From: Candidatus Woesearchaeota archaeon
GTDB taxonomy: Archaea; Nanobdellota; Nanobdellia; SCGC-AAA011-G17; PNOQ01
Length of the DNA: 64,000 nt
Reading direction: 5' to 3'
Assembly: GCA_043812195.1 (NCBI GenBank)
Contig: JBDRML010000016.1
Coordinates: 22,093 to 86,092, forward strand
Notes under the pieces: model-generated
What the model was told of the DNA's origin: nothing
The model's input: the letters and a program-made list of their open reading frames with translations, nothing else
Databases searched by the model: none
In this document: piece after piece, positions 1-64,000 of the stretch
Layout: each line of letters begins with the position of its first letter
Position numbering within the stretch: the stretch's first letter is position 1
Position numbers and translations under genes: made by a program

Positions 1-321
1 AAATGTATAGAGGGAGATTTAGAATTAATTATTTCAAAGGAACAGCTTAAAGAATTAAATAAAGTAATGAATTATCCTAAATTCAAATTTAGTGATGAAC
101 AAAAAGAAACTTTTATTTCAATTATATTAGAAATTGCTAAAGTTGTTGAAATTAAAAATAGCTTAAAAGTTATCAAGGATGATCCAGATGATAATATGAT
201 TTTAGAGACTGCTTTAGCATCGAATGTAGATTACATTATTTCAGGAGACCCGCATTTATTAAATCTTGAAGAATTTAAAGGGATAAAAATTTTAAAAGCA
301 TCTGACTTTTTAGATTTGTAG
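1..321 (+). CDS. PIN-domain protein, C-terminal part (VapC-like toxin); 5' end lies outside the window
   Basis: Frame is open from base 1 into ORF 67..321. C-terminal sequence DPDDNMILETALASNVDYIISGDPHLL is typical of PIN-family toxin components. Confidence 0.55.
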   Translation, partial: KCIEGDLELIISKEQLKELNKVMNYPKFKFSDEQKETFISIILEIAKVVEIKNSLKVIKDDPDDNMILETALASNVDYIISGDPHLLNLEEFKGIKILKASDFLDL

Positions 322-397
322 TAATTTTTTTGTAGTTCAAAATCTGGAGAATAGGAAATCTGTATAAAAATTACCAAAAAATAACAAAAACCAAAAA

Positions 398-441
398 CTA
401 TATAAACCCATAGTTTACATATATAAACTGTGAGTTTATAT
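398..441 (+). promoter_or_regulatory. TATA-like AT box plus two tandem palindromes with TAAAC/GTTTA half-sites overlapping the start of the HTH-nucleotidyltransferase gene; putative autoregulatory operator
   Basis: Seen directly: ataaacccatagtttac (402-418) and perfect 9-bp inverted repeat atataaact-gtg-agtttatat (421-441); acatatataaa lies ~20 nt upstream of the ATG at 440. Confidence 0.3.
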
Positions 442-1024
442 GAAAGATGTAACTAAAAATGAGATGTCTCTCATTCTAACTATTTTTAAAAGCCCTGAAA
501 AAGACTATAATGCAAGAACGATAGCCAAAGAAATAAAGATAACCCACATGGGAGCATTAAAAATAGTCAAAAGATTAGAAAACGAAGGAATTTTAAAATC
601 TAAAGAACTAGGCAAAGCTAAATTTTATACATTAAACTTTGATAATGATTATGTAGAACAATATCTAAAGTTTTTGCTAAAAAGGGAAGTTGAACAATCT
701 AATCCTTATGTAAAAAGATGGATTAAAGAAATTAAAAAAATAAAGAATGCTGACTCTGCAATTTTATTCGGATCTATATTAATAAAACATAAAAAAGCTA
801 AAGATATAGACATTCTATTTATTATAGATAGCAAAAAATTTTCAAAGCTAAAAGATGAAATAACAAAAATAAACTCAATTAACATTAAGAAATTACATCC
901 AATATACCAAACAAAACAGGATATAAAAGACAATATTAAAGAAGAAGATAAACCATTATTAAATGCTATTAAAGGAATAATTATATTTGGAGATAACACA
1001 ATTATAAATCTATTAAGAAAATAA
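440..1024 (+). CDS. winged-helix HTH + minimal nucleotidyltransferase (MNT-type) protein
   Basis: N-terminal HTH-like segment; nucleotidyltransferase motif ILFGSILIKHKKAKDIDILFII (G-S...D-x-D). Confidence 0.55.
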   Translation: MKDVTKNEMSLILTIFKSPEKDYNARTIAKEIKITHMGALKIVKRLENEGILKSKELGKAKFYTLNFDNDYVEQYLKFLLKREVEQSNPYVKRWIKEIKKIKNADSAILFGSILIKHKKAKDIDILFIIDSKKFSKLKDEITKINSINIKKLHPIYQTKQDIKDNIKEEDKPLLNAIKGIIIFGDNTIINLLRK

Positions 1025-1101
1025 CACATGCTAAAAATAAAGTTGATTGGTGTATTAAAAAGGCTGAGAAAGAATTACAAAAATTAAATAGGCACAGAGG
1101 A

Positions 1102-1530
1102 TTGATTAAAACCAGCTCAAATAAAGGAAAATCTAATAATTTTATAGAAAAGGCAGAACATAACTTAAATGCAGCAATAGAGTTTGAAAAAGGAAATTAT
1201 TCTGATTGGTCACCAATTGCCTTTTTCTATTCTATGTATCATTGTTTATTAGCTATAAGTGCAAAATTTGGATATGAATCAAGAAACCAAGAATGTACTC
1301 TTGCACTAATATATAACTTAATTGAAGATAAAAAGATAGATTTTAATAAAAGATTATTAGATGAGATATCAATGTTAGGCATTCCTAAAGATAAAGAAAG
1401 AAGCATTGTAGATATTAGAGAATTTTATCAGTATGGAACTTCACTTTCTATTAAAAAAGATGTATACAAAGATTTATTAAAACTAGCAAAAGAGGTTCTC
1501 TCAAGAACCAAGGATTTATTGGAAGAATGA
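1102..1530 (+). CDS. HEPN-domain protein, likely partner of the upstream nucleotidyltransferase (MNT-HEPN toxin-antitoxin-like pair)
   Basis: AEHNLNAAIEFEKGNY...FFYSMYHCLLAISAKFGYESRNQEC resembles the HEPN fold; stop overlaps next start (ATGA). Confidence 0.5.
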   Translation: MIKTSSNKGKSNNFIEKAEHNLNAAIEFEKGNYSDWSPIAFFYSMYHCLLAISAKFGYESRNQECTLALIYNLIEDKKIDFNKRLLDEISMLGIPKDKERSIVDIREFYQYGTSLSIKKDVYKDLLKLAKEVLSRTKDLLEE

Positions 1531-1859
1531 AAATAAAAGAAAATAAAAGTCTGTTTTTAAAACAGTTTGGGGATACTCCTCAATTAAGAGTATTAGACTT
1601 CCTTATAGATAACCATATGTTTGATTTCCCTATGACAGAGATAGCAAGAGAAAGCAATGTTAGTTATAACTCTATCAAAATCTTTTTTCCTAACCTCGTA
1701 AAATCCAAAGTACTAATCAAAACTAGAAAAATAGGAAAGTCTGACTATTACAAATTAAACATGGAAAACCATTTTATTAAGAACCTTATAAAACTTGATT
1801 GGACGCTAACCAAAGAAAGTATTCCACCAAAAAAGGAAAAACCATTGATTCCTGCCTAA
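1527..1859 (+). CDS. small putative winged-helix DNA-binding protein
   Basis: 110-aa ORF translationally coupled to the HEPN gene; basic helix-turn-helix-like segment. Weak. Confidence 0.3.
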   Translation: MKIKENKSLFLKQFGDTPQLRVLDFLIDNHMFDFPMTEIARESNVSYNSIKIFFPNLVKSKVLIKTRKIGKSDYYKLNMENHFIKNLIKLDWTLTKESIPPKKEKPLIPA

Positions 1860-1907
1860 ACCTCAAAAAAGAATACTTTTATTAAATAAAACAAAGTTCT
1901 CACCTTA

Positions 1908-3527
1908 ATGACCAGTATATCTAAAAAACATATAGTTTACTTCTTAATTCTAATCTTATTTCTAACAGGATTATTCTTTAGAGTATCATTAGATGGCTTG
2001 CCTGAAAATCACCCAGGAAATCTAAAAGCTGCAAATGCATTCTATCACACAATAGCAGCAGATCATATAGCAGAAACAGGGAAAATATTCAATCATCCTT
2101 GGTGGGATGCAGAAGGTCATGATGACATAATAAGCACAGTATCACAACACGAAGCAGTATTAATAGCTCCTTTAATAAAACTCACAGGAATTCCAGATTG
2201 GAACGCAGCATACTTAATTGTCTGTATATTATCAGCATTAGCTATTCCCCTAATGTACATGTTAACAAGAAAACTATTTAATTCTCATCTTATCGGAATC
2301 ATAGCAGCAGGCGTTTTAGTTTTACCTTTAGACTTATCAAACTGGCTTTATTACCAATATATTGGAATTTGGCTACAATCAAGTGTAACACCTTTCATGT
2401 TATTATCCTTCATATTAATAATTGATATCCTTAAAAAACCAGAAACTTGGAAAATTCTAGCACTAGGAATAAACATAGCAGCAGTATTCCTAATGTTCCC
2501 TCCAGTATTAATTTTCTTATTCCCATTATTACTAATAGTTTTATGGAAATTAGCATTCAAAGAAAAAAAGAAAGCAAAAAGATTAGCAGCATACATCATA
2601 ATCCCATTAATCGCAATTATAATCTTCATGCCTAGTTTATTAGTAGGAGATATTGGAGCAAGAATAAACAATGAAGAATCTCCATTTTATTTTGCAACTC
2701 CAAACTATGATAGCACTCCATTCGCAAAAGGATTTGAAGGCACACCAATCATTTTACTAATCTTATTCGGATTAGGAATAATACAATTATTGTTAAACTA
2801 TAAAAAGTATAGACCATTAATAGCTTATTCAATATACTTTGTAGCTGTAGTATATTTATTCCCATTTTTCATACACAATATGGAATACTATCTAATGAGA
2901 ATGAAAGGATTCTTAATTTACTTAATGGCTCCAATAATAGCTTACGGGATATATTATTTCATAATTAAAAATATAGCAAAATATTTCAACAAAAAAACAT
3001 TAATCACAATAGTAATATTAATCTTATTAGTACTTGGAGGAATATCTCAATTTAACACACTAAAAAGTCAATTAAATTATGAACACATCCCAGCAGACAA
3101 ATATGTAGTAGCTAAATGGATACAAGAAAACATACCAGAAGATGAACATTTATTCATGCTTGAAGGAGATTATCAATTAGAAGCAACTTATTTCCAAAGA
3201 GTTAGATTTACATTATACCAAGAAGAATTCGCTAACTACATAAAACAATTACAAGAAACAGGAGACCCAACAGAAGTAACAGGCCATTGGTCAGGATACA
3301 TAGATTGGAGTAAATGGAAAACAAGAACTGGATATCTAAGTTTTGAAGAATACGAACCACTAAGTAAAACTCAAAAAATAACAGACTTCAATTACATTTA
3401 TCTAGAATCATTAAACCAACAATTACTAGAACTAAACCAATATATCGCATCTTGGCTAGTACAAGAAAATAACTATGAACCAATATATGAACAAGGAAGG
3501 TTCCTAATATTAAAGAAAAATGAATAA
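1908..3527 (+). CDS. polytopic integral membrane protein, putative GT-C fold glycosyltransferase (ArnT/PMT/Gtr-type)
   Basis: 539 aa, about 12 predicted TM helices followed by a ~140-aa hydrophilic C-terminal domain; sits in a three-gene overlap with a small membrane protein and a GT2 dolichyl-phosphate sugar synthase. Confidence 0.4.
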   Translation: MTSISKKHIVYFLILILFLTGLFFRVSLDGLPENHPGNLKAANAFYHTIAADHIAETGKIFNHPWWDAEGHDDIISTVSQHEAVLIAPLIKLTGIPDWNAAYLIVCILSALAIPLMYMLTRKLFNSHLIGIIAAGVLVLPLDLSNWLYYQYIGIWLQSSVTPFMLLSFILIIDILKKPETWKILALGINIAAVFLMFPPVLIFLFPLLLIVLWKLAFKEKKKAKRLAAYIIIPLIAIIIFMPSLLVGDIGARINNEESPFYFATPNYDSTPFAKGFEGTPIILLILFGLGIIQLLLNYKKYRPLIAYSIYFVAVVYLFPFFIHNMEYYLMRMKGFLIYLMAPIIAYGIYYFIIKNIAKYFNKKTLITIVILILLVLGGISQFNTLKSQLNYEHIPADKYVVAKWIQENIPEDEHLFMLEGDYQLEATYFQRVRFTLYQEEFANYIKQLQETGDPTEVTGHWSGYIDWSKWKTRTGYLSFEEYEPLSKTQKITDFNYIYLESLNQQLLELNQYIASWLVQENNYEPIYEQGRFLILKKNE

Positions 3528-3849
3528 ATCAATAAAATTATTAATAATAGAAATAATAATCGTTTTCATAATCAGTATTGTATTAAATAACTTCATAGAT
3601 ATGATAAAATTCACAACCTTTTTCATACTCTTATACTTTATCCCAATTCTTCCATGGGTATCAAAAATAAAAATGAACCTTTTAGAAAAAATGATAATAA
3701 TCAACACAATAGGTTTAGCTTTAATACCAATAGTATACATAATAATAGGATCTTTCACAAAACTATCAACAATCTTATATATTTTAGGAGCAGCAGCAAT
3801 ATTTATAGTTGGGATATTAAAAAATAGAAAAGAAAATGAAAAACATTAG
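3520..3849 (+). CDS. small 3-4 TM membrane protein, GtrA-like (putative lipid-linked sugar translocation helper)
   Basis: 109 aa, entirely hydrophobic helices; start overlaps the upstream gene end and its end overlaps the GT2 start. Confidence 0.35.
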   Translation: MNKSIKLLIIEIIIVFIISIVLNNFIDMIKFTTFFILLYFIPILPWVSKIKMNLLEKMIIINTIGLALIPIVYIIIGSFTKLSTILYILGAAAIFIVGILKNRKENEKH

Positions 3850-4561
3850 TCTATCAGTATTCTTTCCATTCTACAATGATGAAGGAAGTATAAGAAAAAT
3901 AGTTAATGATACTTTAGAAACTCTAAAAGAAATTACAGAAGATTATGAAATAATTCTAGTAGATGATCACAGCCCAGACAAAGTAGGAGAAATAGCAGAT
4001 GAATTAGCCAAAGAAAATCCAAAAATAAAAGTTATTCACCATGAAAAAAACAGAGGTTACGGAGGAGCATTAAAATCCGGTTTTTCAAACTCAACAAAAG
4101 AATACATTTTCTACACAGATGGTGATAATCAATACGATGTAAAAGAACTAAAACTATTAGTAGACAAATTAGATGAAGACACAGACTTAGTAAATGGCTA
4201 TAAATTAAGTAGAGGAGATCCTTGGTATAGAAAATTAATAGGAAGAACATATCACTGGACTGTAAAAATATTATTCAATTTAAAAATAAGAGATGTAGAT
4301 TGTGATTTTAGATTAATAAGAAGAAAATTATTTGATCAATTTGATTTGGAGTCTAATTCTGGCGTTATATGTGTAGAACTAATGAAAAAAATTCATATGC
4401 AAAAAGCTAAAATTAAAGAAGTCCCTGTTCATCATTATCCAAGATATTATGGCAAGTCTCAATTTTTTAATTTTAAAAGAATTTTTAAAGTTGGAATAGG
4501 AATTCTAAACCAATGGTATAAATTAATTTTATTAAAAAAAAATGGAAAAAGAAGCATATAA
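3836..4561 (+). CDS. GT2 family glycosyltransferase, dolichyl-phosphate mannose/glucose synthase-like
   Basis: YEIILVDDHSPD ... NRGYGGALKSGF ... YTDGDNQYD motifs of GT-A/GT2 polyprenyl-phosphate sugar synthases. Confidence 0.8.
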   Translation: MKNISLSVFFPFYNDEGSIRKIVNDTLETLKEITEDYEIILVDDHSPDKVGEIADELAKENPKIKVIHHEKNRGYGGALKSGFSNSTKEYIFYTDGDNQYDVKELKLLVDKLDEDTDLVNGYKLSRGDPWYRKLIGRTYHWTVKILFNLKIRDVDCDFRLIRRKLFDQFDLESNSGVICVELMKKIHMQKAKIKEVPVHHYPRYYGKSQFFNFKRIFKVGIGILNQWYKLILLKKNGKRSI

Positions 4562-5264
4562 ACAAACATATGAAGCTGAGGAAAATCACTGGTGGTTTAA
4601 AGGAATCAGAAAAATAATATTTTCAATTTTAGACAAAAAAATAAAAAGAAATGATTTAAAGATATTAGATTCTGGATGTGGAACAGGAATTCTTTTGACT
4701 AAATTAAAAAAATATGGTGAGCCTTCTGGAGTAGATATATCTGAAGAAGCACTAAAATACTGCAAAGAAAGAGGTTTAAAAAAGTTATACAAATCTTCTG
4801 TAGAAAACCTGCCTTTCAAAGAAAACACATTTGATTTAGTGACATCCATAGATGTAATCTACCATAAAGAAGTTCAATCAGATATAAAAGCATTAAAAGA
4901 AATAAATAGGGTATTAAAAAAAGATGGCCTTGCCTTAATTCAGGTTGCAGCTTACAATTTCATGCTTAGTAATCATGATAAGTTTGTTCACACTCAAAGA
5001 AGATACACAAAAAAAGAATTAGAAAAAAAATTAAGAGAGATGGGCTTTAAAATTGAAAAAATAACATATATTAACACATTTTTATTTCCAATAGCATTAA
5101 TTAAAAGACTAACAGAATCAAAAAATACAAAATCAGAACTAAAACCACTTCCAAAAATAATTAATGATTTATTTATAAATATTCTATATTTAGAATCAAA
5201 AATAATAAATATCATAAACCTGCCTTTTGGCCTTTCAATTATTTGTTTAGCTAGAAAACAATAA
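4542..5264 (+). CDS. class I SAM-dependent methyltransferase
   Basis: Motif I ILDSGCGTGILL; acidic loop and VLKKDGLALI motif. Confidence 0.7.
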   Translation: MEKEAYKQTYEAEENHWWFKGIRKIIFSILDKKIKRNDLKILDSGCGTGILLTKLKKYGEPSGVDISEEALKYCKERGLKKLYKSSVENLPFKENTFDLVTSIDVIYHKEVQSDIKALKEINRVLKKDGLALIQVAAYNFMLSNHDKFVHTQRRYTKKELEKKLREMGFKIEKITYINTFLFPIALIKRLTESKNTKSELKPLPKIINDLFINILYLESKIINIINLPFGLSIICLARKQ

Positions 5265-5297
5265 TTTTAAATAACCAGCTTAAATAATCAACATATT

Positions 5298-6248
5298 ATG
5301 TTAAGTTATTTCCAAGAAAAAATTAAAAATAAACAAACCTTAATTTCGTTTATAATTGTAGCAATAATTCTAATCTTTTTGGTTCTCAATGCAAATATAA
5401 ATGAATTAATAAAACATATTTCTCAAATAAACCTAATATATTTCATATTAGCTATAATTGTATTTTACTTATCAATATTTCCAAGAGCATTAAGATACAA
5501 TATATTATTAAAAAATATAGGAATAAATCAAAGATTAAAGAATATCACAGAAATTTATTTTCTTTCCTGGTTTGCAAATTTAATAGCTCCTGCAAAGCTT
5601 GGGGATTTATACAGGAGTTATTTAATAAAAAAGAATTATGGCAATTCAAAATCTGAAACCCTAGGAACAACCTTTGTAGAGAGATTAATGGATTTGATTT
5701 TATTAATTATCTTAATAAGTATAGCTGGCTTTTTAATAATAGAAGAAGCAGTTTCAGGACAAATAAAAAATTTCTTAATAATAGCATACTTAATACTGAT
5801 CATTCTTATAATTTCAATTTTCATTCTAAAAGGATTTAGAGCAAAGCTAACAAGACTACTACCAGAAAGATTCCAACACATAGTACCAAACTTTGAAAAT
5901 AGTATGTCAACATGTTTAACCAAAAAAACAATATTACAAATAGTATTATTAACTATAATTTATTGGGCATTAGAAATTGGAACTCTTTATTTTGTTACTT
6001 TAGCACTAAACACAAATTTATCCTTAATGTTAATAATATTTGTAACTCTGATTTCAGCTTTAACAAGTGTAATTCCACTAACACCATCAGGAGCCGGAGC
6101 AGCAGAAGCAGGAGTAACAGCTACATTAGTAATATTTGGAATACCTTACAGCTTAGCATTCGCAATAGCAATCGTTCATAGAAGCATAGATTATTATTCA
6201 GGTTTAATCATAGGTACAATTGTTTATATTAAATCAAAATTAAAATAG
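5298..6248 (+). CDS. flippase-like / lysylphosphatidylglycerol-synthase TM-region family membrane protein (UPF0104-like)
   Basis: 316 aa, ~8 TM helices; C-terminal PLTPSGAGAAEAGVTATLV motif typical of this family, which often accompanies archaeal GT2 genes. Confidence 0.45.
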   Translation: MLSYFQEKIKNKQTLISFIIVAIILIFLVLNANINELIKHISQINLIYFILAIIVFYLSIFPRALRYNILLKNIGINQRLKNITEIYFLSWFANLIAPAKLGDLYRSYLIKKNYGNSKSETLGTTFVERLMDLILLIILISIAGFLIIEEAVSGQIKNFLIIAYLILIILIISIFILKGFRAKLTRLLPERFQHIVPNFENSMSTCLTKKTILQIVLLTIIYWALEIGTLYFVTLALNTNLSLMLIIFVTLISALTSVIPLTPSGAGAAEAGVTATLVIFGIPYSLAFAIAIVHRSIDYYSGLIIGTIVYIKSKLK

Positions 6249-6440
6249 ATTAAAACTGTGGAGAATTAATCTTTTTTTCAAGACCTGCCTCTATATCATA
6301 CTCAATCCATACATCATTTGATTTAAAATAAACAACAGCTTCTTCTTTAAAAATAATTGGTTCACCCATATCATTTAGATCTTTTAACCCATACCCATAT
6401 CTTCTTCCAATCTCTCTTTCCATAATAAAAAGCAGCAGTA

Positions 6441-7058
6441 TTAAACTTTTAAATCTTTCTTTTTCAAAACAAAAACAGAATAAAACCATAAACCACTTTT
6501 CATAGGATAAAACTTCTCTACATTAAACTTACTCTTTAACATTGAAAGATACTCATTCCCGTTCCTAATATTAGCTCCAACATCATATTTTTGAAGTCTT
6601 TTACTAATAAAATTCTTTGCGGGAGCATCTTCAATTAATAAAAAAACACCATTCTTCTTTAAAACTCTATGGACTTCATCAATAACTTTTCCAGTCTCTT
6701 CTTCACTCAAATGATGAAAAAATCCACTAACTAAAACAGAATCAAAATATTCATCTCCAAAATCCAAATTCAAAGCATCACCAACCACCATATTTTTACC
6801 ATACTTCTCTTTTCCATAATTAACATAGGCCTCAGATAAATCCACACCAGTATAGTTTTCCTTATCAAAAAACACAGAAAATTCACCAACACCGCAAGGA
6901 ATATCTAAAACCAGTCCATGCTTAGGCAATTCATTAGCAATTATCTTTCTTTGACTTTTAAAATTTGCCTCTATAACTTTTCTCAAAAAAGTATAAATTC
7001 CAGGATACTCCGATAATTTATTAGATAACCTCTTTAACATAAAAGAAGTCAATTTCAA
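6441..7058 (-). CDS. class I SAM-dependent methyltransferase (type 11-like)
   Basis: VLDIPCGVGEFS motif I; LKKNGVFLLIE motif. Confidence 0.7.
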   Translation of the reverse strand: MKLTSFMLKRLSNKLSEYPGIYTFLRKVIEANFKSQRKIIANELPKHGLVLDIPCGVGEFSVFFDKENYTGVDLSEAYVNYGKEKYGKNMVVGDALNLDFGDEYFDSVLVSGFFHHLSEEETGKVIDEVHRVLKKNGVFLLIEDAPAKNFISKRLQKYDVGANIRNGNEYLSMLKSKFNVEKFYPMKSGLWFYSVFVLKKKDLKV

Positions 7059-7092
7059 TATATATTTAAGGTTTTACCTTTTTCAAAATAAT

Positions 7093-8307
7093 ATGAAAGC
7101 TCTATTAATAACTGAATACTTTCCACCAATAATACATGGGGGAGGTGAAATAAGCGCATATTCCCTAGCACAAGCTTTAGCAAAAAATAATATAGAAGTT
7201 CATGTTCTTACTTCTTACTTTCCAAACCTCAAAAAATATGAAGAAAAAGATAATATAAAAATATACAGGCTCTTAGAAACAGGATTAAATCCAAGAAAAC
7301 TAACAGATAATATAAAAAGAAACATTCTATTAAAAAGATCTATAAAAAAATACGCCACAGAACTAAATAAAAAAGAAAATTTTGATATAATACACTTTCT
7401 AAATACAACTTCAATAACAAACTTACCAGAGATAAAAGCAAAAAAAATAGCAACAATAAACAATTACACAAACTTCTGTCCCAAATCAGATTTATATTAT
7501 ACAAAAACAAACTTTTCACCAGGAGAAAAAAATTTCAGAAAATATATAATAGAAATGCTTAATACAAACTACATAGGAAAACAAAAATTAAGATTCTATT
7601 TAAAATACAACCCAGCGTTTTTAACATGGCTATATTTAAATTATCTTCAAAGAAGAAAACAAATAAATTATGTAGATAAATTAATAGTCTTAAATGATCT
7701 CATAAAAAGAAAAAACACAGAAAAAATATACAACATAGCAAATATAGAAACAAAAATAACATTCTATCCAATAAAATCAGAAAACAAAAACCCAATAATT
7801 ACATTTATAGGAACTTTAGAAAAAATAAAGGGGGTAGATCTATTAATAAAAGCTTTCTCAAAAACAAAAGAAGCAAATCTATTAATAGTTGGTTCAGGCT
7901 CAGAAGAAAATAATCTCAAACAACTCTGCAAAGAGCTTAATATAGAAAATAAAGTAGAGTTCACAGGAAAACTAAACCAAAAATACTTACCATATATTTA
8001 TTCAAAAACAGACATAGTAGTATTACCAACAAGATGGCCAGAACCATTTGCTAGAGTTCTATTAGAAGCCACATTTTTCAAAAAACCAATAATAGCTACA
8101 AACACAGGTGGAAATCCAGAAGCAGTAATAGAAAATCTAAACGGGTTCCTAATAAACACAGAACAAGAACTAGCAAACAAGCTAAATATACTAATTAACA
8201 ATAAAAATCTAAGGGAAAAAATGGCTATAGAATCAGGAAATATATACAAAACTAAATTCATAACAGAAAAAATTATAAAGCAAATAATACACCTCTATCA
8301 AAAATGA
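7093..8307 (+). CDS. GT4 family (group 1) glycosyltransferase
   Basis: N-terminal ITEYFPPIIHGGGE; C-terminal EPFARVLLEATFFKKPIIATNTGGNPE (E-x7-E GT4 signature). Confidence 0.8.
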   Translation: MKALLITEYFPPIIHGGGEISAYSLAQALAKNNIEVHVLTSYFPNLKKYEEKDNIKIYRLLETGLNPRKLTDNIKRNILLKRSIKKYATELNKKENFDIIHFLNTTSITNLPEIKAKKIATINNYTNFCPKSDLYYTKTNFSPGEKNFRKYIIEMLNTNYIGKQKLRFYLKYNPAFLTWLYLNYLQRRKQINYVDKLIVLNDLIKRKNTEKIYNIANIETKITFYPIKSENKNPIITFIGTLEKIKGVDLLIKAFSKTKEANLLIVGSGSEENNLKQLCKELNIENKVEFTGKLNQKYLPYIYSKTDIVVLPTRWPEPFARVLLEATFFKKPIIATNTGGNPEAVIENLNGFLINTEQELANKLNILINNKNLREKMAIESGNIYKTKFITEKIIKQIIHLYQK

Positions 8308-8849
8308 ATAAGAAACTCAATATGGGATGTAATAGAAAAAAATTAAATGGTTATCTAAACGCAGATATAAATAATAATACAAATCCAGATATGGTAGTTC
8401 CACCATTACCTCAAAGACAACCATTTAAAGATAAAGAATTTGATGAAGTATTATTTGATAATTGCATGCAATATGTCCCTGTAATAGATATAGTTCCTAG
8501 TTTAAAAGAAATGTGTAGAATAGGTAAAAAAGTTATAGTCAGTTTTAGTCCTAAAAATATGGTTGGTAGTACTATATTTGAAAGAGGGATAAATATGATT
8601 GGTTATTCTATATTAAGTTTTTATTATTTGGATGAAGAAAATAGAAAAAGTAAATCATGGAGAGATTGGGATTATGATTTTAAGATAAATAAAATTTGGT
8701 TTGAATTAAATTTTAGAAGGTTTTGGCATGTTAGATTATTGGAATGGTGGGTAAATAAATCTAAAAGAAATCAGCAACTGTATGAAAACTCATGTTTATT
8801 TTATTTATTTCCTGCCAGATGGATATGGATAGAATTTAAAGGAGTTTAA
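8304..8849 (+). CDS. small putative SAM-dependent methyltransferase-like protein
   Basis: LNMGCNRKKLNGYLNADI N-terminus and later FDEVLFDNCMQYV...EMCRIGKKVIVSF resemble class I methyltransferases. Weak. Confidence 0.35.
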   Translation: MNKKLNMGCNRKKLNGYLNADINNNTNPDMVVPPLPQRQPFKDKEFDEVLFDNCMQYVPVIDIVPSLKEMCRIGKKVIVSFSPKNMVGSTIFERGINMIGYSILSFYYLDEENRKSKSWRDWDYDFKINKIWFELNFRRFWHVRLLEWWVNKSKRNQQLYENSCLFYLFPARWIWIEFKGV

Positions 8850-8899
8850 AAAGAACCAGATGAAAATGATGATTTTGAGAATTTAAAATAAGTTAAAAA

Positions 8900-9382
8900 A
8901 TGGAAACGAAGAAAATAAATTTCGGCTGTGGAAAAGATATAAAAAAGGGTTTTTTAAATGTCGATTACCCAGAGATTAATTTGAATAAACCATTACATTA
9001 TCAAGATAATGAATTTGATTATGGTTTGTGTAAATCAGTTATACCTTACTTAAAAAATTTGCATTTTTCATTAAAAGAAATGAAAAGAATATGTAAAAAA
9101 TTAGAAGTTGCATTTCCACATTTCTCTGTTGGGACCCCTAATCAAATATCTTATGGTAAGGTCTATTACTTGGGATTTAGTATTAACAATATGTTTCTAT
9201 TAAAACCTGATGAGATTATAGTTAAAAATTCTTTCTTTAAAATAAAATTAAAGAAGAAGAATTGGAAAGGGAAATTAATGATTTATTTTGAGCAGTATCT
9301 TAGTGCTATAATTAAAATAAGAGAAATGTATTTAATATGGAATAAAAAATCTAATAATTCGCAGGAGAAAACAGGGAGTTGA
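8900..9382 (+). CDS. small putative SAM-dependent methyltransferase-like protein, paralog of 8304..8849
   Basis: INFGCGKDIKKGFLNVD N-terminus; similar layout to the upstream gene. Confidence 0.35.
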   Translation: METKKINFGCGKDIKKGFLNVDYPEINLNKPLHYQDNEFDYGLCKSVIPYLKNLHFSLKEMKRICKKLEVAFPHFSVGTPNQISYGKVYYLGFSINNMFLLKPDEIIVKNSFFKIKLKKKNWKGKLMIYFEQYLSAIIKIREMYLIWNKKSNNSQEKTGS

Positions 9383-9478
9383 TTAAGAATGGAAAACCAA
9401 AACAATCAAGAAAAATATATGAAACAAAATTCAATCCTCAAAAACTAATAAAGCAAATAATAACCCTATACCAAAATG
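9383..9478 (+). repeat. degenerate copy of the 3' end of the GT4 gene 7093..8307
   Basis: Seen directly: ~75% identity to 8235..8310, including the ...aaagcaaataata...ccaaaATGA stop/start overlap arrangement. Confidence 0.5.
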
Positions 9479-9850
9479 AAAATAGCATTACTAATACCAT
9501 CTTTTCTTCCAATGAATGAAGGAGCAAAAAATGGATTTTTAGTTCCTTCTCAAGATTTAGAATTATTTACAGAAAAAGTAACCGTTTAGCTACCTTTTGC
9601 TTTATCGACGATAAACATGATTTTTCACAAAAATGGCCAAAATTGGCTCAGTGACGTTTTTATTCTCGATAAATTAGTTTTTCACTTTCTTTCAGTGGGC
9701 GATCAGCTAAACGGTTACCAGAAAAACAAACATTTTAATACAAAATAAAGACTTAAGAGAAAAATGTCTTTAGAATCAGAAAATATATACAAAACTAAAT
9801 TCATAACAGAAAAAATTATAAAGCAAATAATTGATCTTTATAGTAAATGA
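9477..9850 (+). pseudogene. remnant glycosyltransferase gene: ~34 N-terminal codons (MKIALLIPSFLPMNEGAKNGF...) and ~37 C-terminal codons (near-identical to the GT4 7093..8307 C-terminus) separated by a 141-bp inverted-repeat element
   Basis: Seen directly: 9735..9850 matches 8193..8307 (…ESENIYKTKFITEKIIKQII…*); 9477..9577 encodes a GT4-like N-terminus with no downstream body. Confidence 0.5.
9578..9718. repeat. inverted-repeat element: 14-bp perfect terminal inverted repeats (GTAACCGTTTAGCT / AGCTAAACGGTTAC) around a 113-bp core with internal imperfect direct repeats (CGATAAAc.tgaTTTTTCAC); MITE-like or recombination scar
   Basis: Seen directly in sequence; the same 14-20 nt motif recurs at 39831..39881 and 55901..55918. 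Confidence 0.6.
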
Positions 9851-9891
9851 GTTCATAAGTTTTATAAAACAAATCTCGATTATTTCTGATA

Positions 9892-10869
9892 ATGAAAAAA
9901 GCACTTATTACAGGTATTACTGGTCAAGATGGTTCTTACTTAGCAGAATTATTATTAAATAAGGAATATGAAGTTCACGGAATCGTAAGAAGAGCAGCAA
10001 TAGAAGATTCCAATCATAGATTAAGTAGAATTAAACATATAGAAGACAGCATAGAACTACATCCGGGATCTCTCGAAGCATATCCTACCATATTCAATAT
10101 TTTTCAAGAAGTCAAACCAGATGAATGTTATCATCTGGCATCACAGAGTTTTGTTTTTGAATCATTTAAAGATCCATTCACAACATTCAATACAAACATT
10201 TATGGAACACTTCATGTTTTAGAAGCATTAAAAAGAGTAACACCAAATTGTAGATTCTATTTTGCAGGCACATCTGAAATGTTCGGAAATATAAAAGAAT
10301 CACCACAAAATGAAAAAACCCCTTTCCACCCAAGATCTCCATATGGAATATCTAAAAACACTGGATTTGATTTAACTAGAAATTATAGGGAAGGTCACAA
10401 TATATTTGGAGCTTCTGGAATATTATTCAACCATGAATCGCCGAGAAGAGGCCTAGAATTTGTTACAAGAAAAATAACAGATGGAGTTGCAAAAATAAAA
10501 CATGGTTTAGAAAGTGAATTAAGATTAGGAAACTTAGACGCTAAAAGAGATTGGGGGTTTGCTAAAGACTATGTAGAAGCCATGTGGATGATGTTACAAG
10601 CTGAAGAACCATCAGATTATGTGGTTTCCTCAGGAAGATCGCACTCCATAAGAGATTTCTTAGATATCGCATTCAACCATGTTGGTTTAGAATTTAGGGA
10701 TTATGTCAAAGTTGATCCAAAATTCTTAAGACCAGCAGAGGTACACACACTACAAGGAGATTCATCAAAAATAAAAACAGAACTTGGATGGGAACCCAAA
10801 ACAGAATTTGGGGATCTAATAAAAATGATGGTAGATCATGATATGGAAAGAGTCAAAAAAGAATTGTAA
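9892..10869 (+). CDS. gmd: GDP-mannose 4,6-dehydratase
   Basis: MKKALITGITGQDGSYLAELLLNKEYEVHGIVRR N-terminus and overall length are characteristic of Gmd. Confidence 0.9.
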   Translation: MKKALITGITGQDGSYLAELLLNKEYEVHGIVRRAAIEDSNHRLSRIKHIEDSIELHPGSLEAYPTIFNIFQEVKPDECYHLASQSFVFESFKDPFTTFNTNIYGTLHVLEALKRVTPNCRFYFAGTSEMFGNIKESPQNEKTPFHPRSPYGISKNTGFDLTRNYREGHNIFGASGILFNHESPRRGLEFVTRKITDGVAKIKHGLESELRLGNLDAKRDWGFAKDYVEAMWMMLQAEEPSDYVVSSGRSHSIRDFLDIAFNHVGLEFRDYVKVDPKFLRPAEVHTLQGDSSKIKTELGWEPKTEFGDLIKMMVDHDMERVKKEL

Positions 10870-10870
10870 A

Positions 10871-12025
10871 ATGAATATTTGTTTGATAAACCCTTCTTTC
10901 TTTCCAGTTAGAGGGGGAGGAGAACAATTAACATATGACGTTGCAAAGGAATTATCAAATTCAAACAAAGTAGTAATCGCAACAGAACAGTTACCAAACA
11001 CAAAACCTATAGAAATAATAAACAACATAAAGGTATACAGAGCAAAAACTTCAAAAATTCCATTCTTAAGATTATTTTTAAATCAAATATATTTCTACAA
11101 AATGTTGCTAAAAATAATCGATAAAGAAAAAATAAATTTGCTTCATATGTTTCACCTTTTCAATTTGGGAGGTGCGGCAGTTTTAGCCAAAAGAAAGAAA
11201 AAATTAAAACTAATAACTAGTCTAATTGGATGGGACACATATGATCCAATAAAACCTGTTCCAAAATACGCATTTCCATACATGGCATGGGTAATGAACA
11301 ACTCAGACACTGTATTAACTAGCTCTAAACACTTATTAAAATCTGCAAGAAAACAAGGTGCAAGAAAACAAATTCCAATAATCTCACATGGAACAAATTT
11401 GCATAGAATAAAGCAAAAAACAATAGATATAAAAAAAAAATATAACATAAAAAAAGATGAAAAAATTGTTTTCTCTCTTCAAAGACTTCACAAAAGAAAA
11501 GGTTTAGAATATTTAATTCTTGCAGCCAAAAAAGTTCTGGCAAACAAACCAAATATAAAATTCATAATCGGAGGAAAGGGTCCTGAACTAAATAATTTAA
11601 AAGTACTTGCCAAAAGACTAAGACTAGAAAAAAATATTATATTCGCTGGATTCATACCAGACGAAGAATTAAACAATTACTATCAAACTGCAGATCTCTT
11701 CTCATTGCCAAGTCTTTACGAAGGGTTTGGAATAGTTTATGTGGATGCTCTAATCAATGGATTACCAATAGCAACAACAAAATGTGGCGGTTCAGAAGAA
11801 ATGGTAAACAAATCAAATGGAATTTTAGTAAAACCAAAAAGTAGCGAACAATTAGCCAATGCAATCTTAGAAGTATTAAACAAAACATGGAATAAAAAAG
11901 AAATCAAGAAAAATGCTGAAAAATATAAATGGGAAAATATAATAAAAAAATACGAAGAAATTTATGAAAAACTATCTTTTTCTGTATCTAATAACCCAAA
12001 ACAACACATTCTTAATCCAAGCTAA
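10871..12025 (+). CDS. GT4 family glycosyltransferase
   Basis: Start moved to in-frame ATG at 10871 (MNICLINPSFFPVRGGGEQ), just after the gmd stop; C-terminal EGFGIVYVDALINGLPIATTKCGG GT4 signature. Confidence 0.8.
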   Translation: MNICLINPSFFPVRGGGEQLTYDVAKELSNSNKVVIATEQLPNTKPIEIINNIKVYRAKTSKIPFLRLFLNQIYFYKMLLKIIDKEKINLLHMFHLFNLGGAAVLAKRKKKLKLITSLIGWDTYDPIKPVPKYAFPYMAWVMNNSDTVLTSSKHLLKSARKQGARKQIPIISHGTNLHRIKQKTIDIKKKYNIKKDEKIVFSLQRLHKRKGLEYLILAAKKVLANKPNIKFIIGGKGPELNNLKVLAKRLRLEKNIIFAGFIPDEELNNYYQTADLFSLPSLYEGFGIVYVDALINGLPIATTKCGGSEEMVNKSNGILVKPKSSEQLANAILEVLNKTWNKKEIKKNAEKYKWENIIKKYEEIYEKLSFSVSNNPKQHILNPS

Positions 12026-12619
12026 ATTAAACAAAACTGCAAACAACAACAACAAAACCACTAATTGATTAAAAATAATCAAAACAGATATAACTAAATT
12101 CTGTATTGCAACATCTACTTCAATTGGTTTCTGATCTTTTGGTTTTGAATCTTCAACATTAAATTTAACTTTAGTAAATAATGCACTATGTCTCCAAAAC
12201 AAGGTGCTTATAATAGCCAAAATAGATAAAACCATAACAAAAAGAGAGGGTTCATTAATATAAATCACAACAGAAATTGCTATAAGAATTATCAATTCCC
12301 TTATTCTATCTAATATTCCATCAAGCCATGCTCCAAATTGAGAAGCTTTTCCTTTAAGTCTAGCAAGTTCTCCATCAACCAAATCAAAAACCCAAGAAAA
12401 CCAATAAACTATTCCTGCAAATACATAATTCCCATTTAATAAGAGAAAAGCAGAAAAGACACCAATTAAAAAACTGAGAACCGTCACAAAATTTGGAGAA
12501 ATAAATCTAAGCTTATAAAAAAGCACAGTAAAGGGATATGAAAACAACCTACTAAACTCGAACAAATAAGATTCCTTAAAAGATTTTCTTCTCCTTCTCC
12601 ATAAAGATTGCATTCTCAA
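11972..12619 (-). CDS. CDP-alcohol phosphatidyltransferase family membrane protein
   Basis: DLVDGELARLKGKASQFGAWLDGILDRIRE matches D-G-x2-A-R-x8-G-x3-D-x3-D. Confidence 0.7.
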   Translation of the reverse strand: MRMQSLWRRRRKSFKESYLFEFSRLFSYPFTVLFYKLRFISPNFVTVLSFLIGVFSAFLLLNGNYVFAGIVYWFSWVFDLVDGELARLKGKASQFGAWLDGILDRIRELIILIAISVVIYINEPSLFVMVLSILAIISTLFWRHSALFTKVKFNVEDSKPKDQKPIEVDVAIQNLVISVLIIFNQLVVLLLLFAVLFNLAWIKNVLFWVIRYRKR

Positions 12620-12709
12620 AAACTACAAAACCTCGTATATAAAGTTTATTAAAATTAATTTAGAATCCACAAAGCTTAAGAATAGTATAACATTCCAAAT
12701 CATGTTTAA

Positions 12710-13471
12710 ATGAATTTAAAAGAGAGATACAATAAAATAAAAGAGCACTCATTCAGCAGAGCCAGAAAATACAAAGGATTTGACAAAATCTACGATACAT
12801 TTATGAGAGTTATAACATTTATACCAGTATTCATTTTATCCTTTTTTCCTATAACAGGTAACGCTGTATCAATATTAGCCATTTTAGGTAATTTTCTAGC
12901 ATTCTATTTATTTATAACTCAACAATTTATTTTAGGTATAATAATCATTTTTGCTACTGAAGTATTAGATTACATGGATGGAACTGTAGCAAGGATAAGA
13001 AATGAAAAAAATCCAATAATGGGTAGCTTTTTAGGAAGGTTATATCATGTAGTTAGTTTTGGGATAATTTTTATCGGTATTTGTATAGGAATTGGTATTT
13101 GGGAGATGGGTATAGTATTAGGGATTAGTTATTATATCAGAGTATATATGATAGAATTAAGAAATAGTCTATTAAACATAGTCCACAAAGATATTCAAAA
13201 ACCAGAAGAAACAAAAAAACAAAACAAATTATATAAATTTATCAAAAATCTTATAGTATTTCCAATAAGTGATGGAAAGGTTATTATTCTAATAATTTTA
13301 ATTAGCATAATATTGGGCATTTTAAAAGAAGTTATGATATTTTATGCAATTCATTCAGTAATTTTAGCTTTAGCAGTATTTGTAATAACATATAGACAAT
13401 TAATAGCAAAAAAGAAGGAACCTACAGAAAATAGTAACATAAACATTAAAAAAGAAGAAGAGGTAAATTAA
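12710..13471 (+). CDS. CDP-alcohol phosphatidyltransferase family membrane protein (second copy)
   Basis: EVLDYMDGTVARIRNEKNPIMGSFLGRLYH; multi-TM. Confidence 0.6.
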   Translation: MNLKERYNKIKEHSFSRARKYKGFDKIYDTFMRVITFIPVFILSFFPITGNAVSILAILGNFLAFYLFITQQFILGIIIIFATEVLDYMDGTVARIRNEKNPIMGSFLGRLYHVVSFGIIFIGICIGIGIWEMGIVLGISYYIRVYMIELRNSLLNIVHKDIQKPEETKKQNKLYKFIKNLIVFPISDGKVIILIILISIILGILKEVMIFYAIHSVILALAVFVITYRQLIAKKKEPTENSNINIKKEEEVN

Positions 13472-13506
13472 AAAATCGTTTCAAAAAACAAAGGAGGAAA
13501 TAAAAA

Positions 13507-13941
13507 ATGAAAATAGTTTATTCATATTATGTATTAGATTTGGTACATAAAGGACACATTCTTCAAATGAGAAATTCTAAAAACTTTGCAGGTGAAGATG
13601 GAAAACTAGTTGTTGGGATTTTAACAGATGAAGCCGCAATGGAAAAAAAACCAAAACCAATTATGCCATTTGACGAGAGGGTAATTCTCGCTAAAGCCAT
13701 AAAATATGCAGATGTAGTTATTCCGCAAGAAACTTATTCTCCAATAGATAATATAAGAAGAATAAAACCAGATATTTTAATGGAATCAGTAAGCCACAAT
13801 GAAAAAGATATAAAAGAAGCGATTGAAGTAATGAAAGAATGGGGTGGTAAAGTCATAATAACTCCAAATTACCCACAACAATCTTCAACAAATTTAAAAA
13901 AAGAATTAAGAAGAACTAACGCTAAAAGGGAGGAAATATAA
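13507..13941 (+). CDS. small cytidylyltransferase, TagD / glycerol-3-phosphate (or ethanolamine-phosphate) cytidylyltransferase-like
   Basis: 144 aa with HxGH motif (VHKGH) near the N-terminus and the TagD-like size. Confidence 0.6.
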   Translation: MKIVYSYYVLDLVHKGHILQMRNSKNFAGEDGKLVVGILTDEAAMEKKPKPIMPFDERVILAKAIKYADVVIPQETYSPIDNIRRIKPDILMESVSHNEKDIKEAIEVMKEWGGKVIITPNYPQQSSTNLKKELRRTNAKREEI

Positions 13942-14876
13942 TGAAAAAAACAAATTTGGCAATCGGAGCGTTAGTAATACTCTTAGGAATAGTATTAATT
14001 TTTCCAATTATATCTGGAGAAGAAAAATTACAGGAAGAGATAACAGGAGACATTGTTAAAAATACAAATGAAATAAAAGTCTTAAAGATGGGTTTAATCC
14101 CTGCAGATGACGCAGCAGAAATGCTAAGAAATTATGAACCTATTAAAGAATACCTATCTGAAAAATTAGGAATTCCAGTAGAAATTCAAGTAACTTCAGA
14201 TTATACTGCTGCAATTGAAGCAATGAGAGCAAAACATATTGATATGGCATGGTTTGGACCATTCTCATACATAATAGCAGCCAATGTTGCAGACGCAGAA
14301 GCAATAGTTAATGGAGTTAAAGAAGATGGAAAATCTACCTACAAATCAATAATAGTAGTTAATGCAAATAGTGGAATAAAAACATTAGAAGATTTAAAAG
14401 GCAAAAGTTTCGCTTTTGTAGATCCAGCATCAACGTCAGGAAATTTAATACCTAGAAAGATGTTAATTGAAAATGGAATAGATCCAGACAACGATTTTAG
14501 CACTCAATATTATGCTGGCACACACAATGCAGTACAATATGCAATAGCAAACGGAAAAGTAGATGCAGGAGCAGATAGTGATAATTCATATTACAGAATG
14601 TTAGAAGCTGGAGAAATAGATTCTGAAGTTAATATAATCATTTACGAATCTGAACCAATTCCGGGATCTCCAATAGCAGTTAGGGGAGGCTTACCTAAAG
14701 ATTTCAAAAAAGCCATCCAAGATGCTTTAATAGCAATGGAAGAACAGACAATCCATAAAGTAGATGGTTGGGGTGGAATTATAAGGTATCAAGCAGTCAC
14801 AGATAGTGATTACGACATTATTAGAGATACTGCAAAAATATTAGGAATGGATGTAACAAACCCAGACGCTACTTAA
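13941..14876 (+). CDS. phnD: phosphonate/phosphite/phosphate ABC transporter substrate-binding protein (PhnD family)
   Basis: Signal/anchor N-terminus; LKMGLIPADDAAEMLRNYEPIKEYLSEKLGIPVEIQVTSDYTAAIEAMRAKHIDMAWFGPFSY matches PhnD-family binding proteins. Confidence 0.7.
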   Translation: MKKTNLAIGALVILLGIVLIFPIISGEEKLQEEITGDIVKNTNEIKVLKMGLIPADDAAEMLRNYEPIKEYLSEKLGIPVEIQVTSDYTAAIEAMRAKHIDMAWFGPFSYIIAANVADAEAIVNGVKEDGKSTYKSIIVVNANSGIKTLEDLKGKSFAFVDPASTSGNLIPRKMLIENGIDPDNDFSTQYYAGTHNAVQYAIANGKVDAGADSDNSYYRMLEAGEIDSEVNIIIYESEPIPGSPIAVRGGLPKDFKKAIQDALIAMEEQTIHKVDGWGGIIRYQAVTDSDYDIIRDTAKILGMDVTNPDAT

Positions 14877-14929
14877 ATAAATTATTTTTTATTTTTTTAT
14901 AATTCTAAAATAAGAAAAATAAAATAAAA

Positions 14930-15676
14930 ATGATAAAAATAGAAAACCTAACCCATACTTACAAAAATAGAAATGAAGAAGCAATTAAATGTATTAATTT
15001 GCACATCAAAAAAGGAGAAAGTATAGTTATAATAGGATCAAGTGGATCTGGAAAATCAACATTACTAAGATGTATCAATAAATTAATAGAACCTAATTCT
15101 GGAAAAATATTAATAGAAGATGAAGATATTATAAATTGTTCAGCTAAAAAAGCAGAAAAAATACGTGGAAAAATTGCAATGATTTTCCAGAATTTCAACC
15201 TTATAGAAAGAGAGAGTGTTCTTAAAAACGTTTTAAATGGAAGATTAAAATATAATAGCACAATCAAAACTTTATTCGGAAAGTTTTCTAAAGAAGATTA
15301 TAATATTGTAAAAGAAAACATCAAAATAGTTGGATTGGAAGGATACGAAGAAGAAAGAATCAATAATTTAAGTGGCGGACAAAAACAAAGAGTCGCTATA
15401 GCAAGAGCATTGTCACAAAAACCAGATATCATTCTAGCTGATGAACCAGTATCAAACTTAGATCCAATGCTAATGACAGAAATAATGGATTTACTTAAAA
15501 GTATTTGTGATAAAAAAAATATAACACTTATAACAAGTTTGCATTTTCTTGAATTTGCAAAAAGATATGGTACAAGAATAATAGGAATGCGAAACGGGCA
15601 GATTGTTTTTAATGGGACCCCAGAAGAACTTACAGAAAGAGACATAGTAGAAATATACCAAAAAACTCAAAACTAA
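14930..15676 (+). CDS. phnC: ABC transporter ATP-binding protein, phosphonate type (PhnC-like)
   Basis: Walker A GSSGSGKST, ABC signature LSGGQKQRVAIARAL, Walker B ILADEP. Confidence 0.8.
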   Translation: MIKIENLTHTYKNRNEEAIKCINLHIKKGESIVIIGSSGSGKSTLLRCINKLIEPNSGKILIEDEDIINCSAKKAEKIRGKIAMIFQNFNLIERESVLKNVLNGRLKYNSTIKTLFGKFSKEDYNIVKENIKIVGLEGYEEERINNLSGGQKQRVAIARALSQKPDIILADEPVSNLDPMLMTEIMDLLKSICDKKNITLITSLHFLEFAKRYGTRIIGMRNGQIVFNGTPEELTERDIVEIYQKTQN

Positions 15677-15677
15677 C

Positions 15678-16478
15678 TTGCCAAAAATGACTAAACTAAA
15701 ACTCCCAAAAAATAAGTATAAAGGAATTATTATAGGTATATTAATAGTCATAATCTATTACTGGGCCATTACTGGAACTGAAACAAGCCCTATTAATTTT
15801 GTCAAAGGTCTTCCAAATATGGCAGATTTCATCAGTAGAATGTTCCCACCAGACATAACTAACTTAGAAAGATTTCTATTAAAAGCTGTAGAAACTCTAC
15901 AAATGGCTATAGTAGGATCAACATTAGGAGCATTAATAGCACTACCATTATCATTTTTGGCTGCAAGAAATATAATGCACAATAAATTAATATATCATAC
16001 AACAAGAACTATATTTGATGCTTTAAGAGGAATTAACGAAATAGTATGGGGTCTAATTTTTGTTTCAATGGTAGGACTAGGACCATTTCCAGGAGTATTA
16101 GCATTAACAGCGCACGTTACAGGTGCGTTAGGAAGATATTTTTCAGAAGCAATAGAAACAGTAGATCCAGAATCAATAAGAGCTATTGTCTCAACAGGAG
16201 CAAGCAAAATTCAAGTAATAGCTAGAGGAATTTTCCCACAAGTTAAACCACTATTTGCCAATTATTCCTTGTACTATTTAGAAAATAATTTCAGAGCTGC
16301 AACAGTCTTAGGATTGGTAGGAGCAGGAGGAATAGGTATGGAGCTCATCACAAGTATGAGACTATTCAAAAACCAAGAAGTTCTAACTATTCTAATAATA
16401 ATGGTATTAATGGTTATAATGATAGATCGATTAAGTGCATTCGTTAGAAAAAAGATAATTAAAATTGAAAATGTTTAA
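15678..16478 (+). CDS. phnE: ABC transporter permease, phosphonate type (PhnE-like)
   Basis: 266 aa, 6 TM helices; position after the PhnD/PhnC genes. Confidence 0.65.
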   Translation: MPKMTKLKLPKNKYKGIIIGILIVIIYYWAITGTETSPINFVKGLPNMADFISRMFPPDITNLERFLLKAVETLQMAIVGSTLGALIALPLSFLAARNIMHNKLIYHTTRTIFDALRGINEIVWGLIFVSMVGLGPFPGVLALTAHVTGALGRYFSEAIETVDPESIRAIVSTGASKIQVIARGIFPQVKPLFANYSLYYLENNFRAATVLGLVGAGGIGMELITSMRLFKNQEVLTILIIMVLMVIMIDRLSAFVRKKIIKIENV

Positions 16479-16723
16479 CAAAAATTAAATAAGACTTTAT
16501 TGCATAATTGCTTCTTCACTCAATTTACCTTCTTTTAAAGCTTGTACCCTTTCACAAACCTCAAAAATTCTTGACAATCCAATATTCATTGCTTTAACCA
16601 AAGTAGGATTAAATTTAGAAAGAACAGAATCTTCATAATACCTTGATTTAATATCAGCTATTCTTTATCTAAAAAACATTCTCGCACCATTTACATTACA
16701 TGCATAGCCCACTTATAATCTCA

Positions 16724-17386
16724 TTATGCATCAATCTTTGATACAGCCTTATAACTATTCTTAAATGAATAAATAACCATTAAACTTGTTATCAACAAAT
16801 AACCTAAATTTAATACCATCATTAAACCAAGTATTTTACCAATAATTATCATAGGCAAATAACCTTCAAAACTTAAAGCAATTCTTATTACTTCGTTCTG
16901 TTTTCCACCGACTTTCTTACTTTTTTTGTTTGTAGTTTTTAGTAGATTATCTTTGTATCTAAAAGAAATCTGACTAAGCAAATAAAATATTGCAGATGTT
17001 ACACCAACCACTAAATAACCACTTCCAATTCCAACACCTATTAAAAGCGTTATTAAAGATACAATATGAAACATGTGGTCTAAATATGCATATGTCTTAT
17101 TGTTTAAGTTATTTGTTGAGTGTGCTATTGCACCATCTACGCAATCTAAAATATGGCCCAAAATTAAGAACAACATTCCAATCCAAAACTCATTAGATAA
17201 AAAGAAAATTATTGCAGGTATTCTACTTAAGATTGCTAACCAAGTGATTGTATCTGGCTTTATCTTTAACCATTTAAATGAATAATAGAATGGAATTGAA
17301 AGTATTATTAAACAACAATATACTATCTTCCATATTAAAGGATTATTCTTAAACTTCCTTTTTATGGTTACTTCGTATAGTTCCAA
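16724..17386 (-). CDS. CDP-alcohol phosphatidyltransferase-like membrane protein (third, divergent copy)
   Basis: DCVDGAIAHSTNN...GVGIGSG is a D-x2-D-G-x2-A-[RH] variant; multi-TM. Confidence 0.4.
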   Translation of the reverse strand: MELYEVTIKRKFKNNPLIWKIVYCCLIILSIPFYYSFKWLKIKPDTITWLAILSRIPAIIFFLSNEFWIGMLFLILGHILDCVDGAIAHSTNNLNNKTYAYLDHMFHIVSLITLLIGVGIGSGYLVVGVTSAIFYLLSQISFRYKDNLLKTTNKKSKKVGGKQNEVIRIALSFEGYLPMIIIGKILGLMMVLNLGYLLITSLMVIYSFKNSYKAVSKIDA

Positions 17387-19292
17387 GTATCACATCTCCT
17401 GATTTTTTTGAAGAATCAAATAAATTTTCCCTTATGGATAAATTCCTCTTCTTTATGCTTTCTAATATTCTTAAAAAATGTTCAATACTAACATTTCTAA
17501 TATCAACTTCTAATAACTCGTGTTTCCCCAAACATTTTTCTGAAAATCCTTCCGTATCTTTATATTTTATTATTATTATTGGTCTATCTACGTATATTGC
17601 TTCTAACACTATTGATGAAAAAAATGTTATTACTAAATCATATTTTTTTAGAAAATCATATTTATCACCCACATTTTTATCTTCATAAACTTTATTAGAA
17701 ATTTTATTATAGATTTCTTTATTTTCTTCAGATGGATGCATCTTTATATCTAACTCAAAATCTCCCTTCAATTTTTCACTTAATTCTTTTATATAACTCT
17801 CATACTCTTTGATTGTTGATGTTCCTTCTTCCACAAAAGCATTTGTGCATAACAAAACTTTCTTCTTTGGTTTCTTTACAAAACTATATCCCACCAAATG
17901 TAAGTTTTCTTTCTTCGCCCCATTCTTTAATAACATATCTTTTAATAAATGATTATAACACAATACATGGCAATTATCTGGGTATGTATATTCTACATCG
18001 GGAATAAGGAAACCATGTGTCAATCTAAAACAAGGTATATTCATAGACTTACCCGCAATAATCATACACTTTTCAACAAGGTTTCCAAATCCATCTAACA
18101 AAACACATTTACAATCGTACTTTTTTATTATATCCAAACAAATTTTATAATAAATGTTTATTAATCGTATTACTTCTTTTGAATATATAAAATCTTCTGG
18201 AGGAATCTTTGTTTTTTTATATTTAATATTATTCGATTGAAAAATAGAGTCAAAATAATTGTATATCATATCCTCCCTATACCTAATTCTTTTACTTGAT
18301 AACTTATCGAAATAGATTACTTTTTGTGCATGTCCCAAACTTTTTATGTAATTATAAATATCGCCAACTCTTTCTAGTTCATCACCTTTCTTTCTTATTA
18401 ATGGCAGTAAGTATAGTATATCATACTTATTATTATCTTTTATTTTTTTAGACGCAATCAGCTTTGTTATTTGAGAGATATACATTGCTTTTCTATATAT
18501 ATTTCTTTTTTCACCGTATACCCATTTTGGCATTTCACCAACTAATATTTTCTGTTTAAAAAACAATCCAATGTTATAATCGCCGATTTTATAATTCTCA
18601 TCTATACTAAAATTGCCAGATTTTTTATTGATAGATGAACCTTGCATAAGATCTTGCCCCTCCATTATTTTTACTCTTTTTTCTTTTTTCTTTTCAATAA
18701 TTAAATTCATCCATTTTTTTTGGTATTTTATGTTATAATCTTCATAAAATTCAATTACATCAAACCCATTTTCATTAAACATCTCAATAAACTCATCTTT
18801 AACAAATCGCCTTCTAAATCTTTTAGTTACATTTTTATAATCTTCTTTAATAAAATACCCTTCTTCTGATTTTTCATTTATAGTGGTACAAACAAAAATA
18901 CATCCATTCGGCATTAATAATGATTTTAATTTGTTTAATATTATTTTTGTTTCATCTTTTGGAAATAAGTGTATAAAAGCATCTAAAATTATTCCATCAT
19001 ATTTTCTATCAAATTCCTTTTTTAAGAAATCTATAACTTCTAATTTTGCTTCTGGAACATTCTTTTTAGCAAATTTAATCATCTCTTTTGAACAATCAAT
19101 ACCATAGGTTTTAAATCCAAAATTATTTAAAATATGTAAATCAAGACCAACGCCGCAACCAATATCTAAAACTTCTGGTTTCTTGAATCTTTTTGCTAAT
19201 ATTTTTTTAAAGGGTAATAATACTTTTGTTTGATACAAAATATTATTTTTATTTCTTTCATTATATTCTTTAGCAACAGAATCATAGTTCAT
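17349..19292 (-). CDS. fusion protein: N-terminal class I SAM methyltransferase + C-terminal CDP-glycerol glycerophosphotransferase (TagB/TagF, Glyphos_transf)-like domain
   Basis: N-terminal VLDIGCGVGLDL motif I. C-terminal KKVLLCTNAFVEEG...DIKMHPSEEN...YDLVITFFSSIVLEAIYVDRPIII resembles TagF (HP motif, DYSS-like motif). Confidence 0.55.
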   Translation of the reverse strand: MNYDSVAKEYNERNKNNILYQTKVLLPFKKILAKRFKKPEVLDIGCGVGLDLHILNNFGFKTYGIDCSKEMIKFAKKNVPEAKLEVIDFLKKEFDRKYDGIILDAFIHLFPKDETKIILNKLKSLLMPNGCIFVCTTINEKSEEGYFIKEDYKNVTKRFRRRFVKDEFIEMFNENGFDVIEFYEDYNIKYQKKWMNLIIEKKKEKRVKIMEGQDLMQGSSINKKSGNFSIDENYKIGDYNIGLFFKQKILVGEMPKWVYGEKRNIYRKAMYISQITKLIASKKIKDNNKYDILYLLPLIRKKGDELERVGDIYNYIKSLGHAQKVIYFDKLSSKRIRYREDMIYNYFDSIFQSNNIKYKKTKIPPEDFIYSKEVIRLINIYYKICLDIIKKYDCKCVLLDGFGNLVEKCMIIAGKSMNIPCFRLTHGFLIPDVEYTYPDNCHVLCYNHLLKDMLLKNGAKKENLHLVGYSFVKKPKKKVLLCTNAFVEEGTSTIKEYESYIKELSEKLKGDFELDIKMHPSEENKEIYNKISNKVYEDKNVGDKYDFLKKYDLVITFFSSIVLEAIYVDRPIIIIKYKDTEGFSEKCLGKHELLEVDIRNVSIEHFLRILESIKKRNLSIRENLFDSSKKSGDVILGTIRSNHKKEV

Positions 19293-19626
19293 TTATCTAT
19301 TTCCTTCCTAATTTTTATCAATAAATATTCTTATTATTCTTTTTAGGCATACTAAAAATTCTAGCTCTTGCCTTAACATACACAAAAAGATATTTACCCC
19401 TCTTTATAAATTTTATTAAAAAAGAAACCCATAAAACTTAAAAAGACAAATATATTTTAAAATCTAAAAGAAATACTGCAAAAACACAGCATATATTAAA
19501 AAGTTAATCTATATATTAATTATAATTACTACCTTAAAAACTACTTAGAAAGATAATAGAACCTATCAGTAAAAATAAATTCATTTTTAATAAAATTTAT
19601 AAGGTATAAAAAAAACACTTAATTTA

Positions 19627-21120
19627 ATGACTGATTATTCTAAAACTTTGATAAAAGGAACAAGTGTTATTTTCATTGCAACAATAAGCACAAGTCTAAT
19701 TGGTTATTTTCTAAAATTATTATTAGCAAAAAACTTAACTATAACGGAATTTGGATTAGTTTATTCAATAATAGCATTATTCGGAGTTTTTCTAATATTG
19801 CCTGGAATAGGATCAGGCAAAGCATTAGTTAGATTTATAACAGAATACAAGACCAAAAATAAATTAAAAGAAATTAAAACAACCATACTAACAAGTTTCT
19901 TAATCAACATGTGTTTATCTCTAACAATAGGCCTTATATTAATTATATTTTCAGAACCAATAGCTCTAAATTATTTACATGATATAACCAAATCATCTTA
20001 CATAAGATTATATGCTATAGCATTTATTCTTACCCCTACAATAAGTATATTTAAATCTATTTTTGCAGGATTCAAAAAAAGTAAATATTATTCAATAATA
20101 GACTTATCAAAAATGTTAACAATCCTAATTTTCGCTTATATCTTCCTAAAATTAAACTTGGGTGTAACAGGGGTATTTTTAGCCTACATTTTAGTATATA
20201 TTCTACCAATAATATTCTATTTCCCATTACTAATAAAAAAAGTATTTCCAACTTTCTTAAAGGTAAAAGCAGGAATCAAATCACAAAAAGCAAAAAGATT
20301 AATAAAATTTGGGATACCCCTCACAATAGCAAGTACAGCAGGTATGATATTTGGATACATGGACACAGTGATAATCACTTTCTTTAGATCTCTAGAAGAA
20401 GTAGCACTATACAATGTAGGATTGCCAACTATAAGAATTGTATGGAACTTTGAAAGGGCTCTAACTGTAATACTTTTTCCAATAGCAGTAGAATTATGGC
20501 TCCAAAAAGATAAAACCAGATTCAGAAACGGAATAAAAAATCTCTACAAATACATTTTAATTATAATAATACCATTTACTATGGTCTTATTCATATTTCC
20601 TGAATTAATCCTCAAAGTATTATTTGGCCAAGCATTTGTGGGGGCTGCTAGTGTAGTGAGAATTCTTGCAATCACATCGCTAATTATAGTTTTAGCAAGA
20701 ATAAATATAGCCATAATAACCAGCATAGGAAAACCAAGCATTATAACTAAAGTAATGGTAATAGGCGCGCTGATAAATATTATAATAAACCTAATTTTAA
20801 TCCCGATAATAGGTATAAATGGTGCTGCGATATCCACAGCAGCCGCCTTTTCATTTATATTGATTTACACACATAATAATCTAAAAAAATTAGCACAAAT
20901 AAATTTCCCAGTAGGAAAAATAATCAAAATATTATTAATCAGCACAATTATAACTATTACAGCTTACATTTTAAAAGAAATTATTCAAATAAATATCTAT
21001 TTAGAATCTATAATTATAATATTAATAGGAATGATAATCTACACAACTCTGATTTTTGTATTCAAAGTCTTAACTCCAAAAGAAGTTAAAAATCTGCTTA
21101 ACAAGCTTAAAAATAAATAA
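19627..21120 (+). CDS. Wzx-type oligosaccharide/polysaccharide flippase (MOP superfamily)
   Basis: 497 aa, ~14 TM helices; Wzx-like N-terminus. Confidence 0.7.
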   Translation: MTDYSKTLIKGTSVIFIATISTSLIGYFLKLLLAKNLTITEFGLVYSIIALFGVFLILPGIGSGKALVRFITEYKTKNKLKEIKTTILTSFLINMCLSLTIGLILIIFSEPIALNYLHDITKSSYIRLYAIAFILTPTISIFKSIFAGFKKSKYYSIIDLSKMLTILIFAYIFLKLNLGVTGVFLAYILVYILPIIFYFPLLIKKVFPTFLKVKAGIKSQKAKRLIKFGIPLTIASTAGMIFGYMDTVIITFFRSLEEVALYNVGLPTIRIVWNFERALTVILFPIAVELWLQKDKTRFRNGIKNLYKYILIIIIPFTMVLFIFPELILKVLFGQAFVGAASVVRILAITSLIIVLARINIAIITSIGKPSIITKVMVIGALINIIINLILIPIIGINGAAISTAAAFSFILIYTHNNLKKLAQINFPVGKIIKILLISTIITITAYILKEIIQINIYLESIIIILIGMIIYTTLIFVFKVLTPKEVKNLLNKLKNK

Positions 21121-21146
21121 TAAATCTGACAAAACTAAAAAGATAA

Positions 21147-21920
21147 TTAATATTCAACTTTGAAAGTATTTTCTAAAGCTGTGGGCCCATGAGAAAACAC
21201 ACGAGTCCCTTCAGCCATTGTTTCGAGTATTATTCTATCCATAAATTCTCTTTGTGAAGGTAAGGTTCTACCAGTTTCACCTAATTTAGGTTTATAAAAA
21301 TAATTACCACCATAATAACTAGAATCACTAGAAACCTCATTACTAAATTCAACACCATACAAATGAATTGAAGATGCACCCATGACATGAGCGACTTGTA
21401 GAGCCATACATGCACTTGTACCCCCAACATTAATCGCCTTTTGATGTCTTCTAGAAACTGGAACAGGATTCTTAGATCCAGCAATATAATGCATTAATAA
21501 ATGTGGCTCAGAAGGGCTAGGTAATTGTAAAAAAAGATTATTGATATGTTCATCTCTGCTAGAAACCCATCTTAATCCTAATTCAGTAGTTTTAACTAAA
21601 CTAGGTTTCTCATCCATATATTTTTCATATTCATTAATAAATTTATTCCTAATCTTTTCATCAGGATAAAATTTGGGAGAGTAAATAGCTGAATGTGGTT
21701 TAATTATACATTGCACATCCTCATCCAAATCCAAAAACCAACTTCTAGTATGTGCAGCTTGGTCTCCAGAAAGAAAAATATCTCTTCCATGAAGTAAATA
21801 ACCCGCACCATTAACACCAATAACAATGTCTTCCCCTCTATTAAAAATCATAACAGAAGGAGCAGAACCTAAAACAGCAATTTCAGTACCATAATAAATA
21901 TTTCTTACTTTATCAAGCAT
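21147..21920 (-). CDS. GT42-like sialyltransferase-fold protein (Cst-II / DUF115 / Maf-like); candidate nonulosonic-acid transferase
   Basis: IAVLGSAPS (compare GNGPSL) and INVGGTSACMALQVAHVMGASSIHLYGVEF (compare Cst-II ITSGVYMCAVAIALGYKEIYLSGIDF). Visibly more GC-rich than its neighbours. Confidence 0.45.
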   Translation of the reverse strand: MLDKVRNIYYGTEIAVLGSAPSVMIFNRGEDIVIGVNGAGYLLHGRDIFLSGDQAAHTRSWFLDLDEDVQCIIKPHSAIYSPKFYPDEKIRNKFINEYEKYMDEKPSLVKTTELGLRWVSSRDEHINNLFLQLPSPSEPHLLMHYIAGSKNPVPVSRRHQKAINVGGTSACMALQVAHVMGASSIHLYGVEFSNEVSSDSSYYGGNYFYKPKLGETGRTLPSQREFMDRIILETMAEGTRVFSHGPTALENTFKVEY

Positions 21921-22947
21921 TTTTTAACGTTTTAATCAGTTTTTTCTCTAATCCTAAAGCAATTTCTGTTCTATTATTGAAAAAATCATATCTTCTACTA
22001 AAATAATCTCTCTCAGCATCTGAAGACGTAGGTAAATATCCTTCACCCCACGTAACTATTAAACTATTTAACCCAACATCAGCAAGCATTAAGGGTAAGC
22101 TCTCAATCTGATCTCTAATAGAAGGATCAAATTTCCTATATTCAGAAAAACATTCTTTTAATTTATCCCAATCAACCCTATCATCAAGAGCAATATCTTT
22201 TGTTTCTTTATCAAAACAATATAAATCAGAGGTATGTATCGCATCAGTCCCTCTAAAATCCATTCTAACTAAATCATAATCAACAACAGCAACCAATTTG
22301 CCATTGTTTATCAACGCGCACCCTAAATTAAAGTCGCCATGAATCAATTGCTTAGGTTTACCTAATTTAGGTAATCTTTCTTCAACTGTACTTATCATCT
22401 CTCTAACTCTACTAACCTGAGAAAGAACATATTCATCCGTATCATTACATGCACTTCTGGGCAAATGTGGTTCTAATTCTTCAAGCAATCTTCTATGGGA
22501 TTTAAAAAATCTTGGCAAAGCTTCATATTCTTCTAAATTCTCAAATTGGCCCAATGCTAAATTAAATCTAGCTAAACCATGAAATGCTAAATTTATTTCT
22601 GATTGAACAGATTCTCTTGGATGTCTCCCTTCAACAAATGTCATCAAGGAATAAAGGTTATTTTCAAAAGTCGTTAAGTTTTCTCCATTTATACTCTTCA
22701 AAATCTTTGGTGTAGGCACTCCACAAGCATAAACAAAATCATTTAACCTTAGTTGAAATTCTGCTATTTGGGGTGTAAAATCATAAGAATATTTCTTAAC
22801 AACATACTTAGATGCATTAGAATCAGTCAAAAAAACGACTTGGTTTTTGTCTCCTTTTTCAGGAAATTCTTGATTTGGGGTAAAATCTAAATCATATGCA
22901 CGTGATAAAAAATCAATCTCTTCCGGTGTAAATTTTTCCCTTAACAT
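21913..22947 (-). CDS. phosphotransferase of the aminoglycoside-phosphotransferase / choline-kinase family
   Basis: Brenner motif HGDFNLGCALINNGK and VVDYD (D-x-E/D) motif. Confidence 0.6.
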   Translation of the reverse strand: MLREKFTPEEIDFLSRAYDLDFTPNQEFPEKGDKNQVVFLTDSNASKYVVKKYSYDFTPQIAEFQLRLNDFVYACGVPTPKILKSINGENLTTFENNLYSLMTFVEGRHPRESVQSEINLAFHGLARFNLALGQFENLEEYEALPRFFKSHRRLLEELEPHLPRSACNDTDEYVLSQVSRVREMISTVEERLPKLGKPKQLIHGDFNLGCALINNGKLVAVVDYDLVRMDFRGTDAIHTSDLYCFDKETKDIALDDRVDWDKLKECFSEYRKFDPSIRDQIESLPLMLADVGLNSLIVTWGEGYLPTSSDAERDYFSRRYDFFNNRTEIALGLEKKLIKTLKNA

Positions 22948-23045
22948 AAAAAAAGAATTTAACGACTACTTATAAAGTTTACTAATATTAAAAAAATTAG
23001 AAATTATTCCACAAGCTTTTTAAACAAATATCATTTCTCAAACTC

Positions 23046-23795
23046 ATGCAAAACAATAAAGTATTAGCTATAATCCCTGCAAGAGGTGGTTCTAAAGGAA
23101 TTCCAAGAAAAAACATAAAACCATTTCTAGGCAAACCATTAATAACATACACAATTAAATTAGCATTATCTTGTCCAGAAATAGACAAAGTAATTGTTTC
23201 TACAGATGACGAAGAAATAGCTCAAATTTCTAAAGAAGCTGGAGCAGAAATACCTTTCATAAGACCTGAAGAATTGGCAAGAGATGATACACCAGCCATT
23301 CCTGTATTCAGACATGTTATAAAATTCTTAGAAGAAAAAAACGAACATTATGAAAATATATTAATTCTAGAACCAACAGCACCACTAAGAACAAAAGAAC
23401 ACATTTTACAAACAATAAAAACACTAAAAGAAGAAGATGTTGAAACAGTAGTAAGCGTCAGAAAATTTGATATAGATTTCACAGATGTACTTGAAAAAAA
23501 TGAAAACAATTATCTAACACCTTTTTTAGGAACTAAAACAACAATCAGAAGACAAGATACAAAAGATGTCTACATAATGGATGCAGCAATCTACGGAGTC
23601 AAAAGAGATGCATTAATGGATGAATCATTAATCATGCTTAACCCATACAAAGGAAGAAATCCACAATTAAAAACAAAAATGGTATTATCAAATCCAAATC
23701 TATCTTGTGAGATTGATAATGAAGAAGATTGGGAATATGCTGAATTTTTATACAACAAATACAAAAAAGAAATAGAAAGAGAAAAAAATGATTAA
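23046..23795 (+). CDS. neuA: CMP-nonulosonic acid synthetase (acylneuraminate cytidylyltransferase family)
   Basis: LAIIPARGGSKGIPRKNIKPFLGKPLITYTI N-terminal motif of CMP-NeuAc/CMP-Kdo synthetases. Confidence 0.8.
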   Translation: MQNNKVLAIIPARGGSKGIPRKNIKPFLGKPLITYTIKLALSCPEIDKVIVSTDDEEIAQISKEAGAEIPFIRPEELARDDTPAIPVFRHVIKFLEEKNEHYENILILEPTAPLRTKEHILQTIKTLKEEDVETVVSVRKFDIDFTDVLEKNENNYLTPFLGTKTTIRRQDTKDVYIMDAAIYGVKRDALMDESLIMLNPYKGRNPQLKTKMVLSNPNLSCEIDNEEDWEYAEFLYNKYKKEIEREKND

Positions 23796-24501
23796 CATAA
23801 TAGGTCCATCTACTGGATGGTTATACGCAATTGGAACAAATACATTAGAAGAACAAGAAAAAATAATAAAAGAAGCAAATGCAAACGCATTTGAAATTTC
23901 ATTCGAGCCAGAAGTACCAAGAATTAGATCTTTATTAAATGGAAGCTTTAATGGTTTCAAATATAGATCAATGCATCTACCTGAAATAGATCCAGCAAAA
24001 CCTCTAGAAGCACAATTAGGAGCAATGAAATCAGTAATAAGCAAACATAAAATAGAAACAGGAGTAATTCATCCTTGTGATGTCTCTTCAAGAGATTACT
24101 GGAGAAGAATGGTTACTTACACAATTCCTGTAGCAGCAGAAAATATGGACAAAAATAAACCAAGCGGATTCAAATTAGAAGAACTAAGAGAATTAAACGA
24201 AATTTATGGAGTAAATTTTGTATTAGATGTTCAACACGCATATGAACATGATCCAACTATGAATTATGCTAAAGAATTATTAAATATGATGGAACCTAAT
24301 TTAAAACACCTACATGTTAGTGGAGAAACAGAAGACAACTGTCATTCATTAGTATATAAAGCAAGAAACGCAGATACAATAACAGATTTCATAGGAACAG
24401 TATTATCAAGAAAGGAAGTTCCGATAATACTTGAAGGACAGTATTCAAATGCAGAAGAATTAAAAACAGAAATAGATTTCCTAAATGGTGAATTAAAATG
24501 A
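23788..24501 (+). CDS. hypothetical protein, possibly TIM-barrel sugar-phosphate isomerase/epimerase-like
   Basis: Lies within the sugar-modification operon; His/Glu-containing segments (HLHVSGETED). Weak. Confidence 0.25.
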   Translation: MINIIGPSTGWLYAIGTNTLEEQEKIIKEANANAFEISFEPEVPRIRSLLNGSFNGFKYRSMHLPEIDPAKPLEAQLGAMKSVISKHKIETGVIHPCDVSSRDYWRRMVTYTIPVAAENMDKNKPSGFKLEELRELNEIYGVNFVLDVQHAYEHDPTMNYAKELLNMMEPNLKHLHVSGETEDNCHSLVYKARNADTITDFIGTVLSRKEVPIILEGQYSNAEELKTEIDFLNGELK

Positions 24502-25808
24502 TAGAACCTAAAAAATTAACATTAACAAAATCTTATGATTATTGGAAAAGAGCCGTAGAAGTAATTCCAAATGGTTGCATGACCATAAGCAATGGACCAA
24601 TAAGTTACATAACAAATGTTTCACCAATATACATTCAAAAAGGAAAGGGATGTAATGTATGGGATGTAGATGGAAATAAATTTTTAGATTTAGCTCCAGG
24701 AGGTTATTTAAAAATATTAGGCCATAACTACAAACCATTAACAAAAGCCATAATAAAACAAGTAAAAGATGATTCAATTTTCCAAATGCCACATCCGCTA
24801 GAAGTAGAAACAGCAGAAACAATAGTAAAGACAATTCCTAGTGCAGAAATGGTTAAATTTGCAAAAAACGGTGCAGATGTTTTAACTATGGGTGTAAGAG
24901 CAGCTAGAGCATACACAAACAGAGACATGATAGCTTCAGAAGGTTACCATGGAATACACGATTGGTATATCGGAACCACAGAAAGAAACAAAGGAGTTCC
25001 AGAAGCAGTCAAAAGATTAACAGCCACATTTAATTACAATGATATAGATTCACTTAAAAAAATATTCGAAAAATATCCAGACCAGATAGCATGCGTAACT
25101 TTAGAACCAGTTCAATTATCAGAGCCAAAAAATAACTTTTTACATCAAGTTAAAAAAATCACACATGAAAATGGCGCAGTATTAATGTTTGACGAGATAA
25201 TAACTGGATTCAGATTTTCACTCGCTGGAGCACAAGGTTATTTTGATATAAAACCAGATTTGTCAGCATTTGGCAAAGCAATGTCAAACGGATTCTCCTG
25301 TTCAGCTTTAGTTGGAAAATCAGATATAATGATGGAATTTGAAAAAGGTGCATTTTTCTCAACAACATACGGTGGAGAAACAACTGGACTAATAGCAGCA
25401 AAGAAAACAATAGAAATAATGAAAGAAAAAAATGTTCACGACCATCTTTGGAAAATGGGATCCATACTAAAAAATGGAATAAATAAAATCATAAAACAAA
25501 ATAATCTACAAGACCATTATTATATTCATGGATATCCTGTTTGGACAGTAATAAAAGCAAAAGGTGATGATAAAATAGGAACAGAAAACGAAAAAACTGG
25601 CTTATTGCAACAAGAAGCAATGCAAAGAGGAATGTTAGCAGGATTATTCCATGGATTATGCTACGCACATAAAGAAAAAGATATTCAAAAAGGATTAGAG
25701 ATTTACGAAGATTCTTTCAAAAAAGTTAAAAAGTACATTAATGAAGGGGATATCAAAAAACATCTAAAGGGAGAATACGGAGGAAAAGTATTCAGAAAAG
25801 TAGGTTAA
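24498..25808 (+). CDS. class III PLP-dependent aminotransferase (glutamate-1-semialdehyde aminomutase-like)
   Basis: FDEIITGFRFSLAGAQGYF ... AFGKAMSNG (PLP-lysine region) motifs. Confidence 0.65.
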   Translation: MIEPKKLTLTKSYDYWKRAVEVIPNGCMTISNGPISYITNVSPIYIQKGKGCNVWDVDGNKFLDLAPGGYLKILGHNYKPLTKAIIKQVKDDSIFQMPHPLEVETAETIVKTIPSAEMVKFAKNGADVLTMGVRAARAYTNRDMIASEGYHGIHDWYIGTTERNKGVPEAVKRLTATFNYNDIDSLKKIFEKYPDQIACVTLEPVQLSEPKNNFLHQVKKITHENGAVLMFDEIITGFRFSLAGAQGYFDIKPDLSAFGKAMSNGFSCSALVGKSDIMMEFEKGAFFSTTYGGETTGLIAAKKTIEIMKEKNVHDHLWKMGSILKNGINKIIKQNNLQDHYYIHGYPVWTVIKAKGDDKIGTENEKTGLLQQEAMQRGMLAGLFHGLCYAHKEKDIQKGLEIYEDSFKKVKKYINEGDIKKHLKGEYGGKVFRKVG

Positions 25809-25809
25809 T

Positions 25810-26613
25810 ATGAAATCAATAAAAGAACTATCAGATTTAAATAAAAAAGTAGCTATAATAACTGGAGCAGTCGGCAATCTGGGAATAGTTCATGCAGAAG
25901 CTCTAGCAGAATTAGGTTGTAATTTAGCACTAATAGATATTTTAGAAGATAAAGCAAGAGAATTAGCTCAAGACATTTCAAATAGATTTGGAGTTAAAGC
26001 TATAGGTCTAAAAATAGATTTATTCAAAAAAGAATCAATTGAAGAAACATTTCAAAAAATACATAATGAGATGGGAAGGATAGACATTCTAATTAACAGC
26101 GCGCAATATTCACCACCAGAAGATATAGAACCTGTAGAAACTTTTGATAAAGATGTTTGGGATAAAGTAATGGCAATAAATGTGACTGGAACTTTCTTGT
26201 GTTGTCAACAAGCATTAAAATATATGAAAGAAGGTGGATCAATTCTAAACATGGGCTCAATAATGGGAGTGATTGCACCAGACAGAAGAATCTATGAGGG
26301 TTCAACTTATGATGGAAAACAAATGAACAGCCCATTAGTATATTCAACTAGTAAAGCAGCCATAATTGGATTAACAAGATATTTAGCAGTAGATTTCGCA
26401 AAGAAAAATATCAGAGTAAACTGCATATCAGCAGCAGGCTTTGAAAGCGGCCAAACAGATTTATTCAAATCAAAATATAAAGACAAAATTCCAATGGCTA
26501 GAATGGCAAACAAAGAAGAACTTAAAGGAGCTATAGCCTATTTATGTTCAGATAATTCATCTTTCGTAACAGGTCATAATTTAATTTTAGATGGCGGCAT
26601 GTCTAGCTGGTAG
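25810..26613 (+). CDS. short-chain dehydrogenase/reductase (SDR)
   Basis: Gly-rich NAD(P) motif ITGAVGNLG; YSTSK catalytic Y-x3-K. Confidence 0.8.
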   Translation: MKSIKELSDLNKKVAIITGAVGNLGIVHAEALAELGCNLALIDILEDKARELAQDISNRFGVKAIGLKIDLFKKESIEETFQKIHNEMGRIDILINSAQYSPPEDIEPVETFDKDVWDKVMAINVTGTFLCCQQALKYMKEGGSILNMGSIMGVIAPDRRIYEGSTYDGKQMNSPLVYSTSKAAIIGLTRYLAVDFAKKNIRVNCISAAGFESGQTDLFKSKYKDKIPMARMANKEELKGAIAYLCSDNSSFVTGHNLILDGGMSSW

Positions 26614-27748
26614 ATTTTTTCAGTCTATAACTTTTATCATAATCTCCAGCCGAAAAATATCCTTTATACGCAGGGAAGAATTTATCATTAAATTCAATAT
26701 TATTCTCTTTACAGTAATTTCTTCTTAAATCAACAAATTTACCATAAACTTCTTGGTTAAAAATAATACCAGCACCTCTAAACATTCCTCTATCATCAGA
26801 AAACCCATATTTAAAATGATACAAAGAATCTCCAGGAGAATTTCCAGCACCTAAATGCAACCTTTTAACTCCTTTTTCCTTTAGATACTTAAAAGCCTCC
26901 CATAAAATAAGATTAGCAGGAGATAACGTCCAATAATCTTTATCTGAACCAGAGAAATGATAATGTGCGTAATCATTTCTATGAATAAAAAAAGAGCCAG
27001 CTATTACTTTCCCATCATATTTAGCAATAAACAAAGAAGCATCATCACCTAAAAAATCCATTGTATTTTTATAAAACTCAAATGGAAAAAAATACTTCTT
27101 TCCAGTATTAACAGCACGCATTCTTCCCAAATATAAATCAACAAAAGATTCAAGATCTCTCATATCTTTACTTTTATAAACTTGAATGCCACTTTTTTCA
27201 GCTTTTCTTATTTGATTTCTTGTTTTCTTCTTCATACTCATCAATATTTCATCAAGACTTTTAGTCAAATCAACATAAACCACATCTCTCTCATCAATAA
27301 GATTAACATGATCTTTAAAATCAAGATAATTATCAGTCATTGGGTGAAATCTAACAAATCCAGAAACTATATTATTCTTTAAACAATATTTATTCAAACT
27401 GGCCATAGATTCTTCAATAAGATCTTCTTTTTTACTTTGATTAGAACATTTTACAATTGGTCCATTGTATCCATAAACAGAAATTAAATCATAAAAATCA
27501 GAATTTTCAATGTAGGGCAAATCAATTTTTCTTTTCATAAAAGGAATTAAAACATAATCATTTTCATCCCCATAAACAAACATAAACGCCTCACCATTAA
27601 AAGCATCATCAATGTCTTTTCCATAACTCTGCTCATAAATTTTATTGTATCCACAAGAATAATACACATCACAGCCACAAGAACCATCTATTAAAGAATT
27701 CCACTCTTTTTCATCCTTTGTAGTTAAAACTCTGTTAGTGTAAACCAT
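26603..27748 (-). CDS. FemAB-like / GNAT-fold acyl- or aminoacyl-transferase
   Basis: 381 aa, size and pattern of FemAB-family transferases. Weak motif evidence. Confidence 0.35.
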   Translation of the reverse strand: MVYTNRVLTTKDEKEWNSLIDGSCGCDVYYSCGYNKIYEQSYGKDIDDAFNGEAFMFVYGDENDYVLIPFMKRKIDLPYIENSDFYDLISVYGYNGPIVKCSNQSKKEDLIEESMASLNKYCLKNNIVSGFVRFHPMTDNYLDFKDHVNLIDERDVVYVDLTKSLDEILMSMKKKTRNQIRKAEKSGIQVYKSKDMRDLESFVDLYLGRMRAVNTGKKYFFPFEFYKNTMDFLGDDASLFIAKYDGKVIAGSFFIHRNDYAHYHFSGSDKDYWTLSPANLILWEAFKYLKEKGVKRLHLGAGNSPGDSLYHFKYGFSDDRGMFRGAGIIFNQEVYGKFVDLRRNYCKENNIEFNDKFFPAYKGYFSAGDYDKSYRLKKSTS

Positions 27749-28775
27749 TTATCACCCCAACAATTCTATACATATCTCTCAAATTATACCTTTGATCTAT
27801 AGGGATAGTTAAAATATTATCTGAAACATCCCACGACTCTGAAAATTCTTCTTTACTAACATCTTTAGGCAAGATCCAATGAATAGAGGGATAAATCTTA
27901 TTCTGTATCAAAAACTTTCTAATTTTATCTCTATCTTTAACTATAATAGGACATCCTAAAGGACAAACATTCTTAGAAATCTTAGGAAATAAAACCTTAA
28001 CATTTTTCATAGTTTTTAGTTTATTAACTAAGTATAAATAATTTCTTCTTCTCTTAAAAATAATCTCTCTCAAATCTATTCTATTCAATAAAAACTTAGA
28101 AATTCCAGACATTGCAACAGGCCTATCATAACTATCAATAGATCTATCTTCAGCTTCAACAAAAAATTTCCTATAATGTTTCTTAAGAAAAATAAAATTC
28201 TTTAACAAACCACCAATTAACCTATTAGAAACAAAATCAGTTTTAGTATGATTAACCTTAACTCTCTTATTAAAATTGCCTAAAAGAAATGCACCATCTG
28301 GCAAAGGTAAAAACTTTCTATAACTATTAAATACATAATCTCCAACAAAAGGATAGCCAGATAAAAATGATTGAACATAATCCTCAACTAATTTAATTTC
28401 ATTTTTTTCACAAATTTCTTTTATTTTATTTATTTCAGGCTGAATAAACCCAAAGTAATGAATAACTAAAACAAATTTAGGTTTTTTCTTTAAAACTTTC
28501 TTCTTTAAATCAACAATATCAACATTCAAATTCTTATCAATTTTATAAAATCCACAATCTAACCCCCATTTCTTTAATGGATCTAAAATAGAATCACAAA
28601 AATAAGAAGGCAAAAGAATATAAGAATCTTTATTTAATCCAAGATCTTTAATAATATAATCTATACAATCCCTTCCGCTAGTTAAAAGAATAGAATTTCT
28701 TAAAATATTATTCCTCTTACTATTAAAAAACAATTCAAATCCTATTTCAAAATCACTACCAATTTCTCTAATCAT
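27735..28775 (-). CDS. divergent DegT/DnrJ/EryC1-like PLP-dependent sugar aminotransferase (or dehydratase)
   Basis: 346 aa; N-terminal GSDFE...LTSGRDCIDY resembles the DegT family. Confidence 0.35.
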   Translation of the reverse strand: MIREIGSDFEIGFELFFNSKRNNILRNSILLTSGRDCIDYIIKDLGLNKDSYILLPSYFCDSILDPLKKWGLDCGFYKIDKNLNVDIVDLKKKVLKKKPKFVLVIHYFGFIQPEINKIKEICEKNEIKLVEDYVQSFLSGYPFVGDYVFNSYRKFLPLPDGAFLLGNFNKRVKVNHTKTDFVSNRLIGGLLKNFIFLKKHYRKFFVEAEDRSIDSYDRPVAMSGISKFLLNRIDLREIIFKRRRNYLYLVNKLKTMKNVKVLFPKISKNVCPLGCPIIVKDRDKIRKFLIQNKIYPSIHWILPKDVSKEEFSESWDVSDNILTIPIDQRYNLRDMYRIVGVINGLH

Positions 28776-28777
28776 TT

Positions 28778-29908
28778 TTAATAGGTCATTTTTTTATTTA
28801 ATAGCTTCTCACCTAATTCTATCTCTTCTAATACTTCACAAATATTTTTTTCTACATTCTCAGAATGATAAGGATTAACCATATCTTTTAACTTTTCTTT
28901 AAATTCATTAGACAAAGCCAAAGAAATAGCTTCTCTAATCTTTTCTTCATCATGTGGAACATCAATAACATTGCCAGCTCTTTCACGTCCTTCTTCCCTA
29001 ATACCTATATTAATACAAGGCAATTTAAACATAGGGGTTTCAACAATACCTGAACTAGAATTTCCAACCATTAAAGAAACATTTCTCAAAATCCCCATAT
29101 AAACTTCCGGACTCAGATTTTTGAATACATGAAAATTAGGTAAATATTCATATCTTTTAATAGCCTCTATTATCTTATCAGAACCAGGATCATTACTTGG
29201 ATAAATAACAACAACCTGTTTATTTAAATCTCTAACAACTTTAAGGGTTAATTCCATGTATTCTCCTGCTTTCTCAAACTCAGTACTAACAGGGTGTTGC
29301 AAAACCAATATAGTCTCCTTAGAAAAATCTACTCCAATTTTCCTTTCTAACTCTTCTTTTGAATCATATTCTTTATACAAAGGTGTTCCAGTCATAAAAA
29401 CTCTCCAAGGTTCTTCACCCATTTTAATTATTCTTTCAGCGCTTTGATAAGAACCAGGTAAATGGATATGTGCAAATTTAGTTATAGAATGTCTAGTAGA
29501 ATCATCAATAGATTTAGAAACATCACCACCACAAGCATGAGCTACAGGAATATTCAAATGTGCAGCAGCAATAGCAGCAGGTAATTTCTCAAAACGATCT
29601 CCTTCTATTAATAATATATCTGGCTTAATTTCATCTAATGCTTTAGTAATTTCAATTAAAAATTTACCAAAAAAAATCGGTGTATTTAGATTACTTTCTT
29701 GGGTATCAACTCCTATATCAATTACCTTAGCAATCTTCAATCCAGTTTCCCTAACAAAATCCAAAGTATATCCATGTTCTCTAGATAAATGCATACCAGT
29801 AACAATTAAAGATAATTCTAAATTAGAATTTTCATCAATAGCTTTTAAGGTAGAATAGAGTAATCCAAACTCAGATCTAGATCCTGTAACACAAACAATC
29901 TTTCTCAT
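28778..29908 (-). CDS. neuC: UDP-N-acetylglucosamine 2-epimerase (hydrolysing), NeuC-like
   Basis: KIVCVTGSRSEFGLL N-terminus; IEGDRFE...PVAHACGGDVSKSIDDSTRHSITKFAHIHL core motifs. Confidence 0.8.
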   Translation of the reverse strand: MRKIVCVTGSRSEFGLLYSTLKAIDENSNLELSLIVTGMHLSREHGYTLDFVRETGLKIAKVIDIGVDTQESNLNTPIFFGKFLIEITKALDEIKPDILLIEGDRFEKLPAAIAAAHLNIPVAHACGGDVSKSIDDSTRHSITKFAHIHLPGSYQSAERIIKMGEEPWRVFMTGTPLYKEYDSKEELERKIGVDFSKETILVLQHPVSTEFEKAGEYMELTLKVVRDLNKQVVVIYPSNDPGSDKIIEAIKRYEYLPNFHVFKNLSPEVYMGILRNVSLMVGNSSSGIVETPMFKLPCINIGIREEGRERAGNVIDVPHDEEKIREAISLALSNEFKEKLKDMVNPYHSENVEKNICEVLEEIELGEKLLNKKMTY

Positions 29909-31080
29909 TCAAAATCATCATAAGAAGCAAGCTGGTCTTTATTAACATTATGCTTCAATTTTCTACCAATAACTTCTTCATATTTATTTGCTGTAATTCC
30001 CCTAGCATCTGCTCTTTTCATAACTAAATGAGCCTCATTCAAAACAGTCCCAGCAACCAATCCATCTCTAAAAACAACAGATTTTTGTACAACTGGTTTA
30101 ATAGTAATTTCTCTTTCACAAGGTTTTTTTTCAAAAGATCCAGCAATCAAATCAAAATATTTCGCACCAATTTTCTCTTTAAGATAATCTACTCTTTTAT
30201 TAATTGGTATCTTTTCCATCTCCTTTATTTCTTGGATCATTTCTTTCAGTTGGTCTACTGATAATGACGCTTTATGATCTGGGCCATATGCCATTCTATC
30301 ATACGTAAAATGTTTTTCAATAAGCTGCGCACCTAATGCAACTGCAACTAAAGAAACATGTATTCCAATTGTATGATCAGAATACCCAAATAAAGTTCCT
30401 AATTCATCTTTCATAGTTAACATAGCATTTATGTTAGAATCTTCATAACGAGCAGGATAATCGGTAGTACAATGTAAAAATATAACATCTTTATTACCTT
30501 GGCTATATATTGCTTCTTGAGCAGCTTTAATCTCTTTGATATTTCCCATACCTGTAGAGACAACTAATGGTTTCCCTAAAGATGCTAAAAATTTCAAATA
30601 AGAAATATTAGTTAATTCCCCAGAACCAACTTTAATAGCAGGAACCTTAGTTTCATTTACTAAAAACCTAGCACTCTTTTCCTCATCAGGAGTTGACATA
30701 AAAATTATTCCTTTTTCATCACAATATTTTTTTAATCCAACAAAATCATCATAACTTAATTCTAATTTTTTAATCATATCAAACTGAGTTTCACCAGCAC
30801 CCGTCTGTTCCTCTTGATAAGAAGCCTTAGCTGTATCTGGTAAACAAAGTTCTTCAGTTATCCATGTTTGAAACTTAACAGCATCAGCGCCAGCATCTTT
30901 AGCAATATCTATTAACTGTTTAGCCTTCTCAACATCTGCATCATGGCAAACTCCAGCCTCAGCAATTATAAAAACAGGATTTCCAGGACCTATTTTTTTC
31001 CCAGTTATGTTTAACTCCATTAAATATAGAAACAAATAACTCCTTATAAAAATTATGTAAAGATGTTCTAAAACTAACAA
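29905..31080 (-). CDS. neuB: N-acetylneuraminate (nonulosonic acid) synthase, NeuB-like, with C-terminal SAF domain
   Basis: GPGNPVFIIAEAGVCHDADVEKAKQLIDIAKDAGADAVKFQT. Confidence 0.85.
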   Translation of the reverse strand: MLVLEHLYIIFIRSYLFLYLMELNITGKKIGPGNPVFIIAEAGVCHDADVEKAKQLIDIAKDAGADAVKFQTWITEELCLPDTAKASYQEEQTGAGETQFDMIKKLELSYDDFVGLKKYCDEKGIIFMSTPDEEKSARFLVNETKVPAIKVGSGELTNISYLKFLASLGKPLVVSTGMGNIKEIKAAQEAIYSQGNKDVIFLHCTTDYPARYEDSNINAMLTMKDELGTLFGYSDHTIGIHVSLVAVALGAQLIEKHFTYDRMAYGPDHKASLSVDQLKEMIQEIKEMEKIPINKRVDYLKEKIGAKYFDLIAGSFEKKPCEREITIKPVVQKSVVFRDGLVAGTVLNEAHLVMKRADARGITANKYEEVIGRKLKHNVNKDQLASYDDFE

Positions 31081-31089
31081 AAATAATAC

Positions 31090-31887
31090 TCAAAGAGCAA
31101 TAGAATATCCACAATCTACTAGAATATTTTGTCCAGTTATTGCACTACTTCTATCAGAAAGCAAAAATAAAACAGAGTCAGCAACTTCCTCAGGCCTAAC
31201 ACCTCTGTGCAAAGGAGCCCTTTCATTAAAACGATCAATCAAATCCTTCTTCTCTTTACTACTAGAACAAGCTTCTAAAACCTTACGTGTTTCAACATTT
31301 CCAGGAGAGACCGTATTAACCCTTATTCTTTTCTCTCCAAAAGTATTTGCATAAGCTCGAGTCATAGCTCCAAGACCTCCTTTAGAAATTGCATATAAAA
31401 CAGTATTAGGATTTTGCATATCTGCATTAATAGAACTTATGTTAACAATAGATCCACCTTCAGACATTTTAGGATACAATAATTCTATCAAATTGAATGG
31501 TGCTCTAGTGTTCACTGAAATAACTCTATCAAAAGATTCAATAGATCTTCCACCATGAGAGTCATCCTTTCCTAAAATAGCAGCATTATTCACTAAGCCA
31601 TAAATAGTATCAAATCTATCACTATCAAAAATTTCTTTCATTCTATCAAAATCAGAAACATCGCCTTGAAAATAATCAATTTTTTGGTGAGGAACCAATA
31701 AATTACTAAGTTCTGATTTATCAAATTCCAAAGAATCTATTCCAATAACATAAGCATTTTCTTGCACCAATTCACTAGAGATTATTGCACCTATTCCACT
31801 TCCAGCACCAGTAACTACAACCTTTTTTCCTTTTAAATTTAAATTCATTTTAAAATAATCTCTCAATAACTTTATGTTCAAGCCCAT
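31090..31887 (-). CDS. short-chain dehydrogenase/reductase (SDR)
   Basis: KKVVVTGAGSGIGA; YAISKGG Y-x3-K. Confidence 0.75.
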   Translation of the reverse strand: MGLNIKLLRDYFKMNLNLKGKKVVVTGAGSGIGAIISSELVQENAYVIGIDSLEFDKSELSNLLVPHQKIDYFQGDVSDFDRMKEIFDSDRFDTIYGLVNNAAILGKDDSHGGRSIESFDRVISVNTRAPFNLIELLYPKMSEGGSIVNISSINADMQNPNTVLYAISKGGLGAMTRAYANTFGEKRIRVNTVSPGNVETRKVLEACSSSKEKKDLIDRFNERAPLHRGVRPEEVADSVLFLLSDRSSAITGQNILVDCGYSIAL

Positions 31888-32602
31888 TTAACCCCTCTTG
31901 AACCCTTGGTTCTTTTAAGGGAAGCATCCATAATCTACCATTATTCACATGTTCATTATTTTCATCCAACATAGGAAACTTAGCTATATATTTTAAACCT
32001 ACTAACTCTTGCATTTTTTCTGCAAATTTAGTAGATGCTAAATCATCAGACTCTATAGAAGTATATGTAGTAATATGTTCAGCACCTTCTTGTTCAGAAA
32101 GCCTCACTGCAGCCAAATAAGCAAATGTTCCAAATCCTTTTCTTCTTACACTCTCCAAAAAAGCCATTTCCCAACAATGTGCTTGATTAGACCATTCTCC
32201 ATGAATCTCTAATTCAGAATCTCCATTTTTATCTTTTCCAGCCTTATAATGATAACCATCTGTAGGTTTAGCATGAACCCTAACACCCACAATCTCATCA
32301 TTAGAATCATAACACATTACAACACTATTTCCTACTTTATCTTCAAACTCCCTACTCCTAATATAAAACTCGTCTCTTAAATGAACATCTCCTCTTCTAA
32401 CTAAATCAATAACACGTTTAGGCAAGGGATTCCCTTCACAATCAGTCAAATCCATTTCAGTAATTACACAATTATAAAGAGTGTCATTATAAACGTTCTT
32501 AGACAATCTCAAAAGATCATTAGCAAGCCCATCAACACTACCTTGTCTAAAAACATGACCATCTTTGGTAGGTTGGCCCAAATAATCTAAAACTTTTTTC
32601 AT
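31850..32602 (-). CDS. hypothetical protein, possible GNAT-type N-acetyltransferase
   Basis: RRKGFGTFAYLAAVR resembles the acetyl-CoA binding motif; context in a nonulosonic acid operon. Weak. Confidence 0.3.
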   Translation of the reverse strand: MKKVLDYLGQPTKDGHVFRQGSVDGLANDLLRLSKNVYNDTLYNCVITEMDLTDCEGNPLPKRVIDLVRRGDVHLRDEFYIRSREFEDKVGNSVVMCYDSNDEIVGVRVHAKPTDGYHYKAGKDKNGDSELEIHGEWSNQAHCWEMAFLESVRRKGFGTFAYLAAVRLSEQEGAEHITTYTSIESDDLASTKFAEKMQELVGLKYIAKFPMLDENNEHVNNGRLWMLPLKEPRVQEGLNGLEHKVIERLF

Positions 32603-32723
32603 AATTTAAAGAAATTTACAACCGTTTTTAAAGCTTATGGTGGCATTTTAAAGTGTATAAAAACCGAACATATAGTCTTTAATTACACATTATTTATAAA
32701 CAAAACCACTTTTCCAAAAATGA

Positions 32724-33830
32724 ATGATACCAATTACAAAACCAACATTACCAAAATATGAAGAGGTAGAAAAAGAGCTAAGAAATATAATTGAAAGTGG
32801 CATGATTACAAATGCCAAATATGTAAGAGAATTAGAAAAAAATGCAGCAGAATATATTCAAATCCCAGACACTGCGGCACTCTCATCATGCACATCTGGT
32901 TTAATCCTAACACAAAAACTATTAAATCTAAAAGGAGAAGTAATACTTCCAAGTTTCACATTTCATGCAACTGCACATTCATTAGTTTGGAACAATTTAA
33001 AACCTAAATTCGTAGACATAGAAGAAAATCACTACAATATAGATCCACAAAAAGTAAATGAAGCCATAACTCCAAACACATCAGCAATTCTAGCAGTACA
33101 CATGTTTGGTCATCCAGCAGATACAAAAGCACTTCAAGAAATAGCAAAAGATAACAACTTAAAATTAATTTTTGATGCTGCACACGCCTTCGGCTCTAAA
33201 ATAAACAATTTAAACATAGGTAGATTTGGAGATGCAGAGGTCTTCAGTCTATCACCAACAAAATTATTAACCGCAGGTGAAGGAGGAATAGTATCTTCCA
33301 ATAATAAAGTGTTAATAAAAAAATTAAAAATAGCAAGAAATTACGGAGATGATGGAAGTTATAATTGTGAATATTCTGGATTAAATGCAAGAATGTCTGA
33401 ATTAAATGGAATTTTAGGCATTAAAACATTACAACAATTAGACCAAAATATAGAAAATAGAAACAAGCTAGCAGAATTCTACAAACAAAAATTATCAAAA
33501 TTAAAGATAGGTTTTCAAAAAATAGCTCCAAATGTAAAAACTACTTACAAAGATTTCTCTTTATATATTAACCCAGAAGAAATAGGCATTAACAGAGATG
33601 AATTATGTAATCAATTGGAAAAGAAAGGGATTATATCTAAAAAATACTTTTACCCTCCAGTCCACAAACAAACAGCATTTAAAGAATTCAACAATTTAAG
33701 GTATCCAATTACAGAAAAAGTTTCCACAAACGTTTTAAGTGTACCACTTTACTCCCACATGAAAAAAACAGAGGTAGAAAAGGTGTGTGATGCTATTTCT
33801 ACTATAATTCAAGAAAATGGAAGAAAATAA
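32724..33830 (+). CDS. DegT/DnrJ/EryC1/StrS family PLP-dependent sugar aminotransferase
   Basis: 368 aa; FDAAHAFGSK and SLSPTKLLTAGEGG (PLP-lysine region). Confidence 0.8.
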   Translation: MIPITKPTLPKYEEVEKELRNIIESGMITNAKYVRELEKNAAEYIQIPDTAALSSCTSGLILTQKLLNLKGEVILPSFTFHATAHSLVWNNLKPKFVDIEENHYNIDPQKVNEAITPNTSAILAVHMFGHPADTKALQEIAKDNNLKLIFDAAHAFGSKINNLNIGRFGDAEVFSLSPTKLLTAGEGGIVSSNNKVLIKKLKIARNYGDDGSYNCEYSGLNARMSELNGILGIKTLQQLDQNIENRNKLAEFYKQKLSKLKIGFQKIAPNVKTTYKDFSLYINPEEIGINRDELCNQLEKKGIISKKYFYPPVHKQTAFKEFNNLRYPITEKVSTNVLSVPLYSHMKKTEVEKVCDAISTIIQENGRK

Positions 33831-35238
33831 CAAGATAGACATGATACTTATACAAGAAAATGCAACTTTAAGAGATGTAATGAACAATATTGATAATTCT
33901 GGATTAGGCATATGCATAATAATAAACAATGAAAAGAAAATAAAGGGAATATTATCTGATGGAGATATAAGAAGAGCAATTCTAACAGGACACTCAATAG
34001 AAGATTCCGCATCTAAAATAATGAATAAAAATCCAACTATAGTTACAGGAAACTTCTCACTAAAAGAATTAGAAAAAACAATAAAAGAAAAAAAAATAAA
34101 CGGAAAAATACCAATAATAGATGAAGATGGGAAAATTATAGATTTAGCAATAATACCAGAACAAAAAATTAGATTCTTATCAAAACATAACGTAGCTGAA
34201 ATGCCAATGAAAAAAATACTGATCACAGGTGGTGCCGGTTATTTAGGATCAATCCTTTGTAGAAAGTTGTTAGAAAGGGGTTATGAAGTAAGAGTTTTAG
34301 ACAATTTAACATATGGAGATGATTCAATAAAAGATCTTTATGATAATCCAAATTTCGAACTAAAAATAGGAGACATTAGGCATATTGAAAACATAAGTAA
34401 AAATATACAAGACGTAAATGCAGTTGTTCATTTAGCAGGCATAGTAGGAGATCCTGCATGTGGGTTAGATCCACAACAAACCATAGAACAAAATCTTTTA
34501 GCAACTATGGCATTAGCACAAACTTGCAAGCATTTCCAAGTAAACAGATTTTTATTCGCATCAAGCTGTTCAGTTTACGGAGAAAATAATGATGTTCTTA
34601 CAGAAGAATCAAAATTAAATCCAATATCAGTTTATGGAAAAGATAAAATAGAAAGTGAAAAAGCTATCTTAAATTTAGCAAATGAAAACTTTTCCCCAAC
34701 AATACTAAGAATGGGAACACTATATGGTCCTTCTTATAGGATGAGATTTGATTTAGTATTGAACACAATAACTACATTAGCAATAAAAGAAGGAAAATTC
34801 TGCATATTCGGTGGAAACCAATGGAGACCTATGTTACATGTAAACGATGCGGCAGATGCTTACATAAAAGTTCTTGAAGCCCCGCTAAACAAAATAGGAA
34901 GAGAAATATTTAATATTGGTTCTGACGAAGGAAACCACAAAATCATAGATATTGGGAAAAAAGTAAAAGAAATTATTCCAGAAGCAATAATGGAAATAAA
35001 TGCAGAAGAAGTAGACGAAAGAAACTATAGAGTAAGTTTCAAAAAACTAAGAGAAACTCTAAGTTTTGAACCAAAAAAAACTATAAAAGATGGAATAATT
35101 GAAATTAAAACTATGACAGAAAGAGGAGAACATATAGACTTCAGAAATCCAAAATATAATAATTATATTTTTCTTAAAAATAAAAATTTAAAAGAATATA
35201 GGAGTAATATAAACTTCCAAGAAAGCAGCAAACAATAG
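33817..35238 (+). CDS. CBS-domain pair fused to NAD-dependent nucleotide-sugar epimerase/dehydratase (extended SDR)
   Basis: N-terminal CBS pair; KKILITGGAGYLGSILCRKL Rossmann motif; YGKDK catalytic Y-x3-K. Confidence 0.75.
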   Translation: MEENNKIDMILIQENATLRDVMNNIDNSGLGICIIINNEKKIKGILSDGDIRRAILTGHSIEDSASKIMNKNPTIVTGNFSLKELEKTIKEKKINGKIPIIDEDGKIIDLAIIPEQKIRFLSKHNVAEMPMKKILITGGAGYLGSILCRKLLERGYEVRVLDNLTYGDDSIKDLYDNPNFELKIGDIRHIENISKNIQDVNAVVHLAGIVGDPACGLDPQQTIEQNLLATMALAQTCKHFQVNRFLFASSCSVYGENNDVLTEESKLNPISVYGKDKIESEKAILNLANENFSPTILRMGTLYGPSYRMRFDLVLNTITTLAIKEGKFCIFGGNQWRPMLHVNDAADAYIKVLEAPLNKIGREIFNIGSDEGNHKIIDIGKKVKEIIPEAIMEINAEEVDERNYRVSFKKLRETLSFEPKKTIKDGIIEIKTMTERGEHIDFRNPKYNNYIFLKNKNLKEYRSNINFQESSKQ

Positions 35239-36036
35239 CATCGCCACAGCAATCAAAACTAAATCAATAGCATCTATCATTATATTCTTAAATCTGCCAG
35301 TTTCTAAATCCTTATTTATCATAGCAACAGAAATTATTCCGCCAGCTAATCCACCAACAAAATAAGCAGCAATCTCTGGAACACCATGAATAATATATCT
35401 CAATAACCCTAAAGAAAAAGCATGGAAATAACTAACAGCTCCAACACCACCAGCAGCTGCCCACATAGCTAACTTATCTTTAATGAAACTACCCATCGCA
35501 GCAGATATCACAGAAGCATTCCAAGTCAAAATAAATATAGCTCCAGCTCCAAAAAAGAACGCAAAGAATAATGAAAATAATAAGACTTTAAAATTATTCA
35601 AAAATATATGTAAAAAAATAGCGCCAGAACCAACAGCATCACCAACAATTTTACTATTAATCGCGCCAATAGTTTCTAATTGACTAGAAAATAAAGATTG
35701 AACTATAGTTGTAGGCAACACAACAAACCATACTGCAAATGCCAATAAAAACCCAACAAACATAAACAATAAATAACGCAAAGTCTTTCCATGATGGCTC
35801 AATAAATCTACTTGATCTTTAGACTTAGCAGCCTCTTCCTCTTCAGATTTCATAGATTTGTACATTAAAGGAACACTAACTAAAACAGTCAACAAAACCA
35901 TAATTAAACTAGAATAAGCTCTAAATATCCATGTAGCCAAAAACACAGCCACAGTAGCATATAAAAAACCTATAAACAAAAGTTCCCAAGGTCTTTTTAT
36001 TGCCCTTATCGGCGTTGACAAAGATTCTAAAGCCAT
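35188..36036 (-). CDS. SpoIIM/DUF95-like integral membrane protein
   Basis: 282 aa, 6 TM helices, Gly/Ala-rich helices resembling the stage II sporulation protein M family. Confidence 0.35.
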   Translation of the reverse strand: MALESLSTPIRAIKRPWELLFIGFLYATVAVFLATWIFRAYSSLIMVLLTVLVSVPLMYKSMKSEEEEAAKSKDQVDLLSHHGKTLRYLLFMFVGFLLAFAVWFVVLPTTIVQSLFSSQLETIGAINSKIVGDAVGSGAIFLHIFLNNFKVLLFSLFFAFFFGAGAIFILTWNASVISAAMGSFIKDKLAMWAAAGGVGAVSYFHAFSLGLLRYIIHGVPEIAAYFVGGLAGGIISVAMINKDLETGRFKNIMIDAIDLVLIAVAMLLFAAFLEVYITPIFF

Positions 36037-36069
36037 AACTAAAAGTACTCTACTTTATTTATATAGCTT

Positions 36070-36441
36070 TTGGAAAACAATATAACTTTAGAGGTTTTTA
36101 CATCAAAAAAACAAACAAATATTACAAATGATGGTGAAAGGGAATTCGATTTAATAGAACAATCAATTTCTGTTAAAAGTGACTTTTCTAGTTTAGAAAG
36201 TTTCAACTTAGACAATAAAAAATATTATATGCAATATGTTGGTAAAAACTTGCTTGGAGCACATTTAATTAGAATAGCAACTACAAAAAATAGAAAATAT
36301 CCAGACTTAAACAAAAAAACTGCAGTTTTACAACCAAGCTTAAATGAAGGTAGTTTTGAATTAGATGGATACACAGTAGACTACAATATTAAAGAAGGTA
36401 AAAGAAGAAGCGCTAAGATATATTTGAATAAAGCTAAATAA
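36070..36441 (+). CDS. hypothetical protein
   Basis: 123-aa ORF; no recognisable motif. Confidence 0.3.
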   Translation: MENNITLEVFTSKKQTNITNDGEREFDLIEQSISVKSDFSSLESFNLDNKKYYMQYVGKNLLGAHLIRIATTKNRKYPDLNKKTAVLQPSLNEGSFELDGYTVDYNIKEGKRRSAKIYLNKAK

Positions 36442-36471
36442 TACAAACAACAATATTTTTCTTTTTTATTT

Positions 36472-37506
36472 TTAATTTAATAATTCTTTCTGACTAATAT
36501 GTATATTCTTTTCTTCATATATCTTGTATATAACTAATAATATAGATAAAATCAAAGGACCAACTATAATTCCAACCATTCCAAATAAAGATATTCCTCC
36601 AACTATCCCTAACAAAATTATTACTGGATCTATTTTGGATCTTTTTCCTATAAAAATAGGTTTAAGGAAAGTATCTACATAAGTCAACAAAATTCCAGAA
36701 TAAATTATCAAAAGAATCCCATTTGTTACTTGGTTATTAATTAAAAGATATATAGCAGCAAATGGCCATACTAATAAAGGTCCAACAACAGGAATCATTG
36801 CAAACAAAGCTATAACAAGTGCCCATATAATTGGATTAGGAACTCCAAATAAAGAAAAACCAATCCACGCTATTACACCTTCTAAAATAGCAATTAAAAA
36901 TAAGCCCTTGAACAAACCTTTAATTATGCTATTTATTTCAGAGAATAATTTATCTTTATCCTCTTTTTTCATTGGAAACAATTTCTTAATTTTTGAAATT
37001 ATTTCAGTGCCTCTAATTAAAAGAAGATAAATTAGAAAAAACATTATTAAAAGACTAATTGTTCCCTTAGCCAAAAATTCTATTATTTTAGAACTTGATA
37101 GCAAGAAGAACTTTGATACTTCTTCTAAATTTTCCCTTATATGTCTCTCAAAATTTATGTTTAACCCAGTTACTTCTTTAAGAGTTTCTGAAACAGATGT
37201 CAACTCTAAATTATTAGCAGAATTAAAGGTATTTATAGCCTGATTAAATAAAGTATTTGCAAAAAAGATTAGTGGAATTATTATAAAAACAACTATAAGT
37301 ACTATAATAATAAGAGATGATAATCCTTTCTTTTTAATCTTTTTATTTATCCTTAAGTATACTGGATGTAATAATATAGTAAAGATTATTGCCCCTAAAA
37401 GAGCTGGCAACAAAGGTTCTATTACTTTATATGATAAATATATTAGTAATAATACTATTATTAGCAAAATATATCTACTATAATCTTTAAGATTTACTGA
37501 AACCAT
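36472..37506 (-). CDS. AI-2E family transporter (PerM/UPF0118-like membrane protein)
   Basis: 344 aa, 7-8 TM helices; family-typical segment GLFKGLFLIAILEGVIAWIGFSLFGVPNPIIWALVIALFAMIPVVGPLL. Confidence 0.6.
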   Translation of the reverse strand: MVSVNLKDYSRYILLIIVLLLIYLSYKVIEPLLPALLGAIIFTILLHPVYLRINKKIKKKGLSSLIIIVLIVVFIIIPLIFFANTLFNQAINTFNSANNLELTSVSETLKEVTGLNINFERHIRENLEEVSKFFLLSSSKIIEFLAKGTISLLIMFFLIYLLLIRGTEIISKIKKLFPMKKEDKDKLFSEINSIIKGLFKGLFLIAILEGVIAWIGFSLFGVPNPIIWALVIALFAMIPVVGPLLVWPFAAIYLLINNQVTNGILLIIYSGILLTYVDTFLKPIFIGKRSKIDPVIILLGIVGGISLFGMVGIIVGPLILSILLVIYKIYEEKNIHISQKELLN

Positions 37507-37583
37507 TAATAAAATACTCTTGTTTTAGTTTATAAATATTATCATTAGTTAGAATTATTTAAAAATAAAGAAGAAGAAAAAAA

Positions 37584-39593
37584 TTATTTTTTCTTTTTCA
37601 ACACACTGAATAATATTATTGCTATTATAACTATCGCAACAATAACTATTATCCATACATAGCCTGTCGTACTTGGCACAGTAGATGTATCTCCAGCCGT
37701 AGTTGTAGTATCTGATTCATCATCACCTGACGTAGTCTGAGTTTCAACAAGACCTGTTATCCTAAAGTCGGCTTCATTATTCACATTTATTCTCAATAAT
37801 TTAACCATGGTATCGTCAATTCCGTTATCATTCAAATCAAATTGTTTTTCCTGTCCGACTGTAAATGTCGATGTAACAGGTGCAGATCTAATTGTTATTG
37901 TTGCTGTACCAGTAACAGAATCAGCTGAATCTACAGTAATTGAATGTCCAATTCCACTTAATCTAAAGCTATGGCTTTCTCCAGCTCCTAATCCTCTTGC
38001 AGTAGTGCTTCCACCATCTTCTATATCAACTAATTCCTCTGTTTCTGTTTCATCTCCAGTATCACTAGCTCCACCACCAGTATCTGTATCACCACTACCT
38101 CCAGACGCAGCTATCGCAACTGTAATTTGTCTCGTTCCGGATGCTCCTCGTCTTCCAGATTTGTCGTAACAATAAATATACCAATCGACATTTTCACCTT
38201 CTAGGTTACTATTATCTGTAGTAGTTATTGTGAAATTAACCACAGTATCTGTAATCGTAGTTGTATTAGAAAATAACACATTATTAAGACTTAGTGTACA
38301 ATTATTCACAATACCATTCTCACCCGTCACATCACTAACAACATATATAAAAGTCGTAGAACCATCTATATCAGAATCGCCATCTACTGGAGATAATGAA
38401 GTTATATTTGGATCCCAAGTATCAATAGCAAATGTTCTATTACTCGTCACATTAAACATTGCATTTGAATTGTTATCATAAGCTAAGCAATTCCACTTAT
38501 ATGTAACATTAGTTCCATTATCAGTGCTCTGATCACTTGCATTAGTCAAATTAGTGTAACCAGTTATGTTAAATAATTCAGACCAAGTTCCATTTTCTGC
38601 TCCGCTAACATTAATACTATAATTAAATGCCTGTGCCCCACTAGTAGCATTCCAAACCATAAAGACCATACTTGATATATTAGCTGCACGATTAACACTA
38701 TTGGGTGTTGTAGGTGTCGCACTACAATTAAATCCATTAGGACTAGTATTGGTAAACCATGTATCATTGTTAACTCCCGCGTGTGTTGTAGCTATAGTCA
38801 AAGTATCAAAGATAAATGTGCTACTTACATTACTATTACTAGCATTGTCAAAACACTGCACATACCATTCTAATGTATCATCAAAAATATCCAACGATGT
38901 AATTGAAAAATTAGTCATTGATCCGTTTCTATGTGTTGATGTATTAGTTTCATTTATTGCACCATTCAAATACAAACTACAATTCTTCTCAACCCTTACA
39001 GCACCAGATAAAGCACCTATAGAATCTGATACGTTAAATGAAAATTGGAACGCTCTACTATTAGTAGGTCCACTAAATATTGTTCTGTTCAGTGTATCGC
39101 CATGCCAATTCATAGTAATGGCTGGAGCTACAGAATCTAAACCAAACGTACGGTTAGATGTATTATAACTATAATTACCATCTTTAAATGCAGCATAACA
39201 ATTCCATGACCAATTAAGTCCTCCATCCATCTCAGTTAAATTTGTAACAGTAAAATTTACAGTTAAAGTTCCATTAACCGCGCTCTCATTACTATAACCA
39301 TAATCTGCACTAGTTGAATTTACTAATACTTGCAAAGCAGTAGAATTTCCACTTGTATTTGTAGTATTCCAAACCAAAAGAGTTATACTAGTAACATTAG
39401 TATCTCCTGTAGCTGTTGCAGAACAATTAAAAGTCATATTATTTCCTGAAGTGGTCCAATAATTATCAGCTGGTGAATTAAAAGTAACAGGCCCTACATC
39501 ACCCTTAGCCATAAAAGCCATAACAATAATAATTAAAATATATATAAAGATTCTCCCGTAATTAAAATTTTTCTTCAATAAAAACACCTCCAT
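37584..39593 (-). CDS. cell-surface glycoprotein: N-terminal signal/anchor, ~600-aa ectodomain saturated with N-x-S/T sequons, Thr/Ser-rich linker, C-terminal TM anchor + KKKK
   Basis: Seen directly: dozens of N-x-T/S sequons (NMTFNCSATATGDTNVTSITLLVWNTTNTSGNSTALQVLVNSTS...); C-terminus ...TTTTAGDTSTVPSTTGYVWIIVIVAIVIIAIILFSVLKKKK. Confidence 0.6.
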   Translation of the reverse strand: MEVFLLKKNFNYGRIFIYILIIIVMAFMAKGDVGPVTFNSPADNYWTTSGNNMTFNCSATATGDTNVTSITLLVWNTTNTSGNSTALQVLVNSTSADYGYSNESAVNGTLTVNFTVTNLTEMDGGLNWSWNCYAAFKDGNYSYNTSNRTFGLDSVAPAITMNWHGDTLNRTIFSGPTNSRAFQFSFNVSDSIGALSGAVRVEKNCSLYLNGAINETNTSTHRNGSMTNFSITSLDIFDDTLEWYVQCFDNASNSNVSSTFIFDTLTIATTHAGVNNDTWFTNTSPNGFNCSATPTTPNSVNRAANISSMVFMVWNATSGAQAFNYSINVSGAENGTWSELFNITGYTNLTNASDQSTDNGTNVTYKWNCLAYDNNSNAMFNVTSNRTFAIDTWDPNITSLSPVDGDSDIDGSTTFIYVVSDVTGENGIVNNCTLSLNNVLFSNTTTITDTVVNFTITTTDNSNLEGENVDWYIYCYDKSGRRGASGTRQITVAIAASGGSGDTDTGGGASDTGDETETEELVDIEDGGSTTARGLGAGESHSFRLSGIGHSITVDSADSVTGTATITIRSAPVTSTFTVGQEKQFDLNDNGIDDTMVKLLRINVNNEADFRITGLVETQTTSGDDESDTTTTAGDTSTVPSTTGYVWIIVIVAIVIIAIILFSVLKKKK

Positions 39594-39728
39594 ATTTTTA
39601 TAGTAGTTTTTATAATAGTATTATATCCTATTTTTTAGTATCATAATCCTTATATATAAAACTTTTGATTTTTGCAGAATTTTTTTAAATACTTTATTTG
39701 TTTGGTATAAAATATCAAATAAAAAAAA

Positions 39729-39741
39729 CGCCGCGACTGGG
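39729..39741. repeat. 13-bp copy of the 3' end of the tRNA gene at 40446..40560 (att-like direct repeat)
   Basis: Seen directly: CGCCGCGACTGGG at 39729..39741 equals 40446..40458. Confidence 0.55.
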
Positions 39742-39830
39742 CTTGAGGAGTTTAGGTAGAAATCCGTATTGTTATTTCTACTTTATTTTTATTACTATTA
39801 ATTTAAAGATATATAAATATTTGTTAACTT

Positions 39831-39881
39831 CGTAACCATTTAGTATGCTTAGGCAAACCCTAAGCAGCTAAACGGTTACCG
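39831..39881. repeat. long near-perfect hairpin (22-bp stem, 5-nt loop) whose arms carry the GTAACC(A/G)TTTAG...AGCTAAACGGTTACC motif
   Basis: Seen directly: cgtaaccatttagtatgcttagg-caaac-cctaagcagctaaacggttaccg. Confidence 0.6.
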
Positions 39882-39922
39882 GAAACAGAAATCTTTAAAA
39901 ACAATCATAATAACACTAAAAT

Positions 39923-40072
39923 ATGGAAACTGTAACAATACCAAAGGAAGAGTATGAATGCTTAAAAGAGAAAGCAGAATTAGATGAAGATTTATTAATT
40001 TCATTAGTCAGAGGTTTAGAAGATATAAAATCCGGCAGAATAAAACCATGGAAAAGCAAAATTAAAGATTAA
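39923..40072 (+). CDS. small ORF (49 aa) with antitoxin-like C-terminus (…GLEDIKSGRIKPW), convergent with and overlapping the RelE-like gene
   Basis: Not in the supplied ORF track (<60 aa); ATG at 39923, TAA at 40070. Weak. Confidence 0.25.
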   Translation: METVTIPKEEYECLKEKAELDEDLLISLVRGLEDIKSGRIKPWKSKIKD

Positions 40073-40373
40073 GTTTTCTTTTGATTTCTTCTTTATAGGT
40101 GGGTATTAAACTTTTTATTTTATCGATTGCTTTTTGTTGATCCCTTTTAGTGCTTATAGCAATTAAAAAAACTACAACATGTTCTTCATAAATTAGATAG
40201 TATATTCTATGGTTTTTAATTTTCTTCTCTCTGAAGAATTTATAACCTAAAGATCTACCAACGTAGGGATTCATTTCTAATTGTTCAATTTCGTTATCGA
40301 TCATTATTTGAAGAGATTTATCTAATCTATCAAAATACTTATCATATTCATCTGTAGTGAATATATTGTACAT
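40062..40373 (-). CDS. RelE/ParE-family type II toxin
   Basis: 103 aa; ...KKIKNHRIYYLIYEEHVVVFLIAISTKRDQ matches the RelE/StbE family C-terminal pattern. Confidence 0.55.
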   Translation of the reverse strand: MYNIFTTDEYDKYFDRLDKSLQIMIDNEIEQLEMNPYVGRSLGYKFFREKKIKNHRIYYLIYEEHVVVFLIAISTKRDQQKAIDKIKSLIPTYKEEIKRKLNL

Positions 40374-40445
40374 ATGAAATCAGTAATGGCTTATTGTTTT
40401 TAAATTATTTGATTTCAGTGGTGGGATTTCGACCTAAACATAGGA

Positions 40446-40560
40446 CGCCGCGACTGGGATTCGAACCCAGATATCCTTTCGGAAACAGGTTTTCAAGACT
40501 TACGCTTCAAAGATATTAAATCACTTGAATCTGCGCGATACCAGATTACGCGATCGCGGC
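40446..40560 (-). tRNA. tRNA gene (~115 nt, probably intron-containing and/or with long variable arm); anticodon not confidently assigned (candidate CAA/Leu from loop UUCAAGU)
   Basis: Perfect 7-bp acceptor stem GCCGCGA/UCGCGGC, discriminator G, T-arm CUGGG-UUCGAAU-CCCAG, D-loop with GG. Too long for an intron-less type I tRNA; anticodon-stem partner strand is not contiguous. Confidence 0.65.
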
Positions 40561-41208
40561 ATAAACTTTGTAAAACCATGTTGCTTTCAGCCATATTTAA
40601 ATTTAACTGATATGAAAAATATTTGTTTTTTTGTATAACAGCTTTAACAGGTTTATTAAATCCCAATAAACTTTCAGTTATCTTGCCTATATCCAATAAT
40701 AAACCCCTACTAGCCATATGAAATAATACTCTCCCTCTTTTATTTATCACTCTATCTGTTAATAATAATCCAAGGAAAAAATATTTTTTAACTTTCCTAC
40801 ATGAATTCAATATTAAATTCGGAACCCTTACAATAGATGCTTTCTTTCCTGAAGGAATATTCAATTCATTTACTAAATAATCAAACATTGATCTTGAGTA
40901 TTTAAAAAATTCATAGATAGTCTTTCTATTTGACCTAGTTCTATTTATTATCTTTCCTTTCTCACCAAATAAATCAAAGTATAAATTATAAAATAAGTCA
41001 ACTAAAGATTAGAAGTATTATAGAACATAATTGAATAAGTAAGATAACCAGATCCATTCATTACGGTTAGAAATACTACCATCTCCGATTACCATCCCCA
41101 AAAAAAGAGCTAATTTATTAATATTTATATCTTCCACGCCATCCTATAGATTTACAGATTTATAAATTCTGAACCAACATATGATAAAATTTCGGAAAAT
41201 CTTTTTAT

Positions 41209-41892
41209 TTAAAATATTCCAACTAAATGGTAAACTAACTTAGTAGAAACAGCAATTGCATCATCATAATCAATAAATTCTAAGATAATACAGTCATTAT
41301 CTGTTAAATAAATCTGATTCTCATCCCCTTTCTCAAATAATATTATGGTTCTCCCATTACCAGAATCATCACATGTTCTTACAGGAATATCTATATCTTG
41401 TGTAAACTCATTCTCTTCAGTCAACGCACTAATAGTATTTATCTTAAAAACAGCAGGCTCAACACCAGTACTTAATATTCTCTGAGCAGTCAATATAGCA
41501 ATTGCCATTTTTCCATCTGATTCAATATCAAGATCAACATCTCTAGTAATATAAATATTCTTAGTTTTAGACTTATTAAATATTAAATCATTTATAGTAT
41601 CATCTAAAGGGATACCTTCTAACTCTTCAGGACCATATTCAAAGGGAACCTTATACTCCTTTCTAAATTGAGGTACATTATTAACTGTTCTATAATCAAT
41701 CCAAAAAGATACTATATGTATCGGTTTTCCAGTATGTTTATCTACACTTATATTATATTCAATCCCATCAGCCCCAAGATAGCTATACTCATAGGAAATT
41801 CTAGATAAAGTAGGCACAAAAATAACTATTAAAAGTAAAACAACTAAAACAATAATACCTATTGTTATATTTCTTCCCTGTTTTTTATCCAT
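41209..41892 (-). CDS. membrane-anchored extracellular protein (N-terminal TM), paralog of 41895..42395 in its C-terminal Cys-loop region
   Basis: N-terminal MDKKQGRNITIGIIVLVVLLLIVIF; C-terminal CDDSGNGRTIILFEKGDENQIYLTDNDCIILEF similar to DCDGDNFVVVLDSSADEDFYLEDNCIFING. Confidence 0.4.
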   Translation of the reverse strand: MDKKQGRNITIGIIVLVVLLLIVIFVPTLSRISYEYSYLGADGIEYNISVDKHTGKPIHIVSFWIDYRTVNNVPQFRKEYKVPFEYGPEELEGIPLDDTINDLIFNKSKTKNIYITRDVDLDIESDGKMAIAILTAQRILSTGVEPAVFKINTISALTEENEFTQDIDIPVRTCDDSGNGRTIILFEKGDENQIYLTDNDCIILEFIDYDDAIAVSTKLVYHLVGIF

Positions 41893-41894
41893 TT

Positions 41895-42395
41895 TTAAAC
41901 AATAATCCCGAATACAACGTAAGCGAGAAAGTCTATTCCTTTATTAAGATTTCCATTAATAAAAATACAATTATCTTCCAAATAAAAATCTTCATCAGCA
42001 GACGAATCTAATACAACCACAAAATTATCCCCATCACAATCAATAATAGGTAATGTGCTGTTATCATCCAAACTACCAAATTGACTAATTATACCAGCAG
42101 AAGTAAAAACATCTCTCAATCTGGCTCCCTGATACCCATTACTTTTATCAACAACATAAATCAAATTGCCTTTAATATCTATAGGACCCATATCTTCTAC
42201 TTCACTTGGCAAATATGTAAAAGTTTGATAAGAATTAGTTCTTGAAACAAAAGTGGCCCATCCTTGATCAGTTTGTTGAAATTTATATCCGTTGTATTTT
42301 TCAGAACCACCCCCACTATAAATAAATCCCAAAGTACTCATTACCATTATAAATATAATAAAAAGAGCTGCAAACAGATTTTTAGATTTTTTCAT
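41895..42395 (-). CDS. secreted/membrane-anchored small protein with C-terminal Cys-x(~20)-Cys loop
   Basis: Signal peptide MKKSKNLFAALFIIFIMVMS; downstream of the S-layer-like gene in the same orientation. Confidence 0.4.
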   Translation of the reverse strand: MKKSKNLFAALFIIFIMVMSTLGFIYSGGGSEKYNGYKFQQTDQGWATFVSRTNSYQTFTYLPSEVEDMGPIDIKGNLIYVVDKSNGYQGARLRDVFTSAGIISQFGSLDDNSTLPIIDCDGDNFVVVLDSSADEDFYLEDNCIFINGNLNKGIDFLAYVVFGIIV

Positions 42396-42477
42396 AAATA
42401 ATTAGAATTTAATCTTAATTAAAAAGGTTTCGTAAAAAATTAAAAAGAAAAAAAGAAAGAAAAAGTGTAAAATTTAT

Positions 42478-44685
42478 TTACACTATTTGTTCTGTTCCAG
42501 TTAGGCCACTAGCTGCTACACTACTTGCTGCTCTTGCAGTATCTGCTTTCTCCCATCCAGCTACAATCAATGCCATCTTATCGCCATCTTCCATTAACTT
42601 AATAACGGCTGTATCTGCTGCGATTCCAGAAGCACTTTCACAAGCTGGGTAAGTTAAGCTCATCCATTCTGCAGTTAAGCTATTAACACATGGTCCACCA
42701 ACAAGGATTAAATTGTTATAACCAGCTGCTCCAGATTCAGTTACAAGTACTGCTTCAACATTTGTTGCTGCTCCACCTTCATAAACTCCTACATTAGCTT
42801 TTACCTGATCACCAGGAATTTGTAATGTAAACAAGTCGTTGTCTCCAGAAGAATCAGTTTCATCTGCCCTGATACCATATCCAGTTAACAAGTCATATTT
42901 CTTAGCTCCAACCATTACTCTTTCTACAGCAGTTGCAGTTGCACTTGGTGCCAATGTTGCTCCCCATACAACTTCAGTACTTTCAGAGTTATCTGTAGTT
43001 CCAAATCCTAGATAGTTACCAGCTGTAGCGTTTGTAGATTGTATTCTCCACCATAAGTTATCATTCACATCAGTTGCGTTATCTGGAATAATCCCTAAAT
43101 ACCATGCGTCATCTGCACCAATATCTCCGTATGATCCAAAAACCATATCTGTAGATTTAGTATTTCTGTAGTTCACATATCCCCATGCAGTATAATTAGC
43201 ATTATTAGATATATTTCCTGCGTGTTGCACCTTGTTATCTGAGTCTGTATAGAAGATTAAAGTTCTTCCTACATCCCTATCTGCTGTAGCAGAATTATTT
43301 CCAGCAAAAGTGGTATTAGTCCATAAAAAAATCTCGTCTGTTTTTATATCAGATGTTATCTTTGCTGTACCTGCAGCCTCTATTGCACTTTGATCAAGCA
43401 CCAATCCCTCATTTTCATCAGACACTATAGAAATAACAATAGCTGCGCTTGGGAAAAGTCCTGCATTGGTAAGATCTTCTGTATTTTGACTATCTGTATA
43501 AATTTGTACCTGCATATAGTCATCATCAGCCACATTGAAGTCTTTAACTCCTATGTAAGCATATCCCTCTGGCAATCCATAATACTCTCCAGTTCCAGCA
43601 GGGTCTTTATTATAGTTATATGCTTCAAAGTCGTTTTCTATACAAACCTCATTAAAAGATCCAGATGCTCCAGATGTCAAAGCTCCTGCTTGCAATCCCT
43701 TAATATCCCAAACCCAATCAGGATTATTCTTATCACAATCAGGATCACCATGTGCGTCACTTGGAGAACAATATGTAGGATACTTATCTCCATCTTTATA
43801 AGTTACTCTAGCGTCTTCACCAATCACGAATGTTGCAACTGCTTCAGCTGCAGTACCAACACCAGCTATAGCAGAGTCCAAATAAACATCGATTTCTCCT
43901 TCAGAAACTGTAGAACCTTCACTAATTGTTCTCTGGTCATTTCCAAAATCAATAATAGCACTAGTTCCATCTACAGCAACTACTTCCATTGTTATTCCAT
44001 TACCAGAGTATACTTCTCCTGTGTGTCCAACCCAAGTATCACCAACTTGTGCAGTAAAAGATGAGTTGCTTGCAATAGCGTCAACTCTTAATGTCTTTCC
44101 TAAAAACATCATATCAAATGGATTTGAAGTACTAACTATTCCACTCACATTAATATGTTCATCAAAAGTATAACAATACTTAATTGCATCTTTTCTAATC
44201 TCTAACTTAGGATCCCATTCATACTTATCATCACTACTTGTTAGACTAGTTTCCATATCAAAGTTATTAGCAGTAGCTGTTATTTGAAGTTCATGATGGT
44301 AATCATAACTTGTTCCAGCAATACTCACTTCTGCATCATCAAAGATAGCAGAATCTGAGTCATCATAAATTGTATCCAAACCAGTACTTGTTGCAATGTT
44401 ATCTTGTAATTTAATTTCTTCTATCTGAATTAAATCCCCTAGACCTGCAGCTTCAGCTGTAGCTAAACCATCAAAATATGTTTTCAAAGTGCTTCTTGCA
44501 GCGTCATCATTTGTTCCAGCAGCGCTACCTACAACCATTGCAGTATCTACATAAGAATCACTTACAATAAATGGCGCAGGTAAATCAGCTAAAGTTTCTC
44601 CAGCTGCGAATGCGCCCCCGAAAGCAGACAATAACATTAGTCCACCAGCACCAGCTGCTGCTACTTTTTTAATTATTCGTTTCAT
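42478..44685 (-). CDS. large secreted acidic Thr/Ser/Ala/Gly/Asp-rich protein, candidate S-layer or major surface protein
   Basis: Signal peptide MKRIIKKVAAAGAGGLMLLSAFGGAFAAGE; 735 aa, no TM, low-complexity acidic composition; gene visibly more GC-rich than its surroundings. Confidence 0.5.
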   Translation of the reverse strand: MKRIIKKVAAAGAGGLMLLSAFGGAFAAGETLADLPAPFIVSDSYVDTAMVVGSAAGTNDDAARSTLKTYFDGLATAEAAGLGDLIQIEEIKLQDNIATSTGLDTIYDDSDSAIFDDAEVSIAGTSYDYHHELQITATANNFDMETSLTSSDDKYEWDPKLEIRKDAIKYCYTFDEHINVSGIVSTSNPFDMMFLGKTLRVDAIASNSSFTAQVGDTWVGHTGEVYSGNGITMEVVAVDGTSAIIDFGNDQRTISEGSTVSEGEIDVYLDSAIAGVGTAAEAVATFVIGEDARVTYKDGDKYPTYCSPSDAHGDPDCDKNNPDWVWDIKGLQAGALTSGASGSFNEVCIENDFEAYNYNKDPAGTGEYYGLPEGYAYIGVKDFNVADDDYMQVQIYTDSQNTEDLTNAGLFPSAAIVISIVSDENEGLVLDQSAIEAAGTAKITSDIKTDEIFLWTNTTFAGNNSATADRDVGRTLIFYTDSDNKVQHAGNISNNANYTAWGYVNYRNTKSTDMVFGSYGDIGADDAWYLGIIPDNATDVNDNLWWRIQSTNATAGNYLGFGTTDNSESTEVVWGATLAPSATATAVERVMVGAKKYDLLTGYGIRADETDSSGDNDLFTLQIPGDQVKANVGVYEGGAATNVEAVLVTESGAAGYNNLILVGGPCVNSLTAEWMSLTYPACESASGIAADTAVIKLMEDGDKMALIVAGWEKADTARAASSVAASGLTGTEQIV

Positions 44686-44910
44686 TTAATCTAAACACCT
44701 CCTCGTGTTCATTTTTTCATTGTATCAAGAACACTGTCACCTCTACAAATGTCATACTGTCGTCTTATTAATCTTAATTAAATCTAACGCATTTCGTCTA
44801 TTTATAAACATTTATACACTATAGTAAACAAAATAATGTCAATTCCTTATAATTTAGCAATTTCAAGCCCCAATTCCTTATAATTTCAATTATAGAAGAT
44901 ACTTCTATAA

Positions 44911-44945
44911 AAAACATCATTTCTCACAAATTACAACATAAAATA
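44911..44945 (+). repeat. copy 1 of a 33-35 bp intergenic direct-repeat family (AAACaTyaTTTyTCACAAATTACAACATAAAA)
   Basis: Seen directly; near-identical copies at 46009, 47378, 47535. Confidence 0.6.
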
Positions 44946-45016
44946 TCTTTCATCAAAAATTTGAAAAGCTTTTTATATTGATAGTAATTCCCACCCAACA
45001 ATAGAAAAACTTATAA

Positions 45017-45029
45017 ATGTAGTCACCCA
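45017..45029 (+). repeat. 13-bp direct repeat ATGTAGTCACCCA bracketing the Fic gene (left copy)
   Basis: Seen directly; identical copy at 45993..46005, immediately after the Fic stop codon. Confidence 0.55.
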
Positions 45030-45039
45030 TATATTAAAT

Positions 45040-45990
45040 ATGAATTTAGAAGTAAGAAATGTTGGGAAAAAGAAAAAGTATTATTTAGCTCACTCATTCA
45101 GAGAAGGAAAAAAAGTAAAGAAAATAAGAAGATATTTAGGCTCAAATCTAAATAAAATTCAACTAGAAAAACTAAAAGAAAGATCAGAAGAAATCATAAA
45201 GCAACAAATAGAAAACTATAAGATCATAGCAGATCCATTAAAACACGAATTAACAGAAAAAGAATTAGAATTCCTAAAAAATTTAGAAACAAAAGGAAAA
45301 ATAGAAATAAAACATCTTTCCAAAGAGCAATGGACTAAATTCACAGAGCTTTTTACATATAACACAAATGCCATTGAAGGCTCTGAAGTAAATCAAAAAG
45401 AAGTTAAAGAAATTTTAGAAGAAAACAAATGGCCAAAAGAAGTAGATAGGGAAGATATTTCAGAAACATACGGGGTAGCAGAAGCAATTGAATTCATAAG
45501 AAAAACAAAAGAACATATATCCCTTTCCTTGATTAAAAAAATACACCAAATAATTTTCAAAAATTCCAAATCATTTGCAGGGAAATTTAGAACCAAAGGT
45601 ATTGAAGTAGCTATTAGGGATAAATTAGGAAATATAGCCCATATAGGGGCTCCTGCCAATAGAATTAGAGGATTATTAGAAGAACTAATAGATTGGCATA
45701 ATAAAAATAAGAATAAATATCCCCCAATACTATTAGCCGCTGTTGTTCATAATCAATTTGAAAATATCCACCCTTTTCAAGATGGCAATGGGAGAGTGGG
45801 AAGGCTATTGTTAAATAATATTTTATTAAAAAATAACCTGCCTCCAGTAAATATAAGTCTTGGAAATAGAAGAGAATATTATTCAACTCTACAATCTTAT
45901 CAAAAAAAAGGAGACATAAAACCCACAATTAAATTGATTTTAAAAGAATATAAAGAATTAAAGAAAGAATTAGGTGTCTACAAAAATTAA
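45040..45990 (+). CDS. Fic/Doc family protein (AMPylation/phosphocholination-type)
   Basis: Canonical Fic motif HPFQDGNGRVGRLL. Confidence 0.85.
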   Translation: MNLEVRNVGKKKKYYLAHSFREGKKVKKIRRYLGSNLNKIQLEKLKERSEEIIKQQIENYKIIADPLKHELTEKELEFLKNLETKGKIEIKHLSKEQWTKFTELFTYNTNAIEGSEVNQKEVKEILEENKWPKEVDREDISETYGVAEAIEFIRKTKEHISLSLIKKIHQIIFKNSKSFAGKFRTKGIEVAIRDKLGNIAHIGAPANRIRGLLEELIDWHNKNKNKYPPILLAAVVHNQFENIHPFQDGNGRVGRLLLNNILLKNNLPPVNISLGNRREYYSTLQSYQKKGDIKPTIKLILKEYKELKKELGVYKN

Positions 45991-45992
45991 TG

Positions 45993-46005
45993 ATGTAGTC
46001 ACCCA
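45993..46005 (+). repeat. 13-bp direct repeat ATGTAGTCACCCA (right copy)
   Basis: Seen directly. Confidence 0.55.
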
Positions 46006-46008
46006 ACA

Positions 46009-46043
46009 TCAAAACATTATTTTTTACAAATTACAACATAAAA
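46009..46043 (+). repeat. copy 2 of the 33-35 bp repeat family
   Basis: caaaacattattttttacaaattacaacataaaac. Confidence 0.6.
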
Positions 46044-46052
46044 CTCAAATGC

Positions 46053-47330
46053 CTATAACAACCATTTCCACAAAGAAATATATTTTATCTTTTTACCATT
46101 AATTCTCTCTTCACCATCCTTATCATTGGTTATAATAACTAAATTATTGCATTTAAGCTCTATACTCGCTTTCAATAATGATTTAATCTCTCTGCTTTTC
46201 GTATTTTCACTTTCAATATCATAGCATACCTGAATTAGTTCTTTAATCTTTAATCCTTCCTTAACAACAAAATCAACTTCATTTTGTTGATGGTCCTTCC
46301 AATAATAAACTTCAGTATTAATTTTATCGTTTTTGAACTTTCTTCTTAATAATTCTATAACGACTATATTTTCGAATAATTTACCATTATCTTTCGACAA
46401 CCTAAAACTAACAAAATTGCAGAATCCATGATCAACAGAATAAACCTTTTTAGGAGCAATTATTTGCTGTTTCAATTTATTTGAATATCTTTCCAAAACT
46501 ATTATCAAAAAAGCTTCCTTTAAATAATTAACATAGTTTTTAATCGTATGAGGATCTTTTATATTAAATATTTTAGAAAGTTTTGAATATGTAAATTCAC
46601 TAGAAAAATTGCTTATGAGATAGCTAGAAAGTTCTCTAAAAGTGCCTTTTTTTTCAATAGCATATCTTCTCAAACAATCTTTGTTTATTATATCCTCGTA
46701 AATTCTCACAACCATATTTGAGCCAAACTTTGCAAATTCAGGAAATCCGCTGCCATGAAGATACTTATTAAACTCCCGCCTTATTTTGGCGCGATCTTCA
46801 GTTGCATAAATATTAGGCTTAAAGCTTAATGTTTCTTTAAATGAAAACGGATATAAAACAAAATCTATGTATCTGCCAGTTAAATGAGTAGCTAACTCAC
46901 CGGATAATAATTTAGAATTACTGCCGGTTATAATAACTTTCTTGCTTCTTCTAAGCCTTGTCGCAAATAATTCCCAGCCAGTTACATTTTGAATTTCATC
47001 CAAAACTACAAGGTCTATATCACCATACATTTCATAAAATGCTTCCAATATTTTATTCAAATCAGATGTCTTGACATTAATCAGCCTTTCATCGTCAAAG
47101 TTTATATAAGCAAAATTTTGTTTTAATTCTTTTGATAAAATCAGAGAAAAAATAGACTTTCCGCTTCTTCTAACACCAAGTATAGCAAGTATATTAGGAT
47201 ACTTAAGATATTTTTTCTCGTAGTCTATGAGCTCTCTTTCTACTATTTTCTCTTCACTAAATTTCTTTTCCAGCTCTCTCCTTTGGTCTTCTATTATCCT
47301 TTTTAGTATCTCTAATTGCATAGGAATCAA
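46053..47330 (-). CDS. AAA+ superfamily ATPase with DUF4143-like C-terminus (COG1373-type predicted archaeal ATPase)
   Basis: P-loop GVRRSGKS; Walker B LVVLDEIQ; 425 aa. Confidence 0.7.
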   Translation of the reverse strand: MIPMQLEILKRIIEDQRRELEKKFSEEKIVERELIDYEKKYLKYPNILAILGVRRSGKSIFSLILSKELKQNFAYINFDDERLINVKTSDLNKILEAFYEMYGDIDLVVLDEIQNVTGWELFATRLRRSKKVIITGSNSKLLSGELATHLTGRYIDFVLYPFSFKETLSFKPNIYATEDRAKIRREFNKYLHGSGFPEFAKFGSNMVVRIYEDIINKDCLRRYAIEKKGTFRELSSYLISNFSSEFTYSKLSKIFNIKDPHTIKNYVNYLKEAFLIIVLERYSNKLKQQIIAPKKVYSVDHGFCNFVSFRLSKDNGKLFENIVVIELLRRKFKNDKINTEVYYWKDHQQNEVDFVVKEGLKIKELIQVCYDIESENTKSREIKSLLKASIELKCNNLVIITNDKDGEERINGKKIKYISLWKWLL

Positions 47331-47377
47331 AACACAAACATCTTTATAAAGTTTGCGGTTACGAACTACATACTTTT

Positions 47378-47470
47378 AAACCTTTATTTTTCACAAATTA
47401 CAACATAAAATTCAAATTCCCAAGATCTCCTAAAAGATTCAGAATTAATGCCTAAAAAACAATCTCCAAC
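47378..47470 (+). repeat. copy 3 of the 33-bp repeat plus ~60 bp duplicate of the 3' end of the pilin-like gene 47541..47951 (93-bp segment ~90% identical to 47535..47628)
   Basis: Seen directly: ...cacaaattacaacataaaattcaaattcccaagatctcctaaaagattcagaattaatgcctaaaaaacaatctccaact versus 47535 onward. Confidence 0.6.
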
Positions 47471-47534
47471 TACGCTCAAACTATGCCATTATTCACAAAA
47501 AGTTTAGTATTCTTAAATAAAAAGTGAATAATAG

Positions 47535-47569
47535 AAACATTTATTTTTCACAAATTACAACATAAAATT
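47535..47569 (+). repeat. copy 4 of the 33-bp repeat, overlapping the true 3' end of pilin-like gene 47541..47951
   Basis: aaacatttatttttcacaaattacaacataaaatt. Confidence 0.6.
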
Positions 47570-47951
47570 CAAACTCTCCAGACCTTCTAAAAGATTCAGA
47601 ATTAATGCCTAAAAAACAATCTCCAACTCTAATTTCTTCACCACTACTGCATTCCATTACAAATCCAGAATCCTCATCAACAAAATTCATATTCCCAGAT
47701 ACAAAATTTCTCAATGTATTACAATCAACTTCTTCACCCAAACAACAACTAGTTGCTAAATCTCCAAAATTAGTTCCGCTAACATCAGCTTTAGCCAAAG
47801 CATTAGCAAAATTATACGCTTTATTATTCAAATAAACATTCCTATCATCTCCTCCACTCCTAGAAAACAATAAAGCAAACAACCCAATAAACACAACTAA
47901 CAAAACAATAATAACCAATCCAAATGTTTCTATTTGTCCTTTTTTAAACAT
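47541..47951 (-). CDS. class III signal peptide (archaeal type IV pilin-like) protein
   Basis: N-terminus MFKKGQIETFGLVIIVLLVVFIGLFALLF: basic residues, G-Q processing motif, hydrophobic helix. Confidence 0.5.
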   Translation of the reverse strand: MFKKGQIETFGLVIIVLLVVFIGLFALLFSRSGGDDRNVYLNNKAYNFANALAKADVSGTNFGDLATSCCLGEEVDCNTLRNFVSGNMNFVDEDSGFVMECSSGEEIRVGDCFLGINSESFRRSGEFEFYVVICEK

Positions 47952-48396
47952 ACCTCTCTACCTCCAGAACACCAACATAATACTTCTCATCCCATGCATT
48001 ATACACACTAACAGGACTAGTTATTTTTCTTATTCCAGTATAACTTGATAATTTATTATCATACAAAACTAAAGTATCAGCAGAAACTTTCAATGTAATT
48101 TTCTTATAACCGAACAAATTCTTATAATATTCATTATCACTCACATCAGCAAAAGCTCTTGCCTTATAAAAATCAATACTTCCTTTTTGATCTCCTCTAA
48201 CAGAATAACTCAATTCAGGCATACTAGGAACAAAACTAATCATATCTTCAAATTTATCTTCTTGATACTTCTCATTTAGATTCTCAATAGATCTAATTTG
48301 AAATTGATAAAACAAAACAAAACCAATCAATAAAATAACCACAACTATAAATATAACAAATCCTGTTTCCTGTATTTGTAATTGTCCTTTTTTCAT
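47944..48396 (-). CDS. class III signal peptide (pilin-like) protein
   Basis: MKKGQLQIQETGFVIFIVVVILLIGFVLFY. Confidence 0.5.
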   Translation of the reverse strand: MKKGQLQIQETGFVIFIVVVILLIGFVLFYQFQIRSIENLNEKYQEDKFEDMISFVPSMPELSYSVRGDQKGSIDFYKARAFADVSDNEYYKNLFGYKKITLKVSADTLVLYDNKLSSYTGIRKITSPVSVYNAWDEKYYVGVLEVERYV

Positions 48397-49217
48397 TAAT
48401 AAATTACCTCACAACCATGATTATCCAAAGCCTCATTCAAACTAATAATTGAATTAATATTATCATCTCTTAAAGCACCTATAATTTGTCCATATTCAGC
48501 ACATTTACTTCCAAAATATTGTGCCTTCTTGATATAAAGTTCTTTCAAACTATTCTTCCTTTCTTCTAAATAATTCTTACTACATTCAAAAACATCCGGA
48601 CTTGAAAACATCGCACCATAAACAAAAACATTATCTCCATTATAATTAAAATATTTATCTTCATTAACATACCAAATCTGATTTCCATTAAAAGCTATAA
48701 CTTTTTTATTAGGATTAGGTTCAGCACCTCCAAAATAAACCAAAACATCAGCATTCCCTTCACTAGTTATTTTCAATTCATTAGGTATCTCATCCATAAA
48801 TTCTTCATTAACACCAGAAAAATAAAATTTCAAATCAGAATTCCATAAATAAACCACAGTATCAATCAAATAAGGTTTTTCATAATTCTGACTCCACATA
48901 CTAAAAGGACCTTCGCTTTTATCTTCAACAAAGATTACACTACTAGATTCAATAGACTGATCTTCATTAATATACATCCTCTCACAATTATATTCTAAAA
49001 CAAAATCTGAAAAATCTTCTCCAAAAACTTTATACTGAGAAATTCCTTTAGCACCCAAAATAGAACTATCCAAAGCCCTTACAATCTTACCATTTTCTTT
49101 ACTCTGCTCTAAATCAATATATCTTACACTAAAGAATGCAAAAAATATTAAAAACAACGCACCAGCAATAATAACAAAAATCCAATTAAACTGAATGCCC
49201 TGACCTCTTTTTTCCAT
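48396..49217 (-). CDS. class III signal peptide (pilin-like) protein, larger (273 aa), possible minor pilin or adhesin
   Basis: MEKRGQGIQFNWIFVIIAGALFLIFFAF. Confidence 0.45.
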   Translation of the reverse strand: MEKRGQGIQFNWIFVIIAGALFLIFFAFFSVRYIDLEQSKENGKIVRALDSSILGAKGISQYKVFGEDFSDFVLEYNCERMYINEDQSIESSSVIFVEDKSEGPFSMWSQNYEKPYLIDTVVYLWNSDLKFYFSGVNEEFMDEIPNELKITSEGNADVLVYFGGAEPNPNKKVIAFNGNQIWYVNEDKYFNYNGDNVFVYGAMFSSPDVFECSKNYLEERKNSLKELYIKKAQYFGSKCAEYGQIIGALRDDNINSIISLNEALDNHGCEVIY

Positions 49218-49322
49218 AACCTAAATTCAGAATTATTATTTAAATAGATTGTGTTAAGGTAAAAACCCAAAGGTTTATATATATTAACGTATTTATGTTT
49301 TTTAACGTAAGGAGGTTTAAAA

Positions 49323-49565
49323 ATGGTGAGCATCACATTATCTGTCCCAGAAGAAATTAAAAAAAGCATGGAAACATTTTCAGAAATAAACTGGTCTGGA
49401 TTTGTCAGAAAATCCATCATAGAAAAAACACAAGAACTAACAAAAAAAGAAGAGTTATTAAAAGAATTAGAAAAAGAAAAAGATATAATAGATTGGTCTG
49501 TAAAACTTCAAAGAGTATCAAGGAAAGGAAGATTCCAAGATTTAAAAAAGAAGGGATTAATATGA
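49323..49565 (+). CDS. ribbon-helix-helix (CopG-like) antitoxin
   Basis: MVSITLSVPEEIKKSMETFSE... beta-strand/helix pattern of RHH antitoxins; stop overlaps the PIN gene start (ATGA). Confidence 0.45.
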   Translation: MVSITLSVPEEIKKSMETFSEINWSGFVRKSIIEKTQELTKKEELLKELEKEKDIIDWSVKLQRVSRKGRFQDLKKKGLI

Positions 49566-49990
49566 AATTGGTAACTGATACAAACATATTATTCACTTTT
49601 TTCTGGAAAAACTCCTATACAAGAAAATTATTCATAAATCAAGATTTAGAATTAATATCTCCAGAATTCGCTTTAGAAGAAATAAAAAAATATTCCGAAG
49701 AAATAATTAGAAGAGCAAAAATATCAAAAAAAGAATTTCAGGATATCAGAAAAGAACTCGCTCTTATGGTTGAATTTATACCTTTAAAAGAATATTCAGA
49801 ATATTTAAAAAAAGCATCAGAAATTTCTTATGATAAAGATGATGTTGATTTTATTGCTTTAGCTTTAAAACTAAAATCCCCCATATGGTCTAATGATAAA
49901 GAATTTAAGAAACAAAATAAAATTAAAGTTTACTCTACTCTAGAAGTTTTAAAAGAATTAAACTATGGATCAATTAATAATGAAAAGTAA
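49562..49990 (+). CDS. PIN-domain toxin (VapC-like)
   Basis: Start moved to in-frame ATG at 49562: MKLVTDTNILF ... DFIALALKLKSPIWSNDKEF (PIN acidic residues). Confidence 0.55.
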   Translation: MKLVTDTNILFTFFWKNSYTRKLFINQDLELISPEFALEEIKKYSEEIIRRAKISKKEFQDIRKELALMVEFIPLKEYSEYLKKASEISYDKDDVDFIALALKLKSPIWSNDKEFKKQNKIKVYSTLEVLKELNYGSINNEK

Positions 49991-50121
49991 AAAAATGCCA
50001 GAAAATCCTTTAAAAGATTGTTTAGGAATTCTAAAAAAAGATAAAGAATGGGAAGAATTAGAAAAAAATCTAAAAATAGATTGGAAAAATTTTAACGAAA
50101 AATTAAAAAGGACTTAAAGGA

Positions 50122-50613
50122 TTAAATATGTTCCGCTAATACTAATTCTCCTTTATTAGTAAATCTAATGTCAATTTTATTATCAATTAAGTTATCACAT
50201 AATGGATTCAAACCTTCAATATAAATTCTTTCGAATTCTTTAGATCTTAATTTCTCATCAGCAAAAAACACATTTTCATCTTGAAAACCAGAATAAGACA
50301 AATTAATAAATTCTCTCAAATTAAAATTATTAACCAAACTTAAATCAATTTCACTATTTCTATCAATAATACAAATTTCAGAAATACTATTTGGAATATT
50401 AATATTTTCTAAAGACATTATACTTCCAAAACTATCATGATAAACCTTACTTTCAACTTCCTCTATATCACTAACAAATCTTTGATACTCAACTTCCTGT
50501 CCAGTATTTATAACATTAATAATAGCTTTCACTCCAAAAAATAAAATAATAGCAGCAACTATCAAAAGAAAAATATACACAAAAGGTTGCCCCATTAATT
50601 GTCCTTTTCTCAT
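50122..50613 (-). CDS. class III signal peptide (pilin-like) protein
   Basis: MRKGQLMGQPFVYIFLLIVAAIILFFGV; start overlaps the end of the giant gene. Confidence 0.5.
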   Translation of the reverse strand: MRKGQLMGQPFVYIFLLIVAAIILFFGVKAIINVINTGQEVEYQRFVSDIEEVESKVYHDSFGSIMSLENINIPNSISEICIIDRNSEIDLSLVNNFNLREFINLSYSGFQDENVFFADEKLRSKEFERIYIEGLNPLCDNLIDNKIDIRFTNKGELVLAEHI

Positions 50614-53600
50614 CTTGGATAAACTGTAAATGGATTAGTATTCTTATTGTCCCATTTATCTAAACACTTAATATAATAAACATCTTCACCTAAAGAAGCA
50701 TAGTGTTCTTTCTCGTTTCTAGCAGAAATCATAGTAAAGACTGTATCTTCATTTTCATCCTGCACATCAAAGTTATCTTTCTCACTACTATATTTACATA
50801 CACTTTCTTCATTCATCAAAACATGTAATTGCTGACTTGTTGTCCAAACTCTTAATAAAATAGGAGCATCTAAGTCCTTGAATATAACTATAGTTCTTTC
50901 TTCCTGCACCACATTACCAGCAAAATCAGTACACTCATATAAAACAGGATAATGCAGACCTTCAGGAGTTCCTTCAATATCTTCATGTAAAGTCTTATGT
51001 GTTCTTGAAAACAAAGTAGTTACATTATACCAATTATCTCCTATCTGATATTTACATATAGCATCATTTCCTGTTTCAATCTCAATTTCAAATTTATCAT
51101 CATATGTTTCAAATGTTGCATTAGGCTCAATAATATCCATTTCAAATGTTGGCCAAATCATTGCAGTCCATAAGTAAGGATCTTCCATAACATTAGATTC
51201 CTCCCCAATATCAGGTACATCTCCACATTTAATCCATAATGGACAGAAAGTACTATTAAATGGTTTTGTAATTCCATTACCTTCAGGTATATTAATTTCT
51301 TCACACCAGCCAGCTTCTCCTAAATTAAACTCAGTTTGGAATTTCTGGCAAGTTTCATCAGTCTGACTACATGGAGTATTTCCTTTACCACCAAAGCTTG
51401 TCATATCTCCATAATTCAAAGTATCATTATCCTTAGAATATTTACAATCTTGAACATTATTCTTATCATAAGCATACAATATAAATGGAATATTTGTAGT
51501 TCCTTCAGGTACATTAATATTCACAGGATTAATATAATCAATAATTGGAGGCAATTCATCAGGAGCCTCTTTAAAACTAAAACTCACATAATCTTTATCT
51601 TCTTTATTAGTATTTCCAGCTATATCTTGGCATTTAATATAAATATAAGTTTTGTCTCTAACTTTATCTTCAGCTCTAAATGTAATATTCACTCCATGAT
51701 CAGCAGATGCACCCCATGGGAATGAAGTCATATCATCATATTCAGTACTTCTAGCAAAACTATATTTACAATGTCCTATTTCACTAGTATTTATTTTTAG
51801 AAGAGTATAAGAAGTTTCCCATTCAATTTTATCACTAATTTCTAATTTTCTTCCTTCACCCTTAAATTCTTGTATTGTTAAATTATCTTCACCCTTAAAT
51901 TCAATCTCTATAGATTCTAAATAAGGGGAACTATGATCATCAGGCTCAGAAGGCAAACACAATCCTCCAACAACCCCATTTTCTTCAAAAGGAACATAAC
52001 TACACCAATCACTCTCAGCTCCTAAAATCTTACATCTCTTTTCAGTGCAATCCCATTGTCCTTCTAATCCACACTCAGCACAATGAATATTATCAGTATA
52101 TGGTTTCTCCGGAATACATTCTCCTGTTTTAAATGAGGTTGTTACAGTATAAATTGAAGCTATATATGATGCTATAATCAAAATCTTACTAACAGCCTGA
52201 GAAGAAATTTTACCAAATAAACCACCACTAGAAACTTCACCACCTTCAAGAGTATAAGCAACCCCTTCAACACTTTGTGTCACTTGTAAATTAAATTTTA
52301 CTAATGGAGAAATCATATTAGGAGCAATCTTAGAAAATACAATAGTTAAAACATTAGCAGCAGCAGAATAATAGAATGAATTAGGAAATTTTCTATCAGA
52401 ATCAATACCACTAGCCTCAAATATTTCATTTTTTTCTTCTTCGCTCAAAATCTTATCTAAATGGTTAGCCCAAGATAAGATATAAGATAATCTCAATTTA
52501 TCATTATAATATAAATCTCCAGCATCTTTCGGAGTATCGTGTGTACCTGTAGCAGCAGTATAACCATAAACAATAGATAAAACACCCCAATATATTACCG
52601 CACCAAGCGACATAAATCCACCAACAACACCAGACGCACATGCAGCCCACCCTGGGAACCCAACACCAGGAAGTGCAGCAACAACACCACAAACTGCAAT
52701 CATAGATCCCATTGTACCTACAGCAATTGCTCCAGTAGTTGCAAGCCCTGCTGTTGAAAAACCATCAGCTTCGAACTGGCAATCTCCTAAAGCATTACAC
52801 TCAAAATCAGTACAAACATTTACAGAACCATCGCCACCTTTTCCACACTGGCTACATCTATTTCCTGAATCACCATATCCTTCAGCTCCTTCACCAGGAG
52901 GATACAAAGCATTACAACTTCCAATTGGTGCCCAAACATCCCTATCATAACCTTCCTCTTGCATTAAAGGTCCACCACCACAATTACCAAAATCAGAACA
53001 TTTATCTTGATTATTAAACCACCCATTATCATCAGTACATTGTTTGCCAACAACATTAGCTAAAAATTGTCCAACACCTGGCGCATAATTAAAAAAATCA
53101 ATCACAGAACGCCCATCTCCACAATCCTTATGACATTTTTCCCAGGCATTATCAACCAAATCAGCCTCTACCCTTGTTAAATTTCCAATCTTAGTTACAG
53201 ATTCTTCACATCTCATTCCCCTATTTTTATCATCATAATCAGGTTCTATTTCTCTATTCTGGCATGTTAACACATAATTATGCAATCCAGTACTTTTTCT
53301 ATCATTCAAAAAATGTCCAGAAAGAACATTCATACAAATAGACTCTCCACTTTTAAAAGTATTTGGCCATGTATTAGGAGAATCTTCAACACAATCAGTA
53401 CTTAAACAAACCGCATCTTCACCACCAACCACATTATCAGGGTCATCACACATTCCACCAGGCCTGCATTCATCAAATATTTCTTCTCTATTTCCATCAG
53501 AATCATAATAATAAACATCCCACTTATCATCATCAGTAGTTCCATCGCCGCAGCTTTTAAACTTATGACCTTCTCTATAACTAGGACACCCAACAACTTC

Positions 53601-54221
53601 AGAACATAAAGTACTTTCAAAGAAATTAGCCCTTTCAAATCCAGGAGCATCTTTAAATCTATCTAAAGGACCATATTCACAAACTCCACCACCCGCACTC
53701 TTATAACATCCAGTTACAGAACCAGAACATTCTAAATTACAATCTTGTCTATTTGTAATTCCACCAATAAATTGTTCGCCACCTAAATCAGTTCTACAAA
53801 CTTTTTCTTCTTGAACACTACAAGAACCAAATTGTATGCAACATCCAGATTGACAAGCACTAACAGATTCCTTAGAAGCACCTAAATGAAAAGTGCCGCC
53901 ATCTGTTTTACATCTAACTTCTTCAACATTATCTAAACAACCACCAACATCAGAAGGGACACATGCACCTTTTTGACACTCATTTATTTCTCCTTTAGTC
54001 TGAAAATTCCATTCATGCCCTCCTGCACATCCACCATAAGCATCCCAACCTTGTCCATTAGAAACTTCAACACAATAATCTCCATTATTAGTTAAACCGC
54101 AAGTATCAACATTAGCAGCTGAAACTTCTTCAGTATTTAAAACCAAAGCAAAATTAATAACAGCTACAATCATTATAACTGAGAAAAATACAGCAATTGA
54201 TTTTCTAATAGCATATTTCAT
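50610..54221 (-). CDS. giant (1203 aa) cysteine-rich secreted/polytopic surface protein of unknown function
   Basis: Signal peptide MKYAIRKSIAVFFSVIMIVAVINFALVLNTEEVSAA; ~480-aa Cys-rich ectodomain; central Gly/Ala-rich hydrophobic block (~aa 490-690, 2-4 TM helices); ~500-aa C-terminal domain with further Cys pairs. Confidence 0.6.
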   Translation of the reverse strand: MKYAIRKSIAVFFSVIMIVAVINFALVLNTEEVSAANVDTCGLTNNGDYCVEVSNGQGWDAYGGCAGGHEWNFQTKGEINECQKGACVPSDVGGCLDNVEEVRCKTDGGTFHLGASKESVSACQSGCCIQFGSCSVQEEKVCRTDLGGEQFIGGITNRQDCNLECSGSVTGCYKSAGGGVCEYGPLDRFKDAPGFERANFFESTLCSEVVGCPSYREGHKFKSCGDGTTDDDKWDVYYYDSDGNREEIFDECRPGGMCDDPDNVVGGEDAVCLSTDCVEDSPNTWPNTFKSGESICMNVLSGHFLNDRKSTGLHNYVLTCQNREIEPDYDDKNRGMRCEESVTKIGNLTRVEADLVDNAWEKCHKDCGDGRSVIDFFNYAPGVGQFLANVVGKQCTDDNGWFNNQDKCSDFGNCGGGPLMQEEGYDRDVWAPIGSCNALYPPGEGAEGYGDSGNRCSQCGKGGDGSVNVCTDFECNALGDCQFEADGFSTAGLATTGAIAVGTMGSMIAVCGVVAALPGVGFPGWAACASGVVGGFMSLGAVIYWGVLSIVYGYTAATGTHDTPKDAGDLYYNDKLRLSYILSWANHLDKILSEEEKNEIFEASGIDSDRKFPNSFYYSAAANVLTIVFSKIAPNMISPLVKFNLQVTQSVEGVAYTLEGGEVSSGGLFGKISSQAVSKILIIASYIASIYTVTTSFKTGECIPEKPYTDNIHCAECGLEGQWDCTEKRCKILGAESDWCSYVPFEENGVVGGLCLPSEPDDHSSPYLESIEIEFKGEDNLTIQEFKGEGRKLEISDKIEWETSYTLLKINTSEIGHCKYSFARSTEYDDMTSFPWGASADHGVNITFRAEDKVRDKTYIYIKCQDIAGNTNKEDKDYVSFSFKEAPDELPPIIDYINPVNINVPEGTTNIPFILYAYDKNNVQDCKYSKDNDTLNYGDMTSFGGKGNTPCSQTDETCQKFQTEFNLGEAGWCEEINIPEGNGITKPFNSTFCPLWIKCGDVPDIGEESNVMEDPYLWTAMIWPTFEMDIIEPNATFETYDDKFEIEIETGNDAICKYQIGDNWYNVTTLFSRTHKTLHEDIEGTPEGLHYPVLYECTDFAGNVVQEERTIVIFKDLDAPILLRVWTTSQQLHVLMNEESVCKYSSEKDNFDVQDENEDTVFTMISARNEKEHYASLGEDVYYIKCLDKWDNKNTNPFTVYPR

Positions 54222-55054
54222 TCTTCAATTATAAAGTGAAATCTTAAAGCTTCACCATCCTCCTCATCTTCATATCCTTCTAAATACCACGGCTTAAATC
54301 CTTCATCATTAGGACCATTTGCAATTGAAGCAGCTAAAATATCTCCCCCTTGCTCATGATCCCACACATAATCATCAATTTCAAATCCTTCTCCACCACA
54401 TTCTCCATTCACAACATCAATAGCAATCATATAAATGTCAAACAAATTAGAATCCAAATCAATAGATAAATCTCTAAAATCAGTGCTATAACCAGATTTA
54501 CTTATTTTAACTGGAAAACTAACATCCTGTCTTATTTTTTTAGGTAAAATATCAGGAGCATCTAAATTCAATTTTAAAAATTCATAATCTAAATCCAAAC
54601 CTTCTCTTTCAAATTCTACAAAAGAACTACCAATACAATTCTCCAAATCTTCTCTCTGCTCAGCACTATTCATAAATAACTTTATCTGTTTAGCAACATT
54701 AAAAAGCAAAGGCAATGTATTTGCATCACCTTTACAAGCATAACCAATACTTATATTTTCAAAACATTCTTCAGAATTTAAATCATAATCAACACACACA
54801 TTTTCATAATAAACAGGATTGTAAAATCCACCTTGCCAAGAAACTAATCTAACACCTTCCATCAGCTTAGAACTCACACAATTTCTAACAACATTCTTAA
54901 TAGGTTCAACTCTAGCAGAAACAAATCTCTCAGCTTCTTCATCATCTAAATCTCCTTTAAATATAGTATCTCTAAAAAAGAATAAAAGCCCAACTATAAT
55001 TAAAACAACAATACCCAGAATAATAAAAATTGTTACTTGACCTCTTTTATTCAT
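54218..55054 (-). CDS. class III signal peptide (pilin-like) protein, 278 aa
   Basis: MNKRGQVTIFIILGIVVLIIVGLLFF; end overlaps the giant gene start. Confidence 0.5.
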   Translation of the reverse strand: MNKRGQVTIFIILGIVVLIIVGLLFFFRDTIFKGDLDDEEAERFVSARVEPIKNVVRNCVSSKLMEGVRLVSWQGGFYNPVYYENVCVDYDLNSEECFENISIGYACKGDANTLPLLFNVAKQIKLFMNSAEQREDLENCIGSSFVEFEREGLDLDYEFLKLNLDAPDILPKKIRQDVSFPVKISKSGYSTDFRDLSIDLDSNLFDIYMIAIDVVNGECGGEGFEIDDYVWDHEQGGDILAASIANGPNDEGFKPWYLEGYEDEEDGEALRFHFIIEE

Positions 55055-55267
55055 TATTAACTTAAAAACAAGATAGAAACTTATAAACTTTTCCTTTTAT
55101 TAGTTTACGACATAAATAAAATATAAAAACTATTAAAGATTTTTCCATTATTTAACACCTTAAGCTATTTCTAAGATATATTAATATAACTTACTTTTGT
55201 CCAGTAACTATATCAATCTTGAAACTATTAATAATTAGAAAAAACAAGATTTATAATATTTAATTAT

Positions 55268-55609
55268 TCACCTACCTTCTGCCCCTATCACAATTTTATT
55301 TCCAATTTTTGTTATAGATATTTCAGTATGCTCATCCAATTTAAGTTGTTTTTCTAAGTCACTGGGTATTCTAAATGTTAAACCACCCCCGCTTTTTGAC
55401 AGATGTCTATAAAGCTTTAACGGCTCAGGCCAAACACCTAATTTTCTTGCTACTTCAATTGTTTTTTGTGTTTCTTCTTCAAAAGGGAACTCTTCATTAC
55501 AATTAATACATCTCTCCCCCTTAACTATAAACACATAACCTTCAATTTCTAATACTATATCCTCTACTTTTATTAAATTTCCTTTCTCACATGTTAGACA
55601 TTTTCTCAT
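55268..55609 (-). CDS. putative antitoxin: YgiT/MqsA-type zinc ribbon + AbrB/SpoVT-like C-terminal domain
   Basis: CLTCEKG...CINCNEE zinc-ribbon pattern; C-terminal GGGLTFRIPSDLEKQLKL...ISITKIGNKIVI swapped-hairpin-like. Confidence 0.4.
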   Translation of the reverse strand: MRKCLTCEKGNLIKVEDIVLEIEGYVFIVKGERCINCNEEFPFEEETQKTIEVARKLGVWPEPLKLYRHLSKSGGGLTFRIPSDLEKQLKLDEHTEISITKIGNKIVIGAEGR

Positions 55610-55848
55610 TTTCCTTCAGCTCCAGTTATTATGAAAATTTCTTTATAATCCTCATCCTTTATAAATATTAATTTCCTACTTTTTCTTTTTGTCCTCATAT
55701 ATGCCTCATATTTATTTTTGCCAACTTTGTCAATCTTATACGCATTCTCCAATGCATTTTTTAGTGAATAAATATCATAATCCCACTTTCTCATCCATGT
55801 TAAAATAAAATGCTTGCTTGGTCTAATTTTGTAGTTACTTATGTCCAT
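55606..55848 (-). CDS. putative toxin, DUF4258-like (RelE/BrnT fold)
   Basis: 80 aa; HFILTWMRKWDYDIYSLKNALENA...KLIFIKDEDYKEIFIITGAE resembles DUF4258; 4-nt overlap with the downstream gene. Confidence 0.35.
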   Translation of the reverse strand: MDISNYKIRPSKHFILTWMRKWDYDIYSLKNALENAYKIDKVGKNKYEAYMRTKRKSRKLIFIKDEDYKEIFIITGAEGK

Positions 55849-55900
55849 ACTTTTTCACTACTTTTTGTGGTATTTTTGATATATATAAATCTTTCTTTTT

Positions 55901-55918
55901 TAGTAGCTAAACGGTTAC
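55901..55918. repeat. single copy of the AAAAAGTAACCGTTTAGCTAC motif (reverse orientation) between the toxin-antitoxin pair and PCNA
   Basis: Seen directly: tagtagctaaacggttac; reverse complement matches 9572..9592 over 21 nt. Confidence 0.55.
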
Positions 55919-55954
55919 TTTTTTAGAACCCTCATTTCACTTGTCTATCAACTA

Positions 55955-56728
55955 CTATTTGTTCTCAACTCTCGGAGCCAAGATAGTCATCAAATGTAAT
56001 TTATCAGTAACTCTGTACTCAACTTGTAATGGATAGTCATCAGAAAACTTTATAGAAACATTATCAGCCAATCTAGCACCTTTTACAATTTTTTTCAAAT
56101 ACTCTGCAGAATATTTTGCTTTTGTAATTTTATCATTATCAAACTTAAACTTATTTTCCTCACTTCTTCTAACTTCAAATCTTGCATCACTAACATTTCC
56201 ACTAGATTCTAAAACAAAAATATCACCATCTGCAACTAAAGAAATAGAATCCGCAACAATTCCCATATCATCTACAGCATCACTAAAGAAATGTGCAGCT
56301 ATTTCAACACTAGCAGCAAAATTCAAATCTGGAACATTCTGGGCTTTATCCTGTAAATCAATTAAACCTATATTAAAACTTCTATTAATCTCTCCTTTCA
56401 AATCAACTTTTAATTTATTCTTGCCTTCATCTAATTCCATTATAATACTATCAGAAGGTTTAGCTCTGCCTAAAATCTGTCTAAACAAATCTAAATTAAT
56501 AGCAAAACTTTCTTCATCCTTAACATCATACTCGACAAAAGCGCTACTTAACAAATTAAAAACAACCATGGCAACATTAGCAGGATCCATAGCAACTATC
56601 TCTAATTTATTAGAATCCAATTTAATCCGAACATCATTAACAAGTTCAGAAATGATATTTATACCTTCTTTCAAAAGTCGTGGTTCAGCTAATACTAATT
56701 TCATCAAAAAAAGAGATGGGTATCTCAT
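55955..56728 (-). CDS. pcn: DNA polymerase sliding clamp (PCNA)
   Basis: …LVLAEPRLLKEGINIISELVNDVRIKLDSNKLEIVAMDPANVAMVVFNLLSSAFVEYDV matches the archaeal PCNA N-terminal domain; true start probably the second Met (56704). Confidence 0.8.
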   Translation of the reverse strand: MRYPSLFLMKLVLAEPRLLKEGINIISELVNDVRIKLDSNKLEIVAMDPANVAMVVFNLLSSAFVEYDVKDEESFAINLDLFRQILGRAKPSDSIIMELDEGKNKLKVDLKGEINRSFNIGLIDLQDKAQNVPDLNFAASVEIAAHFFSDAVDDMGIVADSISLVADGDIFVLESSGNVSDARFEVRRSEENKFKFDNDKITKAKYSAEYLKKIVKGARLADNVSIKFSDDYPLQVEYRVTDKLHLMTILAPRVENK

Positions 56729-56750
56729 TTAAATCTATTTCGATTCTGTA

Positions 56751-57077
56751 CTAATACACTCGCCATCTATATCCGCATTTAGTACACTCATAAAATTGGG
56801 TTTCAGACTCATCACTTGACCTTGTTTGTAATGTCCAGTAATATGCTTGTTTATTTCCACATTTCTTACAATCTTCTTTAACTTTTGGTAAAGTCTCTAC
56901 TTTTTTATCACTAACCTCAATTTCTTGACTTTTAGTTAAAGCAACTTTTTCTTTTAAAATTATATTCTCGCTCTTTCCTCTAGGAGAATAATTACAACTA
57001 GGACATTTCATTTTTTTCTTATCACTATCAAGAATCATTATGGTCCCACACTTTTGACAAAATAGATTCGCCATCAT
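56751..57077 (-). CDS. tfs: transcription factor S (TFS) / RNAP subunit M-like
   Basis: N-terminal zinc ribbon CQKCG...CPSCNY; C-terminal TFIIS-type ribbon CKKCG...QTRSSDESETQFYECTKCGYRW with acidic hairpin. Confidence 0.85.
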   Translation of the reverse strand: MMANLFCQKCGTIMILDSDKKKMKCPSCNYSPRGKSENIILKEKVALTKSQEIEVSDKKVETLPKVKEDCKKCGNKQAYYWTLQTRSSDESETQFYECTKCGYRWRVY

Positions 57078-57078
57078 T

Positions 57079-57663
57079 TTATATCAACTCCGAAAACGCA
57101 ATTTTTAACCAGCCAAGATAAGGCACCTTAAAAACGGCCCTCCCAACAACTCTATCTTCTGTAATATCTAATTCATTTAATCCTTGGCCACTATCCACAT
57201 TATTATCTCCTTTTGTCTGGAAATGATACTCTCCATCTACATCCCAAACCTTTACAACCCTATGTATGATTGGATTGTCTAAATTTGATTGAAATACTAG
57301 TATATCCCCTATATTTATATTTTGTGGAGATTCACCAACTAGTATCATAATATCTCCTTTATTAAATCCATTCTTAAATTCAAAGTTTTCAAAGTCTTCT
57401 ATTTTTATATTATTACTCTCGTACCATTCTTTATTATCTTCCCACCAAGCAAAAAAATCATTATTATCATGCTCCATACTCCCAGAAACAACAGCCACAA
57501 TAGGAAACCCAGTTCCCAATAGTAAACCTAATCCAGGATATATTAAAAATTTAACAATTATAAATGCTAATACAAAAGATACTAACCAACTCCAAACTGA
57601 ATCACTTTTCCATAAAAAATTCCAAGTCTTTTTTAAAGTACTAACCATAAGAATATATGACAA
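57079..57663 (-). CDS. signal peptidase I, archaeal/eukaryotic Sec11-type
   Basis: N-terminal TM; VAVVSGSMEH catalytic Ser box. Confidence 0.75.
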   Translation of the reverse strand: MSYILMVSTLKKTWNFLWKSDSVWSWLVSFVLAFIIVKFLIYPGLGLLLGTGFPIVAVVSGSMEHDNNDFFAWWEDNKEWYESNNIKIEDFENFEFKNGFNKGDIMILVGESPQNINIGDILVFQSNLDNPIIHRVVKVWDVDGEYHFQTKGDNNVDSGQGLNELDITEDRVVGRAVFKVPYLGWLKIAFSELI

Positions 57664-57675
57664 AAATAACCCTTT

Positions 57676-57948
57676 TTAAATCTTTTGAATTTTCTGAAGA
57701 ATTTCGTTGTTTTTTTTCTTAAGTCTATCAACAGCATCAAATAAAGCTTTTCTAGCTTCTTTCTTGCCAGAAGTCTCTACAGTCAAAACAGGATTACTAA
57801 CTAATGGATGTTCTATATTATAACCAGAAATAGTTACATCAGCCTCATTCCACAACTCTTGTCTCAAAGCATCAGCTAAAGTATGATCTTCTCCAATTAT
57901 CTCAACATTAATTAATTTCTTATCCTCTTCTAAAACTTTAACTTCCAT
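57676..57948 (-). CDS. rpoL: DNA-directed RNA polymerase subunit L (Rpo11)
   Basis: MEVKVLEEDKKLINVEIIGEDHTLADALRQELW...GYNIEHPL typical of Rpo11. Confidence 0.8.
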   Translation of the reverse strand: MEVKVLEEDKKLINVEIIGEDHTLADALRQELWNEADVTISGYNIEHPLVSNPVLTVETSGKKEARKALFDAVDRLKKKNNEILQKIQKI

Positions 57949-57994
57949 TTTATAAATGGAAAAAATATAGTCTTTTAAACCTTTCGTTTTTCAA

Positions 57995-58360
57995 TTATTT
58001 AACAAATTCAACATTATCAAGATTTTCAAACTCTTTATCTCCTGTAACAAACTTCCATTTCCTATTTATTGATATAGCATATCCCAAACAATCTATATAA
58101 CTAAATTTTTTTGGTTTAAATTTAGATTTTAATTTTGAAGCAAGTTTTATATCTTCTATGTCAAATGATATTAAAAGTTCTTTAAATTTTTCAGTTATTT
58201 CATCCGCTTTTCCCTCTCCAAAAGATTTAAGAATAGCATTATGTAACTCTAAAAGATTAAGTAATGATGTAAAATTTATAGTGTCCTTAAACTTTTCATA
58301 ATTATTATTTTCCTTAACAATTTCAATTAATGCATAAGTGTCTAAGAGATATTCTTCCAT
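57995..58360 (-). CDS. vapC: PIN-domain toxin VapC
   Basis: MEEYLLDTYALIEIVKEN... N-terminal Asp; 121 aa; overlaps the upstream AbrB-type antitoxin gene by 19 nt. Confidence 0.5.
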   Translation of the reverse strand: MEEYLLDTYALIEIVKENNNYEKFKDTINFTSLLNLLELHNAILKSFGEGKADEITEKFKELLISFDIEDIKLASKLKSKFKPKKFSYIDCLGYAISINRKWKFVTGDKEFENLDNVEFVK

Positions 58361-58596
58361 TTCCTTTTTTCAGCTTCATACTCCTCTTTTCTAATCTCAT
58401 CCTTAAATTTCTGTGTATCTATTTTCCAATTCTTTAAAGTCCCAAAAGTCTCTCTTAAAACATTCCTGCCTTCTCTTTTAACCAAAACTGTAACTTCATC
58501 TCCTTCTTTTATATTCTCATCTTTAACTTCACCAATAGGTATAATTACACCAAACGAATTTCCCCATTTCCTTAATTTAGATTTGATTTCTATCAT
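58342..58596 (-). CDS. vapB: AbrB/MazE/SpoVT-type antitoxin VapB
   Basis: MIEIKSKLRKWGNSFGVIIPIGEVKDENIKEGDEVTV swapped-hairpin signature (WGNS..IP). Confidence 0.6.
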   Translation of the reverse strand: MIEIKSKLRKWGNSFGVIIPIGEVKDENIKEGDEVTVLVKREGRNVLRETFGTLKNWKIDTQKFKDEIRKEEYEAEKRKWKNIS

Positions 58597-58641
58597 GTAT
58601 AAACAGTATAATTATTTATATAAAAACCTTTCGTTTTTCAA

Positions 58642-59106
58642 TTATTCTACTTTTTTGAGTATATCACCAATAGTCACAGCCTTATCCCCAAAATTCACAG
58701 ATTTTTCTTTTTTAGACATACTTTGCTCAACACTCTCAACCAAATCTATTGCTAAAAACACAGAAATTTTTTTAGCTAATTTAAAACTAGGTTTTAATCT
58801 TCCAGTCTCTAACTGATGTATCACAGATTCTTTCTCAGCAATAGCTTTAGCCAAATCTTCTTGTTTCATTCCTCTTCTCTCTCTAGCTCTTTTAATTCTA
58901 TCTGGAAAATCCTCTTTAATAATATCCACATATTGAAAAGTAGCTTCTTCCTCTCGTCTCCTCTCTAATTGTTTTTCAACAACAGGTTGATTAACCGCAA
59001 TTACATTGCCATGTTTAGAACAATCAAGACAAATTCTCATCATCGCACCTTCAACAATAGCATCAACTAATTCACCACCTTTTCCACACATTTCGCAACC
59101 AACCAT
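58642..59106 (-). CDS. mbf1: multiprotein bridging factor 1 (MBF1)-type HTH protein
   Basis: N-terminal zinc ribbon CEMCGKGG...CLDCSKHG; C-terminal XRE-type HTH (MKQEDLAKAIAEKESVIHQLE). Confidence 0.7.
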   Translation of the reverse strand: MVGCEMCGKGGELVDAIVEGAMMRICLDCSKHGNVIAVNQPVVEKQLERRREEEATFQYVDIIKEDFPDRIKRARERRGMKQEDLAKAIAEKESVIHQLETGRLKPSFKLAKKISVFLAIDLVESVEQSMSKKEKSVNFGDKAVTIGDILKKVE

Positions 59107-59143
59107 ACAAAAGGTAATCTACTTAAAATTAAAAAGATTGTGG

Positions 59144-59800
59144 TTATAAAAAACTCTCAATATCTTCAAAACTATGCAATCCATGCAAAACAACAGATTC
59201 ATCAATCATCACAGCAGGTGTTTCTTTAACATTATAAGTGCTAACAAATATATCAATCACACTAACATCCAAATCAATAGGTAATGGAATCAACATTATA
59301 TCTCTACCATATTTTTCTTTTAAATCTCCTAAAATACCAGATTGAACTTTCTGTTCCTGTTTTTCAAAATCAGAATTAGGATCATCCTTATAAAAATAAA
59401 CAACATTATGATAATCAGCATTACACCTCTCTTTCAATAAAATAGCATTCATAAAAAACTCAGTCTTCAACAAAGCATACTTTCTTTTTTCTTTAAGCAA
59501 TTTTTCATCAAATTTATTAGCTTGCTCATTCAACTCTATCTGTCTTCCTCTAGCATAAATAGCATCTGAAAACTCTAAATTTTCTTCAATTGCATATTCA
59601 CAAAAATCTCTTCCCAATAACTGATAAAAATCAGTCCTTAATTTAGAATCTTGCCATCTCAACTCCAAATCCTCATAACCATCTTGAATACCCTCGGTTC
59701 TAATGCTTTCTATATAAACACCCAATAAAAGCCCAACTATAAAAATAACCAAAGTAGCTATTGCAGCTTTCCAAAATACACTCTTTTGATTCTCTACCAT
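59144..59800 (-). CDS. membrane-anchored hypothetical protein, translationally coupled downstream of the processive GT2 synthase
   Basis: N-terminal TM (AAIATLVIFIVGLLLGVYI); 218 aa; start overlaps the GT2 stop. Confidence 0.3.
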   Translation of the reverse strand: MVENQKSVFWKAAIATLVIFIVGLLLGVYIESIRTEGIQDGYEDLELRWQDSKLRTDFYQLLGRDFCEYAIEENLEFSDAIYARGRQIELNEQANKFDEKLLKEKRKYALLKTEFFMNAILLKERCNADYHNVVYFYKDDPNSDFEKQEQKVQSGILGDLKEKYGRDIMLIPLPIDLDVSVIDIFVSTYNVKETPAVMIDESVVLHGLHSFEDIESFL

Positions 59801-61014
59801 TCACTATACCCCTTAATCCATTTAAAAAATGAAACTATCAAAATAACAGGAAACGTAGTTAAATAAAACAAAGCATATATAATAAATGAAAACCTAATTT
59901 TCACTTCAGCTTTCTTCAAAGTTCTTAAAGAAATTATAATTCCAACCAAAAAAATAAGAACTAATAAAATACCAAAAACAGTCAACACATTAGGCAAAAG
60001 ATTAATTTCCGGCATCCTGGCTAATCCTTCCCCTGCTTTCACACTATAACTAGCAAGTATGACCCAATTAAAAAGTCTATGCAAAATCACACCTAAAAAC
60101 ACTGAAAACCCTGCAAAAGATAAAATTATATGCGTTAAAAAGAAAGGAATCACAAATACACCAAACATTGCGTAGTTTGTCTTAAACATATACTTCCTAT
60201 GCTTCCAAAAAGTCTGAAAACCTCCAACACTCCACCGTATTCTCTGTCTCCACCAAACCTTAAGTTTACTAGGAGCTAAAGTAAAAGAATGTGCAATAGA
60301 TTCCATCCTTATCTTATATTTATATCTTAACAAATTCCACGCTATTTCAATGTCTTCAGTCATAACATTTTTATCAAAACCTCCAACTTCATTCAAAGCA
60401 GATTTTCTATACATGCTTAAAGATCCTGGAGTAACAAACACACTATCTAAAAAATCTAAAATCCTTCTTGTCCATGCAATTAAAGCATATTCCATAGCCT
60501 GCATTTTTTCCATAAGATTATTTTTATTCTTAACTAAAGCAGTTCCAGTAACAGCACCAACTCTTTCATCCTTAAAATGTCTAGACATCTTCCTAAATGC
60601 TATCGATTCAGGGTGAGAATCACTATCAATAATTCCAATTAATTCACCTTTAGCTATTTTAGTAGCTTGATTAATAGAATCTGGTTTTCCACTATTTGGC
60701 TTTGTAAAAACTTTAACTCCCCTATCTTCAAATGTCTTAGCAATTTCTTCAGTTCGGTCAGTACTGCCATCATTCACCACAATAACTTCAAATTTATCTT
60801 TAGGATAATCACTAGCTAAAACAGATTCCAGAGTATCTGCTATTGTATCTTCTTCATTATACGCAGGGATTAAAACAGTCAGACTAGGAGTATAATCTTC
60901 AGGAGTATCATCAAAATATTTAGACCTATTCTTAAAAAATACCATCAATGTGACTAATGAAAAGTACAGAGATGTCAAAATATAAAACAAATATACAATA
61001 GTTAAAGCGTTCAT
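59794..61014 (-). CDS. processive GT2 beta-glycosyltransferase (NodC / chitin / hyaluronan / cellulose-synthase-like)
   Basis: LIPAYNEE; DxD VVNDGSTD; TED motif MTEDIEIAW; QRIRW (QxxRW); TM helices at both ends. Confidence 0.75.
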   Translation of the reverse strand: MNALTIVYLFYILTSLYFSLVTLMVFFKNRSKYFDDTPEDYTPSLTVLIPAYNEEDTIADTLESVLASDYPKDKFEVIVVNDGSTDRTEEIAKTFEDRGVKVFTKPNSGKPDSINQATKIAKGELIGIIDSDSHPESIAFRKMSRHFKDERVGAVTGTALVKNKNNLMEKMQAMEYALIAWTRRILDFLDSVFVTPGSLSMYRKSALNEVGGFDKNVMTEDIEIAWNLLRYKYKIRMESIAHSFTLAPSKLKVWWRQRIRWSVGGFQTFWKHRKYMFKTNYAMFGVFVIPFFLTHIILSFAGFSVFLGVILHRLFNWVILASYSVKAGEGLARMPEINLLPNVLTVFGILLVLIFLVGIIISLRTLKKAEVKIRFSFIIYALFYLTTFPVILIVSFFKWIKGYSEW

Positions 61015-61063
61015 TCTACCTCAAAAACAGAAACCCCAGAATTATTATAAAGATTGTGATTAA

Positions 61064-61588
61064 TTATAAAGTTTTCAAACCTTCTAAACTAATTTCATTT
61101 CCACCATCTAATCTCTCTTTTAATTTATCTTCAACTACATCAAAATAATCATAAAATTTAGGAGTCAACTTCAACAACCTAGTTCTTCCAAATTTCTCAG
61201 TCACTATAAAATTTTCTTCCTTCAACTTCCTAACATGATCATAAGCCTTATTTCCCCTAATTCCAATAATATCTGCCTGGATTGCTGGTTGTCTATAAGC
61301 AATAATAGCCAAAGTCTCCTGAGTAGGTTTATCTAACTCAGCATCGCTTAATAATTGTTCAGTTAAATAAATATATTCTTTCCTTAAATTTAATTTCCAT
61401 CTATTATTCTCAAAAACAACCTCTAAAGCCCCTTCCTTTTTCCCATATTCCTCTTTTAATTCTCCCAAAATCTGTTTTAAGTATCCCACACTACCAATCC
61501 CTGCTAATTTAGATATTTCATCAATAGTCAGAAATCTCCCTGTAGTAAACAATACAGCTTCAACTCTATGCTTAGGATTATCTTCCAT
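61064..61588 (-). CDS. scpB: segregation and condensation protein B (ScpB)
   Basis: VEAVLFTTGRFLTIDEISKLAG ... ETLAIIAYRQPAIQADIIGIRG are two ScpB winged-helix signatures. Confidence 0.75.
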   Translation of the reverse strand: MEDNPKHRVEAVLFTTGRFLTIDEISKLAGIGSVGYLKQILGELKEEYGKKEGALEVVFENNRWKLNLRKEYIYLTEQLLSDAELDKPTQETLAIIAYRQPAIQADIIGIRGNKAYDHVRKLKEENFIVTEKFGRTRLLKLTPKFYDYFDVVEDKLKERLDGGNEISLEGLKTL

Positions 61589-61667
61589 AAATACATATGT
61601 GTTTTCTTAATTTATAAATCTAATGCTAAAAAGAAAGATTTAAAACAAATCCAATAAATTTAGATTT

Positions 61668-62249
61668 ATGAGAGAATTCATATATTTTTCAAGAGATGCA
61701 AGAACTTCTGGTAATTTTCAAGATTTAATGAAAGCAGGTAGAATGGATATAGCCTGCCACACAATAATAGCAGCCTTTTTCCTATCTCATAATTTAAGAG
61801 AAGACGTAAAATTGCATTTAATTTTTTACGGTCCTCCAGATCCACCAAAACATTTAGAAATTATAAGCTCAGAAAGGTTGCACGAATTCTTAAGTAAAAA
61901 AGACGTAGCAGGACTAATAAAAAGAATGTTATTCAAATATAAAAAAGGAAAGAAAACAGAACCATTTCCATCCTGTTTCATAGAAAAAAAGCCATTATTA
62001 AATTTAATAGAAGAATTAAAAAAAGAAGGTAAAGAAATATACATTCTAGACAAAAAAGGAAATTCATTAAGAAACCAAAAACTATCAAATAAATCTGTAT
62101 TTTTATTAGGAGATCACAAAGGAATACCACAAAAAGAAAAAAAGAGAATATCAAAAATCGCAGAAAAAGTTTCAATAGGTCCACAAATGTATTTTGCTAG
62201 TCACACCTTAACTATTCTACAAAATGAATTAGATATAAGAAATCTTTAA
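61668..62249 (+). CDS. trmY: tRNA (pseudouridine54-N1)-methyltransferase TrmY (Mja_1640/DUF358 SPOUT family)
   Basis: MREFIYFSRDARTSGNF...FFLSH...FLLGDHKGIPQKE closely resembles methanogen TrmY. Confidence 0.8.
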   Translation: MREFIYFSRDARTSGNFQDLMKAGRMDIACHTIIAAFFLSHNLREDVKLHLIFYGPPDPPKHLEIISSERLHEFLSKKDVAGLIKRMLFKYKKGKKTEPFPSCFIEKKPLLNLIEELKKEGKEIYILDKKGNSLRNQKLSNKSVFLLGDHKGIPQKEKKRISKIAEKVSIGPQMYFASHTLTILQNELDIRNL

Positions 62250-63346
62250 ATCTTAAACCTTAAAATTGCACCCATGCCACCAATTTTTCCCAATTGTTGA
62301 CCTTCAGCACTATCAATAGAAATCATTACAACACTAGCACCTATATCTTCTGCTTTCTTCTCCAACTCTTCAACTATTTTATCATCTAAATCTTCAGACA
62401 ACAATAATACATCAACAGCACCCATTTCTAAAGCCTTCCTAACATCTTTCTCTTTGTAAACACCTTTATTGCCACCCTTAGTAGACATAGAATTAAAAAA
62501 CCTCTCCATAATTTTCTTTTCTTCTATAATTCCTTCTTTACCCAAAACATCGTGACTCTTATCCACAAGCTCATTCAAACCAAACTCTCCAGTATAACTT
62601 AAATCCTTTACACCAATTATTTTTTCTTTAATTCTAGCATGCAAATAATCACCATCTAAAAAAGTATCTTTAGTAGGACCAGGACCTCCGACTATAATTC
62701 CTTTTAAATCTTCCATCTCAATAAATTCTTTATTACAAGCACTTCCAACTTTCTTAAAAAAATTATGAGCAGCCTCTTCTCTTAATCTAGCATACCTGGC
62801 TTGTGATTGTCCGCCTTTAGTAGTTTTTCCAGGAACATCAGATGTAAAATTAGCAATCTTAGCAATATAATTTCCTTTCAAATATCCCAAAGTTCCTTCT
62901 CTCCTATCAACAACAAGTAAACCATAAACACCTTTATGAACCATCATATCTTTCAAAATATCAACCACAAAAGTCTGATCACATCTATAAAGACGAATAT
63001 TCAAAGGATGTGAAGGTTCAATACTAAACACTTGAATATCAATCTGGTTCTCTTTATCACTAATATTACCACCAAAAACAGCTAAACCATTTTCAGGTGT
63101 TTTCTTAAATAATCTCAAATGTCTAATAACTTTCTCCAAAGCATCAATAACATTAGTTCTAGTTCTTTTATCTTTAATATTAGAAGCAGTTCCTTGTTCT
63201 TCCATTAAATGATGAATAATTTTAATCAAATCATAACCAGCAGGAACATAAACACTAACTAATTCAGTATGTCTACCTCTATACTGTTCCAAATTCTCAA
63301 TAAATTTCCTTAACTCTCTCTTTTGTTTTACTTCCATATCATTCAA
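62246..63346 (-). CDS. prf1: peptide chain release factor aRF1
   Basis: GGQ motif (KTTKGGQSQARYARLREE); NIKS-region reads TASNIKD; YRCDQTF (YxCxxxF). Confidence 0.85.
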   Translation of the reverse strand: MNDMEVKQKRELRKFIENLEQYRGRHTELVSVYVPAGYDLIKIIHHLMEEQGTASNIKDKRTRTNVIDALEKVIRHLRLFKKTPENGLAVFGGNISDKENQIDIQVFSIEPSHPLNIRLYRCDQTFVVDILKDMMVHKGVYGLLVVDRREGTLGYLKGNYIAKIANFTSDVPGKTTKGGQSQARYARLREEAAHNFFKKVGSACNKEFIEMEDLKGIIVGGPGPTKDTFLDGDYLHARIKEKIIGVKDLSYTGEFGLNELVDKSHDVLGKEGIIEEKKIMERFFNSMSTKGGNKGVYKEKDVRKALEMGAVDVLLLSEDLDDKIVEELEKKAEDIGASVVMISIDSAEGQQLGKIGGMGAILRFKI

Positions 63347-63379
63347 AATTCAAAGCCCCTGGAACGTATTTAAACCTTT

Positions 63380-64000
63380 CTAATGAATATTTTTAATGTG
63401 CCCAACTAACTTTCTCTTCTTATGATAATGGGTAATCTTAACTTTAGTTAACTTTTTTCTCTTTTTCTCTAATCCAAATAAGATAAAGAATCCAACCAAT
63501 GCCATCAGACCTACAAAAATAAAAGTATAACTAAATCCAATAAATTCTGCAATTAAAGCTCCAATTAAAGCCGTTACTGCAGTTCCTATCCCTGCTAAAG
63601 TGGAATATAAACTCCACTCAAAACTTTCATGCTTTTTATCCAAATGAGTACTCCATAATCCCAACCAAGTAGGATGAGCAAATCCTGCTCCAATACCATT
63701 CAAAATTTGAGCTAAATAAATATGCCAGATATTGGTAGAAAAAATATAAATAAACGGAACTATAGAAATCAACAAAGTTCCAAAAATCAGCCATTTTACT
63801 TTATTATCATGTGAGTCTACATATTTAGAAAAAGGAAGTTGAATAACACTTCTAGTAAGGATAAATAAAGCACTAGCCAATCCAGCAGCAAATATTGTTC
63901 CACCAATTAAATTTTCTTTTATAAAAATAGATAATATTGGAGCTATTAACCCAAAACCAGTAATCAAAAAAATATCAGAAAGCATCAACAATCTAATTGT
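63380..64000 (-). CDS. C-terminal half of an MFS-type transporter (5' part of the gene lies beyond the window end)
   Basis: Six TM helices; AGFAHPTWLGLWS-like motif. Confidence 0.45.
   Translation of the reverse strand, partial: TIRLLMLSDIFLITGFGLIAPILSIFIKENLIGGTIFAAGLASALFILTRSVIQLPFSKYVDSHDNKVKWLIFGTLLISIVPFIYIFSTNIWHIYLAQILNGIGAGFAHPTWLGLWSTHLDKKHESFEWSLYSTLAGIGTAVTALIGALIAEFIGFSYTFIFVGLMALVGFFILFGLEKKRKKLTKVKITHYHKKRKLVGHIKNIH

Follow-up and report, generated by a model that had tools for sequence, protein, structure and literature searches.

A 703-bp segment at positions 39742-40444 of a 64-kb stretch of a Candidatus Woesearchaeota chromosome (the whole stretch is referred to below as the window) is probably, at odds that we would put near 60%, a recombinase-less mini-element that entered the 3' end of a tRNA gene through site-specific recombination. 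Insertion into a chromosomal tRNA gene of a DPANN woesearchaeote is an ordinary kind of event; the layout of the cargo is unusual. The features on which this reading draws are the following, in order of position in the window.

39721..39728, read on the minus strand: T8 run directly after the distal repeat
39728..39741, minus strand: distal 14-bp repeat copy, an orphan tRNA-Ser 3' end (attR-like junction or target duplication)
39742..40444, no strand: 703-bp insert between the repeat copies, missing from the syntenic locus L014/L016/L018
39750..39765, plus strand: left sub-terminal inverted-repeat arm GTTTAGGTAGAAATCC, beginning 8 nt inside the distal repeat
39756..39781, plus strand: 8-bp stem-loop (GTAGAAAT/ATTTCTAC) that overlaps the left arm and is followed by a T-rich run; -4.5 kcal/mol, z = -2.6
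39832..39879, plus strand: imperfect hairpin; -13.8 kcal/mol, z = -5.0
39894..39905, plus strand: TATA-like 12-mer TTTAAAAACAAT, ending 17 nt upstream of the 49-aa ORF
39923..40072, plus strand: conserved partner gene of 49 aa, a candidate antitoxin, convergent with the toxin gene and overlapping its end by 11 nt
40062..40373, minus strand: RelE/ParE-fold toxin gene, 103 aa
40393..40404, minus strand: TATA-like 12-mer, ending 19 nt upstream of the toxin ATG
40424..40439, minus strand: right sub-terminal arm (reverse complement GTTTAGGTCGAAATCC), beginning 6 nt inside the proximal repeat
40445..40458, minus strand: proximal 14-bp repeat copy, the functional tRNA 3' end plus 1 nt
40446..40560, minus strand: type II tRNA-Ser(UGA) gene with a long variable arm (ARAGORN with introns; covariation with L014)

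The tRNA gene and the boundaries of the insert

ARAGORN in its default mode and Rfam at the gathering threshold found no tRNA in the window. When introns were allowed, ARAGORN called a tRNA-Ser(tga) at c[40443,40561] with a 31-nt intron, which occupies positions 40500-40530 in the 5' strand of the anticodon stem, and the spliced sequence, too, is called as tRNA-Ser(tga). The orthologue at L014 carries compensatory changes in the anticodon stem (CAGGU/ACCUG vs CUGGC/GCCAG), and the gene combines this covariation with the cloverleaf, long variable arm and UGA anticodon of a type II tRNA-Ser.

A preliminary description of this DNA had reported that a 13-mer from the 3' acceptor/T-stem strand of this tRNA recurs exactly at 39729..39741. 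Both the recurrence and the structural assignment hold, the 13-mer comprising the 3' strands of T-stem and acceptor together with the discriminator. The 13-mer CGCCGCGACTGGG occurs exactly twice in the window, at 39729-39741 and 40446-40458 (chance expectation at ≤1 mismatch, from 100 shuffles, 0 matches), and the perfect identity in fact runs to 14 bp, ACGCCGCGACTGGG, at 39728-39741 and 40445-40458, with no occurrence elsewhere in the window; once extended, 16 of 17 positions are identical. This direct repeat is GC-rich vs a genome of about 29% GC. Copies of the 13-mer at unrelated positions had been named as something to look for; there are the two in the window, and otherwise the 13-mer was found solely within tRNA-Ser genes.

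Inspection of the sequence upstream of the distal copy disclosed no T-loop and no other tRNA sequence. The 19 nt at this distal end, AAAAAACGCCGCGACTGGG, match the natural 3' end and T-run of tRNA-Ser(CGA) at L013 and L019, and the T8 run, judged by its sequence, looks like the original tRNA trailer and terminator. The order at the locus is intact tRNA, insert and then displaced 3' fragment, in direct orientation and with its T8 trailer. An integrative element of the site-specific recombinase type that targets a tRNA is expected to leave the tRNA intact and to have flanking direct repeats copied from its 3' part, and both are present here.

The insert is also delimited by inverted repeats, which the preliminary description did not contain: a 16-bp pair with 15 of 16 positions matching lies at 39750-39765 / 40424-40439. 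(The arms can also be written as GTTTAGGTMGAAATCC.) None of 5000 shuffles gave an inverted repeat of equal quality, and 6 of 20000 real pairs from the window did. The outermost bases of the two insert ends (terminal 5-8 nt) do not match one another. The 16-mer arm has no further copy at ≤2 mismatches in the window and none in the fetched loci, nor do the element ends have a second copy in either. A MITE (miniature inverted-repeat element) would be expected in several copies that share their terminal inverted repeats but differ in the target duplication, and no such set was found there.

A syntenic Woesearchaeota locus (L014/L016/L018) has the same tRNA, a single copy of the 13-mer and no islet. 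Synteny extends to an AI-2E transporter on one side and to a tRNA-Ser, a LAGLIDADG gene, genes of 222 and 163 aa and an S-layer gene on the other. We scanned genome and metagenome collections with an exact 25-mer from the 3' part of the tRNA; this tRNA-Ser(UGA) appeared in that one other lineage only, apart from near-identical copies of the window (L001, L020), and no close empty site appeared in the collections so scanned. The islet-free locus is a candidate for the empty tRNA site that the preliminary description proposed to look for in related genomes, but not a clean one: it belongs to a distant relative (40-60% protein identity) and lacks homology in the left flank. The geometry of the repeats, the inverted repeats, the confinement of the 13-mer to tRNA-Ser genes and this islet-free syntenic locus together support a discrete insertion at the tRNA gene, in line with the earlier view that the duplicated tRNA 3' end is a mark of integration.

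The two genes of the islet

Only two ORFs are present in the islet, those of the toxin and its 49-aa partner. The toxin matches PF05016 (ParE_toxin) at 25.5 bits (cut-off 23) and a profile of RelE in PDB with E = 0.002. Its AlphaFold model (pLDDT 91.4) gives Foldseek matches to RelE, HigB2 and archaeal RelE; against E. coli RelE (4fxe_E) E = 2e-6, with a TM-score of 0.83 when normalised to the target. Sequence and fold both place it in the RelE/ParE superfamily, as had been proposed from the sequence, and the protein is a predicted ribosome-dependent mRNA endonuclease. The model also has a long extra C-terminal helix at residues 76-100. In the 72 nt upstream of the toxin gene there is no room for a co-directional ORF.

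The 49-aa ORF converging on the toxin stop, also noticed earlier, turns out to be a real gene that is conserved elsewhere. Its family comprises at least 955 clusters at E ≤ 1e-3, and the first alignment of ten sequences (A1) contains 11 invariant residues. A structure model built with alignment A3 is a single long helix (residues 8-36). Searches against Pfam, NCBIfam and PDB profiles gave no significant match to a known family, the faint ones being PRK13696 (0.0058), DUF2683 (0.056) and RelB_ParD (0.068). The same convergent, 3'-overlapping pair is found in 12 other DPANN genomic contexts, and the co-occurrence is strict (13/13). Around these 12 pairs we found no tRNA, flanking direct repeat or comparable inverted repeats above chance. 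Thus the module travels widely, and only this copy has the att-like frame. The promoter-like 12-mer at 39894-39905 is the exact reverse complement of 40393-40404, hence the same 12-mer precedes both genes. Since the genes face each other and overlap at their 3' ends, each mRNA must be antisense to part of the other, and this could provide a further layer of control at the RNA level. By comparison with archaeal RelB proteins that lack a DNA-binding domain, the 49-aa protein may be the antitoxin and bind the toxin; toxin activity and its neutralisation are both predictions.

The two secondary structures reported earlier, a stem-loop and a "51-nt motif", both fold (39756-39781 and 39832-39879). 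The outer arms of the larger hairpin are the 14-mers GTAACCGTTTAGCT / AGCTAAACGGTTAC, which are also found at 9578, 9705 and 55905, and the hairpin is absent from other copies of the toxin pair.

That the islet encodes no integrase had been stated before, and the statement can be widened: neither the islet nor the approximately 57 scanned ORFs of the window include an integrase, transposase or Cas1, and among those ORFs we found no Phage_integrase, Resolvase, other recombinase or PolB. ORFs running across the two cores, as a split integrase of the SSV type would require, join to only about 52 aa without similarity, and we rejected that candidate. Islet DNA has no match in phage or plasmid collections, and the reconstructed attP site (below) has 0 matches in IMG/VR. 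The 16-mer arm has 30 matches there, all single and without the toxin, and the 14-mer core has at least 120, of which none among the matches listed is AT-rich and DPANN-like or follows a T-loop; both sets we attribute to chance.

A model of the insertion and its rivals

In the reading that we prefer, recombination would have occurred between a site carried by the element and a chromosomal site that takes in the final 13 nt of the tRNA and 1 nt of its trailer. The attP site reconstructed on this assumption, ...GGATTTCGACCTAAAC-ATAGG-[ACGCCGCGACTGGG]-CTTGAGGA-GTTTAGGTAGAAATCC..., would consist of a core flanked by the inverted repeats; its arms are 27 bp apart, wider than in classical tyrosine-recombinase core sites. 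A circular form would have the predicted junction ...GGATTTCGACCTAAACATAGGACGCCGCGACTGGGCTTGAGGAGTTTAGGTAGAAATCC, and the empty chromosomal site is predicted to read ...TTCGAATCCCAGTCGCGGCGTTTTTTTTATTTGATATTTTATACC. One junction would keep the tRNA intact, and the old 3' end with its T8 terminator would have been moved 717 bp downstream. The element may be a deletion derivative or may be naturally non-autonomous, like a CIME (cis-mobilisable element) or a MITE, with the enzyme supplied in trans; its entire cargo is a two-gene module widespread in DPANN, a RelE-fold toxin and a 49-aa single-helix protein, each gene presumably read from its own TATA-like promoter toward the other. The earlier suggestion of a stripped remnant that addiction has kept in place is plausible, and a small non-autonomous element would fit equally well. 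An integrase would be the probable maker of the insertion.

Archaeal att cores of 8-14 bp are known (PMC5861418; PMC8371274, section 17), and the pleolipovirus SNJ2, which has the tyrosine integrase IntSNJ2, resembles the islet in its 14-bp core, identical to the 3'-distal part of a tRNA (tRNA-Met, with flanking 14-bp direct repeats) that stays intact (PMC5861418; PMC8371274). SNJ2 is a 16-kb virus with its own integrase and accessory proteins, whereas the islet has 0.7 kb, no recombinase, a DPANN host and 16-bp inverted repeats adjoining the core. A second comparison is with bacterial CIMEs and other integrase-less islets between attL and attR. Like them, the islet lies at a tRNA gene between att-like direct repeats, encodes no integrase and has a small cargo, possibly mobilised or passively retained; unlike for CIMEs, mobilisation in trans is hypothetical here and our searches found no cognate autonomous element.

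Casposons, which are Cas1-dependent self-synthesising transposons, suggest another history, one that we consider unlikely: a non-autonomous inverted-repeat element would have been transposed through staggered cuts 14 bp apart by a casposase-like (Cas1) or other transposase acting in trans, and the 14-mer would be a target-site duplication, not an att core. Casposons make target duplications of 14-15 bp and have terminal inverted repeats, the duplication measuring 14 bp at tRNA-Leu in Methanosarcina mazei and 15 bp in Aciduliprofundum boonei, where it overlaps the 3' end of tRNA-Pro and the T-loop serves as 'leader' (PMC4779613, PMC5137440). The islet is similarly found in an archaeal host, with a 14-bp repeat at a tRNA 3' end that begins right after the T-loop and with inverted repeats near both ends. 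These are, however, sub-terminal: they do not adjoin the duplications but begin 8 and 6 nt further in, and the outermost 5-8 nt of the two ends mismatch; the islet lacks the Cas1 and family B DNA polymerase of a casposon, and neither these nor a transposase is encoded in the window. We also found no further copy with a different duplication and, among the papers that we consulted, no non-autonomous casposon derivative. Casposons are several kb or more in size, as against 0.7 kb for the islet. An origin without any dedicated recombinase appears similarly improbable to us. DNA of another DPANN cell, with a tRNA-Ser and the toxin pair after it, would have recombined homologously in the conserved tRNA at one end; its other end would have been joined illegitimately, at a point that by chance fell 14 nt before the end of the recipient tRNA. 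The tRNA is conserved enough to be an anchor (the 25-mer is identical in L013, L014, L015 and L017), the region to its left differs among relatives, and the 12 contexts of the toxin pair without recognisable boundaries indicate that it often moves scar-free; but such joining leaves unexplained a significant 15/16 inverted repeat placed almost symmetrically beside both repeat copies, and does not predict that the duplicated block should coincide with a structural unit of the tRNA, from T-stem strand to discriminator.

We regard it as very improbable that the toxin pair is an integron-like cassette at a secondary site, with the hairpin at 39832-39879 as its attC-like site, even though the hairpin has bulged bases and arms that include AAC...GTT, a second element of another length (9578-9718) has the same 14-bp arms, integrons and attC arrays have been reported in Archaea including Nanoarchaeota, and toxin-antitoxin systems account for 10.5% of annotated archaeal integron-cassette proteins (PMC9668308). 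The hairpin lies 90 nt inside the insert and not at a boundary, its arms agree with the RYYYAAC/GTTRRRY consensus only at the AAC/GTT triplets, it is lacking from the other pair copies, and the window holds no IntI-type integrase, cassette array or nearby attC array. Equally hard to credit is a distal 13-mer that has nothing to do with mobility, whether it matches by chance or belongs to some other functional RNA, for instance the 3' half of a split tRNA. A terminator-like T8 run after it and a stem-loop before it might be so read, but zero matches are expected by chance, the upstream sequence offers no T-loop, complementary leader or promoter-like context typical of tRNA halves, the intact tRNA-Ser already owns a 3' half, and Rfam reports nothing at the distal copy.

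Relation to toxin-antitoxin systems and significance

The toxin shares its fold with type II RelBE/ParDE toxins, including those of archaeal RelBE (PDB 1wmi, 3bpq), and the partner, like archaeal RelB, is small, acidic-to-basic and helical, without a globular DNA-binding domain. Unlike RelBE/ParDE, in which a known antitoxin and the toxin form a co-directional operon, the genes here are convergent with overlapping 3' ends, the partner falls into no antitoxin family (best E = 0.0058-0.068) and the toxin has its extra C-terminal helix. The convergent layout is atypical for type II systems, a point against our best reading, and our literature search for type II RelE systems with convergent genes brought up nothing directly to the point. 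Convergent transcripts with 3' overlap do occur in type I loci such as txpA/ratA and par of pAD1, in which a non-coding RNA acts as antitoxin against a toxin that is a small membrane peptide. The islet resembles these loci in its convergent units, whose overlapping 3' ends give antisense potential, and differs from them in that both partners are conserved proteins.

A more far-reaching reading, which strikes us as rather doubtful, takes the islet not for debris but for an intact miniature element, mobilisable in trans and made up of the 14-bp duplication, the sub-terminal inverted repeats and the cargo. All of that cargo would be a toxin-antitoxin module of a kind not described before, in which the genes of a RelE-fold toxin and of a single-helix protein converge with overlapping 3' ends and neutralisation by protein is combined with antisense control. 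The whole would then be a self-contained, tRNA-targeting 'addiction cassette' of DPANN archaea, moved by a casposase-like enzyme or a short-core integrase encoded elsewhere.

The mobile elements of DPANN archaea are poorly known, and a cleanly bounded, recombinase-free 0.7-kb tRNA insertion gives a concrete att and terminal-repeat sequence that can be a handle for finding the enzyme by which DNA is mobilised in such reduced genomes. As this case shows, DPANN tRNAs with introns escape tRNA finders at default settings, and the integration sites there escape with them. The cargo is the more general result: a convergent, 3'-overlapping pairing with a RelE-fold toxin departs from the standard type II operon, and its partner belongs to clusters that are annotated as 'hypothetical' in almost all cases. 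If it is a real toxin-antitoxin system, it would widen the layouts known for such systems and would point to antisense control.

A duplicated tRNA end and the DNA between its copies

The preliminary description had reported a 13-mer, CGCCGCGACTGGG, that ends a tRNA gene and recurs nearby. Exactly two copies are present in the 64-kb window (39729-39741 and 40446-40458), while no match with up to one mismatch is expected in shuffled sequence; since the 13-mer has 10 G/C bases in a genome of about 29% G+C, the direct repeat cannot be a product of chance. The true identity is longer than first described, 14 bp, since an A precedes both copies, and it reaches 16/17 when extended by three bases. The repeated block runs from the T-stem 3' strand through the 3' acceptor strand and the discriminator to one trailer base of a tRNA gene on the minus strand, whose 3' end is the proximal copy of the repeat.

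Neither default ARAGORN nor Rfam at its gathering threshold detects a tRNA in the 64 kb, and an E-value search gives a single weak tRNA-Sec-like match (40447-40560, minus strand). Inspection by hand pointed to a type II tRNA whose anticodon would be UGA, whose variable arm is long and whose anticodon stem is interrupted in its 5' strand. Once introns are allowed, ARAGORN calls tRNA-Ser(tga) with a 31-nt intron and makes the same call on the spliced sequence, which confirms the tRNA at the edge of the islet. The default searches missed it because of its intron (31-32 nt in this gene and its orthologue), which lies at a non-canonical site within the anticodon-stem 5' strand. The orthologue in another Woesearchaeota MAG (locus L014, tRNA at 4409-4523) carries a 32-nt intron in the same place; both introns begin ATTCA and finish GYGTAA. 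Between the L014 and window genes, base pairs of the anticodon stem (CAGGU/ACCUG versus CUGGC/GCCAG) and of the D stem have changed in a compensatory way.

Directly upstream of the tRNA is a two-motif LAGLIDADG gene (40561-41137, minus strand) whose frame runs into the tRNA 5' end; with two in-frame stops it is a probable pseudogene. Its L014 orthologue (4509-5144, minus strand) is intact (211 aa; LAGLIDADG_3 E = 2.9e-9), with its stop codon inside the tRNA D arm. A homing-endonuclease-like gene is kept next to the intron-bearing tRNA in both.

Principal features of the islet and its edges
39742-40444, insert, 703 bp, lying after the proximal and before the distal repeat copy, which are in direct orientation
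39750-39765, left inverted-repeat arm, GTTTAGGTAGAAATCC
39923-40072, plus strand, partner ORF, 49 aa, convergent with the toxin gene (11-nt overlap)
40062-40373, minus strand, toxin ORF, 103 aa, above the Pfam ParE_toxin cut-off
40424-40439, right inverted-repeat arm, GGATTTCGACCTAAAC
40446-40560, minus strand, tRNA-Ser(UGA), intron 40500-40530, sole tRNA in 64 kb

In minus-strand orientation, T8 comes directly after the distal copy. A natural tRNA-Ser end, that of locus L013 (the unrelated archaeal MAG ARS54), is CCCAGTCGCGGCG and then T6, a 19-nt match to the distal copy and its T-run; in contrast, the sequence after the proximal copy is unrelated. Such a layout would be expected had DNA entered the tRNA gene at its end and displaced the old terminus downstream. 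The L013 tRNA is a tRNA-Ser(CGA) (3835-3918) whose 3' end is common to the window tRNA; immediately downstream of it (3925-4418, minus strand) are a truncated Fic/Doc-type toxin gene (95 aa; Fic E = 9e-8) and two 40-aa neighbours, and no second 13-mer copy was found within 8 kb.

Relatives were sought by scanning genome and metagenome collections for an exact 25-mer of the tRNA 3' part. Two loci represent the same sequence again (99.3-99.9% identity to the window): L020 has both repeat copies at the same 717-bp spacing, and L001 stops within the islet and has the proximal copy only. Three loci of a different Woesearchaeota lineage (L014, L016 and L018) are syntenic on both sides at 40-60% protein identity, sharing an AI-2E transporter on one side and tRNA-Ser(UGA), the LAGLIDADG gene, two small membrane proteins and an S-layer gene on the other. 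There an unrelated secreted-protein gene lies 55 bp after the tRNA, the 13-mer has one copy and the toxin pair is absent, which places the islet outside the conserved arrangement; the lineage is distant and its left flank too variable for a clean empty site. In a GC-rich, haloarchaeon-like contig (L015), 12 nt of the tRNA-Ser 3' end recur in inverted orientation some 300 bp away from the tRNA (about 148-159 and 452-476), probably by chance given the base composition.

Inverted repeats and the origin of the islet

Just within both direct repeats is a 16-bp inverted repeat, overlooked in the preliminary description and new here, whose arms match at 15/16 positions. An equally good match between the two 40-nt insert ends arose in 0/5000 shuffles, and equally spaced pairs from real window sequence gave 6/20000. 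The inverted repeats thus indicate that the islet is a discrete, bounded element rather than a mere stretch between two chance repeats. When the element is circularised on paper the arms flank the 14-bp core at 5-6 and 8 nt, and core and arms together resemble a recombination site with symmetric binding sites. In IMG/VR the matches listed for an arm and for the core were all taken as chance, the reconstructed attP (the element-borne site) had no match, and the islet DNA matched nothing in phage and plasmid collections.

As the preliminary description had it, the islet has no integrase; Pfam scans of about 57 ORFs of at least 113 aa across the window revealed no integrase, transposase or Cas1. 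They show glycosylation, transport and housekeeping genes (PCNA, eRF1, ScpB, S-layer) and a few defence-type genes (Fic, PIN_2, AAA_14/DUF4143). The SNJ2 tyrosine integrase uses a 14-bp core that is the 3'-distal part of tRNA-Met, leaving its provirus between 14-bp direct repeats, and archaeal att cores are reviewed as going down to 8-13 bp (PMC5861418; PMC8371274). Casposons duplicate 14 bp at tRNA-Leu in M. mazei and 15 bp overlapping tRNA-Pro in A. boonei, where the T-loop serves as 'leader' (PMC4779613, PMC5137440). Short-core tyrosine integrases and casposons are thus two archaeal precedents for duplicating 14 bp at the 3' end of a tRNA gene. We favour site-specific recombination (probability roughly 0.6) because the duplicated block is exactly the tRNA terminus and because the inverted repeats are sub-terminal rather than terminal and lie symmetrically about the core; casposon-like or other transposition is improbable by comparison, and we consider homology-anchored illegitimate recombination similarly doubtful. 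Archaeal integrons exist (PMC9668308), but an integron cassette is unlikely here, since the attC-like hairpin is internal to the insert.

The integration proposed earlier is thus upheld in part: insertion at the tRNA end is borne out by the layout and inverted repeats, and site-specific recombination is the mechanism favoured over transposition and illegitimate recombination. The islet may be what deletion left of a larger element, or else a non-autonomous element that is small by nature; toxin addiction is a plausible reason for its retention. Integrase-less islets at tRNA genes are a familiar kind of insertion; this one, in a DPANN archaeon, has unusually clear boundaries.

Other repeats and modules in the window

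The 14-mer GTAACCGTTTAGCT and its complement have four exact occurrences in the window. They form the terminal inverted repeats of a MITE-like 141-bp element (9578-9718; region 9570-9726) flanked by the 8-bp direct repeat CAGAAAAA; the islet hairpin at 39832-39879 is a 48-bp version of it, and about 25 nt to the right are alike (9719-9743 and 39880-39904). A solo arm in the same 21-nt context (55905-55925) adjoins the PCNA gene. The last 104 nt (8204-8307) of a glycosyltransferase gene (7093-8307) recur downstream at 9377-9480 and 9747-9850 (65% and 85% identity), set apart by two methyltransferase-like ORFs and the MITE-like element. These copies look like serial insertions or replacements, each bringing or displacing a copy of the gene 3' end, and parallel the duplicated tRNA end of the islet. 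A 43-nt motif (AAAACATTATTTTTTACAAATTACAACATAAAA...) occurs four times (44911-47628) around the Fic (45040-45990) and AAA_14/DUF4143 (46053-47330) genes, two 94-nt copies lie 157 nt apart at 47378 and 47535, and the PIN_2 gene is at 49493-49990.

The toxin and its convergent partner

The RelE/ParE-like toxin recognised at the outset is upheld by three agreeing lines: the Pfam ParE_toxin assignment, a profile match to E. coli RelE among PDB sequences, and a confident model (pLDDT 91.4) whose best structural matches are RelE, HigB2, ParE and archaeal RelE. The convergent 49-aa ORF overlapping its stop is likewise, on comparative grounds, a real gene, since the toxin and a 46-65-aa partner form the same pair, with the overlap retained (roughly 10-17 nt), in 12 other DPANN genomic contexts. 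The pair is always convergent and wedged tightly between unrelated housekeeping genes, for example between SecE and FtsZ or beside diphthamide synthase, DnaJ or TrmB.

Comparison loci with the pair, toxin near the centre
L002, L006, L009, L021, L024, L026, L028, L061-L064

At none of these other sites does a tRNA adjoin the pair, even when introns are permitted; flanking direct repeats never rise above shuffle level, and no comparable inverted repeat is found; non-coding flank homology among pair copies stops about 50 nt upstream of each ATG. The frame of direct and inverted repeats is specific to the window copy and not a property of the module.

An identical 12-mer, TTTAAAAACAAT, ends 17 and 19 nt from the two ATG codons, which suggests that each gene has its own promoter and a short leader or none. 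The minus strand inside the partner ORF lacks any stretch of at least five T, so the toxin transcript should run antisense through the partner gene. The partner gave no significant match to known antitoxin families; in its predicted structure an extended N-terminus is followed by one long helix and a tail, a shape that would suit an antitoxin wrapping around its toxin as archaeal RelB does. Eleven residues, including LEDI..GRIK, are invariant in the first 10-sequence alignment (A1), and a profile search found at least 955 clusters, of which almost all carry the annotation 'hypothetical' and one is identical to a Ca. Woesearchaeota MAG protein. The islet cargo is a member of a large family of convergent RelE-type gene pairs that lacks annotation.

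Follow-up and report, generated by a model that had tools for sequence, protein, structure and literature searches.

Stranded 3' ends of a pilin-like gene beside Fic and ATPase genes in a Woesearchaeota archaeon: probable scars of serial recombinational import

An integron has an IntI integrase, attC sites that fold, and cassettes that are mostly promoterless, co-oriented, and under a common promoter. Integron cassette arrays have reportedly been seen in Archaea as well. Integrative elements that target the 3' end of a tRNA or protein gene duplicate it as attL/attR and can accrete there in tandem, and the Xer-dependent pdif modules and IMEX, which have no recombinase of their own, use universal 28-bp dif-like sites. 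In C-terminal displacement arrays, which include rhs orphan tips, CdiA-CT/CdiI orphans, and the effector-immunity arrays of the Vibrio T6SS (Kirchberger 2017, PMC5361080; Jackson 2009, as cited in Kirchberger 2017), orphan 3' fragments, oriented like the full-length gene that they follow, occur together with their former downstream genes.

The locus compared here with these systems lies in a 64,000-nt stretch of DNA (the window) from a Candidatus Woesearchaeota archaeon, in which a Fic-domain gene and an ATPase gene are positioned between a pilin-like gene and an S-layer-like gene (Table 1). A preliminary description had noted four same-orientation copies of a 33-mer. This is confirmed: its core, TTYTYACAAATTACAACATAAAA, starts at 44921, 46021, 47388, and 47545 on the + strand (0 expected in shuffles), and mapping over the whole 64 kb places it at these four sites only, with no fifth copy. 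(A repeat search returns the same copies as a 43-nt family at 44911, 46011, 47378, and 47535.) Read on the minus strand, each copy is in frame and encodes (FE)FYVVIC(E/K)K plus a stop codon, which is the C-terminus of the live pilin-like gene; the copies differ by GAG/GAA, by TGA/TAA, and by one E to K change. The 33-mer is coding sequence with its stop codon and not a spacer element. All copies had been placed in spacers, and three are indeed intergenic, but copy 4 is the 3' end of the live gene.

Table 1. Features of the locus, with positions in the window (strand as read 5' to 3')
Feature	Position	Strand	Remarks
S-layer-like gene	42478-44685	-	Pfam S_layer_C; synteny in L018, L020, L021
Conserved promoter region of S-layer-like gene	44686-44910	-	Synteny in L018, L020, L021
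Copy 1, stranded tail (I)FYVVICEK then stop	44911..44943	-	TGA stop, then T-run (T6)
Fic promoter region	44987..45029	+	About 55 nt conserved upstream of Fic in the window, L048, L058
Degenerate distal motif of Fic promoter	44987-44999	+	Conserved upstream stretch
Fic TATA box	45011-45018	+	Conserved upstream stretch
Proximal 13-mer of Fic promoter	45017-45029	+	Position suits a leaderless transcript
Fic-domain gene, 316 aa	45040..45990	+	Pfam Fic E = 8e-23
Fic 3' inverted repeat	45973..46005	+	GGTGTCTACA (encodes ..GVY..) + 10 nt + TGTAGTCACC
Copy 2, stranded tail AFEFYVVICKK then stop	46011..46052	-	Directly abuts ATPase stop, same frame
AAA_14 + DUF4143 (COG1373) ATPase	46053..47321	-	Pfam
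ATPase promoter	47332..47372	-	TATA box within a palindromic, operator-like sequence; consensus TAACCACAAACTT-TATAAA-AAGTTTGTGGTTA
Copy 3, stranded 94-nt tail	47378..47471	-	Ends ..VVGDCFLGINSESFRRSWEFEFYVVICEK then stop; 94% identical to copy 4
Unique 63-nt spacer between copies 4 and 3	47472..47534	-	Holds 8-10-bp inverted repeat
Copy 4	47535-47628	-	Last 94 nt of live pilin-like gene, including 6 nt past stop
Live pilin-like gene, 136 aa	47541..47951	-	ORF; N-terminus resembles class III signal peptide

The copies retain different lengths of the gene. Copies 3 and 4 are the two halves of the duplication of the pilin-like 3' end that had been claimed, which was found to extend over 94 nt, and copy 3, with 31 codons in the same frame, is the stranded tail it had been taken for. 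It is a former live gene end, now a pseudogene fragment, and in strain L005 it contains an in-frame premature stop. The 63-nt spacer that separates it from copy 4 is 100% identical in L005, L022, L023, and L025 and has no match elsewhere in the window or in the fetched loci; its potential hairpin is weak (z = -1.9). Only 8-11 codons are kept in copies 1 and 2. Copy 2 follows the ATPase stop codon with 0 nt between them, and its + strand gives a T6 run downstream of Fic. The TGA stop and T-run of copy 1 resemble the native gene end in L018, and the approximately 200 nt downstream of copy 1 can be aligned with the sequence that separates the pilin-like gene from the S-layer gene in L018, L020, and L021. 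On this evidence, copy 1 is where the pilin-like gene originally ended, and it still borders the ancestral intergenic region; the S-layer-like gene is the ancestral downstream neighbor.

The label "pilin-like" is provisional and refers to the N-terminus only. This sequence, MFKKGQIETFGLVIIVLLVVF, consists of MFKKGQ and a hydrophobic stretch, which fits a class III signal peptide (K/R-G, then a hydrophobic helix); the protein has no Pfam or NCBIfam match. The family is small, with 5 matches in 5.8 billion proteins, and the five homologues share a conserved C-terminus, GDCFLG..SE.F..E..V.ICEK. Directly upstream, the operon has three further genes whose N-termini are class-III-signal-like, and the C-termini of these neighbors are unrelated to the FYVVICEK-type tail.

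It had been proposed that Fic and the ATPase were inserted at positions defined by the repeats, and empty sites in three relatives bear this out. In L018, L020, and L021, all of which are without Fic and the ATPase, a single tail is followed directly by the S-layer gene, and the extra tail copies are missing. A further genome, L019, appears to preserve an intermediate state. Its pilin-like protein is 74% identical to that of the window, and 9 nt separate its live tail from the ATPase promoter downstream. The best match of its ATPase is the ATPase of the window (82% at the amino acid level), and the junction between live tail and ATPase is homologous to the junction between copy 3 and the ATPase here. 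Independent JGI, ENA, and Logan assemblies (L005/L023, L022, L024, L025) show this architecture of the window as well, which rules out an assembly artefact.

Each of the two inserted genes appears to be a self-contained, single-gene module of defense type, with its own conserved promoter and a candidate function. The Fic protein has the active-site motif HPFQDGNGRVGR, the canonical HxFx(D/E)GNGRxxR, as well as TNAIEG, which is like an inhibitory-helix motif. In PADLOC it matches the single-gene systems SoFic (E = 4e-37) and PDC-S04; however, its score against the NCBIfam SoFic model is 50.6, far under the equivalog cut-off of 550, and it is probably a SoFic-like family member rather than an equivalog, with a putative defense role in archaea. 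The 13-mer ATGTAGTCACCCA that had been described on both sides of the gene occurs as an exact pair (0 exact matches expected), one copy at 45017-45029, 10 nt short of the ATG (45040), and the other at 45993-46005, 2 nt past the stop. It had been thought to delimit Fic like a cassette; that it is an insertion scar is ruled out by its conservation around Fic homologues in two unrelated contexts, L048 and L058; such conservation argues that it belongs to the Fic module and is no target duplication. All three independent Fic loci have it twice, once in the stretch from TATA box to ATG and a second time at the stop codon; among 174 fetched loci the motif ATGTAGWCACCYA is confined to the flanks of this Fic family. 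The downstream 13-mer is also the right arm of a 3' inverted repeat (hairpin -5.6 kcal/mol, z = -2.3), and L048 and L058 have the same arrangement, overlapping the stop codon. The 13-mer is most likely a cis element of the module, an operator between TATA box and start that is repeated 3'.

The ATPase matches PDC-S01 (E = 1e-105), which is itself only a candidate defense system in PADLOC. It has more than 7000 homologues; the matches listed are 62-76% identical, strain copies aside, and span several archaeal phyla and one bacterium, and many relatives lie on contigs scarcely longer than the gene. DUF4143 is listed in the PD-(D/E)XK superfamily (PMC3424549), and the C-terminal domain is predicted to be of this type. 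The AF2 model (pLDDT 82) has as its best PDB folds the AAA+ ATPases SSO1545, RuvB, and ORC. The predicted promoter is conserved upstream of homologues in the window and in L019, L026, L028, L030, L034, and L039, and its palindrome may act as an operator.

Tails of this kind recur with other copies of the ATPase. In three unrelated loci (L026, L030, and L034), ATPase homologues lie between direct repeats that are the C-terminal tails, with stop codons, of other genes. L026 has two ATPase genes that are only 42% identical to each other, and L034 has three tandem, mutually diverged ATPase genes, the first two as tail-bracketed cassettes and the third cut by the end of the locus. The tail pattern is found in 4 of 6 independent ATPase contexts and in 0 of 77 controls (P = 8e-6); of 79 ORFs used as controls, Fic and the ATPase were the only ones with tail-type flanks. 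In the window, moreover, a ParE module sits within a tRNA 3'-end duplication.

Two signals in the tails bear on their history. When the stranded tails B-C of L026 and t2-t3 of L034 are combined, 15 of 39 synonymous sites have changed as against 6 of 141 nonsynonymous sites (P = 2e-7). Differences mainly at synonymous sites imply divergence as part of live genes and argue against duplication in situ, and these tails were once live and diverged under purifying selection. (The tail-to-tail comparisons within the window have too few sites for a clear selection signal.) The second signal is recombination. Two strains that are 99.5% identical locally have 15 mismatches in the 188 nt of copies 3 and 4, where about 1 is expected (P = 4e-13), and between them the live tail has 7 synonymous changes and 1 nonsynonymous change; the other strain of the two has the same GTA to GTG change in three copies. 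The copies apparently still exchange sequence by gene conversion, with copies 3 and 4 as a likely recombination hot spot.

How, then, does the locus compare with the described systems? Like integron arrays, it has small, single-gene, repeat-bounded cassettes, the newer of which would displace the older. However, taken strictly, the suggestion that it is integron-like fails. The 54 scanned window ORFs have no Pfam match to an integrase, IntI included, or to a recombinase, none of the four 33-mer copies forms an attC-like fold (0 to -0.4 kcal/mol, z > 0), and there is no common promoter, as Fic (+) and the ATPase (-) are oppositely oriented, each with a promoter region conserved with homologues in other genomes; moreover, the repeat is host coding sequence. 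(Of the 54 ORFs, 52 make up the full set with at least 190 aa apart from three opposite-strand overlaps of longer genes, taken as spurious, three small ORFs at 57079-57663, 61668-62249, and 63380-63991, and one of 1203 aa at 50610-54221.) As with attL/attR elements, direct repeats of the target 3' end flank the inserted DNA, leaving the target intact, several units are stacked, and relatives have the empty site. In contrast to such elements, the inserted 2.6 kb encodes Fic and the ATPase only, with no element-encoded integrase; the units are 1.0-1.4 kb with one gene each, and the repeats, 27 to about 150 nt among loci, end at the stop codon and seem to have diverged under purifying selection. 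With pdif modules and IMEX the locus shares small, recombinase-less gene modules, short bounding sites, and pile-up at one place, but the flanking repeat varies by locus rather than being universal. A diversity-generating retroelement is rejected: copies 3 and 4 differ by transitions as well as transversions, without adenine specificity, and no RT domain was found in the 54 scanned ORFs.

With C-terminal displacement arrays there is agreement in the full-length gene followed by co-oriented orphan 3' fragments and former downstream genes (copy 1 is joined to the ancestral S-layer promoter, and copy 3 to the ATPase as in L019), in the ability of orphans to recombine with the live gene, and in the process proposed, one homologous anchor plus an illegitimate join without an integrase. 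The tails here, however, are short (8-50 codons), conserved structural C-termini of archaeal surface proteins rather than variable toxin domains, and the passengers are autonomous defense-type genes in either orientation, with their own promoters, rather than cognate immunity genes.

These comparisons lead us to the view that the three intergenic 33-mers are probably stranded former 3' ends of the pilin-like gene, left as scars of serial recombinational imports. The order of events and the enzymology that we infer are as follows. Each import into the extreme 3' end of the gene would bring a new tail and the donor's downstream DNA, and would move the previous live tail, with the DNA downstream of it, farther from the gene. 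The first import would have brought the convergent Fic gene (copy 2), the second the ATPase-nuclease gene with its own promoter (copy 3), and the final one a 63-nt remnant together with copy 4, which is the live tail today, while the oldest tail, copy 1, would still abut the ancestral S-layer promoter. The join could be made by a circular molecule of tail plus cargo that integrates Campbell-style through short tail homology, or by C-terminal displacement, in which the incoming DNA is anchored by homology at one point in the gene and joined illegitimately within the resident tail. Several observations count against serial import: no donor arrangement of a pilin tail followed by a convergent Fic was found, the 63-nt unit has no identifiable origin, the 0-nt join between the ATPase stop and copy 2 is tidier than illegitimate joining predicts, and two ATPase contexts (L028 and L039-47) have no tail repeats. 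Neither circular intermediates nor single-cassette alleles were observed, and a recombinase acting in trans could be encoded outside the 64 kb.

A site-specific cassette system, integron-like or IMEX/pdif-like, is an unlikely alternative in which a recombinase encoded elsewhere would act on a core inside the tail, perhaps TGTTGTRAT, so that circles of cargo plus site move in and out and arrays build up at the gene end. It would account for the same orientation of the repeats at every cassette boundary, for the two to three cassettes at one target in both L026 and L034, and for the identical base change in three copies of one strain. In three loci TGTTGTRAT is found at the left repeat edge or no more than 11 nt from it, and 10 of its 12 occurrences in 69 kb of loci fall inside repeats; however, this motif was picked post hoc, encodes the common tripeptide V-V-I, and in L026 is on the opposite strand relative to the ATPase. 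The absence of recombinase domains from the scanned ORFs and of secondary structure from the 33-mer, the different gene tails used at different loci, and the varying orientation of cargo to tail also speak against it.

There is rather little chance that the AAA_14-DUF4143 ATPase-nuclease is itself mobile, making widely staggered cuts near gene ends whose fill-in would yield long, variable target-site duplications. The minimal cassette, about 55 nt of conserved promoter plus the ORF with boundaries about 10 nt or less from the repeats, would suit such an element, as would the predicted nuclease domain, the flanking repeats in most ATPase contexts, and the thousands of near-relatives across phyla. 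Fic, however, lies between the same tails without a nuclease, no terminal inverted repeats are seen, and the fold search gives AAA+ relatives only and no transposase-like fold. In addition, comparison of the stranded tails, with the live tail and among themselves, gives mainly synonymous differences, and L026 has an indel, which argues that they were not made by in-situ copying.

It is very improbable that a once longer tandem array of pilin-like paralogues, such as the preliminary description proposed, left these copies behind when the bodies of its genes were deleted or replaced by Fic and the ATPase. The length of copy 3 and the three class-III-signal-like genes upstream could be read this way, but relatives have exactly one gene of this small family at the site, then the S-layer gene, and none has extra paralogues; copies 1 and 2 amount to a few codons, the neighboring C-termini are unrelated, and stranded tails elsewhere come from non-pilin genes. 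Hardly any credence is due to a selected cis element at gene ends (a terminator or 3' UTR), or to copy 3 as a silent, pilS-like cassette that varies the pilin C-terminus by gene conversion, despite the T-runs on both strands (T6 after the copy 1 stop and T6 on the + strand of copy 2) and the sequence swapping between copies 3 and 4, whose 188 nt vary more than any others in the locus, since the copies are coding sequence with a stop codon, have no fold and no Rfam match, and are missing as extras from genomes without insertions, while conversion has altered one residue only (E/K) of the live protein, copy 3 has a premature stop in another strain, and L019 has no silent copy.

Serial import into gene ends might be part of something broader, a doubtful but conceivable extension in which AAA_14-DUF4143/PDC-S01 ATPase-nucleases, Fic, and small toxin-antitoxin pairs of DPANN would be integrase-less mobile cassettes, entering surface-protein or tRNA genes at their last codons. 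Each cassette would carry or create a copy of the target 3' end, so that arrays accumulate that are functionally analogous to integrons; targeting through TGTTGTRAT and catalysis by the ATPase-nuclease or a host enzyme would be possible, and the Fic 13-mer would be a second, module-borne recombination or regulatory site.

Little is understood of how DPANN archaea, with their tiny, integrase-poor genomes, gain and shuffle accessory and defense genes. Taken together, this locus, the three further ATPase loci, and the tRNA-end ParE module suggest a recurrent route, by which modules of one gene, each with its own promoter, pile up at the very end of a host gene, leaving that gene intact, with no element-encoded integrase. 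The tails, the TGTTGTRAT edge motif, the Fic 13-mer, and the palindromic operator of the ATPase are concrete sites at which this can be tested. If general, such a route would explain the wide, patchy distribution of AAA_14-DUF4143 and Fic across archaeal phyla, the frequent occurrence of these genes on contigs scarcely longer than the gene, and the mini defense islands beside fast-evolving surface-protein genes.

The 33-mer repeats at this locus are gene ends. The core TTYTYACAAATTACAACATAAAA of the 33-mer occurs four times in the window, a stretch of 29% G+C from a Candidatus Woesearchaeota MAG, always on the same strand and where shuffled sequences predict no copy, in agreement with the preliminary description; a repeat search widens this core to a family of 43 nt and, for one pair, to 94 nt at 94% identity. 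When read on the minus strand, all four copies are in-frame coding sequence terminating in a stop codon, so that the repeat family consists of one live gene end, belonging to a pilin-like gene (copy 4), and three stranded gene ends that are no longer joined to a gene body (copies 1 to 3). The earlier suggestion that the 33-mer is a terminator or 3' UTR thus gives way to coding sequence, and a structured RNA was ruled out because there is neither a fold nor a match to an Rfam family. The same locus structure is present in independent JGI, ENA, and Logan assemblies (L005/L023, L022, L024, and L025), and the window ATPase is identical to an NCBI protein. Collection-wide DNA scans, in which the species-representative set is without the source genome, located no further tail copies outside the locus: among the species-representative contigs there were just two single matches, both unrelated, in Lachnospira and in a MAG contig of Limnocylindrales, and a metagenome scan gave a series of single matches with Lachnospira-type flanks and one true relative, L005.

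Features of the window and of related loci, with their positions
Feature	Locus	Position	Strand	Remark
17-mer ACGCCGCGACTGGG(C/A)TT	window	39728-39744, 40445-40461		717 nt apart
Small antitoxin-like ORF	window	39925-40072	+	between 17-mer copies
ParE toxin gene	window	40062-40373	-	between 17-mer copies
tRNA-like gene	window	about 40445-40560	-
131-aa ORF	window	40493-40888	-
S_layer_C protein	window	42478-44685	-	Pfam
16-nt repeat CAATTCCTTATAATTT	window	44840-44855, 44871-44886		31 nt apart
Core TTYTYACAAATTACAACATAAAA	window	44921, 46021, 47388, 47545	+
Copy 1	window	44911	-	IFYVVICEK-stop
Copy 2	window	46011	-	AFEFYVVICKK-stop; starts straight after ATPase stop, frame shared
Copy 3	window	47378	-	...SWEFEFYVVICEK-stop
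Copy 4	window	47535	-	...SGEFEFYVVICEK-stop; end of live 136-aa gene
94-nt pair	window	47378-47471, 47535-47628
13-mer ATGTAGTCACCCA	window	45017, 45993		exact
Fic	window	45040-45990	+	Pfam
AAA_14+DUF4143 ATPase	window	46053-47321	-	Pfam
Pilin-like gene, 136 aa	window	47541-47951	-
RHH gene	window	49323-49565
PIN protein	window	49493-49990	+	Pfam
50-aa ORF	window	49965-50117
ATPase palindrome/TATA	window	47332-47372
ATPase palindrome/TATA	L019	1380-1466
ATPase palindrome/TATA	L026	4945-5000
ATPase palindrome/TATA	L028	4950-5000, 7041-7070
ATPase palindrome/TATA	L030	4625-4676
TGTTGT(A/G)AT	window	44926-44934, 46026-46034, 47393-47401, 47550-47558	-
TGTTGT(A/G)AT	L026	4892-4900
TGTTGT(A/G)AT	L030	4443, 5986
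tRNA-Val	L048	2362-2436
Fic module	L048	2447-3467

A class-III-signal-like N-terminus is encoded by the pilin-like gene and by three genes that lie upstream, and the pilin-like protein has only five homologues in a large protein database, all of which share the C-terminus GDCFLG..SE.F..E..V.ICEK. In a relative without Fic and ATPase (L018, a 76-kb contig whose pilin-like protein is 57% identical), gene order in the operon is conserved, with the S-layer gene 250 nt beyond the pilin-like gene; two further relatives, L020 and L021, have the same arrangement, and each of the three has a single tail. Downstream of copy 1, the sequence is alignable with the pilin-to-S-layer intergenic region of all three, and the TGA stop followed by a T-run is common to copy 1 and L018, which identifies copy 1, on comparative grounds, as the ancestral end of the pilin-like gene. 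The relatives, with one tail followed directly by the S-layer gene, bear out the proposal that Fic and ATPase are insertions at repeat-defined sites, and they speak against the longer pilin array into which the insertion had been supposed to occur. In another relative, L019 (pilin-like protein 74% identical), an ATPase promoter and ATPase begin 9 nt after the live tail; the closest relative of this ATPase is that of the window (82% amino acid identity), and its junction with the live tail is homologous to the junction between copy 3 and the window ATPase. Copy 3 would thus formerly have been the live end, with copy 4 and the 63-nt spacer between the two added later; a search for the origin of this spacer gave no match. 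In the upstream region of the S-layer gene there is also an exact 16-nt direct repeat, which probably serves the S-layer promoter as a conserved regulatory element, since its AAGGAATT core is also found twice in the matching region of L018, L020, and L021.

Stranded tails recur at other loci that carry homologues of the ATPase. L026 carries two ATPases in tandem that share only 42% identity; between and on either side of them are three copies of a tail (...ADAVRIENI.PPWQN...FSI-stop), which is the C-terminus of a convergent gene and of which the outermost copy alone is joined to that gene; identity is 95% between the stranded tails, whereas they match the live tail at only 75% and differ from it by an indel as well. 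(L027 has the same sequence as L026, which disposes of a cassette swap between these two.) At L034 there are three tandem, mutually diverged ATPases, the first two surrounded by stranded tails (...VVFNVSGAGRYNIQ-stop) and the third running off the end of the locus, and at L030 one ATPase lies between two stranded tails (...VVVIGISW(L/F)IKRRL-stop), for which homology to the tail of a neighbouring 203-aa gene was considered and found unconvincing. Around the ATPases of L028 and L039-47, stranded-tail repeats are absent. Among 79 control ORFs from the window, L018, and L028, flanking repeats scoring at least 18 are found only at Fic and the ATPase (next best score 15), and tail-type flanks are present in 4 of 6 independent ATPase contexts versus 0 of 77 controls (P = 8e-6). 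The differences between stranded tails are mainly synonymous (5/21.5 synonymous versus 1/77.5 nonsynonymous for L026 tails B and C, 10/17.5 versus 5/63.5 for L034 tails t2 and t3; combined synonymous excess, P = 2e-7), indicating that the tails evolved inside live genes of different lineages and were then brought together. Sequence divergence of this kind argues against target-site duplication in situ as their origin; it fits displacement, or the integration of circles that carry a foreign tail.

The copies were also compared between strains. The window and L005 are 99.5% identical over 44686-48000, and identity to L005/L022 is 99.6% over 44500-48800, but it falls to only 75-85% in 41200-44500 (the S-layer gene body and the two following genes) and in 49200-50150 (the toxin-antitoxin region); further out, at 40001-40499, it is 97.6%. 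Because of these islands within otherwise near-identical genomes, the surface-protein genes appear to be swapped or fast-evolving. Recent transfer of the near-identical core as an island between strains was dropped, since more distant segments are again about 98% identical, so that the hypervariable parts are the S-layer and toxin-antitoxin regions. Copies 3 and 4, 188 nt together, contain 15 of the 32 mismatches between the window and L005 in 44686-48000, against an expectation of about 1 (P = 4e-13). In the live tail the changes are 7 synonymous and 1 nonsynonymous, consistent with a patch acquired from a diverged functional allele; copy 3 of L005 has an in-frame stop. Where the window has GTA in all four copies, L005 has GTG in copies 1, 3, and 4, which points to concerted evolution. 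By these sequence signatures, the tail copies are active in recombination.

The ATPase has more than 7000 homologues, which among the matches listed, the window's strain copies aside, are 62-76% identical; hosts among these matches are Woesearchaeota, Nanoarchaeota, Altiarchaeota, Hadarchaeota, Methanofastidiosia, and one Elusimicrobia MAG, and many lie on 1.4-2 kb contigs. For both ATPase and Fic, a large fraction of the close homologues lies on contigs of 1.1-1.7 kb, which exceed the gene by just 100-400 nt, and L025 terminates exactly within copy 3. These contig ends suggest that breaks in assembly are routine at repeats or strain-variable junctions beside these genes. In all ATPase units examined, a promoter of about 50 nt with a palindrome around the TATA box lies directly upstream of the ATG, and the unit boundaries are at most about 10 nt from the flanking repeats. 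This palindrome, TAACCACAAACTT-TATAAA-AAGTTTGTGGTTA, stands directly upstream of AAA_14-DUF4143 genes of different phyla; it is tandemly duplicated in L019, and L028 has a lone gene-less copy 770 nt downstream of its ATPase. The ATPase matches the PADLOC candidate PDC-S01 (1e-105). DUF4143 is listed among PD-(D/E)XK families of unknown function (PMC3424549), the only literature found on DUF4143/COG1373. In an AF2 model (pLDDT 82), the protein is similar in fold to AAA+ ATPases, among them SSO1545, RuvB, and ORC; the fold search returned AAA+ relatives only and was uninformative on the C-terminal domain, and sequence search found no solved homologue. Viral contigs searched with the ATPase, with alignments of ATPase and Fic, and with the putative operator yielded no close relatives, the best being one ATPase 44% identical and Fic matches all at most 36% identical.

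The exact 13-mers that bracket Fic, 10 nt before its ATG and 2 nt past its stop, are not expected by chance, but they are not the scar of a cassette. Fic homologues that are 70-79% identical share the motif in unrelated contexts, adjoining tRNA-Val and a tRNA_edit gene in L048 and between an HEPN/NTase pair and MazE in L058, so that the 13-mer belongs to the Fic module as a cis element rather than being a target duplication. Among 174 fetched loci, the motif is confined to the flanks of this Fic family, always on the Fic strand. The proximal copy, ATGTAG(A/T)CACC(C/T)A, is placed between the TATA box and the ATG, a position that suggests an operator, and the TATA-to-ATG spacing implies a predicted leaderless transcript, and some 30 nt further upstream there is a degenerate copy. 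A third copy, with two mismatches in L058, overlaps the stop codon or sits just past it and pairs with the coding sequence TTAGGTG(T/A)CTACA as an inverted repeat; this 3' copy suggests a hairpin or a second site. In PADLOC, Fic matches SoFic (4e-37) and PDC-S04; in NCBIfam its score is far under the SoFic equivalog cut-off, and direct reading finds a HPFQDGNGRVGR motif and an inhibitory-helix-like TNAIEG motif. The L048 module, from another Woesearchaeote population (more than 20 assemblies), begins 10 nt past the 3' end of the tRNA-Val and ends 4 nt from the stop codon of the convergent tRNA_edit gene; a duplicated tRNA end was looked for there and none was detected.

Other small modules lie elsewhere in the window. 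A GC-rich 17-mer, one copy of which is the 3' acceptor/T-arm end of an apparent intron-containing tRNA (not called by ARAGORN; weak Rfam tRNA match, E = 0.53), flanks a toxin-antitoxin module of about 700 bp that has no integrase and has a duplicated gene 3' end on both sides; a 131-aa ORF overlapping the tRNA-like gene is probably not a real gene. Relative to L018, in which 51 nt separate the flanking pilin-like genes, the RHH and PIN pair is an insertion, and strain relatives have a different RHH/PIN/VapB set at 49323-50117. Downstream of PIN, a 50-aa ORF is similar to the C-terminus of a second RHH protein and might likewise be a displaced fragment.

Serial recombinational import at the 3' end of the pilin-like gene is the best-supported reading of the locus, and we consider it somewhat probable. 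Each event would put in a new tail with its downstream cargo and strand the earlier tail. Campbell-type integration of circles carrying a tail and cargo, through short homology, would give the same product as displacement, and the repeats would then end at the stop codon because homology between donor and recipient ends where the conserved gene ends. Of the processes described, the nearest is the displacement, C-terminal or sequential, known from rhs and T6SS loci and attributed to homology-facilitated illegitimate recombination (PMC5361080). A site-specific recombination system acting in trans at the tails, to which the presence of TGTTGTRAT on or close to the left repeat edge at three loci might point, seems unlikely; this motif was recognised post hoc and codes for Val-Val-Ile. 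It lies 0-11 nt from the gene-proximal edge of the stranded-tail repeats at the three unrelated loci, and in L026 it coincides with the edge of the B/C repeat; of the 12 places where it occurs in 69 kb of loci, 10 are within repeats, and the GTA/GTG strain polymorphism is located inside it. A diversity-generating retroelement, with copy 3 as template and copy 4 as variable repeat, was rejected, as a Pfam scan of 54 window ORFs found no reverse transcriptase domain and the two copies do not differ specifically at adenines. The same scan of 54 ORFs found no integrase or transposase domain, and the integron-like mechanism first proposed is not supported. Of the first interpretation, then, insertion of Fic and ATPase at repeat-defined sites is retained, and the pilin array, the integron, and a non-coding repeat are given up.

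That stranded tails repeatedly bracket one-gene defence-type modules in DPANN archaea seems to be a pattern not previously described, and it merits a systematic survey.

What the first reader, a model, noticed from the sequence alone, without database searches (positions are those of the whole stretch)
47541..55054. Cluster of five class III (pilin-type) signal-peptide proteins built around a 1203-aa cysteine-rich giant protein, with no pilus machinery in sight
Five minus-strand genes (47541, 47944, 48396, 50122, 54218) all start M-[KRFN]-[KR]-[KR]-G-Q followed by a ~20-residue hydrophobic helix. That is the processing signature of archaeal type IV pilins and archaellins, which are cleaved by PibD/FlaK-type prepilin peptidases. 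They flank and translationally overlap (4-nt overlaps at both ends) a 3.6-kb gene for a Cys-rich secreted protein. Sizes of 136-278 aa are larger than structural pilins, suggesting minor pilins or tip adhesins. No FlaI/PilB ATPase, FlaJ/PilC platform or peptidase gene lies within 64 kb. Either this is a satellite adhesin cassette served by machinery elsewhere, or a pilin-fold surface-display system. In a small-genome archaeon such a locus is a prime candidate for host-cell or surface attachment.
Basis: partly seen in the sequence, partly recalled or inferred. Interest (0 to 1): 0.85.

Follow-up and report, generated by a model that had tools for sequence, protein, structure and literature searches.

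The report
Pilin-like proteins around giant envelope protein
A tiny-genome archaeon (Woesearchaeota) carries a strictly conserved, unannotated gene cluster: five proteins with pilin-type signal sequences around a giant cysteine-rich membrane protein, next to the S-layer gene, which makes it a likely cell-surface or host-contact device, although no pilus motor is nearby.

Summary
Five minus-strand genes begin M-x-[KR]-[KR]-G-Q followed by a hydrophobic helix. They are the only 5 of 363 ORFs in the window that do. Two of them overlap the ends of a 1203-aa, 58-Cys gene. The six-gene order holds in about 30 Woese-/Pace-/Nanoarchaeia MAGs, always after RpoL, signal peptidase I, TFS and PCNA, and before the S-layer gene. 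The [KR][GA]Q motif survives in 113 of 129 orthologues. The five families share nothing beyond the N-terminus.

The giant is not simply secreted. It has a Sec signal, a Cys-rich head, a central Cys-free hydrophobic region and an Ig/FN3-like tail. One lineage splits it into two genes at that centre.

No known pilin, archaellin or PDB profile matches any of the six proteins. No ATPase, platform or prepilin peptidase lies in the window or in 718 kb of related loci.

Best reading: prepilin-like (EppA-type, +1 Gln) membrane-helix proteins form an envelope complex with the giant. Protein A is its dedicated, translationally coupled partner. Processing is done by a peptidase encoded elsewhere. Cleavage, assembly and function are inferred, not shown.

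Verdict: a new variant of a known kind, with moderately high interest.

The parts
54218..55054 (-). Protein A (278 aa): leader MNKRG|Q, a TM helix, a second long helix, then an alpha/beta ectodomain with 2 invariant Cys. It is the dedicated upstream partner of the giant.
   Evidence: ORF. Motif. AF2 gives pLDDT 89.7 and pTM 0.80, with helices 3-32 and 38-73. Its stop overlaps the giant's start in 23 of 25 loci. Homologues P0022-P0049 keep MNKRGQVTIFIILGIV. No Pfam, NCBIfam or PDB match.
50610..54221 (-). Giant protein (1203 aa, 58 Cys). Its parts are: Sec-type signal (cleavage about VSA|AN), Cys-rich beta-hairpin repeat head (about 36-455), a CxxCG 'knot' at 456, an uncharged Gly-rich hydrophobic region 487-560 plus 675-697 with a Cys-free variable loop, a second knot at 714, and 4-5 Ig/FN3-like domains (about 760-1203).
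   Evidence: about 50 invariant Cys; AF2: C-terminal beta-sandwiches pLDDT 75-90, centre below 50; only generic Ig/FN3/cadherin/adhesin-stalk matches; 3459 representatives at E<=1e-3; central hydrophobic stretch in 114 of 128 members; split into two genes at the centre in L038.
50122..50613 (-). Protein B (163 aa): leader MRKG|QLMGQPF, a TM helix and an ectodomain with 2 invariant Cys. Its start overlaps the giant's stop.
   Evidence: (overlap or a gap of at most 3 nt in 13 of 23 loci).
48396..49217 (-). Protein C (273 aa): leader MEKRG|QGIQFNW, a TM helix and an ectodomain with conserved Cys.
   Evidence: A TATA-like element lies about 27 nt upstream of its ATG.
47944..48396 (-). Protein D (150 aa): leader MKKG|QLQIQET, with an invariant Glu at +6 and no Cys.
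   Evidence: C/D overlap or abut in 18 of 20 loci.
47541..47951 (-). Protein E (136 aa): leader MFKKG|QIETFGLVIIV, with an acidic residue at +3 and a Cys-rich C-terminal domain.
   Evidence: D/E overlap in 13 of 16 loci.
55081..55087 (-). TATA-like box (TTTATAA) about 30 nt upstream of the ATG of A. It suggests a leaderless or short-leader operon start for A-giant-B.
   Evidence: Sequence read directly. This is inference only, because no archaeal promoter tool was available.
42478..44685 (-). S-layer protein (735 aa, Sec signal, S_layer_C). It is the conserved downstream neighbour of the cluster, about 200 nt after gene E in other genomes.
   Evidence: Pfam S_layer_C 1.1e-8. TIGR01564 weak match. 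Synteny. Spacing.
41209..42395 (-). Two abutting genes, H (166 aa, 41895-42395) and I (227 aa, 41209-41892). Both are N-terminally anchored, lack the G-Q motif, and always follow the S-layer gene.
   Evidence: No family match.

Best explanation
This is a vertically inherited cell-envelope module of Woese-/Pacearchaeota, not a pilus locus in itself.

Shown:
- Five non-homologous ectodomain proteins (A-E) each start with a 4-5-residue basic leader ending in Gly (or Ala), followed by Gln and a roughly 20-residue hydrophobic helix.
- They are co-transcribed, and largely translationally coupled, with a giant polytopic membrane protein rich in conserved Cys (presumed disulfides).
- That protein has two large ectodomains (a Cys-rich head and an Ig-like tail) on either side of a hydrophobic, Cys-free centre.
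- The set sits next to the S-layer gene in a housekeeping neighbourhood.

Inferred:
- A class III (prepilin) peptidase of the EppA/PibD kind, encoded elsewhere in the genome, cuts between Gly and Gln.
- The mature proteins stay in, or just above, the membrane through their pilin-like helices. They bundle into a short, pseudopilus-like or bindosome-like stem.
- Protein A is the only one without a polar residue near +5. It is always coupled to the giant, or in paralogous pairs to another large Sec-secreted protein. It docks its partner.
- The assembly presents the Cys-rich head and Ig-like stalk at the level of the S-layer, for adhesion to a surface or host cell.
For: - Motif specificity and conservation: 5 of 363 ORFs in the window, all in the cluster; 113 of 129 orthologues keep it; the N-terminal alignments are family-specific.
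- The five families share only the N-terminal segment by profile-profile comparison. Bacterial minor pilins do the same (my own knowledge).
- Gly at -1 and Gln at +1 are the published signature of EppA substrates. M. maripaludis also has 200-299-aa pilin-like proteins and pilin genes at four or more separate loci (PMC3875500).
- Epd-type loci carry at least 5 minor pilins, a PilY-like adhesin and S-layer-like proteins (PMC4858521).
- Invariant Cys pairs in the A, B, C and E ectodomains, together with the basic N-termini, fit an N-in/C-out topology.
- Synteny holds down to 23-30% identity of the giant, in 26 GTDB species genomes plus metagenome contigs.
- Gene overlaps support coupling: A/giant in 23 of 25 loci, and C/D and D/E in most.
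- The A-giant pair is tandemly duplicated in L033.
- A-family proteins are coupled to other large Sec proteins in L037.
- Giant architecture comes, with gene fission at the hydrophobic centre.
- No conserved small-x-small motif follows the helices of A-E, which argues against signal peptidase I cleavage.
Against: - No HMM for archaeal pilins or class III signals (PF04021, PF07790, archaellin, TIGR models) matches any of the five. None matches any of the 36 D/E family members scanned at E<=10 either.
- The +5 Glu conserved in EppA substrates is absent. Glu sits at +6 in D, an acidic residue at +3 in E, and there is none in A-C.
- In B, C and D the helix starts 5-7 residues after the putative cut.
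- No peptidase, ATPase or platform gene was found in the window or in 718 kb of related loci.
- One paper states that T4P components are missing in DPANN genomes (bioRxiv 10.1101/2020.05.14.094862). Others report them (PMC6142677; bioRxiv 10.64898/2026.04.22.720090).
- Cleavage, complex formation and function are untested.
- The centre of the giant model has low confidence (pLDDT below 50).
Confidence: 0.5

Rival explanations
1. This is a true pilus accessory set. A-E are minor pilins (one may be the major pilin), and the giant is a PilY1-like tip adhesin. A type IV filament motor (ATPase, TadC-like platform, EppA) encoded elsewhere in the genome assembles them into an extended filament.
For: - The composition mirrors Epd/'System 1' loci and the bacterial fimU-pilVWX-pilY1-pilE operon: about five pilin-like genes plus one non-pilin protein of roughly 1200 aa (PMC4858521; my own knowledge).
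- The EppA-type +1 Gln is present (PMC3875500).
- System 1 is reported in DPANN (bioRxiv 10.64898/2026.04.22.720090).
- Nanoarchaeal ATPases were found without cognate pilins (PMC4858521).
- Pilin genes are often unlinked from the machinery (PMC3875500, PMC4858521).
Against: - The giant has a conserved central hydrophobic region with ectodomains on both sides. It can be split into two separately anchored halves. It is therefore anchored in the cell's own membrane and cannot ride on a pilus tip.
- No beta-propeller or PilY1-like domain was found; only Ig-like arrays matched.
- There is no short (60-80 aa) Epd-type major pilin in the window.
- No machinery lies within 64 kb or in 718 kb of related loci.
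- The housekeeping and S-layer context is constant, unlike mobile pilus loci.
Confidence: 0.22
2. The N-termini are ordinary uncleaved signal anchors (type II membrane proteins). The K/R-G-Q motif is a lineage-specific topogenic or translation-initiation feature. The six proteins form a membrane complex unrelated to type IV filament biology.
For: - No pilin HMM hit.
- No +5 Glu, and polar residues lie between the 'cut' and the helix in B-D.
- No peptidase was found nearby.
- The downstream proteins H and I use plain N-terminal anchors without G-Q.
Against: An uncleaved anchor gives no reason to keep Gly-Gln fixed at the same distance from Met in five non-homologous families across about 30 species. 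The allowed substitutions (Gly to Ala at -1) are those tolerated by prepilin peptidases (my own knowledge). The motif is absent from every other membrane protein in 2101 ORFs.
Confidence: 0.13
3. This is an S-layer biogenesis or anchoring module. The giant and A-E form pillars or pores that tether or pattern the S-layer lattice, with H and I as additional anchors. Adhesion is not the primary role.
For: - The cluster is invariantly adjacent to the S-layer gene and to H/I.
- The S-layer protein has no C-terminal TM anchor (sequence read).
- S-layer-like proteins are recurrent partners of archaeal TFF loci and are proposed to prime the S-layer (bioRxiv 10.64898/2026.04.22.720090).
- Ig-like arrays also match an S-layer protein, HPI 8cka.
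- The neighbourhood is housekeeping.
Against: - The S-layer gene has its own upstream spacer of about 200 nt and is not coupled to the cluster.
- In divergent lineages A-giant pairs occur without an adjacent S-layer gene (L008, L035).
- A-family proteins also pair with an M23 peptidase and a 1960-aa protein. This points to display of varied cargo rather than lattice anchoring.
Confidence: 0.15

Closest known systems
Epd (EppA-dependent) type IV-like pilus system of Methanococcus maripaludis, also called archaeal T4P clade 1 or TFF 'System 1'
   Same: - Short leader ending in Gly with Gln at +1.
- Several (at least 5) pilin-like proteins of 130-300 aa with unrelated globular parts.
- A large non-pilin surface protein and S-layer-like proteins in the neighbourhood.
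- Pilin genes can lie away from the motor (PMC3875500, PMC4858521).
   Different: - No ATPase, no two-gene platform, no EppA and no 74-aa major pilin at the locus.
- No +5 Glu.
- No DUF361/PF04021 match.
- The large partner is a polytopic membrane protein with no PilY-like domain.
Bacterial minor-pilin/PilY1 priming complex (fimU-pilV-pilW-pilX-pilY1-pilE) and the T2SS pseudopilus tip (GspH-I-J-K)
   Same: - One operon with about five pilin-like genes that share only the N-terminal helix, plus a non-pilin protein of roughly 1200 aa with a Sec signal.
- One large pilin-like member lacks the charged residue in the helix, as GspK does.
- These comparisons rest on my own knowledge, supported here.
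   Different: The domain of life and the sequences differ. The cut is Gly|Gln rather than Gly|Phe. The partner has TM segments and Ig-like arrays instead of a beta-propeller. There is no evidence of a filament.
Sulfolobus bindosome (class III signal peptide sugar-binding proteins assembled by the Bas system)
   Same: It is a precedent for large globular proteins with prepilin-type signals that become a structural part of the envelope beneath or at the S-layer, rather than a long pilus (cited in PMC3875500 and bioRxiv 10.64898/2026.04.22.720090).
   Different: There are no substrate-binding domains here and no adjacent ABC transporter or Bas genes. The partner is a giant Cys-rich protein.
Giant Ig-repeat surface adhesins (e.g. 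SiiE BIg domains, cadherin/FN3 ectodomains)
   Different: The match is generic to the fold. The N-terminal Cys-rich head, the two CxxCG knots and the central hydrophobic region have no known counterpart.

Membership tests
Archaeal class III (prepilin-type) signal peptide proteins | Short basic leader ending in Gly/Ala at -1, at the extreme N-terminus | tested here: met
   Leaders are MKKG, MRKG, MFKKG, MEKRG and MNKRG. The motif is kept in 113 of 129 orthologues, with Gly to Ala among the exceptions.
Archaeal class III (prepilin-type) signal peptide proteins | Hydrophobic alpha-helical stretch of about 20 residues directly after the cut | tested here: met
   Hydropathy. AF2 helix 3-32 in A. 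In B, C and D the uncharged core starts 5-7 residues after Gln.
Archaeal class III (prepilin-type) signal peptide proteins | Cleavage by a PibD/FlaK/EppA-type aspartic peptidase | not testable with these tools
   This needs a biochemical assay or N-terminal proteomics. No peptidase gene was seen in the window or in 718 kb of related loci.
EppA substrates (DUF361 / Pfam PF04021 Class_IIIsignal) | Gln at +1 | tested here: met
   Gln at +1 in all five window proteins and nearly all orthologues. The criterion comes from PMC3875500.
EppA substrates (DUF361 / Pfam PF04021 Class_IIIsignal) | Glu at +5 | tested here: not met
   Position +5 is Phe in A, Gln in B, Phe in C and Gln in D (D has an invariant Glu at +6). 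E has an acidic residue at +3.
EppA substrates (DUF361 / Pfam PF04021 Class_IIIsignal) | Match to the family HMM | tested here: not met
   No PF04021, PF07790 or archaellin hit at E<=1 for the five. None at E<=10 for the 36 D/E members. NCBIfam gave none.
Type IV filament (TFF/T4P) system | Secretion ATPase (FlaI/PilB/VirB11 family) in the locus | tested here: not met
   None among the window translations. A Walker A motif scan of 718 kb gave only an SRP54-type GTPase, an ABC ATPase and one short unidentified ORF.
Type IV filament (TFF/T4P) system | FlaJ/TadC/PilC platform protein in the locus | tested here: not met
   No such polytopic protein in the window. The polytopic proteins present look, by my reading of the translations (no HMM scan), like a flippase, glycosyltransferases, transporters and a SpoIIM-like protein; the last matches the position of a PF01944 gene in L001.
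Type IV filament (TFF/T4P) system | The same components elsewhere in the genome | not tested
   Only 64 kb of a 139.8-kb contig was available.
PilY1-like tip adhesin | C-terminal beta-propeller, with no membrane-spanning segments | tested here: not met
Type IV pilin fold | An alpha-1 helix packed on a beta-sheet, with structural similarity to solved pilins | tested here: inconclusive
Methanococcales-type S-layer protein (neighbouring gene 42478-44685) | S_layer_C domain and a Sec signal | tested here: met
   PF05124 at 1.1e-8, above the cut-off. The signal sequence was read.

The most novel reading that the evidence does not exclude
Woese-/Pacearchaeota may use prepilin-type signals without a dedicated filament motor, as a general way to anchor and present very large surface proteins. 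In this reading the A family is a pilin-like adaptor that is always translationally coupled to its cargo: the giant here, and an M23 peptidase or a 1960-aa protein elsewhere. The giant's Gly-rich hydrophobic centre, flanked by two Cys-rich (possibly disulfide) knots, would act at the contact site with a host cell (membrane insertion or bridging). That would make the module the long-sought attachment organelle of this uncultured lineage.
Probability: 0.15. Interest if true: 0.85.

Novelty: new variant of a known kind. Interest (0 to 1): 0.6.

Why it matters
Woese- and Pacearchaeota are among the most abundant uncultured archaea, yet how they build their envelope and attach to partners is unknown. 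This module is conserved in gene order across the lineage and sits beside the S-layer gene. The giant-protein family has at least 3459 clusters at 50% identity, and every named member is annotated 'hypothetical'.

Earlier censuses found secretion ATPases in nanoarchaea but could not find their pilins (PMC4858521). These five families are candidates that escaped HMM-based detection. If processing and assembly are confirmed, the cluster gives concrete targets for testing host attachment in DPANN archaea: antibodies, cryo-ET labelling and metaproteomic N-termini. It would also extend the range of uses of prepilin-type signals.

Tried and rejected
- A homologue search with the five proteins concatenated returned nothing. 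The candidate list was saturated at 8000, so one of three searches was wasted.
- An exact look-up of the window's giant in the contig index found no record, so the rest of the 139.8-kb contig could not be read.
- Pfam and NCBIfam scans of all six proteins, and of the D and E family members, gave only sub-threshold noise from TM helices.
- Profile searches against PDB sequences with the giant, A, B and E alignments found nothing meaningful.
- The afdb50 fold library was not available, so comparison with the M. maripaludis large pilin-like proteins was not possible.
- A viral origin is rejected. There is no relative in IMG/VR, and the housekeeping synteny is constant.
- The arCOG01314 'novel secretion system' (PMC5898192) was considered and rejected, because its MoxR ATPase, vWA and DUF4350 components are absent here.
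- The conserved 218-aa protein at 59144-59800 was checked as a possible peptidase. It has a single TM, so it is rejected.
- Motif scans for T2SSE-type Walker A and for GxGD peptidases in 718 kb of held loci gave no true hit.
- Literature searches found no description of this cluster.
Full report
**1. Source and observation**

The window is about 29% G+C. It comes from a Candidatus Woesearchaeota MAG: the 1203-aa protein is 100% identical to NCBI 'hypothetical protein ABIH25_01895', on a 139,779-bp contig.

Each begins with a 4-5-residue basic leader ending in Gly, then Gln, then a hydrophobic stretch:
- A, 54218-55054: MNKRG|QVTIFIILGIV
- B, 50122-50613: MRKG|QLMGQPFVYIF
- C, 48396-49217: MEKRG|QGIQFNWIFVII
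- D, 47944-48396: MKKG|QLQIQETGFVIF
- E, 47541-47951: MFKKG|QIETFGLVIIV

A and B overlap the two ends of the giant gene (50610-54221) by 4 nt each.

A regex for this N-terminal form hits exactly these five of 363 six-frame ORFs of at least 30 aa in the window.

**2. No pilus machinery in sight**

Reading every translation of the window shows the following around the cluster:
- a large glycan-biosynthesis region;
- an ABC transporter;
- surface proteins and several toxin-antitoxin pairs;
- the S-layer gene;
- housekeeping genes: PCNA, TFS, RpoL, archaeal signal peptidase I (TIGR02228, 1e-20), ScpB and eRF1.

There is no secretion ATPase, no FlaJ/TadC-like platform and no prepilin peptidase. A motif scan for T2SSE-type Walker A boxes and GxGD peptidase boxes over the window plus all 36 fetched loci (718 kb) found none. 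The rest of the genome could not be read.

**3. Conservation**

Homologues of the giant were placed on their contigs. A scan of one genome per GTDB species gave 26 further loci, all Woesearchaeota, Pacearchaeota or 'Nanoarchaeota' MAGs.

BLAST mapping of the window proteins onto all loci gives one order nearly everywhere:

RpoL - signal peptidase I - TFS - PCNA - A - giant - B - C - D - E - S-layer protein - H - I

Divergent loci (23-30% identity) keep at least the A-giant pair (L029-L035).

Gene spacing:

| Gene pair | Spacing |
|---|---|
| A / giant | overlap in 23 of 25 loci |
| giant / B | overlap or a gap of at most 3 nt in 13 of 23 |
| C / D | overlap or abut in 18 of 20 |
| D / E | overlap in 13 of 16 |
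| B - C spacer | 10-50 nt, with 431-1318-nt insertions in six loci |
| E - S-layer gene | about 200 nt |
| H / I | abut |

In this window the B-C spacer carries a VapBC-like pair. The units thus look like [A-giant-B], [C-D-E], [S-layer] and [H-I]. TATA-like boxes lie about 27-30 nt upstream of the ATGs of A and C (inference only).

**4. The N-terminal signal**

Across all loci, 113 of 129 members of the five families keep the strict [KR]-[GA]-Q motif plus helix. The exceptions change +1 or -2, and several members use Ala instead of Gly at -1.

The only six other hits in 2101 ORFs lie inside the same clusters.

The family alignments show very different but family-specific sequences right after Gln. 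Profile-profile comparison finds similarity only in the first 20-60 residues. So five unrelated ectodomains have kept the same Gly-Gln junction at the same distance from Met. This is hard to explain for an uncleaved anchor and is expected for a peptidase recognition site.

The published signature of substrates of the M. maripaludis pilin peptidase EppA is a 5-13-residue leader ending in Gly, Gln at +1 and Glu at +5. That organism also has pilin-like proteins of 200-299 aa and pilin genes at four or more separate loci (PMC3875500).

Here Gly(-1) and Gln(+1) are met. Glu(+5) is not: D has an invariant Glu at +6, E has an acidic residue at +3, and A-C have none.

No conserved small-x-small site follows the helices, so signal peptidase I is unlikely. 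Invariant Cys pairs in the ectodomains of A, B, C and E fit an outside location.

**5. Membership in known families**

- No Pfam or NCBIfam model for class III signals, archaeal pilins or archaellins matches the five proteins. None matches any of 36 D/E orthologues at E<=10.
- NCBI names all of them 'hypothetical protein'.
- Profile searches against PDB sequences are empty.
- AlphaFold2 of A with 27 sequences is confident (pLDDT 89.7, pTM 0.80). It shows helix 3-32, a short break, helix 38-73, then an alpha/beta domain.

The proteins are therefore pilin-like in their signal and N-terminal helix. They are not demonstrable members of any described pilin family.

**6. The giant**

The 21-sequence alignment shows about 50 invariant Cys. 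From N- to C-terminus the protein has:
- a Sec-type signal (…EEVSA|ANVDTC);
- tandem Cys-rich beta-hairpin modules (about 36-455);
- a CxxCG…C knot at 456;
- an uncharged Gly-rich stretch at 487-560 and another at 675-697, with a variable, Cys-free loop between them;
- a second, similar knot at 714;
- a beta-rich tail.

An exhaustive profile search finds 3459 representatives at E<=1e-3 and 899 at E<=1e-30. Most are 1000-1400 aa. The named ones all come from Woese-, Pace- or Nanoarchaeia and are all 'hypothetical'.

Of 128 long members, 114 have a central uncharged hydrophobic stretch. In 98 it lies inside the longest Cys-free gap. In locus L038 the gene is split into an N half and a C half exactly there, and the C half starts with its own hydrophobic segment.

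The simplest topology is both ectodomains outside, about four TM helices and a cytoplasmic loop (inferred). A protein of this kind stays in the cell's own membrane. This weighs against a tip adhesin on an extruded pilus.

**7. Protein A as a partner protein**

- The A-giant pair is the most conserved unit.
- It is tandemly duplicated in L033.
- In L037, two A-family proteins each overlap the start of a different large Sec-signal protein: a 670-aa Peptidase_M23 protein and a 1960-aa protein.
- A is also the only one of the five without any polar residue near +5.

This suggests, but does not prove, that A is an adaptor that docks a large secreted or membrane partner.

**8. Interpretation**

The best-supported reading (confidence about 0.5) is a constitutive envelope complex. 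Five prepilin-like proteins are processed by a class III peptidase encoded elsewhere. Their helices hold them in or just above the membrane as a short pseudopilus-like or bindosome-like stem. They associate with the giant, which presents a Cys-rich head and an Ig-like stalk at the S-layer.

Rivals:
- a true minor-pilin plus adhesin set for a filament motor elsewhere (0.22);
- an S-layer anchoring or patterning module (0.15);
- uncleaved signal anchors (0.13).

The literature is divided on whether such genomes have the motor. One preprint says T4P components are missing in DPANN (bioRxiv 10.1101/2020.05.14.094862). Others report two T4P systems in Nanoarchaeota (PMC6142677), 'System 1' in DPANN (bioRxiv 10.64898/2026.04.22.720090), and nanoarchaeal ATPases whose pilins could not be identified (PMC4858521). 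Scanning the full genomes for the peptidase, ATPase and platform is the decisive computation I could not run.

**9. Comparison and novelty**

In gene content the cluster works like an Epd-type archaeal pilus locus, or the bacterial minor-pilin/PilY1 operon, stripped of its motor. In envelope location it resembles the Sulfolobus bindosome.

It fails the HMM and +5 Glu criteria of the Epd pilin family, and the propeller and no-TM criteria of PilY1. I found no description of it. The nearest hint is a DPANN-specific 'secreted protein next to S-layer-like proteins' (cls.004306/NEQ255; PMC6393860), which I could not compare.

I rate it a new variant of a known kind, with interest 0.6. The module is lineage-wide, unannotated and testable. 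All functional claims remain inference.

Noticed in passing
window 49323-49990 (+): An RHH-like gene (80 aa) and a PIN_2 gene (165 aa, 5.6e-26) form a VapBC-like toxin-antitoxin pair. It is inserted on the opposite strand in the spacer between genes B and C. The same spacer carries 431-1318-nt insertions in six other genomes, so it is an insertion hot spot.
   Followed up: partly
window 45040-47330: A Fic-domain gene (45040-45990, +) and an AAA_14/DUF4143 ATPase gene (46053-47330, -) lie between gene E and the S-layer gene. Other genomes have only about 200 nt there. L002 has a Fic gene in the B-C spacer instead.
   Followed up: partly
window 55268-55848 (-): Two small overlapping genes lie between PCNA and gene A and are absent from the other loci: one of 113 aa with CxxC…CxxC, and one of 80 aa. 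They may be another toxin-antitoxin-like insertion. No Pfam match was found for the 113-aa protein.
   Followed up: no
window 37584-39593 (-): A 669-aa surface protein with 44 N-x-S/T sequons, a C-terminal TM anchor and an acidic Thr/Ser-rich stalk. It has no Pfam match. It shares the Ig-domain 'C-x-D-x-x-x-N' motif with the giant's tail, but with no significant BLAST similarity.
   Followed up: partly
locus L038 3001-6434: In this lineage the giant is split into two genes: a 568-aa N half and a 576-aa C half. The split falls exactly at the central hydrophobic region.
   Followed up: yes
locus L033 9120-19194: The A-giant pair is tandemly duplicated (A, giant, A', giant'), followed by B, C and D.
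   Followed up: partly
locus L037 550-12864: Two A-family pilin-like proteins (627 aa and 283 aa) each overlap the start of a different large Sec-signal protein: a 1960-aa protein and a 670-aa Peptidase_M23 protein. An M23 peptidoglycan endopeptidase in a DPANN archaeon could target bacterial cell walls.
   Followed up: partly
window 40062-40373 and 57995-58596: More toxin-antitoxin-like genes flank the conserved block: a ParE toxin (2e-5), and a gene that looks PIN-like by eye (no HMM scan) with a small upstream partner. The window is unusually rich in such modules for a small genome.
   Followed up: no
window 21000-35300: By eye, this is a nonulosonic-acid-type sugar pathway next to glycosyltransferases and a flippase: a NeuB-like synthase (29905-31080), a UDP-GlcNAc 2-epimerase-like gene (28778-29908) and a CMP-sugar synthetase-like gene (23046-23795). 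Together with the cluster, much of the window appears devoted to the cell surface. These genes were not scanned with HMMs.
   Followed up: no
window 59144-59800 (-): A 218-aa protein with a single N-terminal TM helix and no annotation. It is conserved directly after the GT2 glycosyltransferase in all related loci (called genes of 213-220 aa with no Pfam match).
   Followed up: no
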